Source of the DNA: a virus
Lineage: Duplodnaviria > Caudoviricetes
Strand: one strand, 5' to 3'
Virus record (IMG/VR): IMGVR_UViG_3300032213_000911
Location: 2,042-66,041 of that record
Length of the DNA stretch: 64,000 nucleotides
Shown here: positions 1-64,000 of the stretch, one piece after another
Position numbering within the stretch: the stretch's first letter is position 1
How the letters are laid out: each line of letters begins with the position of its first letter
Program-made: the position numbers and the translations under genes
The notes under the pieces: generated by a model
What the model was told of the DNA's origin: nothing
Database searches by the model: none
The model's input: the letters and a program-made list of their open reading frames with translations, nothing else

Positions 1-1
1 T

Positions 2-628
2 AATCTAGAGTGGTCTGAAAAGCTTGGTATTAACCCAAGTAAGTCAATTACTTGTATTAAGCCAGAAGGAACTACTAGTTGCCTTGCTGATTCAGCCAGC
101 GGCCTGCATCCAAGATATGCTCAGTTCTATTATCGAAGAGTTCGTATGGATAAGAAAGATCCAATGTGTGCATTCCTAAAAGATTCTGGTGTTCAATCAG
201 AAGATTGTGTTGTAAATCCAGACTCTACAACAATCTTTACATTTGCCCAGAAAGCACCAGCAGATTCTATTACCCAAAAGAATCTAAAGGCTTTAGATCA
301 TCTAGAACTATGGAATACATATCAGCAATCCTATTGCCACCATAAGCCATCTATTACTGTATCATATGGTGATGATGAGTTCTTATCAATTGGTCAATGG
401 GTATATGAAAACTTTAATGAAATTTCTGGTATTTCTTTCCTTCCTAAATCAGATCATGTTTATGCTCAAGCACCATTTGAAGAAATTGATGCAAGAACCT
501 ATAACATGACTCCAAAGATTGAGGTTGATTGGTCATTACTACAAAACTATGAAAAAGAAGATTCTACAAAAGCATCTCACGCTATGGCTTGTACAGCCGG
601 AGCTTGCGAAATTGTAGATCTATCATAA
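2..628 (+). CDS. nrdJ: class II (B12-dependent) ribonucleotide reductase, C-terminal part (truncated by window start)
   Basis: Frame is open upstream of the ORF call and reads ...SITCIKPEGTTSCLADSASGLHPRYAQFYYRRVR...; also HKPSITVS, SGISFLP, YAQAPFEEI and C-terminal ACTAGACE redox cysteines. Confidence 0.92.
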   Translation, partial: NLEWSEKLGINPSKSITCIKPEGTTSCLADSASGLHPRYAQFYYRRVRMDKKDPMCAFLKDSGVQSEDCVVNPDSTTIFTFAQKAPADSITQKNLKALDHLELWNTYQQSYCHHKPSITVSYGDDEFLSIGQWVYENFNEISGISFLPKSDHVYAQAPFEEIDARTYNMTPKIEVDWSLLQNYEKEDSTKASHAMACTAGACEIVDLS

Positions 629-637
629 GGAAATAAT

Positions 638-847
638 ATGTATTCAAAAGAACAAGTAGCAACTAGATTAAGATTGGGCACTAATTTAAACATACCAGAA
701 CTAGTCCTTATTGTAAAATCATTAATGGAAAAAGTAGACGAATTAGAAAGCAAATATAATGAATTATCCGAAAATAGACGAGGATCTAATAAAGTTTCTG
801 GAGAAGATGTACAACCATCTACCATACGATCCATCTTTAAGCTCTGA
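638..847 (+). CDS. hypothetical protein
   Basis: AAGGA RBS upstream, 69-aa ORF; overlaps the next ORF by 89 nt. Confidence 0.55.
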   Translation: MYSKEQVATRLRLGTNLNIPELVLIVKSLMEKVDELESKYNELSENRRGSNKVSGEDVQPSTIRSIFKL

Positions 848-950
848 TGATTTTACCAGAGAAGCCGCATTTGCTGCTGGTCAAGTAGATGTTGTTTCTA
901 AATTAAAAATTATATTTGAAAAACAAAGAAAGGAGAAGTTTAATGTCTAA
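759..950 (+). CDS. small protein resembling T7 gp6.5-like proteins
   Basis: PKIDEDLIKFLEKMY...AGQVDVVSKLK pattern and position upstream of the portal cluster. Confidence 0.6.
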   Translation: MNYPKIDEDLIKFLEKMYNHLPYDPSLSSDDFTREAAFAAGQVDVVSKLKIIFEKQRKEKFNV

Positions 951-2103
951 TATGCAAGGTATTTCTTATTTAACAAACTTATTATCAGAAGCTAATAAAA
1001 TTAAAGAATCTGAATTAACAAGAACAAAACAATTAGCTGCTGCTCAAAGAAAAATAGCTAATAGTGCTGACTTAAGAAAACAACAAAATATTGTTCAAAC
1101 TGCATTTAAACCAAAACAATCTTCTTATCTAGAACAATCAAGTCAAAACAGAAATGCAAATATTTCTGGTATAAGTGCATTGTATAAAGCAGCTAAAGAA
1201 TATAATCCATTAGGTTCTTCTAAAACAGAAGAACAATTAAAAGAACCCTTAACTTATTTATCTAAACTTAAAGAAGATACAGTAGTGTCTGCTTTAGGGG
1301 ATGCATTAAATGCAACTGGTACGATGCTTCAAGGAGAAGAAGCAAAAATTAACAGTTGGGGTGTAATGGATTCTTTAGAAAATCAAATTAAAACTCTTAC
1401 ATCAGATAAAATTATTAGTACTTCTGGTAGGCATTGGTATAAATCTTCTCCAACAACAGCTGATCTTAACGCAGCAGCAAAGTTACAAACTCAATTAAAT
1501 GAATTAAAACTATATCATCCAGAATCTATTCAAGAAAGAAATAGGCTTACTAGAGATTGGAACAATTTAAGAGCTATTAATAAAGATTTTATTACTCCAC
1601 AACAAACTACTCTTAATAATCTTATAGCAGAGCAAGAAAAATATTTTGGTAAAGATTTTGCAAATGTTTCTAAAGAACAACTAGTGTCGGCTGATTGGAC
1701 TGCATGGCAACAGTTATCTGGAGATATTACTAAATATACTAGTTTAAGAGATACTTATATTAATAAATATAAAGCAGATCCATCTAAATTTAATAAAGAT
1801 TGGATTAAACAATATAATGATTTAATAACATCTACAGCAACTAGTATGAGTGCTGAAATTCCTAAAGTATTACAATCAGCAACTAATACAGCAGCGTCAA
1901 TTAAACAAACACAAGAAACAACTTTATCTGCTTTAGAAGCATTAGATAAATCATTTGGAATGCAATCCAGAGTTCCTGCTGAACAAAGAAAAGTATCTGA
2001 TGTTAATACTACAAGGCAACAAGTATTATCAAGAATACAAAGAGTTGGTTCTTATTCCGAAAAAACAAAACCAACGCCAAAGTTTGAAACACGACCATAT
2101 TAA
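943..2103 (+). CDS. hypothetical helical protein, possibly virion-associated
   Basis: AGGAG at 931-935 favours ATG 943; long Q/A/T-rich ORF. Confidence 0.7.
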   Translation: MSNMQGISYLTNLLSEANKIKESELTRTKQLAAAQRKIANSADLRKQQNIVQTAFKPKQSSYLEQSSQNRNANISGISALYKAAKEYNPLGSSKTEEQLKEPLTYLSKLKEDTVVSALGDALNATGTMLQGEEAKINSWGVMDSLENQIKTLTSDKIISTSGRHWYKSSPTTADLNAAAKLQTQLNELKLYHPESIQERNRLTRDWNNLRAINKDFITPQQTTLNNLIAEQEKYFGKDFANVSKEQLVSADWTAWQQLSGDITKYTSLRDTYINKYKADPSKFNKDWIKQYNDLITSTATSMSAEIPKVLQSATNTAASIKQTQETTLSALEALDKSFGMQSRVPAEQRKVSDVNTTRQQVLSRIQRVGSYSEKTKPTPKFETRPY

Positions 2104-2114
2104 GGAGATTAAAA

Positions 2115-2450
2115 ATGGGTGGAGCACCAACAATTTCAGGCGGAATGTCACAAGCTGAATATCAAAAACTATTAGATGAACAAAGAGTTTATGCTGAAGA
2201 AGCAGAAGCAAAGCGAGAAGCTAAATTAGCTGAGTATGAACAAAATAGAATTAAGGCAGAAAAAGATCTTTTAGAAGCTCAAAAATTAGCTGAACAACAA
2301 AAGATTGCTGCTCAACAAGATGCAGAAGCTCAAATTGCTGGAGAAGTAGAGGCTATGGATCAAACTCAAATTAAAAGGGCTACTTTAGGAACAGATCTTG
2401 CACAATCCTTATTAAAGGGAATGTCTGGAACTACTGAAAGACCAAAGTGA
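2115..2450 (+). CDS. virion assembly protein (T7 gp6.7/7.3-like position)
   Basis: AAGGAG RBS, MGGAP start, coiled coil, immediately upstream of portal. Confidence 0.6.
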   Translation: MGGAPTISGGMSQAEYQKLLDEQRVYAEEAEAKREAKLAEYEQNRIKAEKDLLEAQKLAEQQKIAAQQDAEAQIAGEVEAMDQTQIKRATLGTDLAQSLLKGMSGTTERPK

Positions 2451-2458
2451 GGTAAAAC

Positions 2459-4081
2459 ATGGCAGAACAAACTTTAGCGGAACGGTTTAGAACACTAGAT
2501 GGGCGTAGACAGTACCGAATCGACCTTGCTCGTAAGTGTGCAAGTCTAACCATTCCTTCTGTTCTGCCACCAAGAGGTTGGACAGAAGATACTGCACTTC
2601 CTCAACCATACTCATCAATAGCTAGCAGAGGTGTTACAGCAATGGCAAGCAGAATGTTATCTGCATTAATGCCATTAAACGATACCCCATTTTTTAAGTT
2701 TGCCTTAAAGACTGGTGCTGAAGCAACACCAGAAATTAAAACATATCTTGAAACTCTTAGTTATCAAGTATACAATAAAATTGTATCTCATAATTTAAGA
2801 GAAACAATATTTCAAGCACTACAACATCTTATTATTGTTGGTGATGTATTAACTATAATGGATGATGATTTTTCATTTAAAAATCTTAGATGTGATCAAT
2901 ATACGGTTCAAAGAAATGTTCATGGTAAAGTAATAGAACTAATTCATCTTGAATATATTCCAATTGATCCATTAGATGAATCGGTTGATCAAGCAGGATC
3001 ATCTAGTCTTGAATACAGACATGGTTATAAAACACTTTATTGTCAATATATTTTAGATGAAGATGGATCTGGTTGGTATGGCCGTAAAGAAGATGAAGAT
3101 GGTGAAGTTGTTATGGAAGGAGAATATAAAGTTCTTCCATTAATTCCACTAAGATGGTATGGCATTATTGGAGAAAACTACGGTAGATCCCATTGTGAAG
3201 ATATTCTTGGTGATTTGACATCACTAGAAAACTATACACAAGCCCATATTGAAGGTATGGCAGCAGCCTCAACCTTTTGGATTGGTGTTGATCCCGGTGG
3301 TTTAACTGAAATTGATGATATTGCCTCTGCTAATAATGGTACATTTGTTCCCGCAAGACAAACAGATGTATTCTGTATTAGTCCAGCTAATACCTTAAAC
3401 CCACAAATTGCATCTACACAAGGTGCAGTACAGGAAATGCGTACAGAAGTAGCTGAAGCGTTTTTAATGACAAGAGGAGCACTTCCTACTGGTGATAGAG
3501 TAACAGCAACTGCGGTAAGAATGATTGGGTCTGAATTAGAAACAGTACTAGGTGGGGCTTTCTCATCTATTGCTAGAGATCTAATGGAACCTATTGTTAA
3601 AAGAGCTGTCTTTATCATGTTAGATACTGGTGACATAGATGAAAGAATGACAGAACAATTTTACGATAAAGATGGAACTCTTAATATTGAAATTGTAACA
3701 GGTCTTCAAGCTTTATCTAAAGACTCAGATCTACAAAAACTAATGCAAATGGGTGAGATGGTTAGAAACCTACCACCACAAGCATTACAAACATTCCGTT
3801 GGGATGCTTATTCAAAAGCTTTAATATCATCTCTTGGTTTTGATCCAAGAATGTGGGTTAAGTCTGAAGAAGAAATCATGCAAGAACAACAGATGGCTCA
3901 ACAGCAAACAATGCAAGCACAGATGCAACAACAAGCTGGTAGTGCTATTACAAATGGTGTTGTTAATACAGCATCTCAAGCTGCTCAACAAGACTTACAA
4001 CAGACTGGTGGACAAAATATTGGATCAGTTCTACAGCAATTTGGTATTAATCCACAACAACTAACAGGAATGCAACAATGA
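2459..4081 (+). CDS. head-tail connector (portal), T7 gp8-like
   Basis: LTIPSVLP, ASRMLSAL, GENYGRSHCE, DRVTATAVR, LETVLGG motifs; Q-rich C-terminus; 540 aa. Confidence 0.95.
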   Translation: MAEQTLAERFRTLDGRRQYRIDLARKCASLTIPSVLPPRGWTEDTALPQPYSSIASRGVTAMASRMLSALMPLNDTPFFKFALKTGAEATPEIKTYLETLSYQVYNKIVSHNLRETIFQALQHLIIVGDVLTIMDDDFSFKNLRCDQYTVQRNVHGKVIELIHLEYIPIDPLDESVDQAGSSSLEYRHGYKTLYCQYILDEDGSGWYGRKEDEDGEVVMEGEYKVLPLIPLRWYGIIGENYGRSHCEDILGDLTSLENYTQAHIEGMAAASTFWIGVDPGGLTEIDDIASANNGTFVPARQTDVFCISPANTLNPQIASTQGAVQEMRTEVAEAFLMTRGALPTGDRVTATAVRMIGSELETVLGGAFSSIARDLMEPIVKRAVFIMLDTGDIDERMTEQFYDKDGTLNIEIVTGLQALSKDSDLQKLMQMGEMVRNLPPQALQTFRWDAYSKALISSLGFDPRMWVKSEEEIMQEQQMAQQQTMQAQMQQQAGSAITNGVVNTASQAAQQDLQQTGGQNIGSVLQQFGINPQQLTGMQQ

Positions 4082-4377
4082 GAAAACCATTAAATAAAGC
4101 AAAGATGGCTTGTAATAGACCACAAAAATCTCCTAATCCAGCCAAGAAGCGAGTTGTAAAAGCTTGTGCTAATGGCCAAGAAAAGATTATTCATTATGGT
4201 GCTACTGGTTATGGTAATAACTATTCAGCAGCAGCAAGAAAATCATTCAAGGCTAGACACAAATGTTCATCTGCTGGTAATAAATTAACAGCCCGATATT
4301 GGGCCTGTAAAGACCTGTGGGCTGGTCCTAAGGGATCTAAAACTAGTTGCCCTAAAGGTAGAAAGTGTAAGAAATAA
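4078..4377 (+). CDS. small basic Cys-containing phage protein
   Basis: ARKSFKARHKC...TARYWAC motif; start overlaps portal stop (ATGA). Confidence 0.75.
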   Translation: MRKPLNKAKMACNRPQKSPNPAKKRVVKACANGQEKIIHYGATGYGNNYSAAARKSFKARHKCSSAGNKLTARYWACKDLWAGPKGSKTSCPKGRKCKK

Positions 4378-4508
4378 TGCCTTTTAAATCAAAACAACAA
4401 GCAAAGTTTATGTTTGCTACTCATCCACGAATTGCTAAAAAATGGGCTAAAAAAACTAGTTCAATTAAAGAACTTCCAAAATACGCTAAGAAGAAAAAGA
4501 AAAAATGA
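4377..4508 (+). CDS. 43-aa basic protein (MPFKSKQQAKFMFATHPRIAKKW...)
   Basis: Not in ORF track; TAATG stop/start overlap. Confidence 0.7.
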   Translation: MPFKSKQQAKFMFATHPRIAKKWAKKTSSIKELPKYAKKKKKK

Positions 4509-4654
4509 AAAAGAAAAAGAAACCATTAGATGCTTGTGCAAAGGCTGCTAAGGCTGCTTATAAAGTATGGCCTAGTGCTTATGCTAGCGGTGCTGCTGTT
4601 CAATGTCGCAAAGGAAAAGGTTTCTTAGCAAAGAGAGTTCGCCGTGGCCGATAA
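4505..4654 (+). CDS. 49-aa basic protein (DACAKAAKAAYKVWPSAYASGAAVQCRK)
   Basis: Not in ORF track; ATGA overlap; WPSAYASG motif recurrent in small aquatic-phage proteins. Confidence 0.7.
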   Translation: MKKKKKPLDACAKAAKAAYKVWPSAYASGAAVQCRKGKGFLAKRVRRGR

Positions 4655-4865
4655 GTTTTCTTTAGAAAAGAAAAAAGGATTACATGGTTGGTTTAGTCGC
4701 AATAAAGGTAAGGGTTGGATAGACTGTAAGACTGGTAAGCCTTGTGGTAGATCTGGTTCTAAAGACAAACGCAATGGATATCCTGCTTGTCGTCCTACTA
4801 AAGCAATGTGTAATAAAAAAGGTACGCGAAGAAAAAATTCATCAAAAAGGGTGTCTTGGAAATGA
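4644..4865 (+). CDS. small basic Cys-rich protein (W..CKTGKPCGR...YPACRP)
   Basis: GTG start overlapping the previous ORF. Confidence 0.7.
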   Translation: MADKFSLEKKKGLHGWFSRNKGKGWIDCKTGKPCGRSGSKDKRNGYPACRPTKAMCNKKGTRRKNSSKRVSWK

Positions 4866-5032
4866 AGACTAAATTCAAATGCAATTGTGGAACAACAACA
4901 AGAATGACTGGGAAGCAAGCAGAATCAAAGAAGAATATGACATCTTCCTCAAAGATGAAGAAGTCATCAAAGCGTTAAATAAAATAAAGATGCAGTATTC
5001 TGATTTATTAAAAAAACTTATGGAGAATAATA

Positions 5033-5689
5033 ATGAGTGATTTTCTACTAGCAAAAATAGATAATCAAAAATTCTATATTCTTCCAGTTTGTAATATACC
5101 AGATATTCCAACTGCTCCAGATGTAACTGATGAAACATGGGTTGAATGGGCATCAAAAGGTTATTCAGTATCAACAACTACTGGTGGAATAAATAGTCAA
5201 TATAACGATAATATTGAAACTTATATTATTCCAGAATATCTTAAAAAACTAGATATAGATTATATTTCATTTGGTGTTACTGCAAACGGTAGTGTTGCAA
5301 ACCCAATTAATAATGAAAGTTATATAATTACTTGTAATTTAATTTATGAATTAGTAGATGGAATAAACCCATTTTATGATGGAACTGGTTCTTCTTTTAC
5401 TTTTGCAGAAGCTAATTTATATAGAACACAAATTAAAGTTCCTAATGGAAAACTAATACCAATAGACCTTAAAAGTGTATATGCTATAGAAGATATTGCA
5501 TATTTACTTAACGAAGATCTTCCGGGACCAACTTCTTCACCAGATAAAAACAATAAAGCAAGACCTTATAATATTACTTTGTGGAAAAAGTTTCTTAAAT
5601 CAAATGCAAATAATAGATTTTCATTTATAGCTGATGGTAAACTACCAGTTGGTCTTAATGAGTATATTAACCCCGATTATACAGGATAA
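5033..5689 (+). CDS. hypothetical protein, paralogue 1 of a tandem pair
   Basis: GGAG RBS; shares IDYISFG, NGxLxPID and NITLWKxFxKS with the next ORF. Confidence 0.8.
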   Translation: MSDFLLAKIDNQKFYILPVCNIPDIPTAPDVTDETWVEWASKGYSVSTTTGGINSQYNDNIETYIIPEYLKKLDIDYISFGVTANGSVANPINNESYIITCNLIYELVDGINPFYDGTGSSFTFAEANLYRTQIKVPNGKLIPIDLKSVYAIEDIAYLLNEDLPGPTSSPDKNNKARPYNITLWKKFLKSNANNRFSFIADGKLPVGLNEYINPDYTG

Positions 5690-5694
5690 CAACA

Positions 5695-6243
5695 ATGTCA
5701 GATTTCTTTTCAGCTAGTGTAAATAATGCATATTTCTATGTACTTCCTATATGTAATTTACTTCCATATAACTCAGGATCTAGTACTGGAGGTATTGTAG
5801 GTAATGTTGCTGGAACAAACCCATTAAGCACTACAATTACAATTCCAGATTATATTAAAAACTTAGAAATAGATTATATTTCTTTTGGTGCTAATCCAGC
5901 AGGGGCTGCCGTATTACCATCACAATTATGTGTATTACAGATTGTGTATGATACTGGCGATAATGTTGATTTTCAAGTTTATAATTCAGCAAATAATTTA
6001 GTATCTTTATCAACTGATTCTGAATATATTGTTGAAATTAGAGTTAGAAATGGTGAACTACTTCCTATTGATATAAAAAATATTAAAAGAATTCAAGCAA
6101 GTACAAGTTCAGCATCAACTAATAGTCTAGCTACTCCAACAAATATTACTTTATGGAAGCGTTTTATTAAGTCAGCTTCAACAAACAAAAATACCTACAT
6201 GGTAGATAACAAACTATCAGCAGGTCCAAATTCAACGGTATAA
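5695..6243 (+). CDS. hypothetical protein, paralogue 2 of a tandem pair
   Basis: Same motifs as 5033..5689. Confidence 0.8.
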   Translation: MSDFFSASVNNAYFYVLPICNLLPYNSGSSTGGIVGNVAGTNPLSTTITIPDYIKNLEIDYISFGANPAGAAVLPSQLCVLQIVYDTGDNVDFQVYNSANNLVSLSTDSEYIVEIRVRNGELLPIDIKNIKRIQASTSSASTNSLATPTNITLWKRFIKSASTNKNTYMVDNKLSAGPNSTV

Positions 6244-6249
6244 TATAAC

Positions 6250-6489
6250 ATGCCAACTAAAAGAAATTATAAAAAAGAATACGCAAAATATCATGGTACT
6301 GCCGCTTATCGTAAGCGAAGATCACTAAGAGTAACCGCCCGTCGTAAATTAGAAAAGACTGGTCGTGTTCGTAAGGGTGATGGTAAAGATGTAGACCACA
6401 AGAAGGCGTTATCTAAAGGTGGTACTAATGGACTAAGAAATCTTAGAGTAGTATCCCGACGCACTAATCGTGGTAAAGACAATAACTAA
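6250..6489 (+). CDS. small HNH endonuclease-like protein
   Basis: GKDVDHKKALSKGGTN..NLRVVS...NR HNH pattern. Confidence 0.8.
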   Translation: MPTKRNYKKEYAKYHGTAAYRKRRSLRVTARRKLEKTGRVRKGDGKDVDHKKALSKGGTNGLRNLRVVSRRTNRGKDNN

Positions 6490-6495
6490 GGAGAT

Positions 6496-7479
6496 ATGAT
6501 GATAGACGAAACTAATGAGACTCAGGAAGCTTTTGAATATCAACAACCACCAGCTACAAGCGAGGCTGATATTCAAATAAAACAAGCTGAACAATCTCAA
6601 ACATCTAGCGCAGAAGATATGCATAGTGCTAGAGATAGAAAGGCATTTGAAATTTATGTTAAAAACCAAGGTCTTGAAATTCCAAAAAATTTTAAAGATA
6701 GTAATGCTTGGTTTGATTCATTAAAGAATGCTCAAAAGGAATATACTAAGGCTCGACAGGAAATAGCTGAACTTAAAAAAACATATGAAAAAAATGGTGT
6801 AGTCAATGAATCATATGTAGAAGAAACAGCTTCTGAAGAATCAGTAGTACAAGCTTCTGAACCAGAAGTAAAAATTCCAGAAGAATTAAGAATTCCAAAT
6901 ATTACTAAGAAAGAAGAAGGAGTAACTAAAGAACCAATTAAGCCAACAATCTCAGAAGAAGATTGGTCTAAATGGTCTATGGAAGTTGCTATAAGTAATG
7001 ATCTATCTACTGAGTCAATCACAGAAATTAAATCAAAGACTGGCTTTAGTGATAGAATGATTACTGATTATGTAGAAGGTCAACGGGCAAGATCAAGAGA
7101 AGCTTTTTCTAAGGCTGCTGATATTGTCGGTGACAAGAGTAAACTTAGCAGTATCTTTGCATGGGCTGCAAAGACTATGACTCCTCAGCAACAAGCAGAA
7201 ATTAATGCTACCCTAGCTAGCCCAAGCTGGGAAGTTGCTTTGTTGGGTCTACAGGCTAAGTATGAAAAAGCCACCGTAGGTATAGCAAAGGGTAAGGAAA
7301 TGCCTGTTAATAAGAATCAGGTCAATGTGGCCTCAACTAAACAGGCATTAACACCCTATAGGACTAAGCGAGAGTTCTACGCTGATAGAGGAAACCCAAG
7401 ATACAATAGCGATCCTAAGTTCCGTCAAGCAGTAGAACAACGCATTATTATGTCCGATATTACTCGTTTACCAAACTGA
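6496..7479 (+). CDS. capsid scaffolding protein, T7 gp9-like
   Basis: Acidic; directly upstream of capsid; C-terminal PRYNSDPKFRQAVEQRI motif. Confidence 0.85.
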   Translation: MMIDETNETQEAFEYQQPPATSEADIQIKQAEQSQTSSAEDMHSARDRKAFEIYVKNQGLEIPKNFKDSNAWFDSLKNAQKEYTKARQEIAELKKTYEKNGVVNESYVEETASEESVVQASEPEVKIPEELRIPNITKKEEGVTKEPIKPTISEEDWSKWSMEVAISNDLSTESITEIKSKTGFSDRMITDYVEGQRARSREAFSKAADIVGDKSKLSSIFAWAAKTMTPQQQAEINATLASPSWEVALLGLQAKYEKATVGIAKGKEMPVNKNQVNVASTKQALTPYRTKREFYADRGNPRYNSDPKFRQAVEQRIIMSDITRLPN

Positions 7480-7581
7480 CTTTATTAAGCAAATCCCCCT
7501 TAATGGTAATGGATGGCAAAATAAAGAAAGTAACACAAGCATGACTCCTATGGAATAATCAAATTGTGATTATGTTACTTT
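7480..7581 (+). promoter_or_regulatory. structured leader of the capsid gene (two adjacent stem-loops)
   Basis: CTTTATT 7480-86 pairs with AATAAAG 7520-26; AAAGTAACA 7527-35 pairs with TGTTACTTT 7573-81. Confidence 0.5.
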
Positions 7582-7642
7582 ATCGTTTTACTAATTTTAT
7601 TTATTAATTTACTATTTTAAACTTATATAGGAGTATATAACT

Positions 7643-8956
7643 ATGGCATTTTCTAATAATCAATATTCTAATCTTGCAGCAGGTGATTTTACACCACCAC
7701 GAAGTGGAACAACTGATGCAATTGACGGAAGCAATCCAAATAAACTCTGGCTCCCACTGTGGAGCGGAGAAGTAATTCATGCTTACGATCAATACAATGT
7801 ATTTGAAAGTCTAGTTACTAATAAATCACTAACAGGCGGATTCTCATGGGAATTCCCAATTACTGGTACTGTAGGCTTAGAACCATCATGGGATGCTGGT
7901 GAAGAACTAGGTGGTTACTCAGGTTCTGCTAGTGCAACAACCAACAGTTTCAAGGTAAATCTTGACAAGCGTCCAATGGCCACTCACTTTGAAACTGATA
8001 ATGTTGATGCTCTCATTACTCAATGGGACTATCGTAGCGAACTAGCCAGACAAGCTGGACAAACCCTAGCAAATACCAGAGATCGTCAGCTTGCTGAAAC
8101 TATCTGTGTTGCTGGTCTACTATCACCACTAGGTGTTAGCCACACAGCTGGTACTGGTACTACTGCTGATCCAAGAGGTCTAGCTTATACAGACTTTCCT
8201 TCACCAGCAGTTGTTGGTACAGCTGTTGCTGGTGCTAATAACTATGCAGTAACTAACTGCACAGAACTATCAGCTCTTAATATTCTTAAGGCTATTGAAG
8301 ATTACTTTGTATTCATGCAGGAACACGACTACCCAGCTAACAATGTTTATTGTGTAGTCACTCCAAAGGTATTCCAAGTAATTCGTGGTCTTGGTATTCC
8401 AAGAGCTGTACACGCAGCTTCCGGCGCGTCTTGGGCTAATGGTACTTATGCTAATACCCCACTATTTACTGGTAGTGATGATTACAATGCTGGTATGGGT
8501 ATTGGTATGGGCATGAATGCATTAACTGATTCTCTTGAATATATGGGTTGCCGTATTATCAAGAGTAATCATCTTCCAAACGGAAAAGATTATGCTACAA
8601 ATAATATTGGTTCAACCAAGTATAATCTAAAATGGAGTGCTGATACTTGCCCAGATATCTTTGGTGCTATCTTTCAGCCAGAAGCAGTTGCTGGTCTATC
8701 ACTAATGGGTATGAAAGTTGACACCGTACAGGATGTTCGAAGAAATACTCAATTTACCGTAGCTAGTATGATGAAGGGTACTGGTATTATTCGTCCAGAA
8801 CTATGTCAGCTACTAGTAGGTATTAATAACGGTGGTGCTGGCGCAGATCTTGCTAGTGGTGGTATTGACGAAAGACACGAAGTATATTCAATCATCAATT
8901 CCGCTTCTAGCTCAGCCCTAGCAAACGGTTTCGGTGCTGAATACGCACAAGCTTGA
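7643..8956 (+). CDS. major capsid protein, T7 gp10-like
   Basis: LWSGEVIHAY, FPITG, WDYRSELARQAGQTLA..RD, GTGIIRPE motifs; AGGAG RBS. Confidence 0.95.
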   Translation: MAFSNNQYSNLAAGDFTPPRSGTTDAIDGSNPNKLWLPLWSGEVIHAYDQYNVFESLVTNKSLTGGFSWEFPITGTVGLEPSWDAGEELGGYSGSASATTNSFKVNLDKRPMATHFETDNVDALITQWDYRSELARQAGQTLANTRDRQLAETICVAGLLSPLGVSHTAGTGTTADPRGLAYTDFPSPAVVGTAVAGANNYAVTNCTELSALNILKAIEDYFVFMQEHDYPANNVYCVVTPKVFQVIRGLGIPRAVHAASGASWANGTYANTPLFTGSDDYNAGMGIGMGMNALTDSLEYMGCRIIKSNHLPNGKDYATNNIGSTKYNLKWSADTCPDIFGAIFQPEAVAGLSLMGMKVDTVQDVRRNTQFTVASMMKGTGIIRPELCQLLVGINNGGAGADLASGGIDERHEVYSIINSASSSALANGFGAEYAQA

Positions 8957-9026
8957 TAATGATTAATCTTACTGTTAATATCGTTTATTTGTTTAAACAT
9001 GTTTGACAGGAGGTGATCTTACATCT

Positions 9027-9075
9027 ACCCCCGGCTCCCTTAATTGGGAGTCGGGTGGTTTATTTTTTCTTTTTT
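9027..9075 (+). terminator. T-phi-like intrinsic terminator after the capsid gene
   Basis: CCCGGCTCCC-TTAATT-GGGAGTCGGG stem followed by a T-rich tract. Confidence 0.85.
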
Positions 9076-9088
9076 ATAAGGAGGCTAT

Positions 9089-9772
9089 ATGGGTTTTATT
9101 ACAAAGCTACAAGCTATTAACCAAATGTTACTGGCAGCAGGCGAAGCTCCTGTAGCCGATTTATTAAATAATTCTGGTATTGATACCAGCGTTGCTGAAA
9201 CTATTTTAGAACAAGCTAGTTTAGATTTTCAATTAAGAGGTCTTGCTAATAATAAAATAACTAGAAAACTAAATCCAAATAGTGAAGGTAAAATATACTT
9301 TTCTGTTGGAGCAGATGCTGATGAAGAAGGAATTATTTCAGCTGATCTAATGTCGTTGCATTTAAACACAAACAATGAAAGAATTGTTGCTAAGGTTTAT
9401 AATGATGGATCTGGTTCAACTGGTTCGATTAAATTATATAACTTTACTGACGAAACCGATGTTTGGACTTATGCTGATTATTATGTTGAAATAATTAAAA
9501 AACTAAAATGGGATCATTTAGATACTCCAGTTCAAAAATCTATTTTAACAACAGCAGCTAGACATTATCAAATTCTTACTCAAGGTGATCCTGCTGCCGA
9601 TCAATTCTTAGCTTTCCAAGAACAGGTATTTGGTTTTAAAGGAAAAGCAGCAGACATTAATGATAAAAAGAGAAATATTTTTAGTTCTGGTGACGCGAAT
9701 GTTAGGGGTGCTGTTTTTAGAAATCCTTATATTTATGATCCATCAAGATATCGTTTTTGGCGAGGAGTATAA
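9089..9772 (+). CDS. tail tubular protein A, T7 gp11-like
   Basis: TKLQAINQMLLAAGEAPV N-terminus; position after capsid terminator. Confidence 0.92.
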   Translation: MGFITKLQAINQMLLAAGEAPVADLLNNSGIDTSVAETILEQASLDFQLRGLANNKITRKLNPNSEGKIYFSVGADADEEGIISADLMSLHLNTNNERIVAKVYNDGSGSTGSIKLYNFTDETDVWTYADYYVEIIKKLKWDHLDTPVQKSILTTAARHYQILTQGDPAADQFLAFQEQVFGFKGKAADINDKKRNIFSSGDANVRGAVFRNPYIYDPSRYRFWRGV

Positions 9773-9774
9773 TA

Positions 9775-12700
9775 ATGGCTAGAAGATACCCAAATACAAG
9801 AGGTCCATCAGTAAGTACTAAGATACCAATTTTTACCCTTAGTGGTGGTGTTAGTAGACAACCACAGTCTAAGAGATTACCTAGTGAAGCACAAAACATG
9901 GATAATGCTCTCGTATCTTTGGAAAGATCTTTTGAAAAAAGACCGGGGTTTAAAACCATATTACCATATACTTTTACTGGTAATATTGATTATAATAACG
10001 CTAGCGTATCAGCAACATTTACAAGAACTAATTATGTAATCACTATTACTAAAGCAAATCACTTGTTAGTTGTAGGGGATAGAATTACAGTAACTTTTGC
10101 TACTGGCTATTCTGCATTAGATGGTGACTATCTTGTAGAAACAACACCAACATCTAGTACCTTTACAGTTAAATCAACAACAACCGGATCTATTGGAAGT
10201 AATAGTTGTAGTTATGTAAATAAAAATATTGTTCAAAACCACGAAAAAATTGATCTATATCCTTTAGAACATTCTTTTGGTACAGAAAAAGATTATTGGT
10301 TTTATTGGTTTAATATTAATGATAATAATAAATTTCTTGTTGCTATAGATTATAAAGCAACTACAGCACCAAATGTTTTAATGTATGTTTTTAGATTAAG
10401 ACCAGATGGTACTTGGAGCAATGAAACACAATATTCAAATCTAAACGAACAAGACTCAACTATTATAGATCCAATTACAAGAACATATATTACACATGGT
10501 AGTGATACTAATAATAAAGCAAAAGATGTACTCAAGGCTACAACAGTAGGCAATAGTATTATTATTCTTAATACATTAGTATATGCTGGTTTTACTAGTG
10601 GAGCATCTGGATGGAATGGTGATTCATCTGGTGAAAAACTATTTAAGTTAACCGGAGAAGAAGACTCAACTACTACAGATACAAGTGGAATTAAACTTAC
10701 TTATTATTCTTCTGCAAGATATACTAAGGGATCTAATTCTTATTGGTATTTAAACACACAAGCAGGCACTAGCACAACAATTACTTGGACTGGTACTCTA
10801 GCTGTTGGTAGCACAGTAACACTAGGAACAGCACCAAGTCTTCCAACAGGATTAACATATGGAACGCCTTCAACAACTGACCCAATAACAATAAATCCAT
10901 CAACTCAATCAAAAGTATATATAACAAAAGCATCAAGTACTGGTTTAATTACACTTAGTAATTGGGGTTCAAATGGAACAACATTTACCGTTGAATCTAT
11001 TTCTGGAACAGGAATATCTAGTGGCAATACTGTTACTGCATACTCTGGTTACTTTGCTGAAGTAGAAGATTTTATCTGGCATGATGCAACACAACCTTGG
11101 TTTGGACAATCATTAGCAGACTTTAGTGAAATTAGATTTCCTCCAGAATACGCAGAAGTAACAGGAAATAATGGAATTATTCTAAATAATGTTACTTATG
11201 ATAATACTGCATTTACAGTACTAGGTGCTTTATATGGCGGGGCTGGATCTGGAAAAGTATATTATACAGCAGCACCTTATCTAAACTTTACAAGTGGTTA
11301 TTATAGAATTATTTCATCTGCTAGTAAACCCTATACTAAAAAGGTCCGTAGTCCCGACTGTTATTCTGTAATTGATAAAAGAAGAATGCCACAAAAAATT
11401 ACATATAATGCAGCAGCTACTTTAAAATGGGTAGCCAAGCCAATTGAATGGGAACCAAGAACGAGCGGCAATAGATATTCAAATCCCGGTCCAAGTGTGT
11501 TTCTATCAGCTGATAAAATAACACCAAGACAAGTACAAATTAAAGCCATCTCTACATTTAGAGATCGTTTATATTTTGCTGCCGAAGATGTTGTATTTAC
11601 AAGCCAACTTGGTGTTTATGAAGATTTATTTTTATCTGATCCAAGCAATATTGTAGCTACAGATCCAATTGATATTAGAGCCTCGTCTAATACATTTAGT
11701 GAAATAACCTCTTTAACTCCATTTAGTACTTATTTATTTATTAATACAATTAACAATGTACAATATGAACTAAAGGGATCACAGAACCAAATTACTCCCC
11801 TAACAGCAGAAATATCACCAACGGCTTTTTATTCTACAGCTAGGTTTATAGAACCACAATTAATGGGATCATTGATTTACTTCTTTGACTCATCTAAACT
11901 ATATTTATATTTAAGCTCAGAGTCAAGTGATTTAGCAGTAGCTCAAGAATTAACAGTAACCTGTTCAGATTATATCCCATCTACAATTAGAAGCGTATGC
12001 GTGGCTTCAGCCCAAAGCCTTATCTGTATGGCTGATGACGATAATCCAAACTATATTTATTTTAATTCTTCTAGATTTGCTGGCGATAGAAACCTACAAA
12101 ATGCATTCTTTAGATTTATTTTAGATGGAACAGATAATATTCAATCAATTCAATCATATGATGATTATTTATATGCTATAGTTCAAAGACCAAGTTCTGA
12201 TAAAACTGGTACTGGAGATTTTGATTCAACAACAACAGATTCTTTAGTGTCAAACGAAAGTAGGACAAAAAGATATTATATTGAAAAGTCTTATTTAAGA
12301 TCAGAAAATCCAAATATTCCAAGATTAGATAGACTAATTAAAATAAAACTTACTGATAATAATTCAGATTATGATTCAGTACAACAACGAACAACAATTA
12401 GAGTTCCTATTTCATTTAACATAGACCTAATAGAAAAAATACAAATTATAACTGACGAGTCTTGGCAAACAGATATAAATGGTGATAGAGCATATGAAAT
12501 TCAAACACCACTAGCATATGCTGTTAGTAATGAATATTTAACCCTTTCTTTTAGTGGTAGATATATTCCATTTAACTCAAGTAATTCTTCTGATTATTCT
12601 ATTGAACGATATCTATATGTTGGTATTAAATATAAAATGGAAGTAGAGTTATCTACTCAGTTTGTAAGAGATCAAACAAACAATGTTATTGATGGTGCTT

Positions 12701-12993
12701 TAAATATAAGAACAATGTCAACTAGACATAAAAAAACTGGTAACTATGATATAAGCGTATCTACTAGAGAACGAACACCAGTAATTTCTACCTTTACTAA
12801 TCAAAATACAGACGATGAGTCTGACCTTCTTAACCTAGAAAACTGGGAAGAAGAAGGAAGGCACAATATTAATATTCTTGGCAATGCGGATAATGCAACT
12901 ATCAAGTTTGTATCTGAGTATCCATCACCAGTTAATATTGTTAATATAGAATTTAAAGGTAAGTTTATTCAAAAATATTCTCCAATTAAATAA
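9775..12993 (+). CDS. tail tubular protein B, T7 gp12-like, enlarged by insertions
   Basis: LSGGVSRQP, EKRPG, FRDRLYF, TDPIDI motifs; AGGAG RBS favours ATG 9775. Confidence 0.92.
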   Translation: MARRYPNTRGPSVSTKIPIFTLSGGVSRQPQSKRLPSEAQNMDNALVSLERSFEKRPGFKTILPYTFTGNIDYNNASVSATFTRTNYVITITKANHLLVVGDRITVTFATGYSALDGDYLVETTPTSSTFTVKSTTTGSIGSNSCSYVNKNIVQNHEKIDLYPLEHSFGTEKDYWFYWFNINDNNKFLVAIDYKATTAPNVLMYVFRLRPDGTWSNETQYSNLNEQDSTIIDPITRTYITHGSDTNNKAKDVLKATTVGNSIIILNTLVYAGFTSGASGWNGDSSGEKLFKLTGEEDSTTTDTSGIKLTYYSSARYTKGSNSYWYLNTQAGTSTTITWTGTLAVGSTVTLGTAPSLPTGLTYGTPSTTDPITINPSTQSKVYITKASSTGLITLSNWGSNGTTFTVESISGTGISSGNTVTAYSGYFAEVEDFIWHDATQPWFGQSLADFSEIRFPPEYAEVTGNNGIILNNVTYDNTAFTVLGALYGGAGSGKVYYTAAPYLNFTSGYYRIISSASKPYTKKVRSPDCYSVIDKRRMPQKITYNAAATLKWVAKPIEWEPRTSGNRYSNPGPSVFLSADKITPRQVQIKAISTFRDRLYFAAEDVVFTSQLGVYEDLFLSDPSNIVATDPIDIRASSNTFSEITSLTPFSTYLFINTINNVQYELKGSQNQITPLTAEISPTAFYSTARFIEPQLMGSLIYFFDSSKLYLYLSSESSDLAVAQELTVTCSDYIPSTIRSVCVASAQSLICMADDDNPNYIYFNSSRFAGDRNLQNAFFRFILDGTDNIQSIQSYDDYLYAIVQRPSSDKTGTGDFDSTTTDSLVSNESRTKRYYIEKSYLRSENPNIPRLDRLIKIKLTDNNSDYDSVQQRTTIRVPISFNIDLIEKIQIITDESWQTDINGDRAYEIQTPLAYAVSNEYLTLSFSGRYIPFNSSNSSDYSIERYLYVGIKYKMEVELSTQFVRDQTNNVIDGALNIRTMSTRHKKTGNYDISVSTRERTPVISTFTNQNTDDESDLLNLENWEEEGRHNINILGNADNATIKFVSEYPSPVNIVNIEFKGKFIQKYSPIK

Positions 12994-13005
12994 CAGGAGT
13001 TAAAA

Positions 13006-16000
13006 ATGCCAGCATATGATAATTCAATTGCAGTAACCAGTCAAACAACAGAAGTTTCTAGTCGATTAAATATTCCTTATGGAAATATAAATCTAATATC
13101 AAATATTCCTCATGTAAATCAACTTGAAATTGAAAGAGTCTTTACATTTGATAGAAATGGTGTAACAGATACTTTAGAAAACTTTTTAAAAGATAAAACA
13201 GTATCTATTGAAAATAAAAGAAAAGTATTCTTAATTCCAACAGAATTTATTACATATAACGAAACAACTAAAACACTTAGTATAGAAGATCTTTCTGTAA
13301 CACAGTATGACTATGTTACTTCAGATCCTGATTATATTATTAATGTTCCAGAAGTAACAGCTGGAGATACAGTTGTTATTAGAAGAAAAACAATTAGTAA
13401 TACACCTCTTGTTATTTGGAGTACAGGAACAAAACTTACATCTAATCAATTAAACTTAGAAACAACTCAATTACTATACTTAGTACAAGAGTTATTGGAT
13501 CGTGTTTATTATCAGATGTTATTAAATGGTGATGTTGTAGCTGATGTTGCAGACAATACTATTTATACAAATGCTATTCAAGTTGGTGCTGTAACCAATA
13601 CTAAATTGGCAACAGACTCAGTAACCAATGATAAAATAAAGAGCGGTGAAATTACATATGATAAAATTAATTCAACAACTTCTCCTTGGGCAGTAACTTT
13701 ATTTAATAATCAAACAATAACTGGTATTAAAACACTAAGTAGTGCAGTATTTAGTAATTCTTTAAAGGTTAATTATGGTGTTCCAGCTTCAATTCAAGGA
13801 AAACAATATGTTTTATCTTATAATGGAGATGGAAGTGGTGGTGTTGAGTGGCAAGAAAATAATCCTTGGGGTTCTATTCCATCAACCATTGTACAAACAA
13901 CAAACAACCAAACAATTACTGGCAATAAAACATTTGGCTCTGCAAGCACAACAACACTAGATGGAACTGTAAAATTTACACAGTCTCCAGCAGCCGGAAA
14001 AGCAATAGTATCTAGCGATAGCAATGGTACTTTTGGTTGGAGTAGTATTGTAAATGCCGTTAAACTTGGAAGTTCTAGTGCAACTCCATCAACCGGAACA
14101 GTAGTTATTAGCCCAGATTCTATTGGAGCTTTATCAACATCTGGCGGTACTGTAACTGGAAATGTTGTTTTTACCCAAAGTGTTGAACTTGGAGATGCAA
14201 TTCAAGACAATGTAGAAATTCAAGGAACATTTAAAGTTAGACCCGGAGATACAGACCCAACTCCCGGCCATATGCTAATGGCTCAGGCTGGCGGAACTCT
14301 TAGTTTTATTGATCCAAACTCTGTATTATCTTATGTAAAACAAGTTAACGGTAAAACTGGAAATACTATAACATTAACCGCAAGTGATGTTTCAGCATTA
14401 TCTACTACACTAACAAGCCTACAAACAATAGCTGGACCAATTTCTTTTACAAACAATTTAACACTAGGTGATAATACAACAGATAATATTACTGTACAAG
14501 GTACATTAAAGTACCTTCCCGGTGTTACTTCAACAGAACAAGCAGGTAAAGTTTTAACATCAACATCAACTGGTGAAGTTGTATGGAGTGCTTTACCACC
14601 AACAGGAATGGAAAGTATTACTTTAGGATCAACCGTATATAACAACCCTAAAACAATTACAATAACATCTTCTGATATTGGAGCAGTTAGTAATAATACA
14701 AATGAAAATATTTCAGGTATTAAAACATTTACTAATGGTTTAGTTATAAATGGTGGGCAATTTAAATATAGTGTTGGTTCCAATCTAAGCGGAAAAATAC
14801 TAACAGCAGATGGATCTGGAAACGCAAGTTGGCAAACACCAGCAGCAACCGGAATTACATCCATTACTATGGGCGGTACTAATTATAGTACATCCAATGT
14901 TGAAATTACAGCAGCTAGAATTAATGCAGTAGCTTCCGATACTAACAGTACAATTACTGGTGATAAAACATTTACTGGAAATGTAACTCTTGGCTCTGAT
15001 ACCTCTGATCTTATTCAAGTAACTGGTCAATTAAAATATACACCAAACGGGGTAATACCAACAAATGGCTTGGTATTGATGTCAACAAGCTCTGGTAACG
15101 CTATTTGGCAAACACCAGATACAACTGGCTTTATTACACCAAGTACAATTGGTCAGTATATTCCAGCAGTTTCTACTTATTATAATGATATTAATAATCA
15201 ACTACCACAAGCATCTACTTCACAATACGGAACTGTAAAAATAGATCTTAATGGTGGTTTGCAGATTGTTGATAATAAACTAAGAATCAATCCAGATTTT
15301 GGTACAACTCCAATTGCAACCTCAACTGTCTTAGGCGGTATTAAAATTGGTTCTGGTTTGACAATTAATCCAACAACCGGTGTTGTTTCTGTTGACGGGT
15401 ATACAGCAGGGTCTACTTCAGTAAACAGTTTTAATACAAGAACTGGAGCAGTAACCTCATCCAATACAGATTATACAGCAACTCCCGGACAAAGTAATTC
15501 TGTTCAGAATGCAGTAGATACAAGTAGTGCACAGAATATTACTGGAACAAAAACATTTAAAGTTAATCAAACTATAACTGATGATACAACTCCATCTGTA
15601 GGAGCAAGCGGTAAAAAAGGTATTGAACTATCTTCTAGTGGTTTATTAAAAACACAAAGAGCAACATCAACCTTAAATATATTTGAAGGATATAGCTCAT
15701 CAGGTGCTCTTACTTCCTATATTAAGGGAGATGGAAATGCAGTTTTTGATGGTCTTGTTGAAGCTAATGGTGGCTTTAAAACAAACGCTGGTGTAACACT
15801 AGGTGATACCTCAGCCGATAGCTTAATTCTTAGTGGTACTGTAAAAATTACTCCAAACAAAGCACTTGATTATGTGTTAACATGTACAAATGCAACTGAT
15901 GGAACCGCAGAATGGCGACCAGCACCAACATCACCAGTATCTTCAGTAAACGGATTAACTGGTGCAGTAAAGATTAGAACAGATAACCTTTATAATGCCG

Positions 16001-18585
16001 CTGGAAATTCTTTTGTTACTCCAGTTACTTTATCAGAAGCTCAAACTATAACTGGAAATAAGCAATTTGATGGTACTGCTAACTTTACGAATGATGTAAC
16101 AATAGGTAATGCTAGTACAGACATTTTAACAATTACTTCTACACCAAAGATTTCTTTAAACGCAGCTGTTGGTAGAATTCTATCATGCACCAATGCTGAT
16201 GGTACTGCTTCATGGCAGGATAAAACTATTGTTTCTAGTGTAAACGGAGTAGCACCAGTAAGTGGCAATGTAACCCTATCCCTAGCTAGCCTAAGTGGTG
16301 CTGCCGTAAACGCAGCAAACACATTTACAGCTGCTCAGACATTTAATAATAATATAAGTGTAACAGGAAATACTACATTAGGTGATGCTTTATCGGATAA
16401 ACTAATTATTAATTCAACACTAAGACTACCAACTGGTGCTGGATTAGGTAAGTATTTAACATGCACTTTAAATACAACAGGAAACGAAGGAACTATTGGT
16501 TGGAGCGATCTTCCACTATTAGTAAAAACAATTAATTCAAGTACACCAGATGTAAATGGAAACTTTAATATTACTACCAGTTCTCTTGGTGCAGTAGATT
16601 TAACTAATAATCAAAATATTGCTGGTAATAAAACATTTACCGGGACAACTACAACATTTAATAATGCGGTAGTAATGAATGGAAATATTGATCTTGGAGA
16701 TGCAGCTGGTGATAACATTACAATTAAGGGTACTCTAAAAGGTTCTGGTCTTGGTTCTATTGGTGCTAATAAAGTCTTAACAAGCGATGGTAGCGGTAAT
16801 ATAACTCTTCAAAATCCACTAGTATCTAGTGTAAGAGGAACAACAAACCCAAGTAATTGGGCTGGCCGATTGGGAGATGTAGTCCTAACAGCAGCAGATG
16901 TTGGTGCAGCAAGTACAGCAGATCTCGCAACAACTAATGCAAATGTTACTACAGCACAAACAACAGCAAACTCAGCTCTCTCAGCAGCAAATACAGCACA
17001 AACCACAGCAAATGGTAAACTAAGTTCAGTAACTACAACTACTACCTCATTGGGTGGTGTTGCAATAACTACCCTATCTGGTGCAGGCACAGCAGCAAGT
17101 CCACTACAGGTTCTTAGAGCAGAACCAGCAGGACCAGCCGGTGGCGATCTTTCTGGTAATTACCCAAATCCAACTATAGCAACAGACACAGTAACATTTG
17201 CTAAAATGCAAAATATTGCTACAAATAGATTGCTTGGTAGAAAGGATGCTAGTGCTGGAGATATTCAAGAAATTCAATTAGGAACAGGATTATCATTTAA
17301 CGGAAGTACTGGTGTTCTTGATTGTACAGTAACAGGTGGTTCTGCTATTCTTGGTGGTGGTACTAGCATCGCACCTCAAGTTTGGGGTGGTTATAATACA
17401 TTCTCTAATGCTACAAAATTTGAATCAACTCTATCAATAACAAATGGTTTAACCGCTGGATCTGGTTCTATTACAAATGGTTTAACTGTTGGTGGTAACA
17501 CAAAAACAGCAACTTTATCAATTGGATCAAGTAATACAAGAGGATCAATTGATGTTACTGATGGTGGTACTAATACAAACGAAAAACAAGTTATTTTACC
17601 ACACCTAATTACTATTGGTCATGGTACTGGTGGAACAGGAACTATTGGTTATAACTTAGATTATAGAACAGCAACCAATAACATAACTTCAGTTAAATCA
17701 TTAGCTGCTGGTACTGCTGGTCAGTTAGAATTTGCTGGTGATGCTTTGGTTTATAGAAATGCGGACTCGGTTGCATCAGCTGGTCTTGATTTATCTTTTA
17801 CAGAAAGATTTAGAGTTAATGATACTGGAATTAGTACTACAGGATCAGCAACTGTTAATAGTTTATCAGTAACAACTGATGCTACTATTACTGGTGATCT
17901 TAATGTAAACGGTGGAGATCTAAATAGTACAGCTACTAGTTTTAATCTACTTGCTAGTCCAACAACAGCTATTAATATTGGTGCAGCTTGCGCTGATATA
18001 AATATTGGTAAAAATGATACAACAAACTCAACTGTAGATATTCTTAGTAAATTAAATGTTGCTGGTGCATTATCAGCAGCATCCTTATTATTAGGAACAG
18101 CCCTTCCAATCGCAGAAGGTGGTACTGGTGCTGATACAGTTACTGACGCAAGAAAAAATCTTGGTATATATGATGCTGCCGACCACGCCACTACCTCTTT
18201 TGCATCACTACCATCAGGCGGTATTCATACAATAAAATTAACAGATCTTCCAATTGGTAGACTTTGGTCGATGAGTTATAAAAAAGGGTTTACTAGTACT
18301 TCAAGTATTTTTATAAATGTAGAAGGAACTGCTAGTACAAGAGCATTAATTGTTGGGTTTTCACCACACACATCACAAGGTTATTGGAATGATATAGCCA
18401 TTTCAATTTTGGATAATAATCCACGATTTGGATATTATGGCACTCACTTTAGAACTTATTTCAATGGTTCATCAAATAAACAAGATTTTCAAGTCAATTT
18501 CCAACAAGCTAGTACATATACTGTATATGGTGGATCAACAAATGGTAATGGTGCTTGTACAATATTTATTTTTAGAGTGCTTTAA
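13006..18585 (+). CDS. long repetitive tail fibre (1859 aa) with T7 gp17-like N-terminal adaptor
   Basis: VVIRRKT...WSTGTKLTSNQLN...QLLYLVQE adaptor motif; repeated QTITGxKTF / GxVLTS..G..W / VSSVNG modules. Confidence 0.88.
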   Translation: MPAYDNSIAVTSQTTEVSSRLNIPYGNINLISNIPHVNQLEIERVFTFDRNGVTDTLENFLKDKTVSIENKRKVFLIPTEFITYNETTKTLSIEDLSVTQYDYVTSDPDYIINVPEVTAGDTVVIRRKTISNTPLVIWSTGTKLTSNQLNLETTQLLYLVQELLDRVYYQMLLNGDVVADVADNTIYTNAIQVGAVTNTKLATDSVTNDKIKSGEITYDKINSTTSPWAVTLFNNQTITGIKTLSSAVFSNSLKVNYGVPASIQGKQYVLSYNGDGSGGVEWQENNPWGSIPSTIVQTTNNQTITGNKTFGSASTTTLDGTVKFTQSPAAGKAIVSSDSNGTFGWSSIVNAVKLGSSSATPSTGTVVISPDSIGALSTSGGTVTGNVVFTQSVELGDAIQDNVEIQGTFKVRPGDTDPTPGHMLMAQAGGTLSFIDPNSVLSYVKQVNGKTGNTITLTASDVSALSTTLTSLQTIAGPISFTNNLTLGDNTTDNITVQGTLKYLPGVTSTEQAGKVLTSTSTGEVVWSALPPTGMESITLGSTVYNNPKTITITSSDIGAVSNNTNENISGIKTFTNGLVINGGQFKYSVGSNLSGKILTADGSGNASWQTPAATGITSITMGGTNYSTSNVEITAARINAVASDTNSTITGDKTFTGNVTLGSDTSDLIQVTGQLKYTPNGVIPTNGLVLMSTSSGNAIWQTPDTTGFITPSTIGQYIPAVSTYYNDINNQLPQASTSQYGTVKIDLNGGLQIVDNKLRINPDFGTTPIATSTVLGGIKIGSGLTINPTTGVVSVDGYTAGSTSVNSFNTRTGAVTSSNTDYTATPGQSNSVQNAVDTSSAQNITGTKTFKVNQTITDDTTPSVGASGKKGIELSSSGLLKTQRATSTLNIFEGYSSSGALTSYIKGDGNAVFDGLVEANGGFKTNAGVTLGDTSADSLILSGTVKITPNKALDYVLTCTNATDGTAEWRPAPTSPVSSVNGLTGAVKIRTDNLYNAAGNSFVTPVTLSEAQTITGNKQFDGTANFTNDVTIGNASTDILTITSTPKISLNAAVGRILSCTNADGTASWQDKTIVSSVNGVAPVSGNVTLSLASLSGAAVNAANTFTAAQTFNNNISVTGNTTLGDALSDKLIINSTLRLPTGAGLGKYLTCTLNTTGNEGTIGWSDLPLLVKTINSSTPDVNGNFNITTSSLGAVDLTNNQNIAGNKTFTGTTTTFNNAVVMNGNIDLGDAAGDNITIKGTLKGSGLGSIGANKVLTSDGSGNITLQNPLVSSVRGTTNPSNWAGRLGDVVLTAADVGAASTADLATTNANVTTAQTTANSALSAANTAQTTANGKLSSVTTTTTSLGGVAITTLSGAGTAASPLQVLRAEPAGPAGGDLSGNYPNPTIATDTVTFAKMQNIATNRLLGRKDASAGDIQEIQLGTGLSFNGSTGVLDCTVTGGSAILGGGTSIAPQVWGGYNTFSNATKFESTLSITNGLTAGSGSITNGLTVGGNTKTATLSIGSSNTRGSIDVTDGGTNTNEKQVILPHLITIGHGTGGTGTIGYNLDYRTATNNITSVKSLAAGTAGQLEFAGDALVYRNADSVASAGLDLSFTERFRVNDTGISTTGSATVNSLSVTTDATITGDLNVNGGDLNSTATSFNLLASPTTAINIGAACADINIGKNDTTNSTVDILSKLNVAGALSAASLLLGTALPIAEGGTGADTVTDARKNLGIYDAADHATTSFASLPSGGIHTIKLTDLPIGRLWSMSYKKGFTSTSSIFINVEGTASTRALIVGFSPHTSQGYWNDIAISILDNNPRFGYYGTHFRTYFNGSSNKQDFQVNFQQASTYTVYGGSTNGNGACTIFIFRVL

Positions 18586-18600
18586 AATAGGATAACTAAT

Positions 18601-18861
18601 ATGAACGATAACCAATTGTCTATTTATGTTGCAATGCTACAATTAGCTATCCTTACAATAGGAGTAGTTACAGTTATTTTAAAAATAGGAAAAAGAGATG
18701 CTATGATTGATCGTAGCATGGACGAATTGTTGGTACTAAAAGATATTACTAAAGACCTTGTTAAAACTGATATTGAACAAGGTAAAAGTATTATTACTAT
18801 GTACGGTGAATTAAAAGAATTAAGACATCGTATAGAAGTATTAGAAAGACAAATGCTATGA
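18601..18861 (+). CDS. single-TM coiled-coil protein (holin/lysis accessory candidate)
   Basis: Hydrophobic N-terminal segment followed by a coiled coil. Confidence 0.55.
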   Translation: MNDNQLSIYVAMLQLAILTIGVVTVILKIGKRDAMIDRSMDELLVLKDITKDLVKTDIEQGKSIITMYGELKELRHRIEVLERQML

Positions 18862-19334
18862 AAAGATTCCTAAGTATATTATTGCTATGTGGTTGCTCCT
18901 CTGTAAATGAAATTTCTACTAGTAATCATATAGTTCAGGAAAACGCAATTAAGATTCTAGACACTCAAGATATTACCGTTGCACACAAACATGCTCAGAT
19001 TATTCTAGATGAAACATCTGATATAGCAAGTGTACTTGGTAATATTAAGGATATAACTCCGTGGTGGGCTACCCTATTACAATATGGATTTATATCTATT
19101 ATCGGTATTGCTTTAGTTATTGTACTATGGCAAACTGGTATAGGTCAAGCTATTAGATTAGCAATCGGTTGGATTCCTAGCAATAAGAAGAAAGAAGCTG
19201 CTTTAGCTCAATCTGTACTTAGTGATAAGAACCCAGAAACAGTTAGAGAATGGATTGCAGCTAAACGACTTAGTGATCCTGAGTTTGATGCTGCATGGAG
19301 AAAGGAACAAAATGCCCGGACGAAGACCGATTGA
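18858..19334 (+). CDS. lipoprotein with internal TM helix (u-spanin-like architecture)
   Basis: MKRFLSILLLCG-C lipobox; TM LLQYGFISIIGIALVIVLW. Confidence 0.55.
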   Translation: MKRFLSILLLCGCSSVNEISTSNHIVQENAIKILDTQDITVAHKHAQIILDETSDIASVLGNIKDITPWWATLLQYGFISIIGIALVIVLWQTGIGQAIRLAIGWIPSNKKKEAALAQSVLSDKNPETVREWIAAKRLSDPEFDAAWRKEQNARTKTD

Positions 19335-20004
19335 TATTAATCAACAAACACATGATGCTAGAGGGAATCTAAAAGGTTCAGTAAAAGTATTACCAGAAAG
19401 TGTTTATGCATATAGAAACCAAGGACTTGGACAATTCGCATCAACAACTTCTGAACAACTAGCTACTGTAATTTCAGATGAAACTGGAACTGGTAGTATT
19501 GTATATAATAATAACCCAATTCTATATACACCACAGATTTCTACAGTATCTAGAATTATAACTAGCGAAGTAACTACAGGAACTACCACAGCAAACCAAG
19601 TATTGATGTCCTTTCCTTTATACCAAGGAACTGATATAGCTACTAATGTTATTATTGGTTCTGCTGATGTTATTATTGAAACTGATGTTGGAGATACAAC
19701 TGGTACTAGTGCTACTCCAGAAGCAGTAACAAAAAGAAGACTTACTAAAATGTTAGTTCTTATGGATCACGATTGGAATGGAGATGGAAATCCACAATCA
19801 CCATCCCCAAAGCATACTGAGTATGGCCACACAGCCACAACTACTAATATTTGTACTTATAATTTTGCTTATAGGTCTGCTACAAAGACCTTTAATATTG
19901 AAGTTACTCCATTAACTAATAATACCATGCGTCACAGAGTTATTGCATTCTGTATGTTTGGTATGGATAGAAACTGGAATGCTCCAGCAGTTGTAATCCC
20001 ATAA
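19312..20004 (+). CDS. tail-associated structural protein
   Basis: AAGGA RBS favours ATG 19312; LATVISDETGTGSIVY..NP.L..P motif typical of fibre proteins. Confidence 0.65.
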   Translation: MPGRRPIDINQQTHDARGNLKGSVKVLPESVYAYRNQGLGQFASTTSEQLATVISDETGTGSIVYNNNPILYTPQISTVSRIITSEVTTGTTTANQVLMSFPLYQGTDIATNVIIGSADVIIETDVGDTTGTSATPEAVTKRRLTKMLVLMDHDWNGDGNPQSPSPKHTEYGHTATTTNICTYNFAYRSATKTFNIEVTPLTNNTMRHRVIAFCMFGMDRNWNAPAVVIP

Positions 20005-20014
20005 GGAATAAAAT

Positions 20015-22156
20015 ATGGCTATTAATAAATTTAATTCTAAAGCTGGATATTCAATCAATGATCCTCCAGTAGATCTTATAGATTCTTCTGGTAACTATAC
20101 AACAACTACTGGAGATGTAACTGCCGTTAACTTTTATGGTAATTGGGATGGAGTTCCAAATGATCGTCTTATAGAAAACTTACAAACAGGTGTTCTATAT
20201 GGAGGTATCATCAGTAAAAATGTAAGTAATCCTAGTAAATTTGATATTACAGCTGGTGCTGGTATTATTGTTAATGCTGGAGCAAGTCTTACCGCAATGC
20301 CAAATCCAGTTGTAACAAATGTAACTTGGTCTGCTCAAACAGCAGTTACTATAACAAATCTAGCAAGTACTGATGAAACTTGGGTTTCAATAAATTCTAG
20401 TGGCAATATTGTACAACAAACAAGTGCTTGGACTGACACACAATATGAATCTCAGATTCCATTGGGTGCTTTAGTACATCCAGATAGATCAACCATTAAT
20501 ATTGCTAAGGCATATCCACATGTTTCATATGGACAACCATCTCAAATGGACCCATTTATCAGAGCATTTGGGCCATTAAAATTATCTGGATATGAAATAT
20601 CAGCAAATGGTGCTAATCTTCAAGTAAATAAAAGTTCTGGTAAATCGTATGCACTTGGTAGAAACTATCCAACAGATCCAAATAATCCTAATATTGTTAC
20701 AGATACAAATGCAAATCCAGTAACAACCGTATATCGTTGGTATAGAAATGGTTCTGGTGGGTTTACTACAGTTGTTAATTCAGCAATAGATCCAACTAAA
20801 TGGGATGATGGAACAGGTACTTTAAACTCTGTATCTGGTGGTCAATATACAGTACAAAGATTATTTGCTCTTCCAAATCAACCTTTAGTTATGGGTGTTT
20901 ATTATGGAAGACAGTTATATAATTCGCTTGAATCAGCTCAAGCAAATATTCAATATGAAACTTTCTCTGAAAATGATTCAACAGCAACTCAAGGTGTATT
21001 TCTTGGTTATTTAATTGTAAGAGGAAACGCAACTGCTTTAAATAACACAAGTAACGCTAAGTTTATTACAGCAGGTTTATTTAGAAATACTGCAAATATT
21101 GGTGGTGGTGGTGTTTCTTATTCTGTTATTGATGACTTTGGTGATGTTACCATAACTAGTGCTACTGATAATGATTTGTTAAGGTATAATTCTAGTACTT
21201 CACAGTGGGTTAATTCAACAATTGGTTCATTAAATATAGTAACAAATTCAACATTATCTAGTTGGGCTGGTTCTACTAGTATTACTACATTAGGAACTAT
21301 TGGAACTGGTACATGGAATGCTACTGCAATAGGTGAAACCAAAGGTGGTACAGGACAGACAAGTTATACTCTTGGTGATTTAATATATTCATCTTCAACA
21401 AATACTCTTGCTAAACTTTCGGGAAATACAACTACAACTAAAAAAGTTCTATCACAAACAGGAACTGGCTCTATATCTGCTGTTCCTGCATGGGATACAG
21501 TTTCAAAATCAGATGTTGGTTTAGGAAATGTTGAAAACACAGCATTATCTACTTGGACAGGATTAGGTGTTTTTAAAGTAATGTCTGGTGGAACCGGAAA
21601 CAATTTAAAATACTTACATCCTCCTTATTGTACAGGTGGTACTGTTTCTGCTTCTGCTGCAACAAATACTCTTGTCTATTATTTACCATTTACTGTTGGT
21701 GGGCCGGGAAATGTTTCAGTAAAAGCAGCAGTTCAAAGTGCTGCTACAAGTCCCGGAGCAAGTCCCGGAACAATAACAGCAAAAATATATGGTGCATCAT
21801 CATCAACAGGAAATCCATCTGGAAGTTCTCTTTATGATTTAGGAACAATAACACTAACAAATACAACAAATGCTGCGTTTGTTGGTGATACAGCAGTTTC
21901 ATTACCTCCCGGACATTATTGGGTTGGATATAAATTTAGTGCTGCCGCTATATTAAGAAGAATACAAATAGACCAAGCTTCTTCATATAGAACTGTTGGT
22001 GGAGAAGTTCAGTCTGGAACAAACTATATTTTTTATTGTTTCACAGAAACAGTAACATCTGGATCAACAGCACCAACCACAGTAGGATCTTTAACAGAAG
22101 TTAACGGAACATCATTAAACACAACATTACCCTGTATATATTTACAGATACAATAA
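20015..22156 (+). CDS. second tail fibre / receptor-binding protein (713 aa)
   Basis: T/S/G-rich; DDFGDVTI..ATDNDLLRYN...W and ITTLGTI.TGTWN...GGTG motifs. Confidence 0.75.
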   Translation: MAINKFNSKAGYSINDPPVDLIDSSGNYTTTTGDVTAVNFYGNWDGVPNDRLIENLQTGVLYGGIISKNVSNPSKFDITAGAGIIVNAGASLTAMPNPVVTNVTWSAQTAVTITNLASTDETWVSINSSGNIVQQTSAWTDTQYESQIPLGALVHPDRSTINIAKAYPHVSYGQPSQMDPFIRAFGPLKLSGYEISANGANLQVNKSSGKSYALGRNYPTDPNNPNIVTDTNANPVTTVYRWYRNGSGGFTTVVNSAIDPTKWDDGTGTLNSVSGGQYTVQRLFALPNQPLVMGVYYGRQLYNSLESAQANIQYETFSENDSTATQGVFLGYLIVRGNATALNNTSNAKFITAGLFRNTANIGGGGVSYSVIDDFGDVTITSATDNDLLRYNSSTSQWVNSTIGSLNIVTNSTLSSWAGSTSITTLGTIGTGTWNATAIGETKGGTGQTSYTLGDLIYSSSTNTLAKLSGNTTTTKKVLSQTGTGSISAVPAWDTVSKSDVGLGNVENTALSTWTGLGVFKVMSGGTGNNLKYLHPPYCTGGTVSASAATNTLVYYLPFTVGGPGNVSVKAAVQSAATSPGASPGTITAKIYGASSSTGNPSGSSLYDLGTITLTNTTNAAFVGDTAVSLPPGHYWVGYKFSAAAILRRIQIDQASSYRTVGGEVQSGTNYIFYCFTETVTSGSTAPTTVGSLTEVNGTSLNTTLPCIYLQIQ

Positions 22157-22157
22157 T

Positions 22158-22481
22158 ATGAAAATAGTACAAACTAATTTGGATGGATCAACTACTTTAA
22201 TAGATTTAAGAGTTTTTTCAATAGTAAAACAAAACCAAATAAAAGCAATAAAAGATAGAGCGATGGAATTAATACTAGAAAAAGCACCAGAATATAAACA
22301 AAGAAATGCTGCTTTGGGTTTATTAAGTAACGAAGAAACAGATAAGATAAAACAAGATATTCAAAGTATTAGAATTCTTTCAGATCAAAAAGAAAGTCAA
22401 ATTGAATCTATTGTATGGGATGGAAATAAGGAAACTGAAGCGGCTGCATGTGATGCAGTTGAGTTAATTTATTTAGATTAA
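22158..22481 (+). CDS. probable tail-fibre assembly chaperone
   Basis: Follows the fibre; APEYKQRN helical pattern. Confidence 0.5.
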   Translation: MKIVQTNLDGSTTLIDLRVFSIVKQNQIKAIKDRAMELILEKAPEYKQRNAALGLLSNEETDKIKQDIQSIRILSDQKESQIESIVWDGNKETEAAACDAVELIYLD

Positions 22482-22495
22482 TAAGGAGAATAACT

Positions 22496-22606
22496 ATGGA
22501 ATCATTTTTAGGAAGTGTTTGGTTTGGTTGCTTTATGTTATTTGTTGGTTATGTAGCTGGCCATATCGTAAGTGTTGATAAGATCAAGACTTGGATTAAG
22601 GGCTGA
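22496..22606 (+). CDS. 36-aa membrane peptide (MESFLGSVWFGCFMLFVGYVAG...)
   Basis: AAGGAG RBS; not in ORF track; position analogous to T7 holin gp17.5, just before terS. Confidence 0.6.
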   Translation: MESFLGSVWFGCFMLFVGYVAGHIVSVDKIKTWIKG

Positions 22607-22608
22607 AT

Positions 22609-22839
22609 ATGTCCGATAACAAGGATCTCATTAAACGCCTTAACGACCGTTTACTGAGCCAGCTGCTCTTAGACCTAGATGACCCCACCCGATGTACTCC
22701 GGGGCTTTATACGGTCATTAGAGGGCTTATAAACGACAATAGAGAGGTACTGGATGGTATCTCTCATGCTACGCTAGATGAGCTAGAAGCTAAGATGGCT
22801 TCAAAGGCTCCATTTAAATTTAAAGCAGCCAATGGCTGA
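22609..22839 (+). CDS. terS: terminase small subunit, T7 gp18-like
   Basis: LLLDLDDPTRCTPGLYTVI..LINDN resembles T7 gp18; directly precedes the large terminase. Confidence 0.75.
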   Translation: MSDNKDLIKRLNDRLLSQLLLDLDDPTRCTPGLYTVIRGLINDNREVLDGISHATLDELEAKMASKAPFKFKAANG

Positions 22840-22844
22840 TAACA

Positions 22845-22874
22845 AGGAACTATGACATAATTGTTGTAGTTCTT
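22845..22874 (+). promoter_or_regulatory. 13-bp RNA hairpin between terS and terL
   Basis: AGGAACTATGACA-TAAT-TGTTGTAGTTCTT, fully paired with G-U wobbles. Confidence 0.5.
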
Positions 22875-22888
22875 ATTATGGAGGATGT

Positions 22889-24580
22889 ATGCAAGCACCA
22901 CAAGAAATGGTTGAAGACTTTAGAAACCACCTATGGGCCTGTTTTAAGTACCTAGGTCTTGGAGAGCCAACACCATTACAATATGCTATGGCAGATCTAA
23001 TGCAAACTGGACCAAGAGACTTCCAATTACAGGCTGGTCGTGGTGCAGGTAAATCTGTAATCAATGCTTGCTTTGCTAGTTGGAGATTGTTAACAAACCC
23101 AGATAGAACTATTATGGTTATATCTGCAACAACACTAAGAGCAATTAACTTTATTGCTCAGGTAAGACAAATCCTAGAAGTTGTTCCATACTGCAACCAT
23201 CTTAAACCAAAAGAGTTTGATAAAGATAGTGCATTCGGTTTTAATATTGGTTGTCGTACAGTATTCGGTCAAGACTTATCTTGCTATGCTAGGGGTATTA
23301 CTGGTCAGATAACTGGTAGCCACGCCGATGATATTATTGTAGACGATGTTGAGATTGAAGAAAACGCAGATACTCCTTCAGCAAGAGAAAAACTTTTAAA
23401 TAAGTTGGCTGAGTTAGAACAAATTAGAAACAATACACCAGATGGTTGTATTCGTATTCTAGGAACATATCAATCAACAGATAGTGTTTATCTTAAATTA
23501 TCTAACTCTTATCCTATTATAAAGTTTCCAGCAGTTATGCCAAATCCGGATGTTCCGGGTGAAATAGATAACTGTGCGGATTATATCCTAAAGTTGGAGC
23601 TAGAAGTAGGAGAATCAACACAACCAGAGAGATTCCCTATAGATGTACTTAAGTCTAGAGAAGCTAAGATTGGACCAAGGTTATTTGCACTTCACTACAA
23701 ATTAGATCCTACCCTTAGTGATAGAGCTAAGTATCCCCTTAAGTTAGAAGATTTAATAGTTATTGATGTTAATCCTGAAGTATTCCCTGAAAAGATTACT
23801 TGGGAAAAGCGTACTCCAAAGAAACAAATTGAATCGTTTGGTATTTCAGGAGATCTACTATATGAACCACAATGGATTAGCCCTAATTTTATACCGTATA
23901 TGCAGACTGCAATGTTTGTTGACCCTAGTGGCCGTGGATCAGATGAAACAGCTATTTGCATTGCGTCATTTGTCAATGGCTATGTCATCGTACATGAATT
24001 GCTTGGTATGCAAGGAGGATACGAAGAAGTCTTATTAAAGAAAATTGCTAAGTTAGCTTATCAATATGATATTAATCTAATTAGAGTTGAAGCTAACTTT
24101 GGCGATGCTATGTATTGCAATCTACTAAGACCAGTCGTATCTCAGGTATGTGGACAAGTTGCTATTGAAGACTTTAGAGTTAGTGGTTCTAAAGAAGAAA
24201 GAATTATAAGAACTTTAGAACCAATAATGGCAGTTCATAAATTAATCTTTAATACAAAGGCAATTAAAGATCAAGAAAATCAAAAACAAATAACAAGAAT
24301 AACAAGCCGTCGTGGTAGTCTTAAACACGACGATAGAGTTGATATTCTATCTAGTGCTGTTGCTTACTGGCAGGATTCTTTATCACTTGATGCTGATTCT
24401 CAAATACAAAAGAATAAGCAAGAAGAATATAAACAACAGATTAAAGACTGGATGAGTAATAAAAGATCAATAGGAATTCTAGGTGATAAACTTAGTGGAG
24501 CTATTTTATTAAATGGTTCTGATCAACATAATAAAAAGAATTTCCATAGAGTTTTAAATGGGAGGTTTAAAAAACCATGA
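22889..24580 (+). CDS. terL: terminase large subunit, T7 gp19-like
   Basis: Walker A QAGRGAGKS, GITGQITGSHAD, Walker B IIVDDVE, nuclease VDPSGRGSDET and HDDRVD. Confidence 0.96.
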   Translation: MQAPQEMVEDFRNHLWACFKYLGLGEPTPLQYAMADLMQTGPRDFQLQAGRGAGKSVINACFASWRLLTNPDRTIMVISATTLRAINFIAQVRQILEVVPYCNHLKPKEFDKDSAFGFNIGCRTVFGQDLSCYARGITGQITGSHADDIIVDDVEIEENADTPSAREKLLNKLAELEQIRNNTPDGCIRILGTYQSTDSVYLKLSNSYPIIKFPAVMPNPDVPGEIDNCADYILKLELEVGESTQPERFPIDVLKSREAKIGPRLFALHYKLDPTLSDRAKYPLKLEDLIVIDVNPEVFPEKITWEKRTPKKQIESFGISGDLLYEPQWISPNFIPYMQTAMFVDPSGRGSDETAICIASFVNGYVIVHELLGMQGGYEEVLLKKIAKLAYQYDINLIRVEANFGDAMYCNLLRPVVSQVCGQVAIEDFRVSGSKEERIIRTLEPIMAVHKLIFNTKAIKDQENQKQITRITSRRGSLKHDDRVDILSSAVAYWQDSLSLDADSQIQKNKQEEYKQQIKDWMSNKRSIGILGDKLSGAILLNGSDQHNKKNFHRVLNGRFKKP

Positions 24581-25233
24581 GTATGATTGAAGTAGGTTTA
24601 TTGATGGGTGGCCTTTCAATGGCCCAATCACTAATGCAGGGTTTTGGTGCTTCTAGTCAAGCACAGGCACAAGCCAAACAAGCACAGATGGCAGCAGAAA
24701 ATGCAAATTTTCAAAGACGCTGGCAAATTGATGCTAATAATAGAAATATTACAAAAGCTAATCTTGCAAAAGCCATTCAAAATAAACAAATAGAACGAAC
24801 TGCTTTATCTGAAAGAGCTATTCAAGAAGTTTATCAGAAATTTGGTTTTGATAACTCTAAGAGTCAATATAGTAAACAAACCAATCAAGTTAATTCAGCT
24901 CTATTATCTAGTATATCTGGCAGAAACATATCAGCATCTTCTGGAACAGCAAGAGCTTTATTAAGACAGAATATGATGAACGCATCTACTAATATGGCTA
25001 ACCTTAGAATTACTGACATGAATAAACGAAGAGATATTAATACAGCATATCAGAATAGATTAAATCAAAGAGATTTTAATTATCAAGAACTTCAGATATT
25101 TATGCCCGGTGATACTTCAATGGTTGGTGGAACACCTACCGCACAAATTCTTGCTAGTGGTGGTCTTAGTGGACTACAAGCTGGTATTGGTGCTGGTTTA
25201 ATGTATGGTAAAGATAGTCCATTAAGAGGATAA
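24577..25233 (+). CDS. internal virion protein, T7 gp14-like
   Basis: Hydrophobic G/A-rich termini, Q/N-rich helical core; first of the ejection-protein cluster. Confidence 0.7.
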   Translation: MSMIEVGLLMGGLSMAQSLMQGFGASSQAQAQAKQAQMAAENANFQRRWQIDANNRNITKANLAKAIQNKQIERTALSERAIQEVYQKFGFDNSKSQYSKQTNQVNSALLSSISGRNISASSGTARALLRQNMMNASTNMANLRITDMNKRRDINTAYQNRLNQRDFNYQELQIFMPGDTSMVGGTPTAQILASGGLSGLQAGIGAGLMYGKDSPLRG

Positions 25234-25237
25234 CTAA

Positions 25238-26290
25238 ATGAAAGAAGATCTATACAATAAACTACAGCAAATAGCTAGTGGTAGACAATATACTGAATCT
25301 ACTAATATTGAAAATGTCTCTGAAATTAGATCTAAGGATTTAAAAAAGAAACTAAATAATATTACTGATAGTATTAAAAAAATGTATCCAACAAAACCAA
25401 AAAAGGTTTTTGAAACTTGGAAGCAGGCTACCAAAGATTTTCCATTACCAACCAAAGCATTTAAAGAAGATTACTGGAAAGAATATCTTAATTTATCTCC
25501 AGACGGTAAAGATAAAGAAAAACAAAAACTAATAACTAATACTGAACTAGAACTTCAGATGTTAGAAAGCCCAACCGAAAAAGAACATTACCTAAGAGAT
25601 AAAGTATCTAAGTGGCCAGAGTGGTTAGTAAATGAATTTAAAGATGATATTCAAAACCTATCAGCAAGAAACTCAATTACAAATCTAAATAAATCTAAAC
25701 AAGTCTATAAAGATGATCTATCAAAAAGACTTGGTGCTATCTCAAATAAAGAACTAGATGCTGATGTATCAGAAGAATCACATATTGATGATTTGCTTAA
25801 GCTAGAAAAGATGAACCTAATGGATGTTGCAGATTCATTTAATGGTCGTTTTGGTGTAGTAGATAAGGCTGGTGCTTTTGTACCAGCTTTTGATTTACAA
25901 GATAGAGCACAGGTATTTGAAAACGATCCTTATGGAACTCCATCTCTTGGCGAACAAACTATGGTAGATGAGCTTGCTCCAGATTTCATTAGAAATTTTG
26001 TTAGAGGAAATCTATCAAATCAAAGAGCAAAGATTAATTTAGATAATAAAGCATCAGAAGGTGTAGCTAAGATGATGCTTGAAACCGGATCACTAACACC
26101 AGATAAATGGGGTGAAGCATTTTCAATGTTCTCAAAACCAGAATATCAAACACTTATTGAACATGGTCTTAAAGGTGAAATTAATTCTGGTAGAGTTAAA
26201 AACGATGAAGATTTAGTTAAAACTATTTATATGGCAATGAATCAATATAAAGACTTACTAGGAGAATCAACAGATGCCACCAACCCCTGA
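25238..26290 (+). CDS. hypothetical protein (probable internal virion protein)
   Basis: 350-aa ORF within the ejection-protein cluster. Confidence 0.65.
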   Translation: MKEDLYNKLQQIASGRQYTESTNIENVSEIRSKDLKKKLNNITDSIKKMYPTKPKKVFETWKQATKDFPLPTKAFKEDYWKEYLNLSPDGKDKEKQKLITNTELELQMLESPTEKEHYLRDKVSKWPEWLVNEFKDDIQNLSARNSITNLNKSKQVYKDDLSKRLGAISNKELDADVSEESHIDDLLKLEKMNLMDVADSFNGRFGVVDKAGAFVPAFDLQDRAQVFENDPYGTPSLGEQTMVDELAPDFIRNFVRGNLSNQRAKINLDNKASEGVAKMMLETGSLTPDKWGEAFSMFSKPEYQTLIEHGLKGEINSGRVKNDEDLVKTIYMAMNQYKDLLGESTDATNP

Positions 26291-29200
26291 GCAATTAATA
26301 ATTGAACAAAGTAATCAAATAGTACAAGCACCACAAGTACAAGAAACAATAGTAAAACCAACAGTTGTAGAAGAAGCTCAGGTTTCAATGCCAGCACCAA
26401 ATAACTGGATTGGCCAAATTGATTATGGAATGGATTGGTATGGCGTAGGTGCAAAAGCATTCAATGTAGCACAAAGCGTTTATACAAATGTTCTTGATTA
26501 TAATGTAAGAAAAACCGTAGGTCAAATTAGCGATCTCCAGTATGATCTAAGAACCAAAATGCGTAATACATATGCTGAGTCAATTAATACTCAAGAAAAT
26601 ATGGTAGAACGACCAGAAGTAGCTGATTTTAATTCAGCGTTTACTAAATCAAAACCGTTTGAACAAGAATATAAAGATAAAGCAAATGAGTTTATTGGCA
26701 TTAAAGATTCAGATGGAAATCTAACTGATGTATTTGCAGAAGATTATGATCTTTCTGGTTTAGGTACTAAGTATATGGATGTTGTTGATATTGCTAGAAA
26801 AGGTTTATATGAAATATCACAAGATTCACAAAAAGTTCAAAGAGATTTATTAGAATCATTTGAAACAACTCACTTAAGTAAAAAATTATATAATAATTGG
26901 TTACAGGGTTTTCCTACTCCTACAGATCAAAAATCAAACGAAATTCTAAATAGAAATAATAGATCAATTAGTAGGGGAACTGAACCAGTACCTTTTGATC
27001 AAACATCATTACAAGAAATTGCAAAAACAAACCCAACAACTGCTGATGGTAAACCAGTTTTAGTTTTAACTAAAGGTGAAGGTAATGAAGTAGTTGGTTT
27101 TGTAAATCAAGGAGTTACTGATCAAGAACTATATAATGCTGTTGGTGAAGAAAGATATTCAGTAATTGCTAGTGTTGAAGCAGCAAGAGAAAACTCTGCA
27201 AGAGGAATTAATTTAGCACCGCTTGTATATTCTGAAACCGTACAAACACTGCAAACAGCAGACCCATCTCCAGCACAGCTTGTAACACTACGAGCAAGAC
27301 TTTCAACCATGTCTCCAGAAAAACTTACTTATATGTTTAAAAATGCTGGTAGAGACTTAAGCGTACAAGAACAAGCTAAGTTAATGAAAGCATGGACTCT
27401 TTCTGGTATGAATATTTCACAACGACCAGAAATGAACACAAGTGTTTTTGCAAGAGAACTTAATAGTGTTAAGACAGCAGATTCTGAAATGGCTATGGCA
27501 ATGTATCGTAAGATTAATTTAATGCCATCTACTTCAACACCAAACAATATTACTGATAATAATATTTCACAACGACTAGAAGCATCCCGTCAATTTATGA
27601 TGGAAATGTTAAAATCATCTGGATTAAGTCAACAAGAACTAAATGAAAAATTAGGTGATATAGATAGTTTCCAAAGATTTGCACAAGAAAATACACAAGT
27701 ACAACCATACCTAGTTGCCGCATCTTTAGCTTATGATACTGCAATTAGAAGTGGAGTATCTGATAAGGATGCTTTAAATAGTGTTAAAATGATGTATTCT
27801 TCTAGTGCATTTACTGATAAAAACGGTGTTATTACTATTCCAAGAAATAGAGGAATGATTAATATTAATGATGCTAGCTCTGCTTTAAATAAAACATTGC
27901 TTGTTGATGGTGATAAAGCAGATAATATTCAGTATCAAGTAGGATCAGGTACACCATATGTACTAACACCAAACGGATATCGAACACTAGATCTTTCTCA
28001 AAAAGCAGGAATAGATCCTAGATTTATGAAAACATGGGAAAAAGATAACGCAATTCAGAGAATGTTTAAATTAACTACTCTTGGAAATTCTGTTGCAACA
28101 GAACAACTACCAGATTATTTAGACACAGTAGATAGTTATTTAATCCCGTCTTTATCTCCAGGAGAAGTAACATTAACTCCAGAAGATAGACTAAACTTAA
28201 TGAGAACCTATAATGCTACTGAAGTTGAAGATGGAATGCATCGTAGTGAAAATATTCCAACAGGAGAAGCACTAAGAGTAGCCTTTGCTTCTAATCCAGC
28301 AACAATTAAAGCTGTTCTAGGAAAAACACCAACTACTAAAGAAGAAGCTATTAAAGGAGCTGCTTTAGCTTATGAATTAATACAACCAGCAGAATACTGG
28401 CAATGGGATAATCAATATTCAGCTAAAGATGATGCTTTTATAAACTCTCAACAGGGTGGTATTCCATTAGGTCTTTCTTCTATTCCACTAGTAAGGCCAA
28501 TAGTAACTATTGATGCTAATGGAAATAAAAAAGAAATTACTAGTTTACTGGATCATAGAAATGTTGTTACAGCACCCAATGGATCTTTTATTTCTTTAGA
28601 AGATCCTAATGGTAGACCGTTAACATATCTTCCATTCTCATTCTTTGAAAGTACTGATGGTTTATCAACAGAAGCATATAGACAATCATTTCAAAGATTA
28701 GAAAGAGGTTCTAAAGGAAGACCTTCTAGAAAATACCAAATATTAACTGGCAATAGTGCTACTGGTAGAGAACCACTTGGTTTAATCGCAGCAGCAAGAA
28801 GACTAACAACAGAGTATGATCCAACTGATGATAATTATATTAGAGAAATTGCTGATAAAGAAACACCACAAGCAATCTCTATTTTAACAGAACAAGTATC
28901 TACTCAAGAAGCAACAGATGCTATTTCAGATCCTAAGTTTTTAAAAGCAGTTTCTTCTATTGCTGAAAAAACAAGTAACGGTGAAATTAATAAAGAACAA
29001 GCTTATGATATTTCTTTAAAATTAATGAATGATCCCGGAATTAGAGATGCTATTAAAGCTAAGGTAGAAAGAACATCAGTAGAAGGTAAAACTACTAAAC
29101 TAAGTACAGCAGTTAGCATCTTACAGGGTATTCTTGGTTATAGATATAATGAACAAAATTTATTAGTTGATCCAGAAGAAATTAAATACCCACAACAGTT

Positions 29201-30236
29201 CTGGGGTATTGCTACACAAGATAAACAAACAGTTAAAACTAATTTTGAATGGGATTCTAAGTTATTTGATTTTGGTTCACTTGGTAGTTTTAATTACGAC
29301 TTTAGTTCTACTTTTAATAAAGATAAATGGAAAGCAATGGGAGTTGATGTAGGAACTTTATTTGATGAAAAACCAAATAATAACCTATATGATTATAGAC
29401 CATCAGAACCTATTAAATTAGATGAGTATATACCAACAAAGGTTGACTTTAATTTAAGTGGTATGTTTGGTAAACCAGAAACAAATAAATTTAATGCTGA
29501 AAGCTCTGATTATGATATGAGTTCAGCAAAAGCATTTGGAATGACTCCAGATAGTACTGGTCATTGGGGATCTGTAATTGATGCTAGTCCTGAAGATAAA
29601 AAGAAATATAATCTTCCAGATGAAAGTTATTTAATTTTAAAAGGTAAAAAACATAAGACATGGAACTTGATGGAAAAAGCTGAAAACGATAGAGGATTTA
29701 AAGTTGTTAAATTTGGAAATAGATACTATTCTATTCCAGATGAAACAAAACAAGCATCTCCCGGAACTGTTAGTGATAAACCATATATTAACTTAATTTC
29801 TGAATTTGAAGGAATGAAAACCGATGCTTATTGGGATGATACTGGAAAAGTATGGACAATAGGTAAAGGAACAACTACTTATAGAGATGGCACTCCAGTT
29901 AAAAAGGGAGATAAAATTTCTAAAGAAGAAGCAGATACTTTAATGCAAGATTTTGTAGATACTAAGATTATTCCTAGACTATCTGAAACAATTCCAACTT
30001 GGAATGAAATGAGTCCTAATCAACAAGCAGCATTAATTTCATTTGCTTATAACATGAAGAATGGCCAGAATTTCTATGGCCGTAAAGGTTTTGAAACTCT
30101 AACTGAAGCAGTATCTTCAGTAGATAACTTTAAAAATGTACCAGCAGCCTTACGACTTTATAATAAGTCTGGTGGTAAGAAACTAAAAGGTTTAGTAAGA
30201 AGAAGAAACGCCGAAGCTAATCTTTGGTCTAAATAA
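26274..30236 (+). CDS. internal virion protein (gp15-like position) with C-terminal GH24 phage lysozyme domain
   Basis: EFEG...AYWD..GKVWTIG.GTT catalytic E/D/T; QQAALISFAYN; GLVRRRNAE. Confidence 0.85.
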   Translation: MPPTPEQLIIEQSNQIVQAPQVQETIVKPTVVEEAQVSMPAPNNWIGQIDYGMDWYGVGAKAFNVAQSVYTNVLDYNVRKTVGQISDLQYDLRTKMRNTYAESINTQENMVERPEVADFNSAFTKSKPFEQEYKDKANEFIGIKDSDGNLTDVFAEDYDLSGLGTKYMDVVDIARKGLYEISQDSQKVQRDLLESFETTHLSKKLYNNWLQGFPTPTDQKSNEILNRNNRSISRGTEPVPFDQTSLQEIAKTNPTTADGKPVLVLTKGEGNEVVGFVNQGVTDQELYNAVGEERYSVIASVEAARENSARGINLAPLVYSETVQTLQTADPSPAQLVTLRARLSTMSPEKLTYMFKNAGRDLSVQEQAKLMKAWTLSGMNISQRPEMNTSVFARELNSVKTADSEMAMAMYRKINLMPSTSTPNNITDNNISQRLEASRQFMMEMLKSSGLSQQELNEKLGDIDSFQRFAQENTQVQPYLVAASLAYDTAIRSGVSDKDALNSVKMMYSSSAFTDKNGVITIPRNRGMININDASSALNKTLLVDGDKADNIQYQVGSGTPYVLTPNGYRTLDLSQKAGIDPRFMKTWEKDNAIQRMFKLTTLGNSVATEQLPDYLDTVDSYLIPSLSPGEVTLTPEDRLNLMRTYNATEVEDGMHRSENIPTGEALRVAFASNPATIKAVLGKTPTTKEEAIKGAALAYELIQPAEYWQWDNQYSAKDDAFINSQQGGIPLGLSSIPLVRPIVTIDANGNKKEITSLLDHRNVVTAPNGSFISLEDPNGRPLTYLPFSFFESTDGLSTEAYRQSFQRLERGSKGRPSRKYQILTGNSATGREPLGLIAAARRLTTEYDPTDDNYIREIADKETPQAISILTEQVSTQEATDAISDPKFLKAVSSIAEKTSNGEINKEQAYDISLKLMNDPGIRDAIKAKVERTSVEGKTTKLSTAVSILQGILGYRYNEQNLLVDPEEIKYPQQFWGIATQDKQTVKTNFEWDSKLFDFGSLGSFNYDFSSTFNKDKWKAMGVDVGTLFDEKPNNNLYDYRPSEPIKLDEYIPTKVDFNLSGMFGKPETNKFNAESSDYDMSSAKAFGMTPDSTGHWGSVIDASPEDKKKYNLPDESYLILKGKKHKTWNLMEKAENDRGFKVVKFGNRYYSIPDETKQASPGTVSDKPYINLISEFEGMKTDAYWDDTGKVWTIGKGTTTYRDGTPVKKGDKISKEEADTLMQDFVDTKIIPRLSETIPTWNEMSPNQQAALISFAYNMKNGQNFYGRKGFETLTEAVSSVDNFKNVPAALRLYNKSGGKKLKGLVRRRNAEANLWSK

Positions 30237-30280
30237 TCTACTTATTCATGGCACATTAGTCCCCAGAAAGGTAATCAAAA

Positions 30281-33200
30281 ATGTACAATCCATATAATAA
30301 AGATACTAACTATAATTACTCAACTAAATACGGAGCACCACTCTATGGTAATATTGATCCAGATGTTTGGTATACCGCAACACAACCAGTAAATTTCTTT
30401 AGATCTTTCTTTTCAAATACACCTTTTGGTGTTGGAGATTCTGAAAAGGCAAGAGAAGGAGTACTACCATCAGTAACGCTAGAGGATATGAATAAGCTAG
30501 CAAACTGGTCCTTTACTCCACCAACACAAAATGATATGGATACTTACATGAGATTGTCTTATCTTTCACAAGGAGGATATAGCGGTCTAATTGGTAGAGA
30601 TGTCGATCAAACCGCAAAATACAGAGCCACGCTAGGCTTTGGTGCAAACCCATATGTAGATATTGCAAAACCATTACTAGAAAACTTACCACCATCTGAG
30701 GTTCAAAAGCAAAATCAAAATAATCCTTGGTATGATTATTTCCTATCACAAAACCCAGAAATTGGTATTGATCCAGAAACAAAAGAAAAATACTTTGTAG
30801 ATAAAAATGGAAATAGGATAAAAGAATTTTCTCCTAATTCAAATCCAGCTATTAAATTAGATGGTGATTATATATCTAATAAAGACCCAAGATGGCAAGA
30901 ATTAAGTAAAGCCAATGTTCAAGACGGTACTTGGTATAGACTACAAAAATCACTACAAGCAGAAGGTTCATTACCAAGCTTACTATTGGCTGGAGTAGCA
31001 TACGCAACTAAAGAAAAAGCAAATACAGCTTTTGGTGTTGCTATGCCCGGAAGTTTAGATCAAATGACAAAGGAACTTCTTGGTGAAGTAAGCCTAGCAT
31101 CTTATGATAGTATGTTAAATCCATTTAATAGTGCTGGTATTGACGATGATATTAAAAAATATTTAGAACCAACAGCAGAAGAAAAAATTAATGGGTTTAA
31201 TTCAAATAAGTGGTGGACTGAAAATATTAACCCAGAAGTAATACCATTCTTAGCACAAAAAGGAATTACACCAGATTCTATTGCTCCAGCAAAAGGAGCC
31301 AGAGAAGCCCTTGCAAAGGTTCAATTTGCATTATCAGAATCAACTATTCAACAAAGAATGGGTAGATACAATGTTGAAAATCCTTGGAAGTCTGGTATTA
31401 TTGCAACACTTGGTTATACTTTACCAACAGCTTTAATTAATGATCCAGATCTTGCTTTAACATTGGGATTATCTGTTGCAACATTAGGTGCTGGAACTCT
31501 TGTTAGGGGTGGTATAAAGGGATTAGAACTAACCGCAAGTTCTGCTAAAGCTGCTGCTAGAATTGAAAAAATATTACAAACAGCTAAACAATCTAAATTA
31601 GTCTCAGCAGCACAGGGACTTTACCAAATATCTATGGGTGATCTTCCTTTATGGTTTAAAAACTATAGTTATTTACAAAAGGTTGGAATTGGTGCTGGTA
31701 TTGCTGGTGCAGTAAATGCTGGTGCTTCAGTTAGAGATCATTTAAATAGAGTTTCTTTTGCTACAACTGGTTTATATAATAATAATCAAGATGAAGATAT
31801 GTTATCAGAAATAACATCTTCTTTTATTGCTGGTGCTGTATTCGGTGGTGTTCTTGGTTCTCTCGGTCATCTAGCTCATCCAGATATTGGTGGAAATAAA
31901 TATACAGCTAGACCAGACCTTAAAACAAACGCTCTTCGTTTAATTAACGATGCTAATGGAACAGAAAAATCATTACTAAACGAAACACCACAACAAAGAG
32001 CAGCACTTAATGAAGGCATCTCAGCTAGTCGTGAAGAAATGACTGTTAGAGCAGAAAACAGACCACCAGATATTTTAGAACCAACTAAAGAAAATGTACA
32101 GCCAAACTCTGTTGAAGTAATTGATCAAAGAGGTAATAGAATTAGGGTACAAGAAGAAGACATTACTTCTATTTCAGAAGTATCTGAAAAGATTCTTAGT
32201 GGTGAATATAAAGTAGTAAGAGATCAAAGAAATAAAACAGATGTTGCAATTCGTAGTGAACTAAACCCAATAACTGAAAAACCAAAGATTGTTTCAGAAG
32301 AAGTTCCACTAAATGCAGCAGAAAAACATGTTGTAGATTCTGAAAAGTTTGCTGATGCTGCAGACACAGCTAGAAGAGCTTCTGCTGGTACTTTGGCAGA
32401 AGCTACTGATTCTACAGCACTAGATAGAACAGCCGGGGAAAGCGATATTAGCTTTGCTACAAGACTAATTAGAGCTAATCACATTCGTAATCTATCTGAT
32501 CTATTTAAGATTACCCAAGATAAATCAAGCTCACAAAAATCAATAGTGGGAAAACTTGTACAATTTAAAAAACAAACTGAATCTATTAAAACAACTTTAA
32601 ATGAAGTTCTTGAAAAAAAATTAGTCAACTTTATTAAAGAAGAAGAAGTTAGAATATTACTTCAAAAACTAGATAAGTTTGTTGAAGACGATCTTGATAT
32701 TAGATTATCAAAAGCATTAGATACTGGTACTGGGGCTTTTAATAAACTAACTCCAGAAAAGCGTTCTAGTATGATTTTCTTTATTCAGGATCATGCTGGT
32801 AAAACTGACGATGAAATTAAAAAGTTAATAAACGAAAGTTCTTTTGATTCTAATGAAAAACGAATGTTAAAAAATCGTTTGTTAGAAAAGAAACCAAGAG
32901 CACAAAGAAAAAAACTTATTGATGAAATTCTTGCTGATAATAGTATTAGTGATAAGTCAAGAAAGATTTTAAATACATTACTAGGTACTCCAGAAAACTT
33001 AACTCTTACACAAAGAAAACTTGCTTCTGGTGCATATAGAAAAGAAAAGTATTTCTTTAAAAAAGCTTCTTATTTAACAGGAGAGTTTTATTTAGATTTT
33101 AAAGGTGTGCTGGACAAAACATTAGATACTTTAACATTGGGAAATAAAACAGCAGCAAAAGCAAATGCAGATTTAATTACTGGTTTAGTTAGAAGTGCTT

Positions 33201-36200
33201 TAGTAAATTTAAGATTACCAGAAAGAGCAGGTCTTAATAGAATTGAACTATCTATTGGAAATCTAAAAGAAGGTGTACTTGGTAATAATAAACTAGTAAC
33301 AAAAGCAGATGGTACTACTGTTCTACAAATTACTTTAGACGGTAAAACACTAGCAAAAGCTTTAGAGACAGGTGATAATGCTCTTATTGCTCATACTGTT
33401 TTACATGAATTAGGACATGCTTATTCTTATTTTGCAACACCACAAGATGTTTTAAAAATACTTACAATGTATAGTGAGTTCCTAGATCCAGAAGTTTTAG
33501 AAGCTTTTATTAATATTACAGAAGCAACTAGGGGTGGATTAGCAGATAGTGTTGGCCTCTATGCAGCGATTAATCCCGGAGAAGTATTTGCAAATCACTT
33601 TGCTAATCAAGGATTAGTAACTGGTTTAGACTCAGCAGCAAAATTAAGACTATCGTTCCTAGAAGCTTTTAGTACTTATATTGAAAGCATTATTGATGGT
33701 ATTGCCGATGTATTTACTTTTGATAATACAACCAAACTTAAACTCAAGAGAATTAGTAAAGTATTAAACGAAGTAATTGAAAACATCTCTCAAACATCTA
33801 ATGTTAATACAGTAACTTTAATTGATTTTGTAAAGCAAGAAAGAGATTTTACAAACTCTTTAGTAAAATCATCTTTATATACTTCAGATAAAAAACAGTA
33901 TCAAAAAAATATTATTGATGAGATTAAAAAAATTATTAGTACTATTGAACCAAAAGCAGCTAACAAATTTAATAGTGAAATTTTAAACTGGTTAAATGGT
34001 ATTGAAGTATATGGCAAGATAAGTATAAAAATGTTAGAACCACTTATTGATTTAGATTTTAATAATCAATTAAAAATACCATTAAAAGCTTTAACAGAAA
34101 AATATGGTACTATTATTAAATTCCCAGAAAATATGAGTAATCTAGCTAAACTTGAAATGCTATTAAACCCAGAAAATACACTAGCAGTTCAATTACAACA
34201 TGAGTTAAACTTTGTAACACAATATGATGCTATTAAAAATATTGTTAAAACAGCTGAGTTAACATCAACAAGAATAGGACTAGAGCGTTATTTAATTACA
34301 AATAAACTAGACGCTCTACCATCAATCCAAGCACTCAATGATTTTGCAAAGACAGAAGGAAAATATATTTCATCTGGTCTTAATAGATACTTAAGTACAT
34401 TTATATTTGGATTAGAAAATATTAATGAAAATATTATTAGATTAGAAGAACTAAACTCAAAAGCAAAAAATAAATCTATTCTTAGACAAAATGTATTTAA
34501 TCTAAAAAATGGATCAAGTTTTAATAATAAGATTATTTTTAGACCTAGTTTTGATACTGGCTTAGATGATACTAGTTTGGTATTATATCATGGTGGAACA
34601 TGGACTGGAGCAAAAGCACCTAATATGTTACATTCAGGTACTTTACAAGCAGCTATTGATCGTGCTGGTACTAATTTAACTCCAACATCTGATACAAATA
34701 TTGTTGCATTTACAGTTTCAAAAGAAGCAAATATTATTGAAATGGTTGATACTGGCACTAATCATATGAGTTTTGAAGATTACTGGAAAGCAATTAGTTA
34801 TGCTTATAGATCTAAACCAGATCAAACTTTAGGTGATATTCTTAGAACTATTATAGTAGATAAGAAAAAAGCAAATGAAATAATAACATCTCTTGAACAA
34901 GGTTATAAAGAAACTCAAACTGAAATCAAAGTTTTTGAAACACCAAATGATTTAAAAGAAATTCTTAAACAAGCTGGTGTAGATATAATTAAATATAAAA
35001 ATGTTGGTGAAGATATTGGATCAACTTCTTTTATTATTGTAAATCCAAATAGTATTAGTGTTAAAGCAAATGGTAAATTTGATAATGGTTTTGTTTGGAC
35101 TTGGAGATCTAGATCAACAGGTAAAATACTTGATAATCTTACTCAAGATTTACATGATATTAATTATCGTGGTTCTGATAGTTTACAAACTATTATTAAA
35201 GTATTGCCAGATCTAAGTGGAATTATGGCTGATGCTTCAGAAGCAATTAGTATTCAAAAAGAAGTTGAATTTAAACCAACAACTATTACTGAAGTAACAG
35301 CAGAAACTAAACCACTATTAGAACAAGAACTAAACAATCTATTAATAAAAGTCGAAGGATTAAAACCATCTTTCTTTAAAAGATTAACTGGTGTTGTTAA
35401 AGCTACCACATCTTTGGTTATTTCACCAGAAGATGCTAAATCAACACTTACAGATGTTTGGTTTGCTAGCAAGGCACAATTAGATAAAAACGAAGTTCCT
35501 TTAATTCTTAAAGCAAAATCAGAAACTGAAATATTTAGAATAGTTGCTGGTTTTAAAAAGAATATTTCACTTAAAGAATTAGAAGCAAGAGCTAAGAGTG
35601 GTAAAGTTAGTGGAATAGATTCAGCTGAAAATGTAGATGTTATTGCTGGATTAGCTAATAGAAATAATGAAACTATTGATGATGCTGCTACTGATCTTGA
35701 TGCATTAAGAAAGCGTCTTAGTGATTTCTCTAACTTCCTTAATAACAATAGACCAGTTTTTAGTGGTAATGTAGTTAATGAGATTCAAGAACTAATGAAA
35801 ATTCGTTTAGAATATAGTAAACTAACAAAAGGATTTAAAGCCGGAAAAACACCAAAGCTTCCAGCTGGAGCTGCATTAGAATTATATTTTAGAAGATTTC
35901 CTGAAGAACGAAGAGTTTATGATAACGCTTTAAAAGAAATCCCAAAGCATCCATTATTTAATAAAGCTATAGAAATAATTGCTGATGTTTTAAATGATAA
36001 AAATCCACAAATATTTAATGCATTATTACAAAGAAGATTGGGTATTAGTGAAAAAGAAGCTATAGCTATTAAAGAACAGTTAATACAAACTGGTGTAATA
36101 GAAAAACAACCAATTACATTTGCTCACAATATTTTAGTAACAAAAGAACAGTTAAAAAAATATATTGAATTAACAGCTATACCTTCTAAAGAAAATAAAG

Positions 36201-39200
36201 AAAAAGTATTAGAAATAAAAAAGAAAGCTACATCTTTACTAACAAGAATTCAAAAACAAGAAAAATTTGCTCTTGAAGAATTTAATGACATGGTTCAATC
36301 CGAAAGACCGATTCAATCTGAAAAAGTATTACATGATGCTATTTTAGAAAAAGTTTCTAAGTCAGAAGATAAAGCTATTGATACTCAACAAACAAAAGTA
36401 GAAAACCAAGTTAAGGATCAAGCACAACTTAAAGAAAACAAAGCAGCTCTAACATCAAAAGAAGAAACACCAGAAATTGCTGCTCCAGTTATTAAAGGTA
36501 TTGGAAATAAAGAATCCTTTATCTCTAGTGATTGGGACGGTGATCCAAATAAACTAGAACTAGGTCTTATCTTTACAAACGAAAAAAGAGCTGCTAATGT
36601 AAAGAAAAAACAAAGTTCAAAGTATACTGTAAGAGTAGAACTTGATAAGAGTAAAGTATTTAAAGTTGTTTCAGCTGGTACTTCTGCTTATCAAGCAATT
36701 AAAAATCTACCAGAACCAATTCTAAGAATAGCTGGTATTAATAAATCTATTATGGAAAGAGTTCTTGGTGCAGTTACAAAAGAACATTCTGAACAAGAAG
36801 CATTCAGAGTTATTCTTAATAAACTAAATGAAGAAGGATATACTGCTGTAGAGTTTATTGATTTAAAGGGAAATCTTATTGGTCATTCTCCAACTTCTAA
36901 AGATAATGTAAAAGTAGTTGAAACATTAAACCACGAAGAAACTAAAAAAGTTGGTTATACTAAGTTAGATGCTGCTAGAAAAAAGAAAATTACTGAACCA
37001 AAACCAACAGCTAAACCAGAACCAGAATCAATTAGAGTAGAACCAGAAGCACCAATTGATCCAGTTGATACAGTAGTTCCAGTTTCAAAGACTGGTGAAC
37101 CAGATGTAGAAACAGCACCAATTACTAAAGGTGAGTCTGATATTCCAGTTATTTCTGAGGAAGAAAAGTTTGTGCATGAAGTTTTAAATGCTAGTGAAAC
37201 TTTAAGATGGAATGGAACTACACCAAAGATTATTCGATTAGCTCTTGTTAAGTTTATGTCAGCAGCTAAAGAACTAAGAGAAAATATTGGAGTTGACTTA
37301 AAGGGTATTCCAGAAGAATTTAAAGGATTGCTATATAAAGTTGTTCGTGTTGCTGAAGAAATTGCAGAAGAAAACCGAACAAGATTTGGCGATCTTTATG
37401 AAAATATTAATAATGAATTCTGGACTATATTCGATAGAGAAGTAGCTAAAGAAATTCTACACCGTAGTAAACCAGATGGCGAACTATCTGTAAGAACTAT
37501 TGGAGATATTATTGATTTTGCTCATCAAAAAATTAATGAAAATATTATTATTAAGAATAAACGAGATGGTACTAGTTTACCAGAATTCTTAAGACCAATT
37601 AGCCCAGATGAATTTGAATTTACAAGTTCAAAACTAACTAATAAAATGCCTGATGATGTGAAGTTTAAAAAAGGTTCTCTTGCTAGTTCTATGGATAAAA
37701 GAATTGAAAAGAGAATTGAAGATGCTGCTAAAGCACCAGAAGAAAAAGCACCAGTAACTAAAGAACTAGAAGAAGATGAAGTTGCTGATGCAGTTCTCGG
37801 AGCAATTAATAGTAATCCAAAAGATAATACCATGTTATTAAGAGAGTCTAATTGGATTAGTGCTGTATTTGGCGGTAGTCAAAGAGATGGAAGAAACTGG
37901 TGGCGTAAGTTAATGAACGGTCTTGTAAATGTTATTGAAGTAAGAGCACAAACTGCCTATACTGCAAGATCTCTTTCAAACATTGTAAGAACTATTTCTG
38001 CATTTGCTGATAACTCAAAAGCACACATCCATAATCTAGTTGGTGGTGGAAAGAATGCTATTAAGAGTTGGGAACAATGTAGCCATGAAACTTGGCGTAT
38101 GCTAAGTGGTATTCGTAACTCTGCCACAACACTAGCTCAATCATTAGGTAATGAAAGAATTTATAGTTTAATTAGTGTTGAAATTATGAAAAGCTTTGCC
38201 ACTAAAACACCACTAGATAGAGCAAAACTTGAAGCAGTTATTCGTACAGTAATTCCAACACCATCTGTTGAATATCTAAATACTAACATACTAAATATCA
38301 CTAGTCTACATAATGCTGTAGCAGAAGTAAATAAAACACTATTAGATTTAGAAACAGAAACTGGCTTTATTAAAAAGGGAATTAGTTTAGTAGATAAAGA
38401 CGGTAATGCAGTTAAGCCAACTGAATACTACCCAATTACTTTTGTTGGTGAACTAGTTACTAGAGAAAATCAAGATGCTGTTATTAAGGAAATGGTACGG
38501 GTTCGTACTGCAACTTTAAATGCTTCTGATAAACTAGATAATACAGTTATGTTATCTATGGGATGGTTCTATAATAAAGAAGGTTATGTATTAGATCGTG
38601 GTCGTAGTTTAGAAGGCAGACAACAGTTCTTCTTAAACGAAGCAGACTTTGATGCTCAAACTTTAATTAATCTAGAAGAAAGAAGATATCCACCCGGAAC
38701 CGATCCAAAAACAATGATTGAATTCCGTGGTGAAGCTAGCAATAGACATTTTACATATAAAGATCCAACAACAAAAGAATTGGTTGTTTGTAGACTACCA
38801 AGAGAAAAAACAGACCTATCAGCTGTTGACTTAGTTAAATACAATGAAACAGTAATGGGCAGTAATGCACATGTTGGTAAGCAATGGAAAGCAAACTTTA
38901 CTGGTAAGATGTCTGTTCTTGAAGTAATGATGCAAGATTTATTAGACTCTAAACTTTATCGTGGAAAGTATAGTAAAGATCTTGCTACAAGAAAAGGCAA
39001 TGCAACTACACCAATGCTTGCACTAACAGATAATGCAAGACTAGAACACGGCTCTGTAATTCCAACTTTAACTTGGGAAGAAATATTAGCTAGTGATACT
39101 ATTACAAAAATTATGCGACATGAGCCACTAGAAGCTTATTCAAACTTTGTTGTTAGTAGAGGATTTGAACTCTTAGTACAAAAAGAAATTGATAGACTTA

Positions 39201-41023
39201 CTGGAACTAAGGGTGTACGGATGGGTAATTTTATGCGTATTCTTTACAATAAAGCAAGGGAAGAAGCATATGCTTTAGGTGGAGAAAAGAGAGCTTCTGA
39301 AATTGATGCTGGGTTTGATAGACTATCTAATGATTATTTAGCTTATCAAAATAGATTGTCAATGATTCAAACAAGAGGAGAACGGTTAGCTACTGAATCT
39401 ACCGAAATCGGTCTTGGTCTTGTTAGAGCACTTAGCGGAACATTGTGGGGTATTACTGGTAGTGCTGAACCATTACAGCATCTAATCATGTCTCCATTTA
39501 CAGTAGGTCCAATGCAAACTATTAAGAATATTTGGGAAACAGTTAGAATCCTTATTGGAGATAAACGGTTCTCAACTAGTGCAGCATTAAAAGATGAAAT
39601 GATGGAAAGCATATTCTTTATGGATCTTGTAAGAGCAGATACTCAAGATAGATTACTTAATCTTGATGGAGATGGAGTACCAAGAATTAGTCGCTGGTTT
39701 GATCGTCTAAAAGCTAGAAGAGAAGATTCTTCTACTTTAGGTAAAGGTGTAGATATATTTGCTAATACAATGGTTGAAATTGGTTCTTCAAGATACACTA
39801 CATTCCTTGCACGAAAACTAGCAATGCAAAGATTCAGTACACGGTTTGCTAAGTTTATTAATAATGGAGCAGCTGAAAGATTCTTTACAAAGTTATCAGA
39901 TCCAATTGTTCAATCAAGAATGAGAGCATTAGAAGAAGCCGCAGCTACTGATATAAAAGCAGCCAAAGAATTAGACAAGATGTTTAAAGAAATAAGCAGA
40001 CAGTCCGGCTTTGGTGGTCGTTGGGATGTAGCTATGGCTATGAATAAATACGGCATTAATACTGTTGAGCGTATTACAGCACTAAAAAAAATGTTTGATA
40101 AGCTAGGCCCACAATATTCAAAGTCTGGTTTAATTAATTGGAAAGAGCTTAGAACAGTTGTTGATGAGCTAAAGAAAACACCAATCATTAGAGATCTTAA
40201 TTATGATGTTGCCAGAGATGCTTATGAGTCATTTATCTTTGCTACAGAAAGCATGGTAACAACTGAAGGTGCTATCTCTGCTAGTCGTGGTTTAAATAGA
40301 GATCTTAGAATTGAAGGTAGAACACCATCAGGTAGATTGTTTAAATCTCTACTTGGTTGGTCACAGAGTTTCTATAATAATGTTCTAGGAAATCACGGTG
40401 GTATTAAATCATCTGCCTTAATAGGTAGTATGGTTCTATATACAGGTTTAACCGCAATATCTGAATACATGAAAGAATGGATTAGAGGTAGGGATTGGGA
40501 AGACATCAAGGAAGAAATGACTAAAGATCCAGAAACATTTATCTATAGAATGATGATGAACCTTCCAGCATTGGGCGGTCTATCTGGTAATCTTCAGTAT
40601 GTCTTAGCTAAAACCAGCGAAGCAACTGGTGGTCCACTAAAAGCATTTAGAACCCCAATGATGGCTCCTGCTTATGCTATGGCTATGCAACAACCATTCA
40701 AGATGGCTAACTCTTTATATAATTTAGTTACTAATTCAATACCATCTGGAGATATTCCTGCAACTATGTCAGATCTTGGTAGTGTAACTATGATTAATAA
40801 TTTATTCAATAACTCACCAGTAGCAGTTCCAGCTAGACTCCTAGTAGAAAATAAGTTTATTACCGAAGGTGATGCTTTGGGTAAATATATGAAGTTAATT
40901 AATAAAACAAAGAATACCTATAAAAAGGGTTCTAAGTACAATGGTCCTAGCTTTGTTCAAGATGACGAAACAATGAAAAGACTAGTGGCCGAAATCATTA
41001 GAAGACAGTCTCAACCCAAATAA
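30281..41023 (+). CDS. giant (3580 aa) internal virion/ejection protein, polyvalent
   Basis: Uninterrupted ORF, last structural gene; HELGH zincin motif, YHGG ART-like domain, FtsK-gamma-like helix set, hydrophobic segments near both ends. Confidence 0.85.
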   Translation: MYNPYNKDTNYNYSTKYGAPLYGNIDPDVWYTATQPVNFFRSFFSNTPFGVGDSEKAREGVLPSVTLEDMNKLANWSFTPPTQNDMDTYMRLSYLSQGGYSGLIGRDVDQTAKYRATLGFGANPYVDIAKPLLENLPPSEVQKQNQNNPWYDYFLSQNPEIGIDPETKEKYFVDKNGNRIKEFSPNSNPAIKLDGDYISNKDPRWQELSKANVQDGTWYRLQKSLQAEGSLPSLLLAGVAYATKEKANTAFGVAMPGSLDQMTKELLGEVSLASYDSMLNPFNSAGIDDDIKKYLEPTAEEKINGFNSNKWWTENINPEVIPFLAQKGITPDSIAPAKGAREALAKVQFALSESTIQQRMGRYNVENPWKSGIIATLGYTLPTALINDPDLALTLGLSVATLGAGTLVRGGIKGLELTASSAKAAARIEKILQTAKQSKLVSAAQGLYQISMGDLPLWFKNYSYLQKVGIGAGIAGAVNAGASVRDHLNRVSFATTGLYNNNQDEDMLSEITSSFIAGAVFGGVLGSLGHLAHPDIGGNKYTARPDLKTNALRLINDANGTEKSLLNETPQQRAALNEGISASREEMTVRAENRPPDILEPTKENVQPNSVEVIDQRGNRIRVQEEDITSISEVSEKILSGEYKVVRDQRNKTDVAIRSELNPITEKPKIVSEEVPLNAAEKHVVDSEKFADAADTARRASAGTLAEATDSTALDRTAGESDISFATRLIRANHIRNLSDLFKITQDKSSSQKSIVGKLVQFKKQTESIKTTLNEVLEKKLVNFIKEEEVRILLQKLDKFVEDDLDIRLSKALDTGTGAFNKLTPEKRSSMIFFIQDHAGKTDDEIKKLINESSFDSNEKRMLKNRLLEKKPRAQRKKLIDEILADNSISDKSRKILNTLLGTPENLTLTQRKLASGAYRKEKYFFKKASYLTGEFYLDFKGVLDKTLDTLTLGNKTAAKANADLITGLVRSALVNLRLPERAGLNRIELSIGNLKEGVLGNNKLVTKADGTTVLQITLDGKTLAKALETGDNALIAHTVLHELGHAYSYFATPQDVLKILTMYSEFLDPEVLEAFINITEATRGGLADSVGLYAAINPGEVFANHFANQGLVTGLDSAAKLRLSFLEAFSTYIESIIDGIADVFTFDNTTKLKLKRISKVLNEVIENISQTSNVNTVTLIDFVKQERDFTNSLVKSSLYTSDKKQYQKNIIDEIKKIISTIEPKAANKFNSEILNWLNGIEVYGKISIKMLEPLIDLDFNNQLKIPLKALTEKYGTIIKFPENMSNLAKLEMLLNPENTLAVQLQHELNFVTQYDAIKNIVKTAELTSTRIGLERYLITNKLDALPSIQALNDFAKTEGKYISSGLNRYLSTFIFGLENINENIIRLEELNSKAKNKSILRQNVFNLKNGSSFNNKIIFRPSFDTGLDDTSLVLYHGGTWTGAKAPNMLHSGTLQAAIDRAGTNLTPTSDTNIVAFTVSKEANIIEMVDTGTNHMSFEDYWKAISYAYRSKPDQTLGDILRTIIVDKKKANEIITSLEQGYKETQTEIKVFETPNDLKEILKQAGVDIIKYKNVGEDIGSTSFIIVNPNSISVKANGKFDNGFVWTWRSRSTGKILDNLTQDLHDINYRGSDSLQTIIKVLPDLSGIMADASEAISIQKEVEFKPTTITEVTAETKPLLEQELNNLLIKVEGLKPSFFKRLTGVVKATTSLVISPEDAKSTLTDVWFASKAQLDKNEVPLILKAKSETEIFRIVAGFKKNISLKELEARAKSGKVSGIDSAENVDVIAGLANRNNETIDDAATDLDALRKRLSDFSNFLNNNRPVFSGNVVNEIQELMKIRLEYSKLTKGFKAGKTPKLPAGAALELYFRRFPEERRVYDNALKEIPKHPLFNKAIEIIADVLNDKNPQIFNALLQRRLGISEKEAIAIKEQLIQTGVIEKQPITFAHNILVTKEQLKKYIELTAIPSKENKEKVLEIKKKATSLLTRIQKQEKFALEEFNDMVQSERPIQSEKVLHDAILEKVSKSEDKAIDTQQTKVENQVKDQAQLKENKAALTSKEETPEIAAPVIKGIGNKESFISSDWDGDPNKLELGLIFTNEKRAANVKKKQSSKYTVRVELDKSKVFKVVSAGTSAYQAIKNLPEPILRIAGINKSIMERVLGAVTKEHSEQEAFRVILNKLNEEGYTAVEFIDLKGNLIGHSPTSKDNVKVVETLNHEETKKVGYTKLDAARKKKITEPKPTAKPEPESIRVEPEAPIDPVDTVVPVSKTGEPDVETAPITKGESDIPVISEEEKFVHEVLNASETLRWNGTTPKIIRLALVKFMSAAKELRENIGVDLKGIPEEFKGLLYKVVRVAEEIAEENRTRFGDLYENINNEFWTIFDREVAKEILHRSKPDGELSVRTIGDIIDFAHQKINENIIIKNKRDGTSLPEFLRPISPDEFEFTSSKLTNKMPDDVKFKKGSLASSMDKRIEKRIEDAAKAPEEKAPVTKELEEDEVADAVLGAINSNPKDNTMLLRESNWISAVFGGSQRDGRNWWRKLMNGLVNVIEVRAQTAYTARSLSNIVRTISAFADNSKAHIHNLVGGGKNAIKSWEQCSHETWRMLSGIRNSATTLAQSLGNERIYSLISVEIMKSFATKTPLDRAKLEAVIRTVIPTPSVEYLNTNILNITSLHNAVAEVNKTLLDLETETGFIKKGISLVDKDGNAVKPTEYYPITFVGELVTRENQDAVIKEMVRVRTATLNASDKLDNTVMLSMGWFYNKEGYVLDRGRSLEGRQQFFLNEADFDAQTLINLEERRYPPGTDPKTMIEFRGEASNRHFTYKDPTTKELVVCRLPREKTDLSAVDLVKYNETVMGSNAHVGKQWKANFTGKMSVLEVMMQDLLDSKLYRGKYSKDLATRKGNATTPMLALTDNARLEHGSVIPTLTWEEILASDTITKIMRHEPLEAYSNFVVSRGFELLVQKEIDRLTGTKGVRMGNFMRILYNKAREEAYALGGEKRASEIDAGFDRLSNDYLAYQNRLSMIQTRGERLATESTEIGLGLVRALSGTLWGITGSAEPLQHLIMSPFTVGPMQTIKNIWETVRILIGDKRFSTSAALKDEMMESIFFMDLVRADTQDRLLNLDGDGVPRISRWFDRLKARREDSSTLGKGVDIFANTMVEIGSSRYTTFLARKLAMQRFSTRFAKFINNGAAERFFTKLSDPIVQSRMRALEEAAATDIKAAKELDKMFKEISRQSGFGGRWDVAMAMNKYGINTVERITALKKMFDKLGPQYSKSGLINWKELRTVVDELKKTPIIRDLNYDVARDAYESFIFATESMVTTEGAISASRGLNRDLRIEGRTPSGRLFKSLLGWSQSFYNNVLGNHGGIKSSALIGSMVLYTGLTAISEYMKEWIRGRDWEDIKEEMTKDPETFIYRMMMNLPALGGLSGNLQYVLAKTSEATGGPLKAFRTPMMAPAYAMAMQQPFKMANSLYNLVTNSIPSGDIPATMSDLGSVTMINNLFNNSPVAVPARLLVENKFITEGDALGKYMKLINKTKNTYKKGSKYNGPSFVQDDETMKRLVAEIIRRQSQPK

Positions 41024-41046
41024 ACCAATAGTTGGAGCTATAGATA

Positions 41047-41086
41047 TTTCCCATAGGGGTATTCTTAGGAATACTCCTATGGGAAA
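41047..41086 (+). repeat. long inverted repeat at the right end of the genome
   Basis: TTTCCCATAGGGGTATTC-TTAG-GAATACTCCTATGGGAAA (18-bp stem, one G-T). Confidence 0.8.
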
Positions 41087-41253
41087 CCTATAGATTAAAT
41101 AATTTTTGTATTTATTACTTAGTTCCCTGTCGGGATCGTAGGGGACTCCTCGGTAATCAATACAAAATAACACTACACAGATCCCGGTCGATTTCGATAT
41201 AAATTGAATAATACAATCCCCTGCGGTAGCCCCAGATACCTGTGGGGGTATAT

Positions 41254-41326
41254 TCTCCTATAGCTCAGTCGGTAGAGCAGAGAGCTGTTAACTCTCGGGT
41301 CGTTGGTTCAAGTCCATCTGGGAGAG
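41254..41326 (+). tRNA. tRNA-Asn(GTT)
   Basis: Cloverleaf: TCTCCTA/TGGGAGA acceptor, GAGAG-CTGTTAA-CTCTC anticodon arm, TTCAAGT T loop; CCA not encoded. Confidence 0.9.
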
Positions 41327-41339
41327 TTTGGAAAATCGG

Positions 41340-41412
41340 CTTAGGGGTCAAAAATTTATAAAGTGATATCCCCCTCTGTAGCCTCCCCCCTAACCCCCCG
41401 TACCCCCCGTCC
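41340..41412. other. probable physical genome end / terminal-repeat junction
   Basis: C-run cluster and abrupt switch from AT-rich late genes to GC-rich early-type sequence. Confidence 0.45.
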
Positions 41413-41559
41413 GATAAACCAACGCCCGGTAACTAGGGATGCCCCTAGCCGGTTATCGGCCCACATTCGGCAAGGGCATCGGGATCGGCAGGCATCCCGT
41501 ACTACTAGTGTCCTCGCCGCAGCGTGCGGCAGGCAACGCAAGTTCTCGAAAGGATTCCA

Positions 41560-41844
41560 ATGGGTACTATCCTGCGTGGGTTGGTCAGCGAGTGTCTGTC
41601 GAACTTCTCCGAAGATAAGTTGGTCGCGGTTCTTCGGGAGGCGCATCATGTGCTCGGGGATGGTCGCAAGGTGCACGGGTTGTTCTGCGACATGTGGAAG
41701 GTGTTGTTCCCGAATGGCACGCTGGATGATCGCAAGGCCATGTACGCTCGGGTTCTCACGATGGCTAATCTGCCGTCCAAGAACTACGGTAAGGCCGTCA
41801 CGAAGGCCGATGTGTTCTCCCGGCTGGATGCGCTCGGAGTGTGA
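41560..41844 (+). CDS. first early gene, hypothetical (GC-rich codons)
   Basis: AAAGGA RBS before ATG 41560. Confidence 0.65.
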   Translation: MGTILRGLVSECLSNFSEDKLVAVLREAHHVLGDGRKVHGLFCDMWKVLFPNGTLDDRKAMYARVLTMANLPSKNYGKAVTKADVFSRLDALGV

Positions 41845-41847
41845 CAC

Positions 41848-41915
41848 GGATTCCCCCGCGTTGTTCGCGGGGATTCCCTAGGCGATACCCTGCGGGGTAT
41901 CTCTAGGGGATTCCC
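41848..41915. repeat. two GC hairpins flanked by three GGATTCCC copies
   Basis: CCCCGCG/CGCGGGG and CCCTAG-GATACCC/GGGTATC-CTAGGG inverted repeats. Confidence 0.6.
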
Positions 41916-41965
41916 TCGGATGTTCCGATGGATGATGCCCTGCTCTTTTCTAGGAGGATTGTTCC

Positions 41966-42238
41966 ATGAATCTGCTCGACGAAATTCGCAAGGGTTGTTC
42001 GGTGGTGCGTCATGCCCAGATTGTGCTGGCCATCTGGAAGATGGATGGCGAGGCTACCATCACGGAAGTTCTGGAGTATGTCCGTGCGAGAACTGGGAAG
42101 TCTATCGACCGGGAAGACTTGGAGCGTGTTGTTCGCTTCATTCCCTCCTCCAGTTCCCGCAAGGTTCCCGGCGTGAAGTCTGCGCCGGATACCACGCCCA
42201 TGATGCCCCGTTGGGATCGTCCGAAGGTTTCAATCTAA
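41966..42238 (+). CDS. early hypothetical protein, possibly winged-helix
   Basis: AGGAGG RBS; IVLAIWKMDGEATITEVLEYV pattern. Confidence 0.65.
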   Translation: MNLLDEIRKGCSVVRHAQIVLAIWKMDGEATITEVLEYVRARTGKSIDREDLERVVRFIPSSSSRKVPGVKSAPDTTPMMPRWDRPKVSI

Positions 42239-42256
42239 CCCGAAAGGATTCTTCAA

Positions 42257-42511
42257 ATGAAGACCGAATCAACTTTCACTATCGGCATTACTTTGGCGGA
42301 TATTGATGCCTGCGGAGTTATGGAACAATGCGGGAACATTTCCAAGAGAATCGCAGAGATTCAGGAAATGATCGAAATAATCCGTCAGGCTAGCCGCAAG
42401 GGATATCCCGATATTGTTCGGGATCATGCCAACAGGATTATCCCTCGGATTTATAACATCTATCTTCGGGCACAAGTTGCCATGATGGATGCCGAGAAAC
42501 TTGCCAAGTAA
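42257..42511 (+). CDS. early hypothetical protein
   Basis: AAAGGA RBS. Confidence 0.65.
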   Translation: MKTESTFTIGITLADIDACGVMEQCGNISKRIAEIQEMIEIIRQASRKGYPDIVRDHANRIIPRIYNIYLRAQVAMMDAEKLAK

Positions 42512-42609
42512 ATGTCAAACAATCCGCCCCGGTTATCGGGCGCGGGTTGTTGATAGCGAAGCGTTGATAGCGAAATGGTTGGCGAGATGGTTTCTGTAGT
42601 TTTGATTGT

Positions 42610-43160
42610 GGTATTTATTGGTGGATAACCGATAGGTATCTTTCAGGCAGGATTGTGGAAGCGAATCGTAACGAGTGAATCGCTATGAGTTGTATGGGGT
42701 TGTTCACAAAGAACTCAACCATGCAAGTACCGTGAGAATCCACTCACTAAATACGAAGACACCACAGAATCTTCCCTTATGGTATCCCTAGGTGAAATAT
42801 CCTATGGATATCTTTCCCGAAACTGTAGGAATAACCCGCCATTGCAGTAGTTCGGAGAAAACAAGGGTGTATATTTATGGGATTAGCATTCATCTCATAA
42901 ATGAAATAGTGCGAATGTTTTCAGATAGGCTAACCATGTAACCTATCGGTGTTGGCATGGTGGTATCCATAGGTGAAATATCCTATGGATATCTTTCAGT
43001 TGAATAGTTACTATCTCTGCAACAAGTAGCACCCTCTTTGTGTGCCTTGGGATTGTAGAAGTAACTAGGGTTTGTGGTGAACCTTGTAATGTTGGGTCTT
43101 GTGTAAGGACTCTAACTATTCCTTATGGAATAACTGTAGACATAAACCACACTCTCTAAT
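42610..43160 (+). ncRNA. putative structured non-coding segments punctuated by hairpin+TTTC elements
   Basis: No ORF of 60 aa or more; many nested stems with G-U pairs; repeated hairpins at 42610, 42781 and 42962. Confidence 0.5.
42780..42997 (+). repeat. 37-nt direct repeat pair (42780-42816, 42961-42997), each a hairpin
   Basis: TGGTATCC(C/A)TAGGTGAAATATCCTATGGATATCTTTC, one mismatch. Confidence 0.9.
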
Positions 43161-43186
43161 CCGGCTATGCCGGGAAAGGTTTGCAC

Positions 43187-43384
43187 ATGATTCAGCATTC
43201 GTCAAACTTCCGAGACAGAACTAACCGTTGTATTGTTTCTCTTCAGGAAGGTTTTCGTGATCGACTGAAGGAATCTTTGCCACTCCATAAGCATGGATTA
43301 GTTGATTCAATGTTTGAATCCCTGAATCTTTATGCTCAGGAAGTTGAGAGTCTTCAGCAACAGATTGATAGGATTTCAGCATGA
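43187..43384 (+). CDS. early hypothetical protein
   Basis: GAAAGG RBS; stop overlaps next start. Confidence 0.55.
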   Translation: MIQHSSNFRDRTNRCIVSLQEGFRDRLKESLPLHKHGLVDSMFESLNLYAQEVESLQQQIDRISA

Positions 43385-43752
43385 ACATCTATAAGTTTGT
43401 TCAGAACAATAGCGGTGGATATTATGTTGGCCCTGCTGAGTTTGTTGTTCGTGCTGAATCTGTAGAAGGTGCTTGGGCTGAACTAAAGAAGCAAGAATGG
43501 TTTACTACAGATTTCTGTGAGTGTTGTGGTGAGCGTTGGTATAACCCCGAGGTTCTTGAACCAATAAAGGAAAACAGTATGAACTGGAATGACATTGCAG
43601 GTGTTAATCTGACTGATACTGAGTTGAAGGAACTTCGCTCTACTGTCAAGTCTTTGCAGGATACTGTTAAGGATTTGCGGGCAAGTCTTGAAATCGAGCA
43701 GATGTTGAATCGTGCTTTGATGAAGAAGGTTCAGAGGTTTGAGAATGTTTGA
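43381..43752 (+). CDS. early protein with QNNSGG...CECCGERW domain fused to a coiled coil
   Basis: QNNSGG and CxCCGxRW motifs; in-frame internal ATG 43579 with AAGGA RBS. Confidence 0.7.
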   Translation: MNIYKFVQNNSGGYYVGPAEFVVRAESVEGAWAELKKQEWFTTDFCECCGERWYNPEVLEPIKENSMNWNDIAGVNLTDTELKELRSTVKSLQDTVKDLRASLEIEQMLNRALMKKVQRFENV

Positions 43753-43834
43753 GCTTCTTGCCATTGCTTTGGTTGTTGTTACTTGTATTGTTATTACTTG
43801 TGTTGCATTGCACAATGTAAACAAACTTGGATAA
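43745..43834 (+). CDS. 29-aa membrane peptide
   Basis: MFELLAIALVVVTCIVITCVALHNVNKLG; GAGG upstream. Confidence 0.45.
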   Translation: MFELLAIALVVVTCIVITCVALHNVNKLG

Positions 43835-43846
43835 CTGATCTCTCCC

Positions 43847-44055
43847 GCATTCTCATGGTAGAAATATCATGGGAGTGTTTCAGGCATTTCGCGTGGTAGC
43901 CTCTTAGATAACCACATATGTTGTATAGCAACTACACCTATACAAAGGAGACACATGTAGGGTACTAGGTAAACGCGTAGTCCATAACCTAGGTAGGCAA
44001 GTGGTTCGCCACGGGATTCTCTTTCGGGAGAATCCCCTACGATGTACTTGTCTGT
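43847..44055 (+). ncRNA. putative multibranch structured RNA preceded by a hairpin+TTTCAGG element
   Basis: ACAT-GTAGGG/CCCTAC-G-ATGT closes three hairpins, two with TTCG loops. Confidence 0.5.
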
Positions 44056-44081
44056 TCTTTTCCATCTTATAGGAGAATCAA

Positions 44082-44351
44082 ATGAAGAATCGTGAAACTA
44101 CACTTTATGGGGAACAGTTTGAAACTGTTCTTATTTGTTTGCGAGATAGAATGGTTAGTATTGCAGAAGATATTAAGAAAGCACCATACCATTCAGATAA
44201 TGGTGAAGGTTGTCATGGTGATGATGATTGGCGTTATAACCTACACATGAGTACGCTCGTTTATAAAATGTCTCAAGTTAGTACATTGTATTATGAGATG
44301 GTTACTCAATGTGATTATGTTGACAATGATGGACAAACTAACAATGGATGA
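44082..44351 (+). CDS. early hypothetical protein
   Basis: AGGAG RBS. Confidence 0.65.
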   Translation: MKNRETTLYGEQFETVLICLRDRMVSIAEDIKKAPYHSDNGEGCHGDDDWRYNLHMSTLVYKMSQVSTLYYEMVTQCDYVDNDGQTNNG

Positions 44352-44579
44352 GTTTATTATTATCAGTTGGTACATAAAGGTTATTGTTCTTTGTGTACTG
44401 TCCCCCGTGATCTTGTTTCTTTATTACAAGGATAAGCGAAACTTAAATGGACAATGATTATTGGGCAGCTTATGCTGCTGTTGATTGTATTGTTGAATCA
44501 GACCTAATCGCTGAAGAAGATGATTATGTTGTGATTTCTATTCCTCGTTCTCTGTGGGATTCTTATCAGGAGTTGGCAA

Positions 44580-44792
44580 ATGGAAACTAGTGCACCTAAT
44601 ACTTATATGGATTGGTGGGTAGTGTATCGTACTGTTGATAATCGCAAGTGGCGTACTCTCAGTTACCACGATACTAAGTATGATGCTAATCGTGCAGCAA
44701 TGCAAGCAATGTTTGGTGTTGTTGGTACTGATGTTGTGTGTGTTCACCGTGATGATCTTGAACCCTATCTTGGAGATAACGCAAATGCCTAA
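44580..44792 (+). CDS. early hypothetical protein
   Basis: AGGAG RBS; overlaps its neighbours. Confidence 0.6.
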   Translation: METSAPNTYMDWWVVYRTVDNRKWRTLSYHDTKYDANRAAMQAMFGVVGTDVVCVHRDDLEPYLGDNANA

Positions 44793-45300
44793 CTGGTGTA
44801 TGAATACTGTTGTTGCAAAGCACTCTGATCCTAAGAAGATTGCTGGTCTTAGGGATGCTCTTGTTCTTGATGTGTTCTTTGAACATATTATTCCTATTGG
44901 TGAATGGGACTATAACAAGGCTATTGATAAGTGGTCTACCAAGTGGGAAGCATCTGGTATTTCTTGGATGAAGTTCCCTGATGGTAGGACTGGTAATGAT
45001 TATCTTGAGATTTCTTTTGAATCTGCTTGGTGTCCTCCAGAGAATGTTTATGAGGCTATGATTCAGGATGGTTGGCGTATTACTGCTTACTTCTATGAAC
45101 CCGGTATGGGGTTTGTTGGTAAGTACGGTACTGATCTTGATGGTATCTACGAGGAATCATATGAGATCAATAATGAACCTATTCCTGCTGAGTTGGTTGA
45201 GATGTTTGGTATTCAAGAGATGTTTGAGGATACCGAGTATGAACTTGTTGAAAATGATGATGGTTTCTATGAAGTAAAGGAGATTGAGAATGCCGACTGA
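44785..45300 (+). CDS. DUF1281/YubB-like ferredoxin-fold protein
   Basis: MPNWCMN, WSTKW, FESAWCPP, YEPGMGFVG motifs; GGAG RBS. Confidence 0.75.
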   Translation: MPNWCMNTVVAKHSDPKKIAGLRDALVLDVFFEHIIPIGEWDYNKAIDKWSTKWEASGISWMKFPDGRTGNDYLEISFESAWCPPENVYEAMIQDGWRITAYFYEPGMGFVGKYGTDLDGIYEESYEINNEPIPAELVEMFGIQEMFEDTEYELVENDDGFYEVKEIENAD

Positions 45301-45652
45301 AACTAGTGTGATTATTCCTAAGCATGATAATCAGTATGCTAAGACTGATGTTGCTCAGTCTATCTTTGAAACTTTTGTTTGGTATGTGTCTACTCACTTT
45401 GGTGGGTGTTCTGTTGTTGAAGGACAGGGATTCTATAAGATGAGTGACACCAAGGTTCAATGTGATGAATGGTGGAAGGTTAGTATTACCTATGACAAGC
45501 AGGAAGAAGTTGATTCTTGTGTTCAGGCTCTAATCAATACACTTTGCAAGCAACTTGGTCAGGAATCTGTTATGGTTACTTATACTGAAGTTGCTGTTAT
45601 GTTTTCGGCAGAATCTAAGATCAATACAAAGGATATCTATGCTCTTGTTTGA
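45290..45652 (+). CDS. putative S-adenosylmethionine lyase (T3 SAMase-like)
   Basis: GGCSVVEGQGFYK...DEWWKV...LGQESVMV parallels the T3 SAMase G-Y-K, E and Q-x-x-V-L-V signature. Confidence 0.55.
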   Translation: MPTETSVIIPKHDNQYAKTDVAQSIFETFVWYVSTHFGGCSVVEGQGFYKMSDTKVQCDEWWKVSITYDKQEEVDSCVQALINTLCKQLGQESVMVTYTEVAVMFSAESKINTKDIYALV

Positions 45653-45884
45653 ATATTTTGTGTTCAACAGTCTGTCTAACGACAATCCACGAAATGTCAA
45701 TCCAGCTGTATTCCGTAAGGTTTATGGTATCAATGGTGCTGGAGATGAATATGTTGGATGCTTGTCTAATATCCTAGATTCTGTTGATTTTTACAAGCGT
45801 AACCTTGAAGTTGCACTTGATAAGATTCGTAAGTTGGAGTATGATCTCAAGCATTATAAGGAGAATACCGATGGGACTGCTTAA
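45639..45884 (+). CDS. early hypothetical protein
   Basis: AAGGA RBS before ATG 45639. Confidence 0.55.
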   Translation: MLLFEYFVFNSLSNDNPRNVNPAVFRKVYGINGAGDEYVGCLSNILDSVDFYKRNLEVALDKIRKLEYDLKHYKENTDGTA

Positions 45885-46080
45885 GTTGAAGGCTAATAAG
45901 AAGTTGAATGGTAAGCATTATCGTTGGGGTGATCTGTATGATTCGTGGAATCAGACACAGAAGGATCACTTTGATGGTAAGTTGGATGTGTATGCTCCTA
46001 TCATGCGTAATAATATTCAGTATCCTAGCATTGCGGATCAATGGAAGGCAGACTTTTCAAGGAAGATTAAGAATGGATAA
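45871..46080 (+). CDS. early hypothetical protein
   Basis: AAGGAG RBS before ATG 45871. Confidence 0.55.
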   Translation: MGLLKLKANKKLNGKHYRWGDLYDSWNQTQKDHFDGKLDVYAPIMRNNIQYPSIADQWKADFSRKIKNG

Positions 46081-46276
46081 CAGTCAATACAAGTTTGAAT
46101 ATATGGGTGATGAGTATGTTGCTCATCTGAGTCATATTGAAGACCCTGATGGTGCTCCTCATGTTGAGATTGATCACATTGAGGATATCTATGGATCTCA
46201 TATTGAGCCAACAGAAGATGATGAGTTTGGTAATGAACTGTACCAATATTTTTGGGAGAACTATAGTGGGTCTTGA
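46073..46276 (+). CDS. acidic early hypothetical protein
   Basis: AAGGA RBS; D/E-rich. Confidence 0.55.
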   Translation: MDNSQYKFEYMGDEYVAHLSHIEDPDGAPHVEIDHIEDIYGSHIEPTEDDEFGNELYQYFWENYSGS

Positions 46277-46652
46277 TATTTACGCAATGGAAACCAAGAA
46301 TGCTGATCCTGAGTTGTTTGCTGGAATTAAGCTTTGTGGTGGTGAGTTGCATACTGATACTACTAGTTTTCGTGGTAAGGTATACGAGTCTCTTGTTCAA
46401 TGGATGACTGGTGATGAGGTTACTCTTTATCAGGAAGTTGTTCCATTTGATGATCTTCGTAAACTTGCTGATCAGTTTGCCTTGTTCTTTACCGAAAATC
46501 CTGATGACACTAAAGCACAGGAACTTCTGAATGAACTGTTTTACAATACAAAGCAGATTGATTATGCCCATACTGTTGATGAGGTTCGTAACCTTCTTAA
46601 GTTTTTTAATGTTTGTCTTGATAACAATCTTCATCTGAGAGGATGGTGGTAA
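46266..46652 (+). CDS. early hypothetical protein (MGLD-start phage family)
   Basis: GGAG RBS, GTG start, MGLDIY...RGWW. Confidence 0.65.
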   Translation: MGLDIYAMETKNADPELFAGIKLCGGELHTDTTSFRGKVYESLVQWMTGDEVTLYQEVVPFDDLRKLADQFALFFTENPDDTKAQELLNELFYNTKQIDYAHTVDEVRNLLKFFNVCLDNNLHLRGWW

Positions 46653-47144
46653 ATGTCTGAAGCAGAAATTAATGATGCTCTTGATTGGCTTTTGGTTAAT
46701 GATTTTGTTTCTGTTAGTTGGGATGAGAATGGTGTTGATTACTATAGTGTAACTGAAAAGGGCGAAACATATTTTAATTTGCTTAATGCTTTTAAGGAAG
46801 AAGATTCAGATGATGGATATCAAGTATGTTGATTGGGTTCATCGTCTAGATATGATGCTTCTTGACGAGGCTATTGTTTGGGAAGATGTTGCTCAGTTTA
46901 TGCCGCACCATTATTATCTTCTTGGTAAGTCTCCAGAAGATTTTATGTTTGACATGAAGGAAATGATCAATGATTAATTACTATGTTATGAAGGTTAATA
47001 CTGGATGGTATGAGGTCCGCCGTTCTTATGGTAACGGTTCGAATAATGTCGAGGTTATTGATGCCTTTGAAGATGAATCAGACGCTTTTAATTTTAAGTC
47101 TTGGCTTGAGAATAAGGATGGTAATCTGATCGGTTTCTATCCCT

Positions 47145-47166
47145 AAAGTTGGGGCTACTGATAGGG
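47145..47166 (+). promoter_or_regulatory. candidate phage RNAP promoter
   Basis: AAAGTTGGGGCTACTGATAGGG; near-identical intergenic copy at 54050. Confidence 0.6.
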
Positions 47167-47178
47167 ACCACAATACTC

Positions 47179-47251
47179 GCCCTCTTAGCTCAGTTGGTAG
47201 AGCAGTTGACTTTTAATCAATAGGTCGTAGGTTCGATCCCTACAGGGGGCA
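47179..47251 (+). tRNA. tRNA-Lys(TTT)
   Basis: Canonical cloverleaf; GTTGA-CTTTTAA-TCAAT. Confidence 0.93.
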
Positions 47252-47254
47252 CTT

Positions 47255-47587
47255 ATGGAGAATCTTATGAAAGAGTTATTTAGAGACTATGAAGAAATCA
47301 ATATTAATATTAATTGTATTGATTACTTAGTTAACTTTAGATCCCTTGAGTTCTGGCATCTTGTTGATAATGGTATTGGTTGGTATGATTACTTTGGTGC
47401 TACAGGTATCCATGAAGAATGGGAATGGGAACTTGGTGATGTAGAGATATCTGATATTTCAATTATTGAGTTTGATGAAGATGAAAACTCAATACTCAAA
47501 CCAATTGAGTCTTTTGATTCTGCATTCGCTATCAACATTTACGAAGCGTGCCACAAGTATACTAAGGATAATGCTATAGAGCCTTGA
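47255..47587 (+). CDS. acidic hypothetical protein
   Basis: 110-aa ORF between tRNAs. Confidence 0.55.
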   Translation: MENLMKELFRDYEEINININCIDYLVNFRSLEFWHLVDNGIGWYDYFGATGIHEEWEWELGDVEISDISIIEFDEDENSILKPIESFDSAFAINIYEACHKYTKDNAIEP

Positions 47588-47592
47588 TTTAC

Positions 47593-47666
47593 TGGGATGT
47601 GCCTGAACTGGAGGAAGGCCGTGACTTATAATCGCGTATATGCGGGTTCGAGTCCCGCCATCCCTA
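47593..47666 (+). tRNA. tRNA-Ile(TAT)
   Basis: CGTGA-CTTATAA-TCGCG anticodon arm; GCGGG-TTCGAGT-CCCGC T arm; T1-T72 mismatch. Confidence 0.85.
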
Positions 47667-47707
47667 CTATTGTTTTGTTGTTTAATTCTATTTGAAAGGA
47701 AAGTGTA

Positions 47708-48103
47708 ATGAGTACTTTTGCAGAGCAGCTTGATGAACTGATTAAGGATACTGTCGGTGATCTTATTGATGAGAAGATTGAAACCGAACTTAGTAACTTT
47801 AAGGATGATATTGACAACATTCGTTATGAGACTGAGCAGATGTGTGATTCTAATATCTCAGACATGAAGGATGACATTCTTTCTGAAGTCGATGCTATGG
47901 TTAATGATGTTGTTGGAGATAGGCTTGAAGAACTTAAGCAGAACGGCAGTACTATTAATAATAACGATATGCGTTATATTAATGATCTGATTAAGTCTGT
48001 TGTTGATGAGCGTCTTTGCAATGCTGTGACTACAATTTATCAATCCGTTATGAAGGAGTTGAATGGTTTTGTTCAATCCACTCCTCCATACAAGGGTAAT
48101 TGA
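47708..48103 (+). CDS. very acidic helical protein
   Basis: AAAGGA RBS; D/E-rich. Confidence 0.7.
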   Translation: MSTFAEQLDELIKDTVGDLIDEKIETELSNFKDDIDNIRYETEQMCDSNISDMKDDILSEVDAMVNDVVGDRLEELKQNGSTINNNDMRYINDLIKSVVDERLCNAVTTIYQSVMKELNGFVQSTPPYKGN

Positions 48104-48110
48104 TTCATGT

Positions 48111-48184
48111 GTTCCTGTAGCTCAATTGGATAGAGCGTGGCACTTCTAATGCTAAGGCTAATGGTTCGATTCCATTCAGGAACG
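48111..48184 (+). tRNA. tRNA-Arg(TCT)
   Basis: GTTCCTG/CAGGAAC acceptor; TGGCA-CTTCTAA-TGCTA. Confidence 0.92.
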
Positions 48185-48333
48185 CTTTATGAAATATGGT
48201 CTATGGTGTAAAAATTTAAAAGATTGGATGATGGAAAATAAAAACGACATTGCTTATTGGGAATCTGATAAAGAGGCCGATAAGTGGCGTAAAAGTCATA
48301 CTGTTCATCCAGATAATTACGAAGTAAAGAAAC

Positions 48334-48362
48334 TTGACAAGCGCAAGGAGATGTGATATAAT
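48334..48362 (+). promoter_or_regulatory. consensus sigma70 promoter
   Basis: TTGACA (48334-39), 17-nt spacer, TG-n-TATAAT (48357-62). Confidence 0.8.
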
Positions 48363-48525
48363 GAGCGGTAAGCATTCAGCTGGTAAGGGTGATAAGTATC
48401 GCCCATTGGATAAGAAGCAATACGATAAGAACTATGAGGCTATCTTTGGTAAGAAGAAGCCTAAGAAAAAGAATACTGAAAAAATTATTAAGCAACTTGA
48501 TGATTTGTTTGATGGTAAGATTTAA
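48361..48525 (+). CDS. small basic protein (AGKGDKYRP...YDKNYEAIFG)
   Basis: AAGGAG RBS; motif common in phage small proteins. Confidence 0.6.
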   Translation: MSGKHSAGKGDKYRPLDKKQYDKNYEAIFGKKKPKKKNTEKIIKQLDDLFDGKI

Positions 48526-48532
48526 ATACTAC

Positions 48533-48605
48533 GGCCAAGTAGACCAACGGCAGAGTCAAGACACTTAAAATGTTTGTAGTGTGGGTTCGAATCCCACCTT
48601 GGTCA
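48533..48605 (+). tRNA. tRNA-Leu(TAA), short variable loop
   Basis: GGCCAAG/CTTGGTC acceptor; AGACA-CTTAAAA-TGTTT; GTGGG-TTCGAAT-CCCAC. Confidence 0.88.
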
Positions 48606-48609
48606 TGTT

Positions 48610-48682
48610 GGGGCTATCGTCTAGTGGTCTAGGATAGGAGGCTTTCATCCTCTTGACCGGAGTTCGAATCTCCGTAGCCTCA
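48610..48682 (+). tRNA. tRNA-Glu(TTC)
   Basis: GGGGCTA/TAGCCTC acceptor; GGAGG-CTTTCAT-CCTCT. Confidence 0.92.
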
Positions 48683-48860
48683 CTATTGGAGTTTATATGA
48701 AACAAAGTAGAAACAAAGATAAAGACAGATACAAGTATAAAAAGAAAGAACAGAATAAGGGTTGGGGTAAGCAAAAGAGAGATCGTATTAAAGAAGATTT
48801 TAAAGTTCGTGATCGTTCTGATTTTAATTAGCATCTGTTGATGCAGAAAGGTGTGCTATA

Positions 48861-49868
48861 ATGGCTCACGAGATTATGGAAAAGGATACTGCTGTGTTTA
48901 ACCGAGTTGCTGCTTGGCATCGTCTTGGTACTGTTGTTGATTCGGATATGTCGCCTAATGATGCTTTGATGGCTGCTGGTCTTGACTGGAATGTTTACAA
49001 GTCTTCTTTTATCAAGGCTAGTATTCCTAACTGTGATGATGTGTTTAGTACTGATTACGCTGCTCTTATTCGTGAAGACACGAAGGAAATTCTTAGTGTT
49101 CAGTCAGCTGATTATCAGGTGATTCAGAACAAGGAACACTTTGAGATGGCTTATGAACTTAGTAATGATGTTAAGGTTGAGTCTGCGCTTAGTCTTAAGA
49201 ATGGTCGCAAGGTTGTTCTTCTTCTTCGTGGTGATACCTTTGATGTTGCTGGCTCTAGTGGCGATACTGTTACGGAATACATGGGTCTAATCAATAGCCA
49301 TGATGGTAGTATTGCTTTCTCTGCCTTGCCAACAAGTGTTCGTATTGTTTGTCAGAATACTCTTAGCATGGCAATTGCTAAGGCTCGTCGTGGAAAGAAT
49401 ATGTTTAGAATTACCCACAAGGGTTCTACTATGGAAGACAAGAAGGATGCAATGCGTGAAGCACTTCGTGAATTCAAGTCTAGTGGTAAGTTCTTCCGTG
49501 AGACTGTTAATACTCTTGCAAGCCGTGAACTTACCAAGAATGATATTCAGAAGTTCTGGATGGATGTTTGGGGTATGATTGAGGCTCCCATTGTTTCTAA
49601 TCCAAGCAATGGACATGAACAGAATAATTACGACAATGCTCTAAAGGCTGTGTCTAATTGGTCTGAAACCTTTGACCGTGAAAGGGATGAGACTAAGAGT
49701 AGAGCTAGTATCTGGATGGCTGCTAATGCTGTTAGCAAGTTTATCCAGCATCGTACTGCCGCTAGAGGTCGTGTGGCAAAGCCTGAGAATCGTGCATGGG
49801 ATAATCTTGCAGGACTTACTCAGGATGATACTATGAAGGTTTTCCGTCACGCTCTTACTCTTGTCTAA
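48861..49868 (+). CDS. DUF932-family phage/plasmid protein
   Basis: MAHE...AWHRLG, AGLDWNV, YQVIQN, NSHDGS, VRIVCQNTL motifs. Confidence 0.85.
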   Translation: MAHEIMEKDTAVFNRVAAWHRLGTVVDSDMSPNDALMAAGLDWNVYKSSFIKASIPNCDDVFSTDYAALIREDTKEILSVQSADYQVIQNKEHFEMAYELSNDVKVESALSLKNGRKVVLLLRGDTFDVAGSSGDTVTEYMGLINSHDGSIAFSALPTSVRIVCQNTLSMAIAKARRGKNMFRITHKGSTMEDKKDAMREALREFKSSGKFFRETVNTLASRELTKNDIQKFWMDVWGMIEAPIVSNPSNGHEQNNYDNALKAVSNWSETFDRERDETKSRASIWMAANAVSKFIQHRTAARGRVAKPENRAWDNLAGLTQDDTMKVFRHALTLV

Positions 49869-49922
49869 TCATTAATTTGATGGTGGGATGCGCATACCTA
49901 TAACGCATTATAAAGGTGATAT

Positions 49923-50312
49923 ATGGATAAAAAGATTGCAAATATGTGGATTAAGGCTCTTGAATCTGGTGACTATAAGCAGGGTCATTTTGCTCTTAGA
50001 TCTGAGAATGATTGTTTCTGTTGTCTTGGAGTTCTTTGCGATCTGTATGACAAAGATCGTAAGCAAAAGAAAAAGAGATCTATCAAGATTACTAATGCAA
50101 AGTATAATGGAAATAAAAACTTTTCTTGTTTTAAGTATGGTAATCAAACGGATTTTCTTCCAGTTGCTGTTAAGAATTGGGCTGGAATGTCAACCAATAA
50201 AGGTTGGTTAAATGGTATTCATCTGTCAGGTTTAAATGACGGTGATTACGATAAGCACTATACTTTTAAGGATATTGCTAAAATTATTAAGAAAAATATT
50301 GAAATTCTTTGA
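49923..50312 (+). CDS. hypothetical protein (W..AL.SG.Y.QG...FCCLGVLCD family)
   Basis: Recognisable phage family pattern ending LND...TF.DIA..I. Confidence 0.75.
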   Translation: MDKKIANMWIKALESGDYKQGHFALRSENDCFCCLGVLCDLYDKDRKQKKKRSIKITNAKYNGNKNFSCFKYGNQTDFLPVAVKNWAGMSTNKGWLNGIHLSGLNDGDYDKHYTFKDIAKIIKKNIEIL

Positions 50313-50324
50313 TAGGAGGTTACT

Positions 50325-52820
50325 ATGCCTGAGTTATGGGATTTACTAAAGCCAGAAGTTCAGGAAAGTAGAAAAAACTATCAAGCAATGCTTGAAGAAG
50401 AAATGTTAAATCTTTCCAACAATAGATATTGGGAAGAGTATAACAGATCGCCTGACGAAGGATATCCTGAACAGGGTCTATTAGATAGTTGTGTTATTCA
50501 TCTCACTCCATTCTATCAAGAGTGGATTGATATGGTTTCAAAGAATCGTAAGACTCCTGATTGGGCATATCCTTTGTTTGCTGTTGGTGCTGGTAAGATG
50601 GCTGACATTACTATACGATGTCTAATGCTTGAGTGGTTTAACTCAAATACTTGGGATCGTAAGATGGATGGTAAGGATGGAGATATTCATAGCTTACCTT
50701 TACCATCTGCACAGCATATGGCACATCAGATTTCTAATATGGCTATTGATATTGTTTCATATCAAGCAGCTAAGAAAGATTTTAGAGATGATTGGTTAAA
50801 GCAGTCTCATTATCAAAAGAATTGGACCGTTAAGCGATGTCGTGCTTTTGCTGGTAAAATGAATTGCATTAACAAAAAGCAATTTACTAGAAAGCAACGC
50901 GAAGATTTTGGTCATCATATGCTTCGCATTGCTGAGATGAGTAATATCATCATCATCAGAAACTTTAGAAAGCGTATTGGTAATCGTTGGTATGAAAGAG
51001 TTGTTGTAAGTTTTACTGATGAACTTCTTCAGGAGCTTCATAATAGACACAAGGATTTGATCTCAAGAGCAAGTCTATTGTATCGTCCTATGATTGTTCC
51101 TCCTGCTGAACATACTGTTACTTCATCTGGTGGTAACTTAATGCCTTGGATTCGTAAGCCAGTTGTTCAGAAGTTTAGAGATGTTCATTGGGATGAGACT
51201 GTTGTTCAGAAAAACTCAACTCCAAGCGAAATGGTTGTTCGTGGTTTAAATGCATTGATGCATACTGAGTGGGCTATTAACTATAAAGTCTATGCAGTAA
51301 TGAATGCAATGTTCCACAACAATACAAGGGAGGCTAATCTTCCAGCGTATAACTTTGATGCTTTTGATTTTGGTGAGGCTTATCCTGAAACTGGAACAAA
51401 AGAAGAAAAGGCTAAGTGGTGTCAGCGTAAAGAAGAGTCTTGGTCTTCTTGGTATAAGGAAGAACGATCCCGTGGTCGTATGTTGGTAAGGCTTAAGGTT
51501 GCAAATGATTTGATGAAGTGGAATTTCTTTTATCACATTTATACATGTGACTTTAGAGGTCGTGCTTATACTGCTTGTGATTTATTGTCACCACAAAGTT
51601 CAGATTTTGATCGTAGTTTAATTCACTTTGCTAAACCAATAAAGCAAACTGAAAACGGTATATACTGGTTAAAGGTTCATCTTGCTAATTTGTTTGATCA
51701 AGATAAGTTACCATTTGCAGATCGTATTAAATGGGTTGATGATAATCTTGATCTTATTAAAGATACTGCAAAAGATCCATTTGAAACAAGATGGTTTTGG
51801 GTTAGTGACAAAAAGAAAAAGAACCCTAGTTTTCAAAGACTAGCTGCAATCTTTGAACTTTGTAGAACAGATGGATTAACTCAACTACCAATTCAAATTG
51901 ATGGTTCATGTAACGGTGTTCAACATTGGGCTGCTATTATGCGTGATGTTGATCTTGCTTATAAAGTAAATCTTACTGGACACAAAGATCCACAAGATTT
52001 ATATGGTTTTGTTGCTGATTCTATGACTAATTCAATGTCAAAGGATTCTAAAGATGAGAATGCAGACCCAGATACAAAGGATTGGGCACAGTTATTTTTA
52101 AATCATTGGGATAACAAAATCCCAAGATCAGTATGCAAGAGAGCTGTTATGACAGATCCATATGGTGTTACATTCTACGGTATTCGCAGATACTGTAAGA
52201 CTGAAGGTCATTTGGATTGGGTTAACAAGGATCGTATTGCTGGTGCAGTTATGGAACTGGCTACTTATATTGACAAGTGCTTAAAAAATACTTTAACTAA
52301 TGCAAATTATGGTAAGGTATGGCTAAAGCAAATTGCTGATATAGCAAGCAATATGGGTAAAAATCTTGAGTGGACTACTCCATGTGGTTTTAAGGTTGTC
52401 CATCAGTATTATGAAATTCTAACAAGGCGATCAATTGCAAAGTTGTTCAACATGAAGGAACTTCATTTTGGTTCTACAGATTCAAGTCAGATTGATGACA
52501 CTCAAGTTAACTTGGCAGTAAGTCCAAATTATATCCACAGTCTTGATGCAAGTCATATGTGGATGACTATGGATAAAATGCTTACGGCTGGTATTACTAA
52601 TTTTAGTTTTGTACATGATTCATATGGGTGTGCTGCTCCATATGTTCCATTAATGAGACAATACACAAGAGAAGAGTTTTATGCTATGCATAAAGAACCT
52701 TTACTTGAAAAACTAAAGTTAGAAGTTGAGAGTTCATTAGGAGTTGAACTTCCAAGTACACCTTTAATTGGATCTTTAAATATTTCTTCTGTTCTTGAAG
52801 CAGAGTATTTCTTTCACTAA
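50325..52820 (+). CDS. single-subunit T7-like DNA-directed RNA polymerase
   Basis: DFRGRAY, motif A DGSCNGVQH, motif B RSVCKRAVMTDPYG, PNYIHSLDASH, motif C VHDSYG. Confidence 0.97.
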   Translation: MPELWDLLKPEVQESRKNYQAMLEEEMLNLSNNRYWEEYNRSPDEGYPEQGLLDSCVIHLTPFYQEWIDMVSKNRKTPDWAYPLFAVGAGKMADITIRCLMLEWFNSNTWDRKMDGKDGDIHSLPLPSAQHMAHQISNMAIDIVSYQAAKKDFRDDWLKQSHYQKNWTVKRCRAFAGKMNCINKKQFTRKQREDFGHHMLRIAEMSNIIIIRNFRKRIGNRWYERVVVSFTDELLQELHNRHKDLISRASLLYRPMIVPPAEHTVTSSGGNLMPWIRKPVVQKFRDVHWDETVVQKNSTPSEMVVRGLNALMHTEWAINYKVYAVMNAMFHNNTREANLPAYNFDAFDFGEAYPETGTKEEKAKWCQRKEESWSSWYKEERSRGRMLVRLKVANDLMKWNFFYHIYTCDFRGRAYTACDLLSPQSSDFDRSLIHFAKPIKQTENGIYWLKVHLANLFDQDKLPFADRIKWVDDNLDLIKDTAKDPFETRWFWVSDKKKKNPSFQRLAAIFELCRTDGLTQLPIQIDGSCNGVQHWAAIMRDVDLAYKVNLTGHKDPQDLYGFVADSMTNSMSKDSKDENADPDTKDWAQLFLNHWDNKIPRSVCKRAVMTDPYGVTFYGIRRYCKTEGHLDWVNKDRIAGAVMELATYIDKCLKNTLTNANYGKVWLKQIADIASNMGKNLEWTTPCGFKVVHQYYEILTRRSIAKLFNMKELHFGSTDSSQIDDTQVNLAVSPNYIHSLDASHMWMTMDKMLTAGITNFSFVHDSYGCAAPYVPLMRQYTREEFYAMHKEPLLEKLKLEVESSLGVELPSTPLIGSLNISSVLEAEYFFH

Positions 52821-52828
52821 GGAATTAT

Positions 52829-53071
52829 ATGGCAAAAAAGAAAAAGAAAAGAAAGATTATAAAGGTACAAAATGAAGGTGATATGGAAAATGCTGTTAAG
52901 CGTGTGGTTGATTTGGCTTTGTCTGATCAAGTAAAAAAAACCATAAACTTGTGGTTTCCAACTGGAAGATTTGGTGCTATATTTTTAGATAACTGTCATA
53001 ATGAAATGATGTTAAAAAATGTTCCAGAACAAACTGATATGAACATAAACATCTATATAAATGAGGATTAA
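52829..53071 (+). CDS. hypothetical protein
   Basis: AAGGA RBS; basic N-terminus. Confidence 0.6.
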   Translation: MAKKKKKRKIIKVQNEGDMENAVKRVVDLALSDQVKKTINLWFPTGRFGAIFLDNCHNEMMLKNVPEQTDMNINIYINED

Positions 53072-53073
53072 TA

Positions 53074-53733
53074 ATGTCTAGAGTTTTAGTTATAGGTGAC
53101 ACGCATTTTCCTGCGGTTCACAAGAATTACTTTACATTTGTTAAAAAGATTCGTGATAAGTACAAGTGTAATGAAGTAGTTCATATGGGTGATGTTGTTG
53201 ATCACCATTGTATTTCGTTTCATGCAAAGCATCCTGAAAACGAGGGTGCTGTTACTGAATACAAGAAGGCTTCGATTTGTATTAAGCAATGGGAAAAAGA
53301 GTTTCCAGAGTTAAAGGTTTGTATTGGTAATCACGACGAAAGAGTTTATAGATTAGCTTCAAATATGGGTATTCCAGATTTTTATCTGAAAGACTATAAT
53401 GGAGTTTATACAACAACTAAATGGGAGTGGATGTATGCTCATATTATTGACGGCGTTCGCTATCAACACGGTACTGGGTCTTCTTCTCAATATCCAGCTT
53501 TTAATACGGCTAAGATGTCGGCATTCCCCATTTGCATGGGACATCACCATTCTATTGCTGGCATCAATTGGCTTTGTGGCCCTGATCGTAGGATTTTTGG
53601 AATGGATGTTGGGTGTGGCGTAGACAAGGATAGATATGAAATGGCTTATGGTAAAAACCTAATTAAGAAGCCAGTCATTTCTTGTGGCGTTGTAATTGAT
53701 GGTCATCCTTATCTTGAACTTATGAATATGTGA
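53074..53733 (+). CDS. calcineurin-like metallophosphoesterase
   Basis: GDTH, GDVVD, GNHD, HG and GHHH motifs. Confidence 0.9.
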   Translation: MSRVLVIGDTHFPAVHKNYFTFVKKIRDKYKCNEVVHMGDVVDHHCISFHAKHPENEGAVTEYKKASICIKQWEKEFPELKVCIGNHDERVYRLASNMGIPDFYLKDYNGVYTTTKWEWMYAHIIDGVRYQHGTGSSSQYPAFNTAKMSAFPICMGHHHSIAGINWLCGPDRRIFGMDVGCGVDKDRYEMAYGKNLIKKPVISCGVVIDGHPYLELMNM

Positions 53734-53741
53734 GGTATAAT

Positions 53742-54050
53742 ATGGAACAAAAGAAGTTTGCTGTACTTACTGAAGAAATGTTTAAGTTTGTTACTCCTAA
53801 GTTTACTGTTAGAATGTGGCTTCCACTAACTCAACCGTTTAGTCAAAACGATCTTTACCCAACTTCTGATGGTTTTGTTGCTGATGATAGTTGGATGAAG
53901 CATAATATTGAACAATGTATTAAAAGCAAATGGAAAGATCTTGGTATATCTGAACTTGGTCTTCGTCTATTATCTGCATACGAGGCCAATGCCGTTGAAG
54001 TTCTTGACAAGGACGGAAATGGTAAGGTTTTCTATAACGACTGGCCCTGA
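53742..54050 (+). CDS. hypothetical protein
   Basis: GAGGT RBS before ATG 53742. Confidence 0.55.
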   Translation: MEQKKFAVLTEEMFKFVTPKFTVRMWLPLTQPFSQNDLYPTSDGFVADDSWMKHNIEQCIKSKWKDLGISELGLRLLSAYEANAVEVLDKDGNGKVFYNDWP

Positions 54051-54071
54051 TAGTTGGGGCTAATGATAGGT
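54050..54071 (+). promoter_or_regulatory. candidate phage RNAP promoter
   Basis: ATAGTTGGGGCTAATGATAGGT; intergenic, upstream of the replication genes. Confidence 0.6.
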
Positions 54072-54097
54072 ACTATCAGAAAGGAGGAAGTATAACA

Positions 54098-54307
54098 ATG
54101 AATACAGAAACTACAAATAATGGTCCTGCTGTAACTGGCGTAAGCGTAATTGAATACCTTTCAAATATTAGCACAGTTCTAACTGGTATTACAACTAATA
54201 TTAATGAACAGGTTACTCGTCTAATTGCTGCTCAGTCTACTGCTACTGCAAATCTAAATAAGGAGAATTCAAATGAAGACCGCGAAGTTGCCACCGCTAG
54301 TAACTGA
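54098..54307 (+). CDS. hypothetical protein
   Basis: AGGAGG RBS. Confidence 0.6.
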   Translation: MNTETTNNGPAVTGVSVIEYLSNISTVLTGITTNINEQVTRLIAAQSTATANLNKENSNEDREVATASN

Positions 54308-54803
54308 TACCCTTGAAGTTAAGTGGAGTAATCTACTTAAGCCAGATACTAACTTTGGAGAAAATTCTGCTAATCACAATATCACCGTTATTGCTGATAA
54401 GGATTTGCAGAAGACTCTTGCAGACATTCTTAAGAAGAGTGGAGCAAAGAAGATCAATGGTATGGTTGATAAGGATGGCGTTAAGTATGTAAAGTTTAAG
54501 AGCAAGAATCACATCGACAAGATTAAGTTCCCTTGTGTAGATGCTCTTGCAAAGGAAACAGAAGTTGTTGCTTTTGGTGGCGATAAGGTTCGCTTAAAGC
54601 TTCAGCCGATGGTTCTGAGTCGTGATAACTCTCTCAGTCTATATCTGAACGGTGTTCAAATCATTGAAAAGAATAACCTTGGTGGTGGTTCTGGTAGTGG
54701 TTTTGCACCAGTAGAAGGTGGTTTTGTTGGTGCTAATACCAACACTAAGTCTGCATCAACTACAGAGACAGAAGAAGTTACAGACGATGACATTCCGTTT
54801 TAA
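54273..54803 (+). CDS. ssb: single-stranded DNA-binding protein, T7 gp2.5-like
   Basis: WSNLLKPDTNFG, SLYLNGVQII, acidic tail ending DDDIPF. Confidence 0.88.
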   Translation: MKTAKLPPLVTDTLEVKWSNLLKPDTNFGENSANHNITVIADKDLQKTLADILKKSGAKKINGMVDKDGVKYVKFKSKNHIDKIKFPCVDALAKETEVVAFGGDKVRLKLQPMVLSRDNSLSLYLNGVQIIEKNNLGGGSGSGFAPVEGGFVGANTNTKSASTTETEEVTDDDIPF

Positions 54804-55180
54804 TGGAATGGAAGTTTGAAATATCACCAGTCGCTGCTTCTAGGCCAAGAGTAGGTAAGTGGGGAGCTTACTACTCTGGTCCTTATAAAGAATTTAGAGA
54901 ACAAGCTGCTTCAAAAGTATATGAAGTAATTGGAACAGAAAGAGAATTACTAACTGGTCCATTAGCTATTACTCTAGAACTCTATATAAAGAGGCCAAAG
55001 AAAACAGAGCGTAGTCACCCAAGAGCAGACTTGGATAATTACACTAAGGCTGTGTTTGATGTTATGAATGGAAAATTATGGGAAGACGATTCGCAGATCG
55101 TTTCCATGTATGTAACCAAGGAATGGGCTGATAAAAGCTCTGATGGTTACTTTGTACTTGGTGTTAATAAACCCAAGTAA
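54803..55180 (+). CDS. rusA: RusA-family Holliday junction resolvase
   Basis: PVAASRPR, DLDNYTKAVFD...WEDDSQIV. Confidence 0.9.
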   Translation: MEWKFEISPVAASRPRVGKWGAYYSGPYKEFREQAASKVYEVIGTERELLTGPLAITLELYIKRPKKTERSHPRADLDNYTKAVFDVMNGKLWEDDSQIVSMYVTKEWADKSSDGYFVLGVNKPK

Positions 55181-55183
55181 GTG

Positions 55184-55266
55184 TCTTTGGTAGTTTAAAC
55201 TAGTAGAACAGTATACATTTACCCCAAGCGTGTATAAAGATGGTGGTGCAAATCCACCCCAACGAT
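55184..55266 (+). ncRNA. tRNA-like element with 13-nt anticodon loop
   Basis: TCTTTGG/CCAACGA acceptor (1 mismatch), GTTT/GAAC D stem, TATACA/TGTATA stem, GGTGG-TGCAAAT-CCACC T arm. Confidence 0.7.
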
Positions 55267-55284
55267 TTAAAAGGAGATTTAATT

Positions 55285-55944
55285 ATGGATAAGTTAGTAG
55301 AATATATTGATCATATGGGTACTGATGCTTCTGTTGTTAATGCAGCCAGAGTTTCTTTTGATAAACTTGCTGAAAACTATTCTCCAGAACAAAACGATAA
55401 ACTTATTAAGTTCTTGGCAAAGCATAAACATTGGAGTCCTTTTTCTCATACAAGTATTTCTATGAGATTTAAGGCTCCTGTTTTTATCGCACGACAATTA
55501 GCAAAACATCAGGTTGGTTTTGCTTGGAATGAAATCAGTCGCCGTTATGTTAACTTTACTCCAGATTGTTGGATTCCAGATGCATTTAGAATGCGTGCTG
55601 AAAATAAAAAGCAAGGTTCATCTGATGAGGTTATTAATGATTCATCAATAATGCTTGATTATAAGAACATGTGTTCAGCTGCCTTGATCATGTACGATAG
55701 ACTACTTGAGCGTGGCGTGTGTCCTGAGCAAGCACGGGCTGTTCTGCCGCAGGCTATGTACACCGAGTGGATCTGGACAGGTTCATTGTATGCGTGGCTC
55801 AGGATGGCTATGCTTCGGTCACACGATACGGCACAGGCAGAAGTGAGAGTATATGCTAAAGCTGTTGGTTCAATTTGTAGTAATTTATTCCCAATAAGCT
55901 GGAGCGCATTAGTAAATGAATCATTGGATAGAACTCTCTCGTAA
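55285..55944 (+). CDS. thyX: FAD-dependent thymidylate synthase
   Basis: VNAARVS, HWSPF, ARQLAKH...NEISRRY, EQARAVLP, AQAEVR; AGGAG RBS favours ATG 55285. Confidence 0.95.
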   Translation: MDKLVEYIDHMGTDASVVNAARVSFDKLAENYSPEQNDKLIKFLAKHKHWSPFSHTSISMRFKAPVFIARQLAKHQVGFAWNEISRRYVNFTPDCWIPDAFRMRAENKKQGSSDEVINDSSIMLDYKNMCSAALIMYDRLLERGVCPEQARAVLPQAMYTEWIWTGSLYAWLRMAMLRSHDTAQAEVRVYAKAVGSICSNLFPISWSALVNESLDRTLS

Positions 55945-56269
55945 AATTTCTGAAACAGTTCAAAGAGATCGTGCTCATATTTCTTTGGTTATTAGAAAAA
56001 ATAAAGTAATTGCTGTTGGTACTAATAACTGGAAGACACACCCAAAGACTGTTGAACTTGGTTATATGTTACCTTATCTTCACTCTGAGTTAGATGCAGT
56101 AAAAAAAATTCAATGTAGTATGGATAAACTTATTCTTGTTAATACTAGGTTTAGTAAGACTGGTCATATTGGAATGTCGAGGCCATGTAAGTATTGTATG
56201 CCTTGGTGTACTAATATGTTTGATAAAATTTATTATACTAATGAAGAAGGGATTCTTGTTGAACTATGA
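55916..56269 (+). CDS. zinc-dependent cytidine/dCMP deaminase-superfamily protein
   Basis: HSE (HxE) and SRPCKYC (PCxxC) motifs. Confidence 0.8.
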   Translation: MNHWIELSRKISETVQRDRAHISLVIRKNKVIAVGTNNWKTHPKTVELGYMLPYLHSELDAVKKIQCSMDKLILVNTRFSKTGHIGMSRPCKYCMPWCTNMFDKIYYTNEEGILVEL

Positions 56270-56574
56270 AAATTAATGAAACATTTAAAATTATATCAAG
56301 GTATGGACAGCCTAGAGTAGTTACGAAGGTTGCCAGAAATAAGTATATTATTGATGGGCCTTCTGCTTATTATAGAGGAGGCACTTCTAATGATGGACAT
56401 CCTTTTATTGATTATGATGGCGGTCCTTTTGTATGCACGGGTGATTCAATGTCGTTCTATGGAGGAACGGAAAAGGAAAGAATTGCGTCGATTGAGATTA
56501 TTGAGTCATCTCAAGAAGGATTCTTAACAGTAGAAATATTGACTAGATCTAAAGATAAGGTATTAAAACTATGA
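56266..56574 (+). CDS. hypothetical protein
   Basis: ATGA overlaps at both ends; SRYG...DYDGGPF pattern. Confidence 0.65.
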   Translation: MKINETFKIISRYGQPRVVTKVARNKYIIDGPSAYYRGGTSNDGHPFIDYDGGPFVCTGDSMSFYGGTEKERIASIEIIESSQEGFLTVEILTRSKDKVLKL

Positions 56575-58319
56575 GTAGCACATTTACTGGCAAGCGTACA
56601 CAATGTCCAAAGTGTGCTGCTTCTGGACTTGATAACAAAGGTAATAATTTTGCAGAGTATACAGATCATTGGTATTGCTTTGCTTGTCAACACTATGAAG
56701 GAAAGGATGGAGTAACTAGAACTATGGAAACAGATACAACATTTACTAGTGCTGAATTCAAGCCAACAAAGGGTACTGTAACTGGCCTTTCTCATCGTAA
56801 TATTGATGACAAGACTTGCAGGCTTTATGGTTATGAATCAGCTAAGGTTAACGGCAAGGAAGTAGAAATTTCAAATTACTATAAGTCAGGTTCACTTGTT
56901 GCCCAACATCTTCGTGGTCCTAACAAGCAATTCTTTTGGAAAGGTAATAGCCGAAATGTAGAGTTATTCGGCCAGCATCTTTGGAAGAATGGTGGCAAGC
57001 GTCTTGTGATTACTGAGGGTGAAATTGACTGCATGACGGTTAATCAATTGCTTGGTGGTACTTGGCCAGTTGTTTCTATTCCTAATGGAGCACAGTCTGC
57101 CGTCAAAGCAATCAAAGATAACTATGAATTTGTGTGCAGTTATAACGAAATTGTGCTTTGCTTTGATGGTGATGAACCCGGCAGAAATGCTACTAAGCAG
57201 GTGGCTGAATTACTACCACCCGGCAAGTGCAAGATTGCTAAGTTGCCTTACAAGGATGCTAATGAATGTTTAATGAATGCCAACGGCAAGGCTGTTGTTT
57301 CTGCTATCTGGGAAGCACAGCAGTATTCTCCAGATGAGATTTTACATATTTCGTCAATTGTAAATGACGGAGAGGATATTGCAAATGTTAGAGTATACCC
57401 GTTTCCCTTCGATTCACTTAGCGAGTATCTTATTGGCCAGCGTAGTGGTGAAATTACTTTATGGGCTAGTGGAACTGGTAGTGGTAAGTCTACTATTCTT
57501 CGTGAGCTTATCATTCACCATCTTGAAGAAGGCAGATCAGTTGGTGCAATCATGCTTGAAGAATCACCACAAGAAACTATGGATGACATGATTAGCTTGT
57601 TGCTTAACAAGCCAGTCCGTGCTATTCGTGCTTGTAGGATGATGAATGATCTTCGTGTTAAGCTTGGCAAGTCACCAATCAACATGGACTATATTGATGA
57701 TCTATCTGATGAAGAGTATGCTGATGCAAAGCGTAAGCTTAGTGGCACTAACTTCTTTATCTATGACCATCTTGGTAACAATGCTATGCAGAATCTACTT
57801 GCTCGTATGGAGTACATGGCTGTCAGTCTTAAGGTTGATGTAATTGTTCTAGATCACATTACCGCTGCCGCAGCTGGTCTTATGGGTATGCATGATAAAG
57901 ATACTGATGGTGGTAACTCAGAGCGTATCATTATTGATACACTTATGAAGGAACTACGATCTCTTGCTGTTCGTACTGGTGTGCATGTTGATATTGTATC
58001 ACAACTTAAGAAGACCGACAAGGCTTATGAAGAGGGTGATCGTATTACTCTACAGGATCTTCGTGGTTCAGGTGCATTGTCATCCGTACCAAATACTGTA
58101 GTTGCTCTTGAGCGTGATCGTCAGAATGCAGATGAAACTGTTGCGAATACAACTCTAATTCGTGTACTCAAAAATCGTCTAACTGGTCGCGCTGGTATTG
58201 CTACTGCACTATTCTATGATCGTAAGACTGGTAGAATGAAAGAAGTTGGCTTTGCGATTGATGATGGTGGTCAAGTTATTTATAATCCAGCAGAAGGAAC
58301 TACTGATGTTAACAGCTGA
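56571..58319 (+). CDS. primase-helicase, T7 gp4-like
   Basis: CPKC/CFAC zinc finger, ITEGEID, FDGDEPG, KDANE, SGTGSGKST, LDHI, DLRGSG, LERD, KNR.TG. Confidence 0.96.
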   Translation: MSSTFTGKRTQCPKCAASGLDNKGNNFAEYTDHWYCFACQHYEGKDGVTRTMETDTTFTSAEFKPTKGTVTGLSHRNIDDKTCRLYGYESAKVNGKEVEISNYYKSGSLVAQHLRGPNKQFFWKGNSRNVELFGQHLWKNGGKRLVITEGEIDCMTVNQLLGGTWPVVSIPNGAQSAVKAIKDNYEFVCSYNEIVLCFDGDEPGRNATKQVAELLPPGKCKIAKLPYKDANECLMNANGKAVVSAIWEAQQYSPDEILHISSIVNDGEDIANVRVYPFPFDSLSEYLIGQRSGEITLWASGTGSGKSTILRELIIHHLEEGRSVGAIMLEESPQETMDDMISLLLNKPVRAIRACRMMNDLRVKLGKSPINMDYIDDLSDEEYADAKRKLSGTNFFIYDHLGNNAMQNLLARMEYMAVSLKVDVIVLDHITAAAAGLMGMHDKDTDGGNSERIIIDTLMKELRSLAVRTGVHVDIVSQLKKTDKAYEEGDRITLQDLRGSGALSSVPNTVVALERDRQNADETVANTTLIRVLKNRLTGRAGIATALFYDRKTGRMKEVGFAIDDGGQVIYNPAEGTTDVNS

Positions 58320-59352
58320 TATTGTATTTGGATTAGCGTGGGGTGATGAAGGTAAGGGTAAGGTTGTATCTGGTATTCTTAGTCGTAAAAAAAGATACAA
58401 CTATGTATGTAGATGGAATGGTGGTCCCAATGCTGGACATACCGTTTATCTAAATGGTAAAAAGTATAAGACTCACCAGATTCCTAGTGGTGTATTCCAT
58501 GATGTTACTTCTATTATTGGACCAAACTGTGTTGTAGATCCAATCAAACTTAATGAAGAAATTAAGTATATGGAAGAAAATGGATTTAATCCACGAAAGT
58601 ATCTTAAGATTCATCCTCATGCTAATATTATTACTCAAGAACATATTAGATATGATCAACAATTCTTAGCAGCTAAGTTGGGAACAACTGGTTGTGGTAT
58701 TGCTCCTTGCTATGCAGACCGATCTTTACGAAAGGGTTTGCTAGCTAAAGAATATTATTCCTATGCTTCGTCTAATACTACAGATCTACTATGGAATATG
58801 CACTTTAAAGATAGATCACATATCTTATGTGAAGGTGCTCAAGGTATGTGGTTAGATATAAATCAAGGTACTCCACCATATACCACAAGTTCAGAAACTC
58901 TTCCATATGCTGCTTGCTCTCTAGGTTTCTCTCATAGAGAAATTGGTGAAGTCATTGGAGTTGCTAAAGCATACGATACCCGTAGTGGCGAAGATCCACG
59001 ATTCCCTAATTCATTATTGGAATGCCCAGATAGAGGAATAATTGGGGCTACTGGTAAGGAATACGGCACAACAACTGGCCGTAAGAGAAAGGTTGACTTC
59101 TTAGATTTAGATGCTTTAATGAAGGCTATTGACCTAAGTGGAACAACTAGAGTAATTATTAATAAAGGTGATGTATTAGAACAATGCGGTATTTTCAAGA
59201 TTAAACATAATAGAGAAATTGTTTCATTCAATTCATATGCAGATATGAAGAATCATATTATTGGATATCTTGTAAATGTCTGTTGGATTGATGAATCACT
59301 TATTAGTTTTTCTAATGATCCTGAATCAATTCCAAAGGAGTTTTCTGTATGA
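58306..59352 (+). CDS. purA: adenylosuccinate synthetase (short form)
   Basis: GLAWGDEGKGK, GGPNAGHT, EGAQG, TTTGRKR, NKGD; catalytic Asp retained, so not PurZ. Confidence 0.92.
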   Translation: MLTADIVFGLAWGDEGKGKVVSGILSRKKRYNYVCRWNGGPNAGHTVYLNGKKYKTHQIPSGVFHDVTSIIGPNCVVDPIKLNEEIKYMEENGFNPRKYLKIHPHANIITQEHIRYDQQFLAAKLGTTGCGIAPCYADRSLRKGLLAKEYYSYASSNTTDLLWNMHFKDRSHILCEGAQGMWLDINQGTPPYTTSSETLPYAACSLGFSHREIGEVIGVAKAYDTRSGEDPRFPNSLLECPDRGIIGATGKEYGTTTGRKRKVDFLDLDALMKAIDLSGTTRVIINKGDVLEQCGIFKIKHNREIVSFNSYADMKNHIIGYLVNVCWIDESLISFSNDPESIPKEFSV

Positions 59353-60413
59353 AAGTAGAAGAAGATATTAAGTTAGATTTTAGAGATGTACTTATTCGAC
59401 CAAAGAGATCAACCCTCAATAGTCGAAGCGAAGTATCAATGACTAGAACTTTTAAGTTTAGTCTACCTAATGGACTTATGCAATGGTCTGGTACTCCAAT
59501 TGTAGCCAGTAATATGGATACTGTTGGTAATTGGGATGTTGCACAAGAACTAGCAGGGTTTAATGCACTAACGGCACTACATAAATATTATACTGTAAAT
59601 GAATGGAAGGATGCAAATGTTCTTGCTGGTAATCTATCTAATAATATTATCTATACTATGGGCATGGGGAAGGATAACTTTGCTGAGATTGACAAGGCAC
59701 AACAAATTATTAATCTTTATCCAAGTATTAGATTTATCTGTATTGATGTTGCTAATGGATATACAGAAAAGTTTGTTAAGTATGTCTCAACAGTAAGGGG
59801 GCTATTTCCTAATCAAGCAATTATTGCTGGTAATGTTGTATCCCGTGAAATGACTGAAGCTTTACTATTGGCTGGTGCTAATATCATTAAGATTGGTATT
59901 GGTCCCGGTTCAGTATGTACAACTAGAAAGGTTGCTGGTGTTGGCTATCCGCAACTGTCGTGTATCATGGAATGTGCTGATGCCGCACACGGACTCAATG
60001 GCTATGTTCTATCGGATGGTGGTTGCACTTGTCCGGGGGATGTAGCCAAGGCATTTGGAGCGGGTGCAGATTTTGTAATGGTTGGTGGTATGTTTGCTGG
60101 TTGTGATGAAGCTGGTGGTAAAACCATAATGAAAGAATTAGAAGGATCTATGTATCCTATTTCTAAGCAGTTTTATGGTATGTCATCAGATACTGCTATG
60201 GGTAAGTATTCTGGTGGCGTAGCTACTTATAGAGCATCTGAAGGTAAGACTGTAAATGTACCATATACTGGTCCTGTTTCAGAAACGATGCAATCAATTC
60301 TTGGTGGTGTTCGTTCTGCCTGTACTTATGTTGGAGCAGATAAACTAAAGGATCTACCAAAGAGAACTACATTCGTAAGAGTTAACAGACAGCTTAACGA
60401 TTTCTTTGAATAA
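59349..60413 (+). CDS. guaC: GMP reductase
   Basis: KLDFRDVLIRPKRSTL.SR, NMDTVG, IDVANGY, GIGPGSVCTTR, FYGMSS, YRASEGK, GGVRSACTYVGA. Confidence 0.93.
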   Translation: MKVEEDIKLDFRDVLIRPKRSTLNSRSEVSMTRTFKFSLPNGLMQWSGTPIVASNMDTVGNWDVAQELAGFNALTALHKYYTVNEWKDANVLAGNLSNNIIYTMGMGKDNFAEIDKAQQIINLYPSIRFICIDVANGYTEKFVKYVSTVRGLFPNQAIIAGNVVSREMTEALLLAGANIIKIGIGPGSVCTTRKVAGVGYPQLSCIMECADAAHGLNGYVLSDGGCTCPGDVAKAFGAGADFVMVGGMFAGCDEAGGKTIMKELEGSMYPISKQFYGMSSDTAMGKYSGGVATYRASEGKTVNVPYTGPVSETMQSILGGVRSACTYVGADKLKDLPKRTTFVRVNRQLNDFFE

Positions 60414-60423
60414 GGAGTATACT

Positions 60424-62121
60424 ATGAGACTAGTACTTGATGTTGAGGCAAACGGTTTGAATGAAGTTTCTCTTGATGGTAACAAGATCACCAAAGAAGC
60501 TGACACTATCCATTGTGCCGTAGCACATGATCTTGATTCAGGTACTACTTATAAGTTTACTAAAGATAATATCATGGCCCTACTAAGTCTTTTAGATAAA
60601 GCAACAATTATAATCGGCCATAATATTTTCTTTGATATTTCTGCTATTCGTAAGATTGTTGGTAATTTCAAGTGTACTAAGTATCACGACACGCTCATTA
60701 TATCAAAGTTAATGTATCCAGATATTAATGACCACCCACTTGGAGATAACTCTCTACAGTCTTGGGGCAAGTTCCTCAAGAATGATAAGATTGATTACCA
60801 AGGTGGATGGGAAACATTCTCAGAAGAAATGTTAACTTACTGTGTGCAAGATGTTATGCTTACCGCAGATATCTTTCGCTATCAACAAATCCATTGCAAG
60901 GTTCCAGACCGTGTAGTTAAGTTTGAACATCTGGTATCAAAGATTCTTGCAGAGCAAACTACTTCCGGTATTGGTTTTAACTCAAATGCTGGTGACAAAC
61001 TAATTGGTGAACTCTTAATTGAAAGGGCTAAGATTGAAGACGAGATGCGTCAAATCTTTCCAGACAAAATTATTGAGCGTTATTCACAAAAAACAAACAA
61101 ACGCCTCAAAGATAAAATTGAAATTTTTAATCCCGGTTCTCGTCAGCAGATTGCAAGTAGACTATTTGAAAAGTATGGATGGGAAGCACCACTCACAGAC
61201 AAAGGAAATCCAAAAGTTGATGAAGAAGTTTTGTCAAAGCTTGACTTTCCTGAAGCAAAGAAACTAGTTCAATACTTTGATTGTATTAAATTAATGGGTC
61301 AAGTAGAAGATTGGAACACACGATCTCATCACTCTAGGGATGGGCGGATTCACGGGCGTGTAAACGCACAGGGAGCCTCCACAGGGCGTTGCACACATAG
61401 CCAACCCAACATGGCACAGGTTAGCAAAGATCCCCGTGCTAGGGCTTTATTCTGCCCCATACAAAAGGATCATGTTCTAGTTGGTGCTGACTTGCAAGGT
61501 CTTGAATTAAGAATGCTATCTCATTTCATGGCAAAGTATGACAACGGTAAGTATGGTGATAAAATCTTAAACGATGATATTCATACCTATAATCAAAAAG
61601 CAGCAGGACTTCCTAACAGAGATGCTGCCAAGACCTTTATCTATGCCTATTGCTATGGGGCTGGAGATGAAAAGCTAGGAAAGATTATTGGTGGGAATAG
61701 AAACGCTGGTAGTCAGATTAGATCTAAATTCCAAAAAGAAATTCCTGCTCTTGACAAAGTACAACAAGAAGTAAAGTTTTCTGTAGCAAAGACTAAGGGT
61801 GTACAGTTACCAGATGGTCGTACTGTTCCAGTAAGATCAGAACACGCCGCACTAAACACACTTTTACAGGGTTCAGGTGCTATTGTCAGTAAACTATGGA
61901 TGTGCATTGCCTATGTTAATTTAAAGAAAAAGTTTGGTAATCAAGTTTATCAAGTTGCTTATGTTCACGACGAATTACAATATTCATGTAGTAAGACTAT
62001 TGCTGATGAAGTAGGTAAAATTGTAACTCTAGCTGCTACAGAGGCTGGCGAAAAGTTGGGCCTTAAGATACGGATTGATGCAAACTATTCTATTGGCTCT
62101 AACTGGAGTGAAACACATTAA
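60424..62121 (+). CDS. family A DNA polymerase, T7 gp5-like (Tyr at the 762-equivalent position)
   Basis: Exonuclease DVE, GHNI..D; motif A DLQGLELR, motif B RDAAKTFIYAYCYG, motif C VHDE. Confidence 0.96.
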   Translation: MRLVLDVEANGLNEVSLDGNKITKEADTIHCAVAHDLDSGTTYKFTKDNIMALLSLLDKATIIIGHNIFFDISAIRKIVGNFKCTKYHDTLIISKLMYPDINDHPLGDNSLQSWGKFLKNDKIDYQGGWETFSEEMLTYCVQDVMLTADIFRYQQIHCKVPDRVVKFEHLVSKILAEQTTSGIGFNSNAGDKLIGELLIERAKIEDEMRQIFPDKIIERYSQKTNKRLKDKIEIFNPGSRQQIASRLFEKYGWEAPLTDKGNPKVDEEVLSKLDFPEAKKLVQYFDCIKLMGQVEDWNTRSHHSRDGRIHGRVNAQGASTGRCTHSQPNMAQVSKDPRARALFCPIQKDHVLVGADLQGLELRMLSHFMAKYDNGKYGDKILNDDIHTYNQKAAGLPNRDAAKTFIYAYCYGAGDEKLGKIIGGNRNAGSQIRSKFQKEIPALDKVQQEVKFSVAKTKGVQLPDGRTVPVRSEHAALNTLLQGSGAIVSKLWMCIAYVNLKKKFGNQVYQVAYVHDELQYSCSKTIADEVGKIVTLAATEAGEKLGLKIRIDANYSIGSNWSETH

Positions 62122-62594
62122 TGAAAGCAGATATATATTTAGCATTTTATGATAACACTACTGGTTTAGGCTGGTTTAGAAGTACTTTAATAAAACTATT
62201 AACAAGATCTAAAGTAACTCATGTTGCTTTAATATTTGATTTACCGTTTGCTAGTTTAACTCCTATGGTTTTAGACGGTGAAAGATGTAGATTGCTTACT
62301 ACATATATCCTTGAGAAAAAAGGAGCGGTTTTAATCTACAAAAAGTACATGGGAAGTTATGATACTTGTATTGAAGAAGTTAAAAAAGTAACAGAAATGC
62401 ATAAAGTAAGTACTTGGTATAAGTTAATTTTTTGGTTTTTCTTTGGTAGATTTATTAAGTATAGACCACACCACTGTGGTACACTAGCAGTTGATTGGTT
62501 AAATAGTAATCTTGGTTACAAACTACAAAACAGAAACATTCCTAGTCTTTTACTAGAGGAGGTACAACATGATCATAGTAATGATTGGCGGTAA
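62121..62594 (+). CDS. permuted papain-like (NlpC/P60-related) protein
   Basis: IKLLTRSKVTHVAL (His) precedes HHCGTLA (Cys). Confidence 0.55.
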   Translation: MKADIYLAFYDNTTGLGWFRSTLIKLLTRSKVTHVALIFDLPFASLTPMVLDGERCRLLTTYILEKKGAVLIYKKYMGSYDTCIEEVKKVTEMHKVSTWYKLIFWFFFGRFIKYRPHHCGTLAVDWLNSNLGYKLQNRNIPSLLLEEVQHDHSNDWR

Positions 62595-63300
62595 GGCAAG
62601 AGTTGGTAAGACTACAATGGCAAATATTATTGCTGAGTATTGTCTAAATAATAACCTTACTCCTAAGATGGTTCCATTTGCTTATGGTCTTAAGAAAGCC
62701 GCTGAAAATAAAGGACTAAGTAAGGATAAGAACTCAGAAGAGTATAGAAAGTTTTGCCAAACACTAGGCGAATCCATGCGAATCAAGAATCCAGATCATT
62801 GGGTAAATGAGTGGACTGCTGCTGTAGAAGCAATTAGAAAAGAAGAACAAACTCTACTAGAAGTCGATGATCTTTGGAAGGAAAGAGTTGTTATTGTTGA
62901 TGATTGTCGCTATATGAACGAAGTAGCTAAGGCTAGAGAATATGGTGCTACAACAATCTTTATTAGACAAGGCAAGAGAAAGCTTATTGAAGATCAGGCT
63001 GAGTGGCGTAATCACCCAAGCGAAGAAATGGCAAACAGTATTGAAAATAATCATAAAGATTATAATGATGTATTTCAATATAAACTCACAAACGATAGCA
63101 CTTTAGATGTGTTTAAAAAACATTGTTTAAAGAATATTCCTACTTGGTTAAATCTTATTGCGGATACAAGTAGAGCCGCTTGTGATTGCGAACTATGCAA
63201 AGCTAATAGAGAAGGTAGAGAGCCTAATCAAGATAAGGTAATCCAAGAATTAATGGATTTACTTGATAAAGCTCTTGAAGAAGAAGAAGGTAAAGAATGA
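62569..63300 (+). CDS. deoxynucleoside monophosphate kinase-like P-loop protein
   Basis: GGKARVGKTT, FAYGLK, R...Q.LG...R, VIVDDCRYMNE, HPSE. Confidence 0.8.
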   Translation: MIIVMIGGKARVGKTTMANIIAEYCLNNNLTPKMVPFAYGLKKAAENKGLSKDKNSEEYRKFCQTLGESMRIKNPDHWVNEWTAAVEAIRKEEQTLLEVDDLWKERVVIVDDCRYMNEVAKAREYGATTIFIRQGKRKLIEDQAEWRNHPSEEMANSIENNHKDYNDVFQYKLTNDSTLDVFKKHCLKNIPTWLNLIADTSRAACDCELCKANREGREPNQDKVIQELMDLLDKALEEEEGKE

Positions 63301-64000
63301 AAGCAATCTTGGATGGAGATATTATAGCTTATAGATTAGCTTTTAGGGCAGAGGCTGAGGGTTTAGAGGATATTGAACTATGGGCAGAACATGCTATATC
63401 CTCTTGGACCCCGCCAAATGTAACCGAAGTTCTCCTAGCCTTTTCATGTCCACGGTCTAAAAACTTTAGGCGAAAGATATGGGAACTTTATAAGGCACAT
63501 AGAGATACCGGAAGCCATGCTCCTGATTGTAGGTTAGAAGTAGAACAAATTGTTAAAAATATATGTAATAAATTTGTAGTAGGTAATCAAATTGAGGCTG
63601 ATGACTTTATGGGCATTGCCGCCTCTAGCCCATCTAGGGGCTGTATAGCCGTCACAATCGACAAGGATCTCCGTAGTGTTCCGGGATGGCATTGGAACCC
63701 AGACAAAGAAGCAGAGCCTGTCCTAGTGTCTGAGGAAGAAGCCGATAGAAACTTCCATTTACAATGGCTAACAGGCGATACTACTGACAATATTCCGGGT
63801 ATTTGGAAGATGGGGCCAGCCAAGGCAGCTAAGATAATAGATAGTGTTTCTATTTCTAACAGAACAGCAGCCGTTTTAGCAACTTATGAGCAAGCCTTAG
63901 ATAGAAATAAAAATAGATATAGTTATGATTATTGCATAGCTATGGCTAGATGCGTAAGAATTTTGCGTTATGGTGAGCTATCGGTCAATAAAATTACCAC
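63297..64000 (+). CDS. 5'-3' exonuclease, T7 gp6-like (truncated by window end)
   Basis: Not in ORF track; ILDGDIIAY, EADDFMGI, IDKDLRSVPG, LTGDTTDNIPG. Confidence 0.92.
   Translation, partial: MKAILDGDIIAYRLAFRAEAEGLEDIELWAEHAISSWTPPNVTEVLLAFSCPRSKNFRRKIWELYKAHRDTGSHAPDCRLEVEQIVKNICNKFVVGNQIEADDFMGIAASSPSRGCIAVTIDKDLRSVPGWHWNPDKEAEPVLVSEEEADRNFHLQWLTGDTTDNIPGIWKMGPAKAAKIIDSVSISNRTAAVLATYEQALDRNKNRYSYDYCIAMARCVRILRYGELSVNKIT

Follow-up and report, generated by a model that had tools for sequence, protein, structure and literature searches.

The tRNA genes of this locus raise the question of whether a small set of phage tRNAs, most of which read A-ending codons, governs how codons are distributed along an AT-rich phage genome. 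An earlier note on this DNA proposed that the first genes match the tRNA pool of a GC-rich host and that phage tRNAs then license the AT-rich late genes.

Genome organization

The window, i.e., the whole stretch of DNA analysed, covers 64 kb of a circularly assembled, 66,041-base contig from an uncultured phage whose genes all lie on one strand. The contig ends share a 123-nt assembly overlap, and the genome measures ~65.9 kb with a GC fraction of 0.355 (35%). A self-trained call yielded 68 ORFs, to which four were added by hand (72 ORFs). The single-subunit RNA polymerase gene lies early, and the genes follow the T7-like order of leader, early genes, tRNA cassette, RNA polymerase, DNA metabolism and structural genes (Table 1). 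T7-like (Autographiviridae-like) phages have genomes of ~37-45 kb with direct terminal repeats; at 65.9 kb the present genome lies outside this range and is not T7-like in size. Its proteins share only 28-40% identity with those of cultured T7-like phages. Besides the middle genes in Table 1, ThyX, a primase-helicase, a DNA polymerase, a dNMP kinase-like gene and an exonuclease were found, and the late region also encodes a 1320-aa protein with a lysozyme domain and a 3580-aa protein.

Table 1. Positions of the features discussed, in window coordinates.
Feature	Position	Strand	Remarks
Late (virion, packaging, lysis) genes	638..41023	+	portal, scaffold, tail tube, fibres and terminase among them
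Capsid	7643-8956	+	late gene
tRNA-Asn (GUU)	41253-41327	+	ARAGORN; Rfam RF00005, 63.4 bits
GC-rich leader	41328..42511	+	55-60% GC dropping to 45%; three ORFs
Leader ORFs	41560-41844, 41966-42238, 42257-42511	+	each with a Shine-Dalgarno sequence 5'
14 small early ORFs	43187..47146	+	third positions 54% T, 14% A
tRNA cassette Lys/Ile/Arg/Leu/Glu	47179..48683	+	early region; small ORFs interspersed
tRNA-Lys (UUU)	47179-47252	+	ARAGORN, Rfam RF00005
tRNA-Ile (UAU)	47593-47667	+	ARAGORN, Rfam RF00005
tRNA-Arg (UCU)	48111-48185	+	ARAGORN, Rfam RF00005
Predicted consensus sigma-70-type promoter	48334..48362	+	TTGACA-17-TATAAT, extended -10 TG; 171 nt 5' of tRNA-Leu
tRNA-Leu (UAA)	48533-48605	+	ARAGORN, Rfam RF00005
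tRNA-Glu (UUC)	48610-48683	+	ARAGORN, Rfam RF00005
DUF932 / TIGR03299 gene	48861..49868	+	3' of all cassette tRNAs; family match
Single-subunit (T7-type) RNA polymerase	50325..52820	+	28% identity to LUZ100 RNA polymerase over 98% length
Middle (DNA metabolism) genes	52829..64000, then 2 kb past window end, then window 1-628	+	
gp2.5-like SSB	54273-54803	+	middle gene
PurA-like gene	58306-59352	+	middle gene
GMP reductase	59349-60413	+	above NCBIfam cut-off; adjoins PurA-like gene
627-aa ORF	64663-628	+	putative ribonucleotide reductase, identified by eye

The tRNA genes

ARAGORN detected exactly six tRNA genes, and all six matched Rfam RF00005 with scores of 48.9-74.8 bits (cut-off 29). These are the anticodons that the earlier note had given, five with U34 and one Asn GUU, and its observation that CCA is not encoded proved correct for each of the six. 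No further tRNA was found in the entire 66,041-base contig, nor any weaker RNA match in 40900-50400. The tRNA-Asn gene lies 230 nt 3' of the last late gene's stop codon and 232 nt 5' of the first leader ORF. All five U34 tRNAs fall within the six split-box A-ending codons and none within the eight others (hypergeometric p 0.003), seven of which belong to family boxes. The predicted promoter within the cassette is the sole 12/12 site in the 64-kb window, where 0.07 would be expected; its sequence recurs without change in 10 of 12 related loci, although the Arg-Leu spacer ranges from 143 to 364 nt.

Leader and early genes

GC content in 200-nt windows across the leader (41300-42299) was 0.53-0.605, which bears out the ~55-60% estimated by eye for the first genes at 41.5-42.2 kb. 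Leader third positions consisted of 29% C and 35% G (64% G+C) with 8% A. The leader ORFs had no Pfam or PHROG matches, and only five homologues of ORF1 were found. In the related locus L010, full-length orthologues of the three ORFs occur with 72, 74 and 60% amino acid identity, respectively; differences in ORF1 were distributed 20/15/39 over the codon positions, and GC3 stayed at 0.76 in one orthologue and 0.78 in the other over 21 synonymous changes.

GC3 richness is limited to the three leader ORFs and does not extend to the early genes at 43-50 kb. With T rather than C prevailing at third positions, these early genes cannot be called simply "host-like" should the host be GC-rich. The 14 small early ORFs contain AAA at 4/67, ATA at 1/58, AGA at 3/39 and TTA at 1/87 of the respective Lys, Ile, Arg and Leu codons. 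In the early region A makes up 27% of intergenic positions, 42% of second codon positions and 14% of third positions. A depletion confined to third positions argues for selection at the codon level and not for regional mutation bias. Both GC skew and AT skew also change from the early to the late region.

Codon usage along the genome

Computing GC3 and codon use for each gene in genome order from 41560, as the earlier note had suggested, revealed a positional trend. Over the 72 ORFs, Spearman coefficients against genome order were +0.81 for A3 (p 5e-18), -0.70 for GC3 (p 9e-12) and +0.71 for AAA/ATA/AGA/TTA (p 2e-12), and the trend persisted in the 44 ORFs of at least 100 codons. It is mainly an A3 gradient rather than a GC3 gradient. 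From the leader through the early ORFs (43.1-47.2 kb), the tRNA zone and the middle genes to the late genes, AAA made up 6, 6, 27, 39 and 74% of Lys codons, TTA 0, 1, 9, 27 and 46% of Leu codons, AGA 9, 8, 26, 48 and 72% of Arg codons, ATA 5, 2, 5, 13 and 22% of Ile codons, and GAA 53, 62, 61, 77 and 93% of Glu codons. Of the preferences for AAG, GAG, CGT and CTT ascribed to the early genes, that for GAG fails, since GAA is already the main Glu codon there. Likewise, the late genes favour AAA, GAA and AGA as claimed, and not ATA, which is outnumbered by ATT (71%).

Taken together, AAA, ATA, AGA and TTA (the four codons) account for 13/335 Lys, Ile, Arg and Leu codons in the 17 ORFs preceding the cassette and for 1739/3407 in 29 late ORFs (Fisher p 2e-75); as a share of all codons they rise from 0.8-1.5% in the leader and early classes to 13.2% in the late class. 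A maximum-likelihood fit with two change points placed the first at 47267, the ORF immediately 3' of tRNA-Lys, and gave four-codon fractions of 0.04, 0.25 and 0.50 for the successive segments. When the 14 A-ending sense codons were ranked by late-versus-early log odds, the top three were TTA, AAA and AGA, and the five cognate codons outranked the nine others (Mann-Whitney p 0.014), with ATA and GAA only seventh and eighth. The expected late enrichment of cognate codons was therefore strong for AAA, TTA, AGA and ATA, weak for GAA and absent for the Asn codons. AAC and AAT showed no trend across the classes (AAT was 73-78% outside the leader), which places tRNA-Asn outside the gradient; as GAA is already predominant early, the gradient leaves two of the six tRNAs unexplained. 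Furthermore, A-ending codons that have no phage tRNA also climb from early to late genes (GTA from 6% to 46%, CCA from 21% to 75%, CAA from 36% to 84%, and ACA too), indicating that part of the trend is a general A3 effect.

Several genes depart from a simple dependence on the cassette. The DUF932 gene, although it lies 3' of all cassette tRNAs, retains the early pattern (four codons 3/81), and the four codons are rare in the capsid (13/80), SSB (1/49) and primase-helicase (17/150) genes, in which four-fold A3 is ordinary. The RNA polymerase gene has 72/218.

Conservation in related phages

Of 14 related loci, 11 carry the five cassette tRNAs in unchanged order and 5 carry tRNA-Asn. In eight relatives tRNA-Lys keeps its cloverleaf, 12 of 21 pairs show compensatory changes, and the anticodon loop, which we take to be the ordinary CUUUUAA, does not vary; by eye, the remaining tRNAs also have invariant anticodons and compensatory stem changes. 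Close relatives vary in leader gene content, and capsid modules have been exchanged; mosaicism is therefore real in this family, whose GC content spans 35-43% with similar tRNA sets.

Relatives with RNA polymerase identities as low as 49% also show the gradient, the GC-rich leader and the cassette. Among four distant genomes (G001-G004; polymerase identity 49-67%), all carry Ile-UAU and a GC-rich block 3' of the giant gene; Arg-UCU and Lys-UUU occur in three (G001, G003, G004), as does Leu-UAA (G002, G003, G004), with Leu-CAA present in G001. Four-codon use is low early and high late in the relatives; a 702-codon leader gene in L012, for example, has AAA 4/37, ATA 0/33, AGA 3/52 and TTA 0/52. 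Across the four distant genomes it is 0.02-0.24 in the capsid gene, 0.00-0.05 in SSB and 0.22-0.36 in terminase. The tRNAs of G003 and G004 lie ~5 kb 3' of the polymerase gene, in which four-codon use is 0.26 and 0.22, respectively, similar to genes 3' of tRNAs. Codon use is predicted about equally well by distance from the left end and by location with respect to the tRNAs.

What the cassette may do

We favour the explanation, at a probability of roughly 0.6, that this T7-like phage supplements the host tRNA pool in the manner of T4 and the cyanomyoviruses, and that it does so by degrees and not as an on/off licence. The cassette tRNAs would supply decoding of A-ending split-box codons (Lys AAA, Ile AUA, Arg AGA, Leu UUA and Glu GAA), with tRNA-Asn in addition. 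Gene order is presumed to be the order of entry and expression, as in T7, and the predicted promoter would let host RNA polymerase transcribe at least tRNA-Leu and tRNA-Glu early. If the host decodes AAA, AUA, AGA and UUA poorly, as GC-rich bacteria do, then selection toward T- and G-ending codons, which host G34 and C34 tRNAs could read, would act on genes whose translation comes before the phage tRNAs have built up or whose output must be very high. Large, weakly selected late genes would drift to the AT-rich equilibrium of the phage and be served by its tRNAs. In keeping with this, the capsid and SSB genes, presumably the most highly expressed, avoid the four codons regardless of timing. 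The earlier note had also linked the tRNAs to a nucleotide re-routing kit; the GMP reductase gene beside the PurA-like gene makes this link plausible, if circumstantial, and the pair would fit a phage needing more A than the host pool offers.

A more elaborate, and rather doubtful, version has entry order set a programme of three tiers across this family of roughly 65-kb phages, in which GC3-rich, host-like codons would come first and codons readable by G34 and C34 tRNAs second (T- and G-ending, with split-box A-ending codons excluded), after which a host-transcribed U34 cassette would open the AT-rich remainder. Late protein synthesis would then depend on phage tRNAs, and the cassette would further help against hosts that defend themselves passively by keeping such tRNAs in short supply.

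The interpretation in the earlier note is borne out in part, by the T7-like gene order, the place of the first change point, the confinement of A depletion to third positions, the conserved predicted promoter and the recurrence of the arrangement across the family. Its strict form would have late genes untranslatable until the phage tRNAs appear and the cassette as a timer of the late programme; in favour of this are a first change point at the first cassette tRNA, near-exclusion of the four codons before it, and a predicted consensus promoter ahead of two tRNAs. Loss of a single tRNA (Leu-TAA) can, moreover, block a phage, according to an excerpt of PMC11726456. Against it, the rise is graded, the DUF932 gene past the cassette keeps the early pattern, the polymerase genes of G003 and G004 use the four codons 5' of the tRNAs, and SSB and capsid, the latter the main late product, shun them. 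We therefore consider a strict gate unlikely.

Split-box U34 tRNAs, e.g., Lys-UUU, are known targets of anticodon nucleases; we know of no nuclease that cuts Lys, Ile, Arg and Leu tRNAs together. The hypothesis, outlined in the available part of PMC12482277, that phage tRNAs replace host tRNAs cut by a defence nuclease upon infection would agree with the overlap between the present tRNA set and the nuclease-target classes of the literature, and avoidance of the codons until replacements arrive would also fit. It predicts neither a general A3 gradient nor avoidance in capsid and SSB late in infection, however, and the invariant anticodon loop of tRNA-Lys also speaks against it, so that we regard it as quite improbable here.

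We likewise see little likelihood that the tRNAs serve host-range breadth, letting one AT-rich phage infect hosts that differ in GC, with the gradient following from a translational selection that acts more strongly on early and on abundant proteins. The idea has been put forward for cyanomyoviruses (PMC3152331, in excerpt) and would suit both the GC span of the family with its similar tRNA sets and a dependence of codon avoidance on expression level, as surmised for capsid and SSB; it overlaps with supplementation of the host pool and does not exclude it. Finally, it is highly improbable that the pattern lacks translational meaning and stems from mosaic origin or regional mutation bias, or that the phage replaces a destroyed host tRNA pool, because, for all the mosaicism of leader and capsid and the unlike skews of the early and late regions, A is depleted at third positions only, GC3 of leader ORF1 holds steady, the pattern returns in genomes at 49% polymerase identity, and six tRNAs for six amino acids are too few to make pool replacement possible.

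Graded supplementation would make this locus a very clean new example of a known phage answer to host tRNA supply, here in a T7-like phage. Four competing hypotheses on why phages carry tRNAs are summarised in the available part of PMC12482277, and this family provides an exceptionally clear natural setting in which to test such hypotheses: transcription in one direction lets gene position stand in for time, the split-box U34 cassette is minimal, four-codon use 5' of it is near zero, and the cassette precedes the polymerase gene in some relatives and follows it in others. If a host were found, deletions and recoding could tell explanations by supply, timing and defence apart.

Comparison with known systems

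Two features of codon compensation were found here, namely intact, conserved tRNA genes (ARAGORN, Rfam and compensatory changes in relatives) and greater use of most cognate codons in late than in early genes. The transcription units of phage T4, a myovirus of 169 kb, are interspersed, and its tRNA genes and time-related codon usage were reportedly treated by Cowe and Sharp in 1991 and by Kunisawa in 1992. Like T4, the present phage is AT-rich, carries a small tRNA set mostly for A-ending codons and has codon patterns that would follow expression time. It differs in being T7-like, with a GC-rich leader, near-exclusion of the four codons before the cassette and a monotonic positional gradient, the last a consequence of its single transcription direction. 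Distinct early and late synonymous codon use was reported for half of 14 phages (PMC5683454), a survey that, in the portion available, describes neither a positional gradient nor a link to a tRNA cassette at the transition.

In the excerpt of PMC12482277, Shigella phage Sf14 and the "all-destructive" vibriophage model involve ~26 tRNAs or a near-complete set. The link of phage tRNAs to late structural genes is shared, but the six tRNAs here are not a broad set and could not sustain translation alone. The same excerpt summarises van den Berg et al. on phage tRNAs that resist anticodon nucleases through anticodon-loop changes relative to host tRNAs. Here, too, the phage carries copies of tRNAs whose host versions may be lost in infection; as far as that summary goes, the model gives no reason to expect a codon gradient, and loop changes can be recognized only by comparison with the tRNAs of the host.

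Low-GC, T4-like cyanomyoviruses carry tRNAs for their own preferred codons into high-GC Synechococcus (PMC3152331, in excerpt), and the AT-rich phage Syn9 is blocked in Synechococcus WH5701 solely by a missing Leu-TAA tRNA, as stated in the available text of PMC11726456. The present phage is likewise of low GC with tRNAs for low-GC codons, and Leu-UAA, limiting there, is part of its cassette. T7-like cyanopodoviruses match host GC instead, according to the same excerpt of PMC3152331. In contrast, this T7-like phage appears to combine the two, which suggests that a T7-like phage can join host-adapted codons in its first genes with tRNAs of its own, solutions described as alternatives in what is available on the cyanophages.

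Genome organization and tRNA genes

The window spans bases 2042-66041 of one contig of 66,041 bases, whose two ends share a 123-base overlap, indicating that the assembly is circular; the phage genome is ~65.9 kb with 35.5% GC. The + strand carries all 68 genes predicted by a self-trained ORF caller, and minus-strand candidates were found only inside longer + genes. Four ORFs that had been rejected by the ORF model, three of them in the GC-rich leader (41328-42511), were added by hand for a total of 72. The gene content is T7-like, with the single-subunit RNA polymerase gene followed by genes for a gp2.5-like SSB, ThyX, a primase-helicase, a PurA-like protein, GMP reductase, DNA polymerase and an exonuclease and, past the wrap, by those for portal, scaffold, capsid, tail tube proteins, fibres and terminase. 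A 1320-aa protein with a terminal lysozyme domain and a 3580-aa protein are also encoded in the late region. The 3580-aa protein has counterparts of 4152-4311 aa in four distant relatives (G001-G004), and the position of its gene suggests an ejected internal virion protein.

Features of the window and of one related locus (L012)
Feature	Coordinates	Strand	Remarks
3580-aa ORF	30281-41023	+	Last late gene; no Pfam or PHROG match
tRNA-Asn-GUU	41253-41327	+	Isolated, between end of 3580-aa gene and leader
tRNA cassette (Lys-UUU, Ile-UAU, Arg-UCU, Leu-UAA, Glu-UUC)	47179-48683	+	Small ORFs interleaved
tRNA-Ile	47593-47667	+	UAU anticodon genomically encoded, instead of CAU
Sigma-70 consensus TTGACA-17-TATAAT	48334-48362	+	With upstream TG; upstream of tRNA-Leu and tRNA-Glu
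tRNA-Leu(UAA), 73 nt	48533-48605	+	3-bp D stem, discriminator A, no long variable arm
DUF932 / TIGR03299 "phage/plasmid-like protein" gene, 335 aa	48861-49868	+	Largest early gene
Single-subunit RNA polymerase, 831 aa	50325-52820	+	28% identity to Pseudomonas phage LUZ100 polymerase over 98% of length
PurA-like gene (348 aa) and GMP reductase (354 aa)	58306-60413	+	Adjoining and overlapping
Second single-subunit RNA polymerase, 703 aa	L012 1561-3672		PF00940, E 3e-39; within leader

ARAGORN and Rfam agreed on six tRNA genes in the contig, bearing out the anticodons read by the earlier note and its remark that none of the six encodes CCA. No additional tRNAs, e.g., for CAA, were found across the whole contig, and positions 40900-50400 gave no weaker or degenerate hits. 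Between the end of the cassette of five and the polymerase gene lie 1.6 kb. When tRNA-Lys was aligned among eight relatives, the cloverleaf was kept, compensatory changes were present in 12 of 21 pairs and the anticodon loop was unchanged; the other tRNAs showed similar stem changes with fixed anticodons. The five U34 tRNAs read the split-box codons TTA, ATA, AAA, GAA and AGA, leaving out only CAA, and not one of the five reads any of the eight remaining A-ending codons, of which seven belong to family boxes (hypergeometric p 0.003). The set is thus not a random draw among A-ending codons. In bacteria, split-box A-ending codons need dedicated U34 tRNAs (or a lysidine tRNA for AUA, made by conversion of a CAU anticodon in tRNA-Ile), and GC-rich bacteria hold split-box U34 tRNAs at low copy, the partner codons that end in G being served by C34 isoacceptors. 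As to tRNA structure, the short form of tRNA-Leu(UAA) is shared with the close relatives and G002, and the tRNA-Leu(UAA) of G003 and G004 is of ordinary length (84-86 nt). The tRNA-Ile of the window's clade has a U1-U72 mismatch atop its acceptor stem, and the first pairs are normal in G001 and G003.

Codon usage along the genome

The 72 ORFs were grouped in genome order, starting at the end of the 3580-aa gene. AAA, ATA, AGA and TTA (hereafter, the four codons) were pooled as a fraction of Lys, Ile, Arg and Leu codons.

Use of the five cognate codons within their amino acids (%)
Class	ORFs	Codons	AAA	TTA	AGA	ATA	GAA
Leader	3	265	6	0	9	5	53
Early (43.1-47.2 kb)	14	1188	6	1	8	2	62
tRNA zone (47.2-50.3 kb)	7	847	27	9	26	5	61
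Middle	19	5342	39	27	48	13	77
Late	29	13187	74	46	72	22	93

The four codons accounted for 13 of 335 codons in the 17 pre-cassette ORFs and 1739 of 3407 in late genes (Fisher p 2e-75). Across the 72 ORFs, Spearman correlations with genome order were +0.81 for third-position A (A3), -0.70 for GC3 and +0.71 for the four codons, with similar values in the 44 ORFs of at least 100 codons. A binomial fit with two change points placed these at 47267 and 62121, separating four-codon fractions of 0.04, 0.25 and 0.50. The first of these positions marks an ORF beginning 15 nt past tRNA-Lys, and the runners-up for it (46970 and 48189) likewise fell at or within the cassette. The DUF932 gene kept the early codon pattern although it lies downstream of all tRNAs.

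The fall in GC3 predicted by the earlier note was therefore present, but the leader was the only GC3-rich class (third positions 29% C, 35% G, 28% T, 8% A), and the gradient is not simply one of GC3. Third positions of early genes were T-rich and A-poor (54% T, 14% A), and A3 and T3 were nearly equal in late genes (42% and 44%). Late-gene enrichment of the cognate codons, also predicted, was strong for AAA, TTA, AGA and ATA and weak for GAA; among 14 A-ending codons, TTA, AAA and AGA had the highest late-versus-early log odds, and ATA ranked only 7th and GAA 8th. As a group, the five exceeded the nine other A-ending codons (Mann-Whitney p 0.014). A-ending codons without a phage tRNA rose too (GTA from 6% to 46%, CCA from 21% to 75%, CAA from 36% to 84%). 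The A depletion of the early region acts at the codon level, as A made up 27% of intergenic sequence, 42% of second codon positions and 14% of third positions; among early-region trinucleotides AAA was depleted (O/E 0.59) and AAG enriched. The possibility that early genes avoid an ACA-type endoribonuclease site was considered and rejected, since ACA was not among the depleted trinucleotides. Asn codon use was flat along the genome, leaving tRNA-Asn unexplained by the gradient. A possible reason for this tRNA is that the proteome is rich in Asn (6.6-7.3% in early, tRNA-zone and late classes, 5.6% in middle genes and 3.0% in the leader).

The GC-rich leader

Each of the three leader ORFs is preceded by a Shine-Dalgarno sequence and is full-length in the close relative L010, with 72, 74 and 60% amino-acid identity. 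Leader ORF1 and its L010 orthologue differ at 20, 15 and 39 first, second and third codon positions, respectively, with 21 synonymous codon changes, and yet have GC3 values of 0.76 and 0.78, indicating that GC-richness of the leader is maintained rather than being a fresh import in decay. The leader ORFs matched no family in Pfam or PHROG, and a search of 5.8 billion proteins returned only five homologues of ORF1, all unnamed. Leader content differs between close relatives. In L012 (86% polymerase identity) the GC-rich leader is ~3.5 kb long and encodes a second RNA polymerase, so that this phage has two T7-type polymerases where the window phage has three small ORFs; the leader polymerase of L012 uses AAA in 4 of 37, ATA in 0 of 33, AGA in 3 of 52 and TTA in 0 of 52 cases. 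Non-coding stretches of 222, 232, 121, 675 and 329 nt within 41031-43186 and 43753-44081 contain many GC-rich hairpins. A 37-nt hairpin repeat occurs at 42780 and 42961 (97% alike), and C-runs lie immediately 3' of tRNA-Asn. These hairpins and repeats could be promoters, terminators or end-related repeats.

Conservation among relatives

An IMG/VR polymerase scan for close relatives yielded 14 loci with 84-99% identity. The five cassette tRNAs were present in unchanged order in 11 of these and tRNA-Asn in 5; L011 retains the last three cassette tRNAs before its contig ends, and L005 and L014 stop short of the cassette region. Leader bins of 250 nt had 50-60% GC in seven of eight profiled loci, the eighth (L009), cut at the contig end, starting at 48%. 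Pre-cassette ORFs shunned the four codons in 11 of 11 loci (e.g., in L001, AAA 2/53, ATA 0/50, AGA 1/22, TTA 0/65); L003 and L007 gave higher counts because both include the end of the late region.

A capsid scan for distant relatives returned 76 loci with identity down to 35%, and four genomes of 65-69 kb (G001-G004), whose polymerases share 49-67% identity with that of the window, were analysed whole. In each, the giant gene is followed by a block of 50-58% GC, which in G002 is one 1-kb bin at 50%. The distance from the giant gene to the start of the polymerase gene is about 9.3-11.3 kb in all five genomes. Ile-UAU, Arg-UCU and Lys-UUU tRNAs are encoded by G001, G003 and G004, together with Leu-CAA in G001 and Leu-UAA in the other two; G002 encodes Ile-UAU and Leu-UAA plus an Ile-AAU call. 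Four-codon use was 0.08-0.17 in genes ahead of the first tRNA and 0.30-0.48 among late genes. A strict gate, in which late genes would be untranslatable until phage tRNAs appear, is at odds with G003 and G004. Their tRNAs lie ~5 kb downstream of the polymerase gene, and the polymerase genes nevertheless use the four codons (0.26 and 0.22) much like genes after the tRNAs (0.27-0.29), other genes before the tRNAs standing at 0.16-0.17.

Some further features of the relatives were recorded. Modules are mosaic: the contig of L003/L037 has 95% polymerase and 55% capsid identity, and that of L013/L077 has 99% and 58%. G002 (L095-L098) has a second GC-rich block (50-57%) at flipped coordinates 3-8 kb, occupied by late-region genes of 882 and 862 aa. 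Its AAU anticodon is unusual for a tRNA-Ile (ARAGORN; flipped coordinates 37009-37081), and the direct terminal repeat that IMG/VR gives for it is a mere 22-nt overlap.

Codon avoidance in presumably highly expressed genes

The capsid gene used the four codons in 13 of 80 cases, against 0.40-0.70 in neighbouring late genes, and among middle genes they were avoided in those for SSB (1/49) and primase-helicase (17/150). A/(A+T) at four-fold sites is nevertheless ordinary in the capsid, SSB and primase-helicase genes. In the four distant genomes, capsid (0.02-0.24) and SSB (0.00-0.05) again stood low, compared with 0.17-0.32 in portal and 0.22-0.36 in terminase. The four codons thus stay disfavoured in genes that need the highest output, even late in infection, as would be expected if their decoding were slow and phage tRNAs compensated only in part. 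Mutation bias can hardly explain this avoidance.

Promoter, host and habitat

The sigma-70 site at 48334 is the sole perfect consensus in the 64-kb window (0.07 expected). Ten of 12 related loci have it unchanged, even though the Arg-Leu spacer ranges between 143 and 364 nt. The site starts 4 nt past tRNA-Arg, in a spacer without an ORF, in two loci. L009 and L012 lack it (best match 8/12). At the sequence level, this supports the view that the host polymerase transcribes two or more of the cassette tRNAs early, and it would also point to a host with a canonical sigma-70. For phage-polymerase promoters, no exact 11-mer was found recurring at least four times in a promoter-like fashion. Hairpin motifs with a CCTATGG-type core are present.

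A scan of genome contigs for the polymerase found no relative, and a GMP reductase scan gave no host clue, its 40 loci (31-54% identity) being scattered over MAG lineages. The nearest cultured phages (pelagiphages, roseophages and others) share only 28-40% identity in polymerase, portal and DNA polymerase, too distant for their hosts to be transferred. A GC-rich host is plausible in view of the maintained GC3 of the leader, of AAG use in early genes (94%), suggestive of a Lys-CUU tRNA in the host, and of the GMP reductase and PurA-like genes. The GMP reductase scored above its NCBIfam equivalog cut-off (521 vs 397 bits). The PurA-like protein fell below every cut-off (249 vs 402 bits for PurA, 107 vs 300 for PurZ) and was nearer cellular PurA (E 5e-54) than PurZ (E 2e-21 to 3e-11) in a PDB search. 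The pair would route GMP via IMP towards AMP, a route that would suit an A-hungry phage.

Matches were found in 19 DNA datasets outside S1, a possible source sample (16 outside study P1), from 15 further studies and labelled metagenome, freshwater or lake water; no RNA datasets were listed among the sequence matches. Four runs from four studies (X5, X6, X7, X9), labelled freshwater or lake-water metagenome, gave contigs of 0.9-3.2 kb that match the early region and cassette closely, such as a 3,221-nt piece with 135 differing letters and a 918-nt piece with 5. The labels are a lead on habitat only, and the depth of the contigs and the holes in them carry no information on expression. A high-depth joint from 47258 to 48539 was discounted, as it runs between tRNA genes and most likely reflects tRNAs of other organisms.

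Discussion

The observation in the earlier note was confirmed, and its interpretation, that phage tRNAs license AT-rich late genes, is supported in part: the codon gradient, the position of the cassette and its promoter speak for it, but not as a strict gate. The conserved tRNAs, the cassette and promoter, the codon-level statistics and their recurrence through the family fit graded tRNA supplementation plus translational selection that would be strongest on the first-expressed and most abundant proteins. Under such a scheme, genes would enter the cell and be expressed in the order in which they lie, as they do in T7; the four codons would be poorly decoded by the host, and phage tRNAs would build up over time.

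The idea of tRNA supplementation itself is not new. T4 reportedly combines tRNAs with time-related codon use. Published accounts describe low-GC cyanomyoviruses that carry tRNAs in high-GC hosts (PMC3152331), a block of phage Syn9 by one scarce tRNA, Leu-TAA (PMC11726456), codon use that differs between early and late genes in half of 14 phages (PMC5683454) and four current hypotheses on phage tRNAs (PMC12482277). In the literature searched, we found no account of this phage family, nor of a T7-like phage that combines a GC-rich leader with a positional codon gradient. The value of the present phage is that of a clean, conserved and testable case rather than a new principle. T7-like cyanophages are reported to match the GC of their hosts instead (PMC3152331), whereas here a T7-like phage appears to supplement tRNAs, and because its genome is strictly one-directional the effect appears as a positional gradient. 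Also distinct are the conserved GC-rich first kilobase, the near absence of the four codons upstream of the cassette, and the cassette itself, which is a minimal split-box U34 set.

Follow-up and report, generated by a model that had tools for sequence, protein, structure and literature searches.

The DNA analysed here, called the window throughout, is 64,000 nt long and corresponds to positions 2042-66041 of an IMG/VR virus record that measures 66,041 bp and carries terminal repeats. All of its long ORFs lie on the plus strand. We identified genes for the portal, scaffold and capsid proteins and the large terminase, together with genes for tail tube proteins, fibres, and a 1320-aa protein with a lysozyme domain at its C-terminal side. 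Downstream of a giant ORF lie a small-ORF stretch and six tRNA genes, and then the gene for an RNA polymerase; primase-helicase and DNA polymerase genes are also present and are listed after it. The hairpins described below follow the giant ORF and precede the small-ORF region. The landmarks of the window are:

2459-4081, plus strand: portal
6496, plus strand: scaffold protein
7643, plus strand: capsid protein
22889, plus strand: large terminase
30281-41023, plus strand: 3580-aa giant ORF
41030-41086, plus strand: motif TTGGAGCTATAGATA, resembling a phage promoter, and a conserved hairpin of 18 bp immediately past the 3580-aa ORF, where the hairpin region is bordered on its upstream side
48334-48362, plus strand: sigma-70 promoter TTGACA-17-TATAAT with an upstream TG, the sole 12/12 match in the window
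50325-52820, plus strand: T7-type single-subunit RNA polymerase of 831 aa (phrog_414, 1.9e-144)

The phage is a new uncultured freshwater T7-like podophage. Its RNA polymerase is at most 30% identical to any in the GenBank phage collection, the fullest-length match being that of LUZ100 (28%), and a blastn search against 50,697 phage records matched the tRNA-Asn gene only, revealing no close cultured relative. Among DNA sequencing runs, those containing 29% or more of the words sampled from the stretch are labelled as freshwater or lake. Relatives, designated by L numbers, were obtained as 14 IMG/VR loci fetched via the RNA polymerase (84-99% identity) and as 44 metagenome loci found with a conserved 221-aa protein as the query. 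Hairpin pattern scans of IMG/VR returned no contigs beyond those already fetched via the RNA polymerase.

An earlier examination of the letters without database searches (the sequence-only reading) had described four related hairpins, each directly followed by TTTC, which separate folded non-coding segments. All four were found where they had been placed, and the region is organized as follows:

42512-42609, plus strand: non-coding DNA leading up to hairpin 1 (including a G+C-rich hairpin at 42525-42542), shared with L009, L035 and L011
42610-42644, plus strand: hairpin copy 1, degenerate type A, with a 13-bp stem (four G.U) and a 5-nt loop (42610-42640), then TTTC; 44.2 bits with the type-A covariance model R1
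42645-42780, plus strand: segment A, a 136-nt structured non-coding module (z = -3.01)
42781-42816, plus strand: hairpin copy 2, type A, with a stem of 12 including one C.U mismatch and the 8-nt loop TGAAATAT (42781-42812), then TTTC; R1 66.5 bits
42817-42961, plus strand: segment B, a 145-nt non-coding module (z = -1.90)
42962-42997, plus strand: hairpin copy 3, type A, with a perfect 12-bp stem (one G.U) and the 8-nt loop TGAAATAT (42962-42993), then TTTC; R1 68 bits
42998-43180, plus strand: segment C, non-coding, from hairpin 3 to the RBS of the next ORF (z = -2.68 for 42998-43160)
43187-43834, plus strand: three small overlapping ORFs (65, 123, and about 30 aa), a cassette closed by hairpin 4
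43848-43881, plus strand: hairpin copy 4, type B, with a 13-bp stem (three G.U) and a GAAA tetraloop (43848-43877), then TTTC
43882-44081, plus strand: segment D, a 200-nt structured non-coding leader (z = -2.59 for 43882-44070)

Copies 2 and 3 form the 37-nt direct repeat that had been pointed out (42780-42816 and 42961-42997, with 36 identical bases, 97%), and copies 1 and 4 indeed keep their pairing through wobbles. The arms of copy 2 disagree at one position, as expected of a recombinant. Copy 4 begins 14 nt past a stop codon; type B has the GAAATAT apex in common with type A, and a type-B variant, CGTTCTC.../...GGGAATG, still pairs. The hairpins are spaced 171-886 nt apart. The comparison with shuffled sequences proposed in the sequence-only reading favoured the hairpins on the plus strand (z from -2.8 to -5.1): copies 1-4 showed folding energies of -14.3, -13.8, -18.7, and -17.8 kcal/mol, with z values of -3.35, -2.77, -5.13, and -4.40, respectively. 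The minus strands of copies 1 and 4 (z = -0.49 and -0.98) folded no better than shuffles. A scan of both strands of the 64-kb window for a hairpin followed by TTTC gave 11 matches, comprising the four copies and seven scattered matches, each with a mismatch or at least four G.U pairs. In the window, the R1 model found only the three type-A copies and one weak minus-strand match (E 0.049).

In the relatives, we detected 34 strong model matches (E ≤2.8e-8), all on the plus strand and all in this same region. With a less strict scan, 250 kb of metagenome loci yielded 30 matches on the plus strand versus three on the minus strand. The alignment contained 26 distinct type-A copies with 18 different stems, in which 97.4% of the cells were paired, as compared with 36-56% when the partner column was slid. 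Compensatory changes occurred in six of the 12 type-A pairs (30 cells), and the observed covariation score was reached by none of 500 shuffles; the search for covariation in relatives, another check proposed at the outset, thus came out positive. G.U pairs outnumbered A.C pairs by 41 to 3, so that the minus strand is only 85.3% paired. The excess of G.U and the difference in pairing between the strands indicate selection acting on the plus-strand RNA, as the sequence-only reading had surmised from the wobbles. The outer pairs GGTATC/GATATC are conserved, including a G.U near the stem base kept in 21 of the 26 copies, the inner stem is variable, and the loop TGAAATAT is identical in 18. The conservation of the loop and outer stem could reflect either a protein-binding site or recent common descent of the copies.

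The TTT abuts the stem in 26/26 type-A copies, whereas the flanks differ; the flanks of the aligned copies showed no conservation and no promoter-like box on either side. The base after the TTT is C in 19 copies, A in three, G in two and T in two, and a tail-free scan recovered further copies ending in TTTA, TTTG, or TTTT. Consequently, the tail first described as TTTC(AG) holds for its three T residues only, and the constant element is a sense-strand hairpin plus UUU, not UUUC(AG). In the more diverged relative L013, three hairpins of 12-15 bp with unrelated stem sequences each lie 3' of an ORF, with tetraloops of GAAA (twice) and GGCT (once) and a tail of (A/C)TTTC. The degenerate type-A pattern had no match in 185,579 species genomes, and a type-B 19-mer had three, at chance level.

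Two other readings of the repeat were rejected. The possibility that the hairpin is a coding start (AGGTGA...ATG, resembling an RBS and a start codon) is contradicted by the many covarying copies in which the ATG is gone (CATAG, ATTAG, ATCGG), and also by gaps in the segment alignments that are not multiples of three. A CRISPR repeat or solitary repeat unit (RNA anti-CRISPR) was discarded on the absence of type-A matches in the species genomes and on the spacing of the hairpins; CRISPR spacers are about 30-40 nt, and the stems of CRISPR repeats are shorter than 12 bp.

The stretch from 42512 to 43186 contains no plus-strand ORF longer than 49 aa, in agreement with the earlier description of a region free of substantial ORFs. 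The 581 nt from 42600 to 43180 fold with z = -5.52 on the plus strand and -4.03 on the minus strand, and the minus-strand z values of segments A and B are -0.92 and -1.48. The stems that had been named, GATTGTGG/CCACAGAATC, CCGAA-ACTGTA/TGCAGT-TTCGG and GTTACT/AGTAAC, are all present in the minimum-energy folds. Segment A has an invariant closing helix, AGGCAGGATTGTGG/CCACAGAATCTTCCCT, around covarying inner helices. In the five homologues (65-99% identity), the three-hairpin fold first suggested for it has 92.3% of the cells paired and 9 of 39 pairs compensatory, its third hairpin being only 76% paired; a rod-like fold fits the relatives slightly better (94.4% paired, 12 of 43 pairs compensatory) and is adopted by three of the five sequences folded singly.

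Structural support for segment B is weak; its fold was equalled by 5 of 200 shuffles. The B-head, comprising about the first 50 nt of the segment (ACTGTAGG...CCATTGCAGTA), is found again in six relatives, and the full segment in L026 alone. In the B-head, no more than a 5-pair helix is supported by RNAalifold, and the outer stem CCGAA/TTCGG, one of those named earlier, is not kept in relatives. The homologues of segment C are much alike, with few diverged. In segment D, which begins with AGGCA as segment A does, 99.5% of the cells are paired and 5 of 36 pairs are compensatory among 11 homologues. Segments E (412 nt, non-coding, with covarying hairpins) and F (94 nt) occur in relatives only. 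The alignments of segments A and D contain gaps of 1, 2, 4, 7, and 10 nt. By these comparisons, the segments are best described as RNA modules, not genes. The covariation of segments A and D is supportive rather than decisive, since the related sequences are few and the structures were derived from the same sequences. The Rfam search that had been recommended found no family: over 42500-44200, nothing was returned for the hairpins or segments A-D even at E up to 5, and only tRNAs passed the gathering score. In the coding cassette, the 123-aa ORF matches phrog_21494 and phrog_4867, both of unknown function. Two further conserved hairpins, at 44368 and 41047, have no U tail.

The hairpins occupy consistent positions. 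A hairpin starts 6-19 nt after a stop codon in eight relatives (L003, L004, L008, L009, L013, L014, L030, L035) and at 43848 in the window; these cases are not independent, because some of the ORFs are homologous. The remaining elements bound non-coding segments. For segments A, C, D, and E, homologous copies can be aligned over their entire length, beginning with the first base past UUU(C) and finishing with the last one ahead of the following stem, and their neighbourhoods differ between relatives. Upstream of segment A lies hairpin 1 in the window and a 73-nt B-head in L009, L003, and L014. Segment D is preceded by a type-A hairpin in some genomes and by a type-B hairpin in others. Only the last ~27 nt of segment C (window 43154-43180) remain in L008 and L011, so that in these two relatives the hairpin directly adjoins the sequence next to the RBS of the following ORF. 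These alignments indicate that related phages swap modules with borders at the hairpin edges. Together with the covariation, the mosaic borders bear out one part of the sequence-only reading, namely that a common element punctuates distinct structured non-coding modules.

To look for expression, we used Logan assembled contigs from four riverine metatranscriptome runs; contigs of this kind cannot show RNA ends. A contig covering 42645-42775/8, almost exactly segment A, was present without mismatch in three of the four runs, and its upstream part matches an L009-type B-head. Other RNA-library contigs cover 43301-43488 and 43629-43844. The contigs end 5-13 nt short of the hairpins and do not run into the repeat. 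At a depth of 3-4, with DNA carry-over possible and the runs perhaps belonging to one campaign, they hint only weakly at the presence of segment A in RNA. Uncovered parts, contig ends, and the habitat labels of small-share runs were excluded as evidence.

The 12/12 sigma-70 promoter at 48334 lies 5.3 kb downstream of the hairpin region and 2 kb before the RNA polymerase gene, and it is also 12/12 in seven of the 11 relatives scanned (L003, L004, L008, L009, L011, L014, L030). The plus strand from 41000 to 44100 has no sigma-70-like site matching at least 9 of 12 positions; a conserved TCGATT-18-TACAAT occurs near 41186-41215, ahead of the tRNA-Asn gene. A sigma-70 promoter within or beside the hairpins was considered and rejected, as none was found in the promoter scans or the aligned flanks. 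The motif AGTTGGGGCTAnTGATAGG occurs at about 47147, 54052, and 59040, with a weaker copy at about 41030. Motifs of this type numbered three versus 0.02 expected, and six versus 0.72 expected in a second scan, and may represent the promoter of the phage polymerase. The motif differs from the hairpin and is unrelated to it, and the hairpin was accordingly dismissed as a promoter of that enzyme. A k-mer search of the intergenic regions produced no clear result. Transcription of the region may be carried out by the host enzyme, starting at weak promoters, or by the phage enzyme. The contig ends of the relatives do not coincide, and the terminal repeat of the record falls inside genes; the view that this region is the first-entering DNA is unproven, its basis being gene order alone.

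We propose that the repeat is a cassette-closing 3'-end element, acting as a weak terminator or attenuator and a 3' protector, and that it is also a recombination joint; we give this explanation an even chance of being correct. The element would be a signal in the plus-strand RNA, made up of a hairpin of 12-14 bp, in most cases capped by a GAAA-type loop, and of UUU immediately after the stem, and it would mark the 3' end of each expression cassette in the region. It would act as a weak factor-independent terminator or attenuator, and the hairpin would stay on the RNA and protect its 3' end. The cassettes thus closed would be small ORFs or autonomous structured non-coding RNAs (segments A-D in the window, E and F in relatives). 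With the same ~36-nt sequence present at intervals of 150-900 nt, the element could also serve as homology for the gain, loss, and reordering of cassettes between related phages. Termination or 3'-end formation itself, the identity of the polymerase, and the idea that recombination at the hairpins produced the mosaicism are inferences.

A hairpin and a U-tract are the core architecture of an intrinsic terminator, in which the U-tract is typically 6-8 nt and the first three U residues are the most important. The elements described here resemble such terminators in that the hairpin is followed directly by U, lies downstream of stop codons, and is co-oriented with the genes; their 12-14 bp stems are at the upper end of the terminator range. 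In contrast, the U-tract is only 3-4 nt and the base of the stem is A+U-rich (G-C, G.U, U-A, A-U...), which argues against strong termination, and the hairpins would be poor terminators by E. coli rules. Only one of the four window copies, copy 3, passed a generic terminator scan requiring at least five T in eight positions. The phage is able to build a strong terminator, as indicated by the canonical one near 9030-9080, 3' of the capsid gene, with a G+C-rich hairpin and a long T run, and has not done so here. The hairpins at 44368 and 41047, which lack a U tail, indicate that 3' hairpins without termination are also in use. A precedent for short tails is found in phiKZ, whose terminators consist of a conserved hairpin and a short TTAT tail, were mapped as transcript 3' ends, and accompany short structured 5'-UTR RNAs arising from premature termination (Putzeys et al. 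2024, PMC10914365). Both phages repeatedly use a near-identical hairpin family with a very short T-rich tail. The phiKZ stems are G+C-rich (CCYCCCC/GGGRRGG), occur genome-wide, and are read by the phage's own multisubunit polymerases; unlike those mapped 3' ends, the hairpins here are known from sequence.

The main rival to a terminator is a processing signal, from which the same RNA ends are expected. A long transcript would be cut by a host or phage RNase beside the hairpin, in or after the UUU. The segments would thereby be freed as small RNAs and the ORF cassettes as mRNAs, all of them keeping a hairpin that protects the 3' end. Apart from the decoys, this corresponds to the principal interpretation offered in the sequence-only reading. 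The self-contained segments, whose closing helices reach from right after UUU(C) to right before the next stem, suit this explanation, as do the portability of the modules between relatives and the RNA-library contigs on segment A, with or without the B-head, that stop short of the hairpins in three of the four runs. The tRNA genes in the region also imply that transcripts there are processed. Nevertheless, no cleavage site is conserved beyond the UUU, the next base being variable; the contig ends may be coverage gaps at that depth, with the carry-over and single-campaign reservations given above; and a location right after stop codons suits termination equally. We therefore judge processing of this kind to be possible but rather unlikely. 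A separate explanation, which the sequence-only reading had named as the conservative alternative, invokes RNase III sites between cistrons as in the T7 early transcript, for which Dunn and Studier reportedly described the sites R0.3, R0.5, R1, R1.1, and R1.3 in the early polycistronic RNA. The hairpins here are likewise stable, intercistronic, and on the sense strand of a T7-like phage, where they punctuate a multi-cistron RNA, and cleavage would leave 3' hairpins on the upstream products. RNase III substrates, however, require roughly two turns of double-stranded RNA, in most cases interrupted by an internal loop, and the T7 sites are said to total about 20 bp with such a loop. Here the stems are continuous helices of 12-14 bp with no internal loop and, since the flanks differ between copies, no conserved lower stem; an invariant unpaired UUU is not characteristic of RNase III sites, and the elements are confined to one 1.3-kb stretch. 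This alternative fits poorly and is very unlikely. The loop and outer stem might instead be recognized by an RNA-binding protein of the phage or host, for example a chaperone or a regulator of translation or antitermination. The identical loops, the outer pairs kept beside a variable inner stem, and the GAAATAT apex shared with type B would be explained in this way, but the architecture is retained in L013 with unrelated stems and, in one of its three hairpins, a GGCT loop; conservation among close copies may be due to common descent or gene conversion, and no candidate protein was identified. We regard a role as a protein-binding site as improbable.

The elements could also operate purely as DNA, as palindromic recombination sites, mobile palindromes, or replication or packaging signals with no RNA role, and both their location exactly at the mosaic junctions and the chimeric look of copy 2, with its mismatched arms, point in that direction. 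The G.U excess and the difference in pairing between the strands, by contrast, reveal one-strand selection, all copies are co-oriented with the genes, and the UUU is conserved on one side only. Moreover, no recombinase or transposase was found among the few cassette ORFs scanned, and the species genomes hold no counterpart beyond the chance-level type-B matches. A DNA-only element consequently has very little probability. Also largely refuted, and left with almost no probability, is the idea that the hairpins are promoters of the N4 type, used by an RNA polymerase that is injected from the virion, the 3580-aa protein being that enzyme. This idea draws on the giant ORF ending just upstream, at 41023, on its size near that of the N4 virion RNA polymerase, and on the lack of near-consensus sigma-70 promoters on the plus strand between 41000 and 44100. 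However, searches of PHROGs, Pfam, and PDB, the N4 mini-vRNAP chains included, gave no match to the giant protein, although a very divergent enzyme is conceivable. Its single DWDGD motif occurs in only two of 11 homologues, and its nearest Atlas clusters, which offer a lead only, are phage 'polyvalent' proteins. N4 promoters have a stem of 5-7 bp and a 3-nt loop on the template strand, as opposed to the 12-14 bp stems, 4-8 nt loops, sense-strand pairing with G.U, and freely variable stem sequences found here.

The closest known system to the proposed cassette-closing element is the PeSL (promoter-early stem-loop) of T4-type phages. It is described as a repeated unit of promoter and stem-loop that terminates transcription and mediates cassette shuffling, its stem-loops being both terminators or attenuators and recombination points (Arbiol et al. 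2010, PMC2839356). PeSL cassettes of T4-type phages are also the subject of a later report (Comeau et al. 2014, PMC4122927). The PeSL shares with the present element a short, repeated, intergenic stem-loop flanking small and often orphan cassettes in a plastic region, and in both systems insertions, deletions, or replacements between related phages fall exactly between the elements. The PeSL is a composite of about 100 bp, comprising a consensus sigma-70 early promoter, which has an A+T-rich upstream part, and a polyG/polyC stem-loop. In contrast, only the hairpin and UUU are conserved here, with no sigma-70 promoter in the repeated unit; the stems are A+U-rich with G.U, many of the cassettes are structured non-coding RNAs, and the phage is a T7-like podovirus. 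As the promoter half is missing, the element is not a PeSL. By analogy, it appears to work like the stem-loop half of a PeSL, with the same evolutionary effect.

A further reading, which we put forward tentatively and consider unlikely on balance, is that the locus is an exchangeable array of structured small RNAs, released or ended at the shared hairpin-UUU mark and acting in trans on the host. The array would comprise six or more unrelated families, A, B, C, and D in the window and E and F known from relatives. Each family would fold by itself, and relatives would shuffle these RNA modules like the gene cassettes of an integron or a PeSL region. Through such shuffling, the phage population would carry a variable repertoire of non-coding RNAs, which might be, for example, decoys for RNA-guided or RNA-sensing defences, or takeover RNAs.

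Regulatory punctuation in phages is known from a few model phages, namely the RNase III sites of T7, the PeSLs of T4, and the terminators of phiKZ. The locus described here offers a compact, RNA-only version in an uncultured freshwater clade, with an unusual cargo: mostly structured non-coding RNAs with covariation support and no Rfam match. Should the RNAs exist as separate molecules, the locus would amount to a natural phage small-RNA library with a ready-made, portable 3' module, and a clear case of non-coding RNA genes, not only orphan ORFs, as shuffled accessory cargo. If they are not, it would still be a clean example of a short terminator-like repeat driving cassette exchange.

Segment E, a non-coding segment of related phages that is absent from the window, is a further structured RNA cassette in the same array as the window's hairpin-UUU modules. 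Its 25-nt block ACTCGACTATGCGAGTATAAATAG is invariant among the relatives, across which two of its hairpins show strong covariation. This segment and the features of the window considered below are as follows.

L009 (locus of a related phage), 2017-2428: segment E, about 410 nt, with homologues in the related loci L003, L008, L014, L026 and L030
41047-41086: near-perfect 18-bp hairpin, directly 3' of the giant ORF
44368-44400: conserved 13-bp hairpin with four G.U pairs, starting 17 nt past the stop of ORF 44082-44351
About 9030-9080: canonical terminator downstream of the major capsid gene
41363-41881, 41966-42238 and 42257-42511: three ORFs of a G+C-rich island
48334-48362: perfect sigma-70 consensus promoter, TTGACA-17-TATAAT, with TG upstream
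41032, 47149, 54054 and 59042, plus 23594 and a one-mismatch copy at 47394; + strand: motif TTGGRGCTAnnRRTA

Two conserved hairpins of the window lack a U tail. The hairpin at 41047-41086, which is preceded by the promoter-like motif at 41032, is retained with compensatory changes in L003, L004, L008 and L014. The hairpin at 44368-44400, found in six relatives, is followed by TCCCCCGT in place of U and is an intercistronic hairpin of a second kind. The terminator near 9030-9080 is made up of a G+C-rich hairpin, CCCGGCTCCC...GGGAGTCGGG, and the long stretch of T residues after it; the terminator's position 3' of the major capsid gene is shared with T7.

The giant ORF (30281-41023; 3580 aa) had no match in Pfam, PHROG or PDB, and its 11 metagenomic homologues are 2333-3568 aa long. 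Conservation does not extend to its single DWDGD motif (residue 2084). In the ESM Atlas, the clusters closest to it are those of phage "polyvalent" proteins (ART-PolyVal, LPD38/39), and kinship with these is a lead only; the product is probably a multi-domain virion protein that is ejected. Upstream of the hairpin region, the G+C content rises to 54-58% at 41200-42500, compared with approximately 37% in the surroundings. A PHROG search with the three ORFs of this island returned no match. The island, common to L009, L011 and L035 only, is replaced by different ORFs at that place in other relatives, and looks like foreign DNA of recent acquisition. Elsewhere, a 57-nt direct repeat (5228-5284 and 5842-5898; 84% identity) falls in the neighbouring ORFs 5033-5689 and 5695-6243, suggesting that the two are tandem paralogues.

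The tRNA-Arg and tRNA-Leu genes flank the sigma-70 consensus at 48334-48362, and the phage RNA polymerase gene follows 2 kb downstream. Counterparts of this promoter in seven relatives score 12/12, and host-dependent early transcription probably starts mainly here. The motif TTGGRGCTAnnRRTA, with six matches observed in the window versus 0.72 expected and a longer form, AGTTGGGGCTAnTGATAGG, at 47147 and 54052, is a candidate promoter for the phage's own RNA polymerase.

Follow-up and report, generated by a model that had tools for sequence, protein, structure and literature searches.

Phages are known to rebalance their pyrimidine pools through dCMP deaminase and thymidylate synthase, and the T4 dCMP deaminase/thymidylate synthase helps set the dTTP ratio. 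In the literature we searched, we found neither a purine counterpart of this rebalancing nor a description of a guaC-purA gene pair. PurZ enzymes, which are related to the adenylosuccinate synthetase PurA, use a deoxynucleotide according to PMC8342488, in which Arg303 of PurA contacts the 2′ oxygen of IMP. Two further reports give the replacement of Asp13 by Ser (or Gly) as the PurZ criterion (PMC12884076, PMC8515928), with Ser at position 13 in 100% of 147 phage PurZ sequences (PMC12884076).

Here we analyze a window of 64,000 nucleotides (positions 2,042 to 66,041 of IMG/VR record IMGVR_UViG_3300032213_000911) from the complete 66,041-bp genome of an uncultured, AT-rich, T7-like phage, which has terminal repeats and 35.5% GC. 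Head-to-tail overlaps join seven genes here, the first being thyX and the last the DNA polymerase gene, and the ORF listing for this region matches the initial annotation of the sequence:

55240..55944, + strand: thyX, flavin-dependent thymidylate synthase (dUMP to dTMP; PF02511, 158.8 bits)
55916..56269, + strand: putative zinc deaminase of the cytidine-deaminase (CDA) fold, 117 aa (HSE and PCKYC motifs)
56266..56574, + strand: 102-aa ORF within the overlapping run (4-nt overlap with each neighbor)
56571..58319, + strand: T7-type primase-helicase (Helic-prim_T7_N, Toprim and DnaB_C domains)
58306..59352, + strand: short PurA-type adenylosuccinate synthetase, 348 aa (PF00709, 256.7 bits; cut-off 27)
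59349..60413, + strand: guaC, GMP reductase, 354 aa (NF003470 and TIGR01305, above cut-offs)
60406..62121, + strand: polA, family-A DNA polymerase (PF00476, 152.3 bits)

As that annotation had claimed, purA and guaC are flanked by the primase-helicase and the DNA polymerase, and the purA stop and guaC start overlap within an ATGA at 59349. An AGGAG is located 8 nt 5′ of the guaC start, and the two genes are translationally coupled. The purA gene most likely starts at the ATG at 58306 and shares 14 nt with the end of the helicase gene, whose stop lies at 58317-58319. At the other side of the pair, polA begins (60406, the first start codon in its ORF) before guaC ends (60413). The 102-aa ORF has homologs in relatives at 64-99% identity and gave no family match in Pfam, NCBIfam and PHROG profile searches.

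GMP reductases are told from IMP dehydrogenases by their catalytic cysteine loop and by a short flap lacking both the Arg-Tyr dyad and the CBS insert. GuaC scores above the equivalog cut-off of two GMP reductase models (NF003470, 521.3 bits against 397; TIGR01305, 496.8 bits against 492.15) and falls below that of the IMP dehydrogenase model IMP_dehydrog (191.6 bits against 481.5), supporting its earlier assignment as the former enzyme rather than the latter. It aligns over its full length with GMP reductase 2 (PDB 2a7r, 448.9 bits), including the GIGPGSVCTTR cysteine loop and the YRASEGK segment, and in this alignment its flap is short and free of both the Arg-Tyr dyad and a CBS insert. By family, its predicted reaction is GMP + NADPH to IMP + NH3. 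Searches of limited scope returned no cellular or cultured-phage sequence above 57% identity to GuaC, and just 79 of 50,697 phage records contain a GMPR/IMPDH-family match of any kind.

The short PurA lacks ~85 residues of bacterial PurA (348 against ~430 aa). PurA models give 249 and 238 bits, below every PurA equivalog cut-off (best 249 against 402, in two stretches), and among PDB structures a bacterial PurA matches it with 186 bits. In PDB alignments it retains the equivalents (E. coli numbering) of Asp13, Asn38, His41, Thr128/129, Arg143, Gln224, Thr239, Thr300/301, Arg303, Arg305, Lys331 and Asp333, and the ligand and catalytic residues that are kept are invariant across 24 members of the short-PurA family. 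Its GDEGKG and NAGHT segments align with PDB 1kjx, placing the catalytic pair at D14 and H45 (invariant, n = 24), while its guanine-specific motif, NKGD, lies opposite TKLD in the E. coli enzyme, with K287 and D289 invariant. E. coli Arg131 is replaced by Cys and Val273 by Ser, the latter throughout the family. Residues and model scores agree with the earlier assignment as PurA and give a PurA-type rather than PurZ-type active site, for which the predicted reaction is IMP + Asp + GTP to adenylosuccinate. The family occurs on at least 574 IMG/VR stretches, and the phage records searched contained no cultured-phage match above 38% identity.

On the pyrimidine side, ThyX exceeds the TIGR02170 cut-off (138.1 bits against 87.9); the start first noted for it, 55285, is Met16 in the same frame as 55240 and may be the true one. 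The canonical ThyX motif is RHRx7S. The phage protein has KHQ in place of RHR and keeps SRRY, and the KHQ variant recurs in 12 of 12 relatives, at locus L083, and in the proteins annotated as thymidylate synthase in Roseobacter phage CRP-171 and Vibrio phage Ceto. The deaminase ORF overlaps the end of thyX by 29 nt, as noted earlier, and contains H56-S-E58 and P90-C-K-Y-C94, motifs that leave its zinc site and catalytic Glu intact. The H(A/S)E and PCxxC motifs are invariant in alignments of 32 (A1) and 54 (A3) sequences, and H21, K40, H42, N76 and R78 are invariant residues specific to the family. Searched alone, the 117-aa protein gave no Pfam, PHROG or NCBIfam match (0 families at E ≤ 10); PF00383 matches 29 of 54 relatives (best E 3.1e-7) and not the phage protein itself. 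Its AF2 model (pLDDT 85.9) has BFVD matches (E 2.6e-8, TMq up to 0.84) and VIA matches with Z from 10.3 to 8.3, where all 50 among the matches listed share the CDA fold and leave dCMP, cytidine, blasticidin, guanine and tRNA deaminases undistinguished. The first solved matches of the family profile are dCMP deaminases (4p9c, 1.2e-7; 2hvv, 2e-5; 2w4l, 2.5e-3), the best of them that of cyanophage S-TIM5 (PDB 4p9c). Model and family profile together indicate that the deaminase proposed at first sight is real, with a CDA fold nearest to dCMP deaminases, and dCMP to dUMP is its likely reaction.

We consider it fairly probable that these genes constitute a nucleotide-pool rebalancing module that this AT-rich phage carries inside its replication operon and that acts from G to A as well as from C to T. 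GuaC would reductively deaminate GMP to IMP, which the short PurA would condense with aspartate, spending GTP, to form adenylosuccinate; host PurB would then release AMP, and host kinases together with the phage class II ribonucleotide reductase would carry it onward to dATP. In parallel, the small deaminase would most likely convert dCMP to dUMP, to be methylated to dTMP by ThyX. The resulting net shift, G to A and C to T, would fit a genome of 64.5% A+T. The analysis establishes which enzymes are encoded, their active-site residues and the linkage of their genes, whereas the substrates, the flux, the source of surplus G and C (host RNA or DNA) and the host are inferred.

Three genes that the initial annotation had enlisted in support of this route are real by profile searches, and the window also encodes tRNAs:

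62569..63300, + strand: dNMP kinase (PF21448; phrog_139, deoxynucleoside monophosphate kinase, 80.6 bits)
63297..63998, + strand: 5′-3′ exonuclease, FEN-like (PF02739 and PF01367, both under cut-offs)
2..628, + strand: class II (B12) ribonucleotide reductase, C-terminal 208 of 628 residues (PF02867 match)
41253..48683, + strand: six tRNA genes, Asn-GTT, Lys-TTT, Ile-TAT, Arg-TCT, Leu-TAA and Glu-TTC (ARAGORN, Rfam)

The exonuclease runs off the end of the window, its frame continuing across the arbitrary end of the record, and the whole 628-aa reductase scores 289.9 bits on TIGR02505 (RTPR), under the cut-off of 340. No PurB gene was found in the complete genome, so the pathway would need a host lyase, leaving the final step to the host as had been claimed. 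Five of the six tRNAs read A-ending codons that the phage uses heavily (GC3 is 17.5%; AGA makes up 64% of Arg, TTA 40% of Leu and GAA 88% of Glu codons).

A search of viral databases for co-occurrence, which had been suggested at the outset, recovered the genes together both in relatives and in independent viral lineages. The loci surveyed are the best 80 of at least 574 with a short PurA, a non-random set with some near-duplicates (L035, L036), to which the following counts refer. In 18 of 18 related T7-like viral contigs purA is followed by guaC, and because it is kept in all of them this arrangement is not due to chance. A GMPR/IMPDH-family gene lies within 10 kb of the short PurA at 69 of these best 80 loci. 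At 13 of the 62 other loci, a GuaC-type gene (≥45% identity) is found 0.7-5.3 kb upstream of the short PurA, a gene order unlike that of the T7-like contigs, and the deaminase homolog adjoins 11 of these 13; here guaC, purA and this deaminase are linked in a second phage lineage, though ordered differently. In another 38 of the 62 loci the GMPR/IMPDH-family gene is a remote one whose flap is short and GMPR-like. No GMPR-family gene was found at 11 of the 62, 6 of which have less than 2.4 kb of upstream flank. At L023, on a contig labelled GVMAG by IMG/VR, purB, guaC and a short purA are clustered (adenylosuccinate lyase, 545 bits against a cut-off of 446; GMP reductase, 498 bits against 397).

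Among the best 80 of at least 574 loci, those with the pair or a remote GMPR-family analog range from 24.7 to 48.3% GC, and 38 with a short PurA and a GMPR-family gene lie at 25-44% (median 29.5%). Caulobacter, Xanthomonas and Stenotrophomonas hosts have ~64-67% GC. They are on record as hosts of the four cultured phages examined for which a GMP reductase is annotated, and the local GC of these phages is 38.0% (Cr30), 49.6% (XacN1), 38.9% (Xoo-sp13) and 42.4% (RAS14). The low-GC loci point to a demand for A whatever the composition of the host chromosome, met for example by recycling of G-rich host RNA, and make a GC-rich host an unlikely driver. The re-routing of G to A and C to T put forward in the initial annotation is partly supported and stands as the best reading. 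It does not depend on the GC-rich host chromosome named there as one possible source, since host RNA could serve just as well.

The wide range of locus GC would also suit a general supply of adenylate, with AMP and ATP serving energy and RNA synthesis irrespective of DNA composition, and the nearness to thyX and the deaminase reflecting the usual clustering of nucleotide genes. The PurA and GuaC families act on ribonucleotides, and ThyX lies near PurA at just 4 of the 62 other loci in the best 80 of at least 574, as this explanation would have it. We nevertheless regard it as unlikely: the deaminase homolog accompanies PurA and GuaC in the second lineage despite its different gene order, none of those 80 loci exceeds 48.3% GC, and the genes sit in a DNA replication operon beside a ribonucleotide reductase and a dNMP kinase.

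A route at the deoxynucleotide level, in which GuaC and the short PurA take dGMP and dIMP and, aided by host PurB, turn dGMP from degraded host DNA into dAMP by way of dIMP, appears quite improbable. It draws on the nearby T7-like exonuclease and dNMP kinase genes, on the deoxynucleotide use of the related PurZ enzymes (PMC8342488) and on the family-wide Ser at the Val273 equivalent, but GuaC scores high within the ordinary GMP reductase family, the short PurA keeps the Arg303 equivalent, and the phage reductase already covers the ribo-to-deoxy step. If true, it would give purines a direct route parallel to the one from dCMP through dUMP to dTMP, and would make the widespread Asp13 viral PurA family a functional stepping stone towards the dGMP-using PurZ.

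We also find it quite improbable that the pair serves host manipulation or counter-defence, either draining guanylates (GTP, ppGpp signalling) or re-aminating the IMP formed where adenine nucleotides are deaminated or degraded by a host defence. That PurA uses GTP and IMP and GuaC uses GMP would allow this by inference, but family profile searches identified no defence or anti-defence gene beside purA-guaC, which are linked instead to replication and pyrimidine genes and, at L023, to PurB. That the short PurA makes 2-aminoadenine (Z) for a modified genome, as PurZ does, is largely refuted and extremely improbable: it resembles PurZ in length, adjoins a family-A polymerase as in phiVC8-like phages and still scores 106.3 bits on the PurZ model NF038379, but that is below the cut-off of 300, Asp13 (Ser in PurZ; PMC12884076) and NKGD are retained, the polymerase is rejected as DpoZ (66.8 bits against 500), DatZ and MazG are missing (the complete genome gave no hit to PF12917 or PF03819), and the partner GMP reductase would yield IMP rather than dGMP.

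Returning to pool rebalancing as the preferred reading, guaC and purA are translationally coupled here, at least two further viral lineages have rebuilt their pairing (one of them with PurB too), and short PurA is found on at least 574 IMG/VR stretches; taken together, these observations suggest that viruses commonly supply AT-rich genomes by converting G to A, a strategy that has been overlooked. Furthermore, a phage PurA homolog should not be equated with PurZ or a Z-genome marker until Asp13 and NKxD have been checked.

Compared with described enzymes, the short PurA shares PF00709, Asp13, His41, the IMP and aspartate ligand residues and NKxD with bacterial PurA (PDB 6jrq, 1ade). It is collinear, in one stretch, with the 339-aa form of short archaeal PurA (PDB 2d7u; also 5k7x), in which the ~85-residue shortfall is likewise seen. 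Like PurZ (PDB 6fm1, 7odx, 7vf6), it is a phage-encoded short PurA homolog beside a PolA-type polymerase, but these structures score only 80, 55 and 46 bits against it and, unlike PurZ, it has Asp at 13, the guanine motif and no DatZ, MazZ or DpoZ partners. GuaC is akin to type 1 GMP reductases (NF003470/TIGR01305), differing in being phage-encoded and overlapping both purA and polA. It shares 35-42% identity with the GMP reductases of Caulobacter phage Cr30, Xanthomonas phages XacN1 and Xoo-sp13 and Stenotrophomonas phage RAS14, which are large myoviruses or jumbo phages rather than T7-like. In Cr30 the gene shares a 32.5-kb stretch with dCMP deaminase, thymidylate synthase and ribonucleotide reductase, although Cr30 and XacN1, unlike the phage studied here, have no PurA homolog. 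Finally, as in T4 (cd/td) and S-TIM5, a CDA-fold zinc deaminase adjoins a thymidylate synthase; in contrast to those pairs, however, the deaminase is just 117 aa, has no PF00383 match of its own and accompanies ThyX instead of ThyA, and a second lineage links it to purA and guaC as well.

The seven genes from thyX to the polymerase gene overlap head to tail and therefore form a single run, in a layout that the initial annotation had described and that the ORF coordinates and overlaps bear out:

55240-55944, + strand: thyX; the start at 55285 in the initial annotation is Met16 in the same frame
55916-56269, + strand: ORF of the 117-aa deaminase, overlapping thyX by 29 nt
56266-56574, + strand: 102-aa ORF, overlapping the preceding gene by 4 nt
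56571-58319, + strand: primase-helicase, overlapping the 102-aa ORF by 4 nt
58306-59352, + strand: purA homologue; the likeliest start is the ATG at 58306, which overlaps the helicase gene by 14 nt
59349-60413, + strand: guaC; its ATGA is shared with the purA stop, and AGGAG lies 8 nt upstream
from 60406 (ORF start), + strand: polymerase ORF

This run lies in a phage genome of 66,041 bp with 35.5% GC and direct terminal repeats of 123 bp. The window spans bases 2042-66041 of this IMG/VR record, and the + strand carries every long ORF of the window. The structural module is T7-like (portal, scaffold, capsid, tail tube and terminase), the replication genes are T7-type and the RNA polymerase is single-subunit; the closest cultured phages are distant, with identities of at most 38.6% for the terminase and 40.1% for the DNA polymerase. 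After the terminase module stand two very large ORFs (26274-41023). One encodes 1320 aa, with a phage lysozyme domain at the C-terminal end, and the other 3580 aa; they help account for a 66-kb genome in a T7-like phage. The region 40000-44000 reaches 44% GC, against about 35% elsewhere, and holds only short ORFs and a tRNA-Asn gene; an Rfam search there found tRNA and no other family, and the region may be early or regulatory. A DUF932/TIGR03299 'phage/plasmid-like protein' gene (48861-49868; 164.9 bits, cut-off 110.7) sits directly upstream of the RNA polymerase gene and downstream of a cluster of five tRNA genes.

The initial annotation had proposed that GuaC and PurA re-route G to A nucleotides, and a deaminase and ThyX C to T, for the benefit of an AT-rich phage. 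Its reading of GuaC as a GMP reductase is upheld by sequence comparison. The protein scores above both curated GMP reductase cut-offs (521.3 bits against 397; 496.8 against 492.15), and it aligns with GMP reductase 2 (PDB 2a7r; 448.9 bits) through the cysteine loop and the RASEGK segment. An IMP dehydrogenase, for which the corresponding model fails (191.6 bits against a cut-off of 481.5) while the GMP reductase models pass, is very unlikely.

The PurA homologue (348 aa) contains an Adenylsucc_synt domain (256.7 bits) but falls under all PurA equivalog cut-offs (top score 249 against 402). Against PDB sequences it scores 186 and 173 bits with bacterial PurA and 80, 55 and 46 bits with structures of PurZ, the synthetase of phages with 2-aminoadenine (Z) genomes, and it aligns in a single stretch to the short, 339-aa PurA of PDB 2d7u. 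In an alignment with E. coli PurA it keeps the equivalents of Asp13, Asn38, His41, Thr128/129, Arg143, Gln224, Thr239, Thr300/301, Arg303, Arg305 and Lys331/Asp333 (as NKGD), and it differs at Arg131 (Cys) and Val273 (Ser). The same residues are invariant across 24 family members. In published criteria (PMC8342488, PMC8515928, PMC12884076, bioRxiv 10.1101/2025.10.22.683976), the marks of PurZ are Ser in position 13 and a donor site with adenine stacking, and neither is present here. We therefore reject a Z-genome reading: Asp13 and NKGD are kept, scores fall far short of the cut-off for both the PurZ and the DpoZ model, and the phage polymerase is not DpoZ. This placement as PurA rather than PurZ draws on model scores and residues. 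Neither DatZ-like nor MazG genes are present in the complete genome. PurB is absent too, so the final step to AMP must fall to the host.

Among the T7-like relatives (L001-L018), purA occurs as two alleles, of 95-98% and 64-66% identity, between helicase and guaC genes that are 84-100% identical throughout; in one relative (L004) a purA of 96% identity goes with a helicase of 85%. Two alleles amid steady flanks look like gene replacement within the module.

No family in PHROGs, NCBIfam or Pfam matched the 117-aa protein, for Pfam even at E <= 10, and a narrow profile of its family (32 sequences) had no match among PDB sequences; only its fold and a wider profile (54 sequences) placed it. We found 46 metagenomic homologues, and a profile search at E <= 0.001 retrieved 4,025 cluster representatives. 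H56-S-E58 and P90-C-x-x-C94 are invariant in the family alignments. The AlphaFold model (pLDDT 85.9) matches cytidine-deaminase-fold proteins only (VIA Z between 10.3 and 8.3 for the 50 listed entries). Foldseek is marginal against PDB (best E 1.9e-3); the BFVD matches are viral 'cytidine and deoxycytidylate deaminase' proteins (E 2.6e-8). PF00383 is matched by 29 of the 54 wider relatives, and the best solved relatives of the wider profile are dCMP deaminases, from cyanophage S-TIM5 (1.2e-7), S. mutans (2e-5) and PDB 2w4l (2.5e-3). From motifs, fold and profile matches together, the protein is a real enzyme of the CDA superfamily. The deaminase proposed in the initial annotation thus stands as to superfamily, and dCMP is its most likely substrate.

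ThyX scores above its model cut-off. The canonical ThyX motif is RHR, and here that position reads KHQ, with SRRY next. The KHQ variant is shared by 12/12 relatives and by one further locus (L083), and two cultured phages, Vibrio phage Ceto and Roseobacter phage CRP-171, have it in proteins annotated as thymidylate synthase (ThyX). RHR is retained in three further viral ThyX (L055, L058, L069).

The expected co-occurrence of purA and guaC in relatives was confirmed. Among the 24 loci of an initial scan, guaC immediately follows purA in 18/18 T7-like relatives. A profile scan found the short PurA encoded on at least 574 viral stretches, from which we examined the best 80, a non-random set with some near-duplicates. 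Outside the T7-like group, 13 of 62 loci in this set have a GuaC-type gene (>=45% identity), one of which tops the GMP reductase cut-off (522.7 bits); these genes lie 0.7-5.3 kb upstream of purA, an order unlike that of the T7-like group. In 38 of the 62, a remote GMPR/IMPDH-family protein (22-32% identity) is present. These proteins lack the CBS insert, have a short flap that lacks Arg-Tyr, and stay below the cut-off of every NCBIfam model. These remote-type loci encode proteins of about 370 aa (for example L044:6947-8059) on contigs of up to 174 kb. The remaining 11 have no GMPR-family gene, six of them with an upstream flank of less than 2.4 kb. A deaminase homologue stands beside 11/13 GuaC-type loci and 0/38 remote-type loci.

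A contig labelled GVMAG by IMG/VR (L023) encodes an adenylosuccinate lyase (545.3 bits against 446) and a GMP reductase (497.7 against 397) next to a short PurA, a trio covering the whole GMP-to-AMP route. At L023:3232-6993 (32% GC), purB and guaC are on the minus strand and the short purA on the plus strand, and L022 shares this divergent guaC-purA arrangement. Any GuaC match occurs in just 79 of 50,697 phage records; among the matches listed, no genuine cultured phage record has both purA and guaC, and names common to both match lists are records resembling bacterial contigs.

No host could be predicted from the closest cultured phages, which are only 36-40% identical in terminase and polymerase and infect many different hosts. 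A genome-contig scan with GuaC returned matches of at most 54% identity, in CPR bacteria, archaea and Holophagaceae MAGs, and, being limited to the query's own peptides, is uninformative on the host. Indirect support for the proposed GC contrast between phage and host comes from two sides. Of the six phage tRNAs, five read codons that end in A and dominate phage usage (GC3 17.5%; AGA 64% of Arg), a pattern reported for AT-rich phages on GC-richer hosts. Furthermore, local GC is 38.0%, 49.6%, 38.9% and 42.4% in the four cultured phages examined that have an annotated GMP reductase; they infect Caulobacter, Xanthomonas and Stenotrophomonas, whose GC is about 64-67%. Against a narrow GC-rich-host idea counts the low GC of the 38 remote-type loci (median 29.5%, range 24.7-43.5%). 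One paper (PMC7029224) picked out pelagimyophages by a GC of 30-35% and notes that one group has a GMP reductase. If the hosts of the remote-type loci are equally AT-rich, host RNA would be a likelier source of the surplus G than a GC-rich chromosome.

In the route we propose, GuaC would convert GMP to IMP, the short PurA would spend GTP to form adenylosuccinate, and host PurB would release AMP, which host kinases and the phage RNR could carry through ADP/ATP to dATP; the phage class II RNR fits such a ribonucleotide-level route. For pyrimidines, the 117-aa deaminase would turn dCMP into dUMP and ThyX would methylate it to dTMP. This scheme builds on what the sequences show: the family of each enzyme, its active-site residues, genes that overlap in order, linkage that recurs in other viruses, and a genome lacking PurB and the Z-cluster genes. 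We infer which substrates are used, which way the flux runs, where the surplus originates and how the phage gains.

Phage pyrimidine rebalancing is classical, and each enzyme here is ordinary. Our full-text searches of main article texts turned up no account of guaC paired with purA in a phage, nor of a purine G-to-A module, the small-deaminase linkage or how large the family of Asp13 short viral PurA is. PMC7029224 and PMC13760526 mention viral GMP reductase or guaC in passing, and bioRxiv 10.1101/2025.10.22.683976 notes unmodified aquatic phage contigs that carry a canonical PurA. Viral Asp13 PurA sequences may be listed in the supplementary tables of that preprint or in Supplementary Fig. 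S8 of PMC12884076, and such lists could bear on novelty. What appears new here is the pairing of the two genes as a putative purine G-to-A module, its linkage to a small deaminase and the extent of the Asp13 short viral PurA family.
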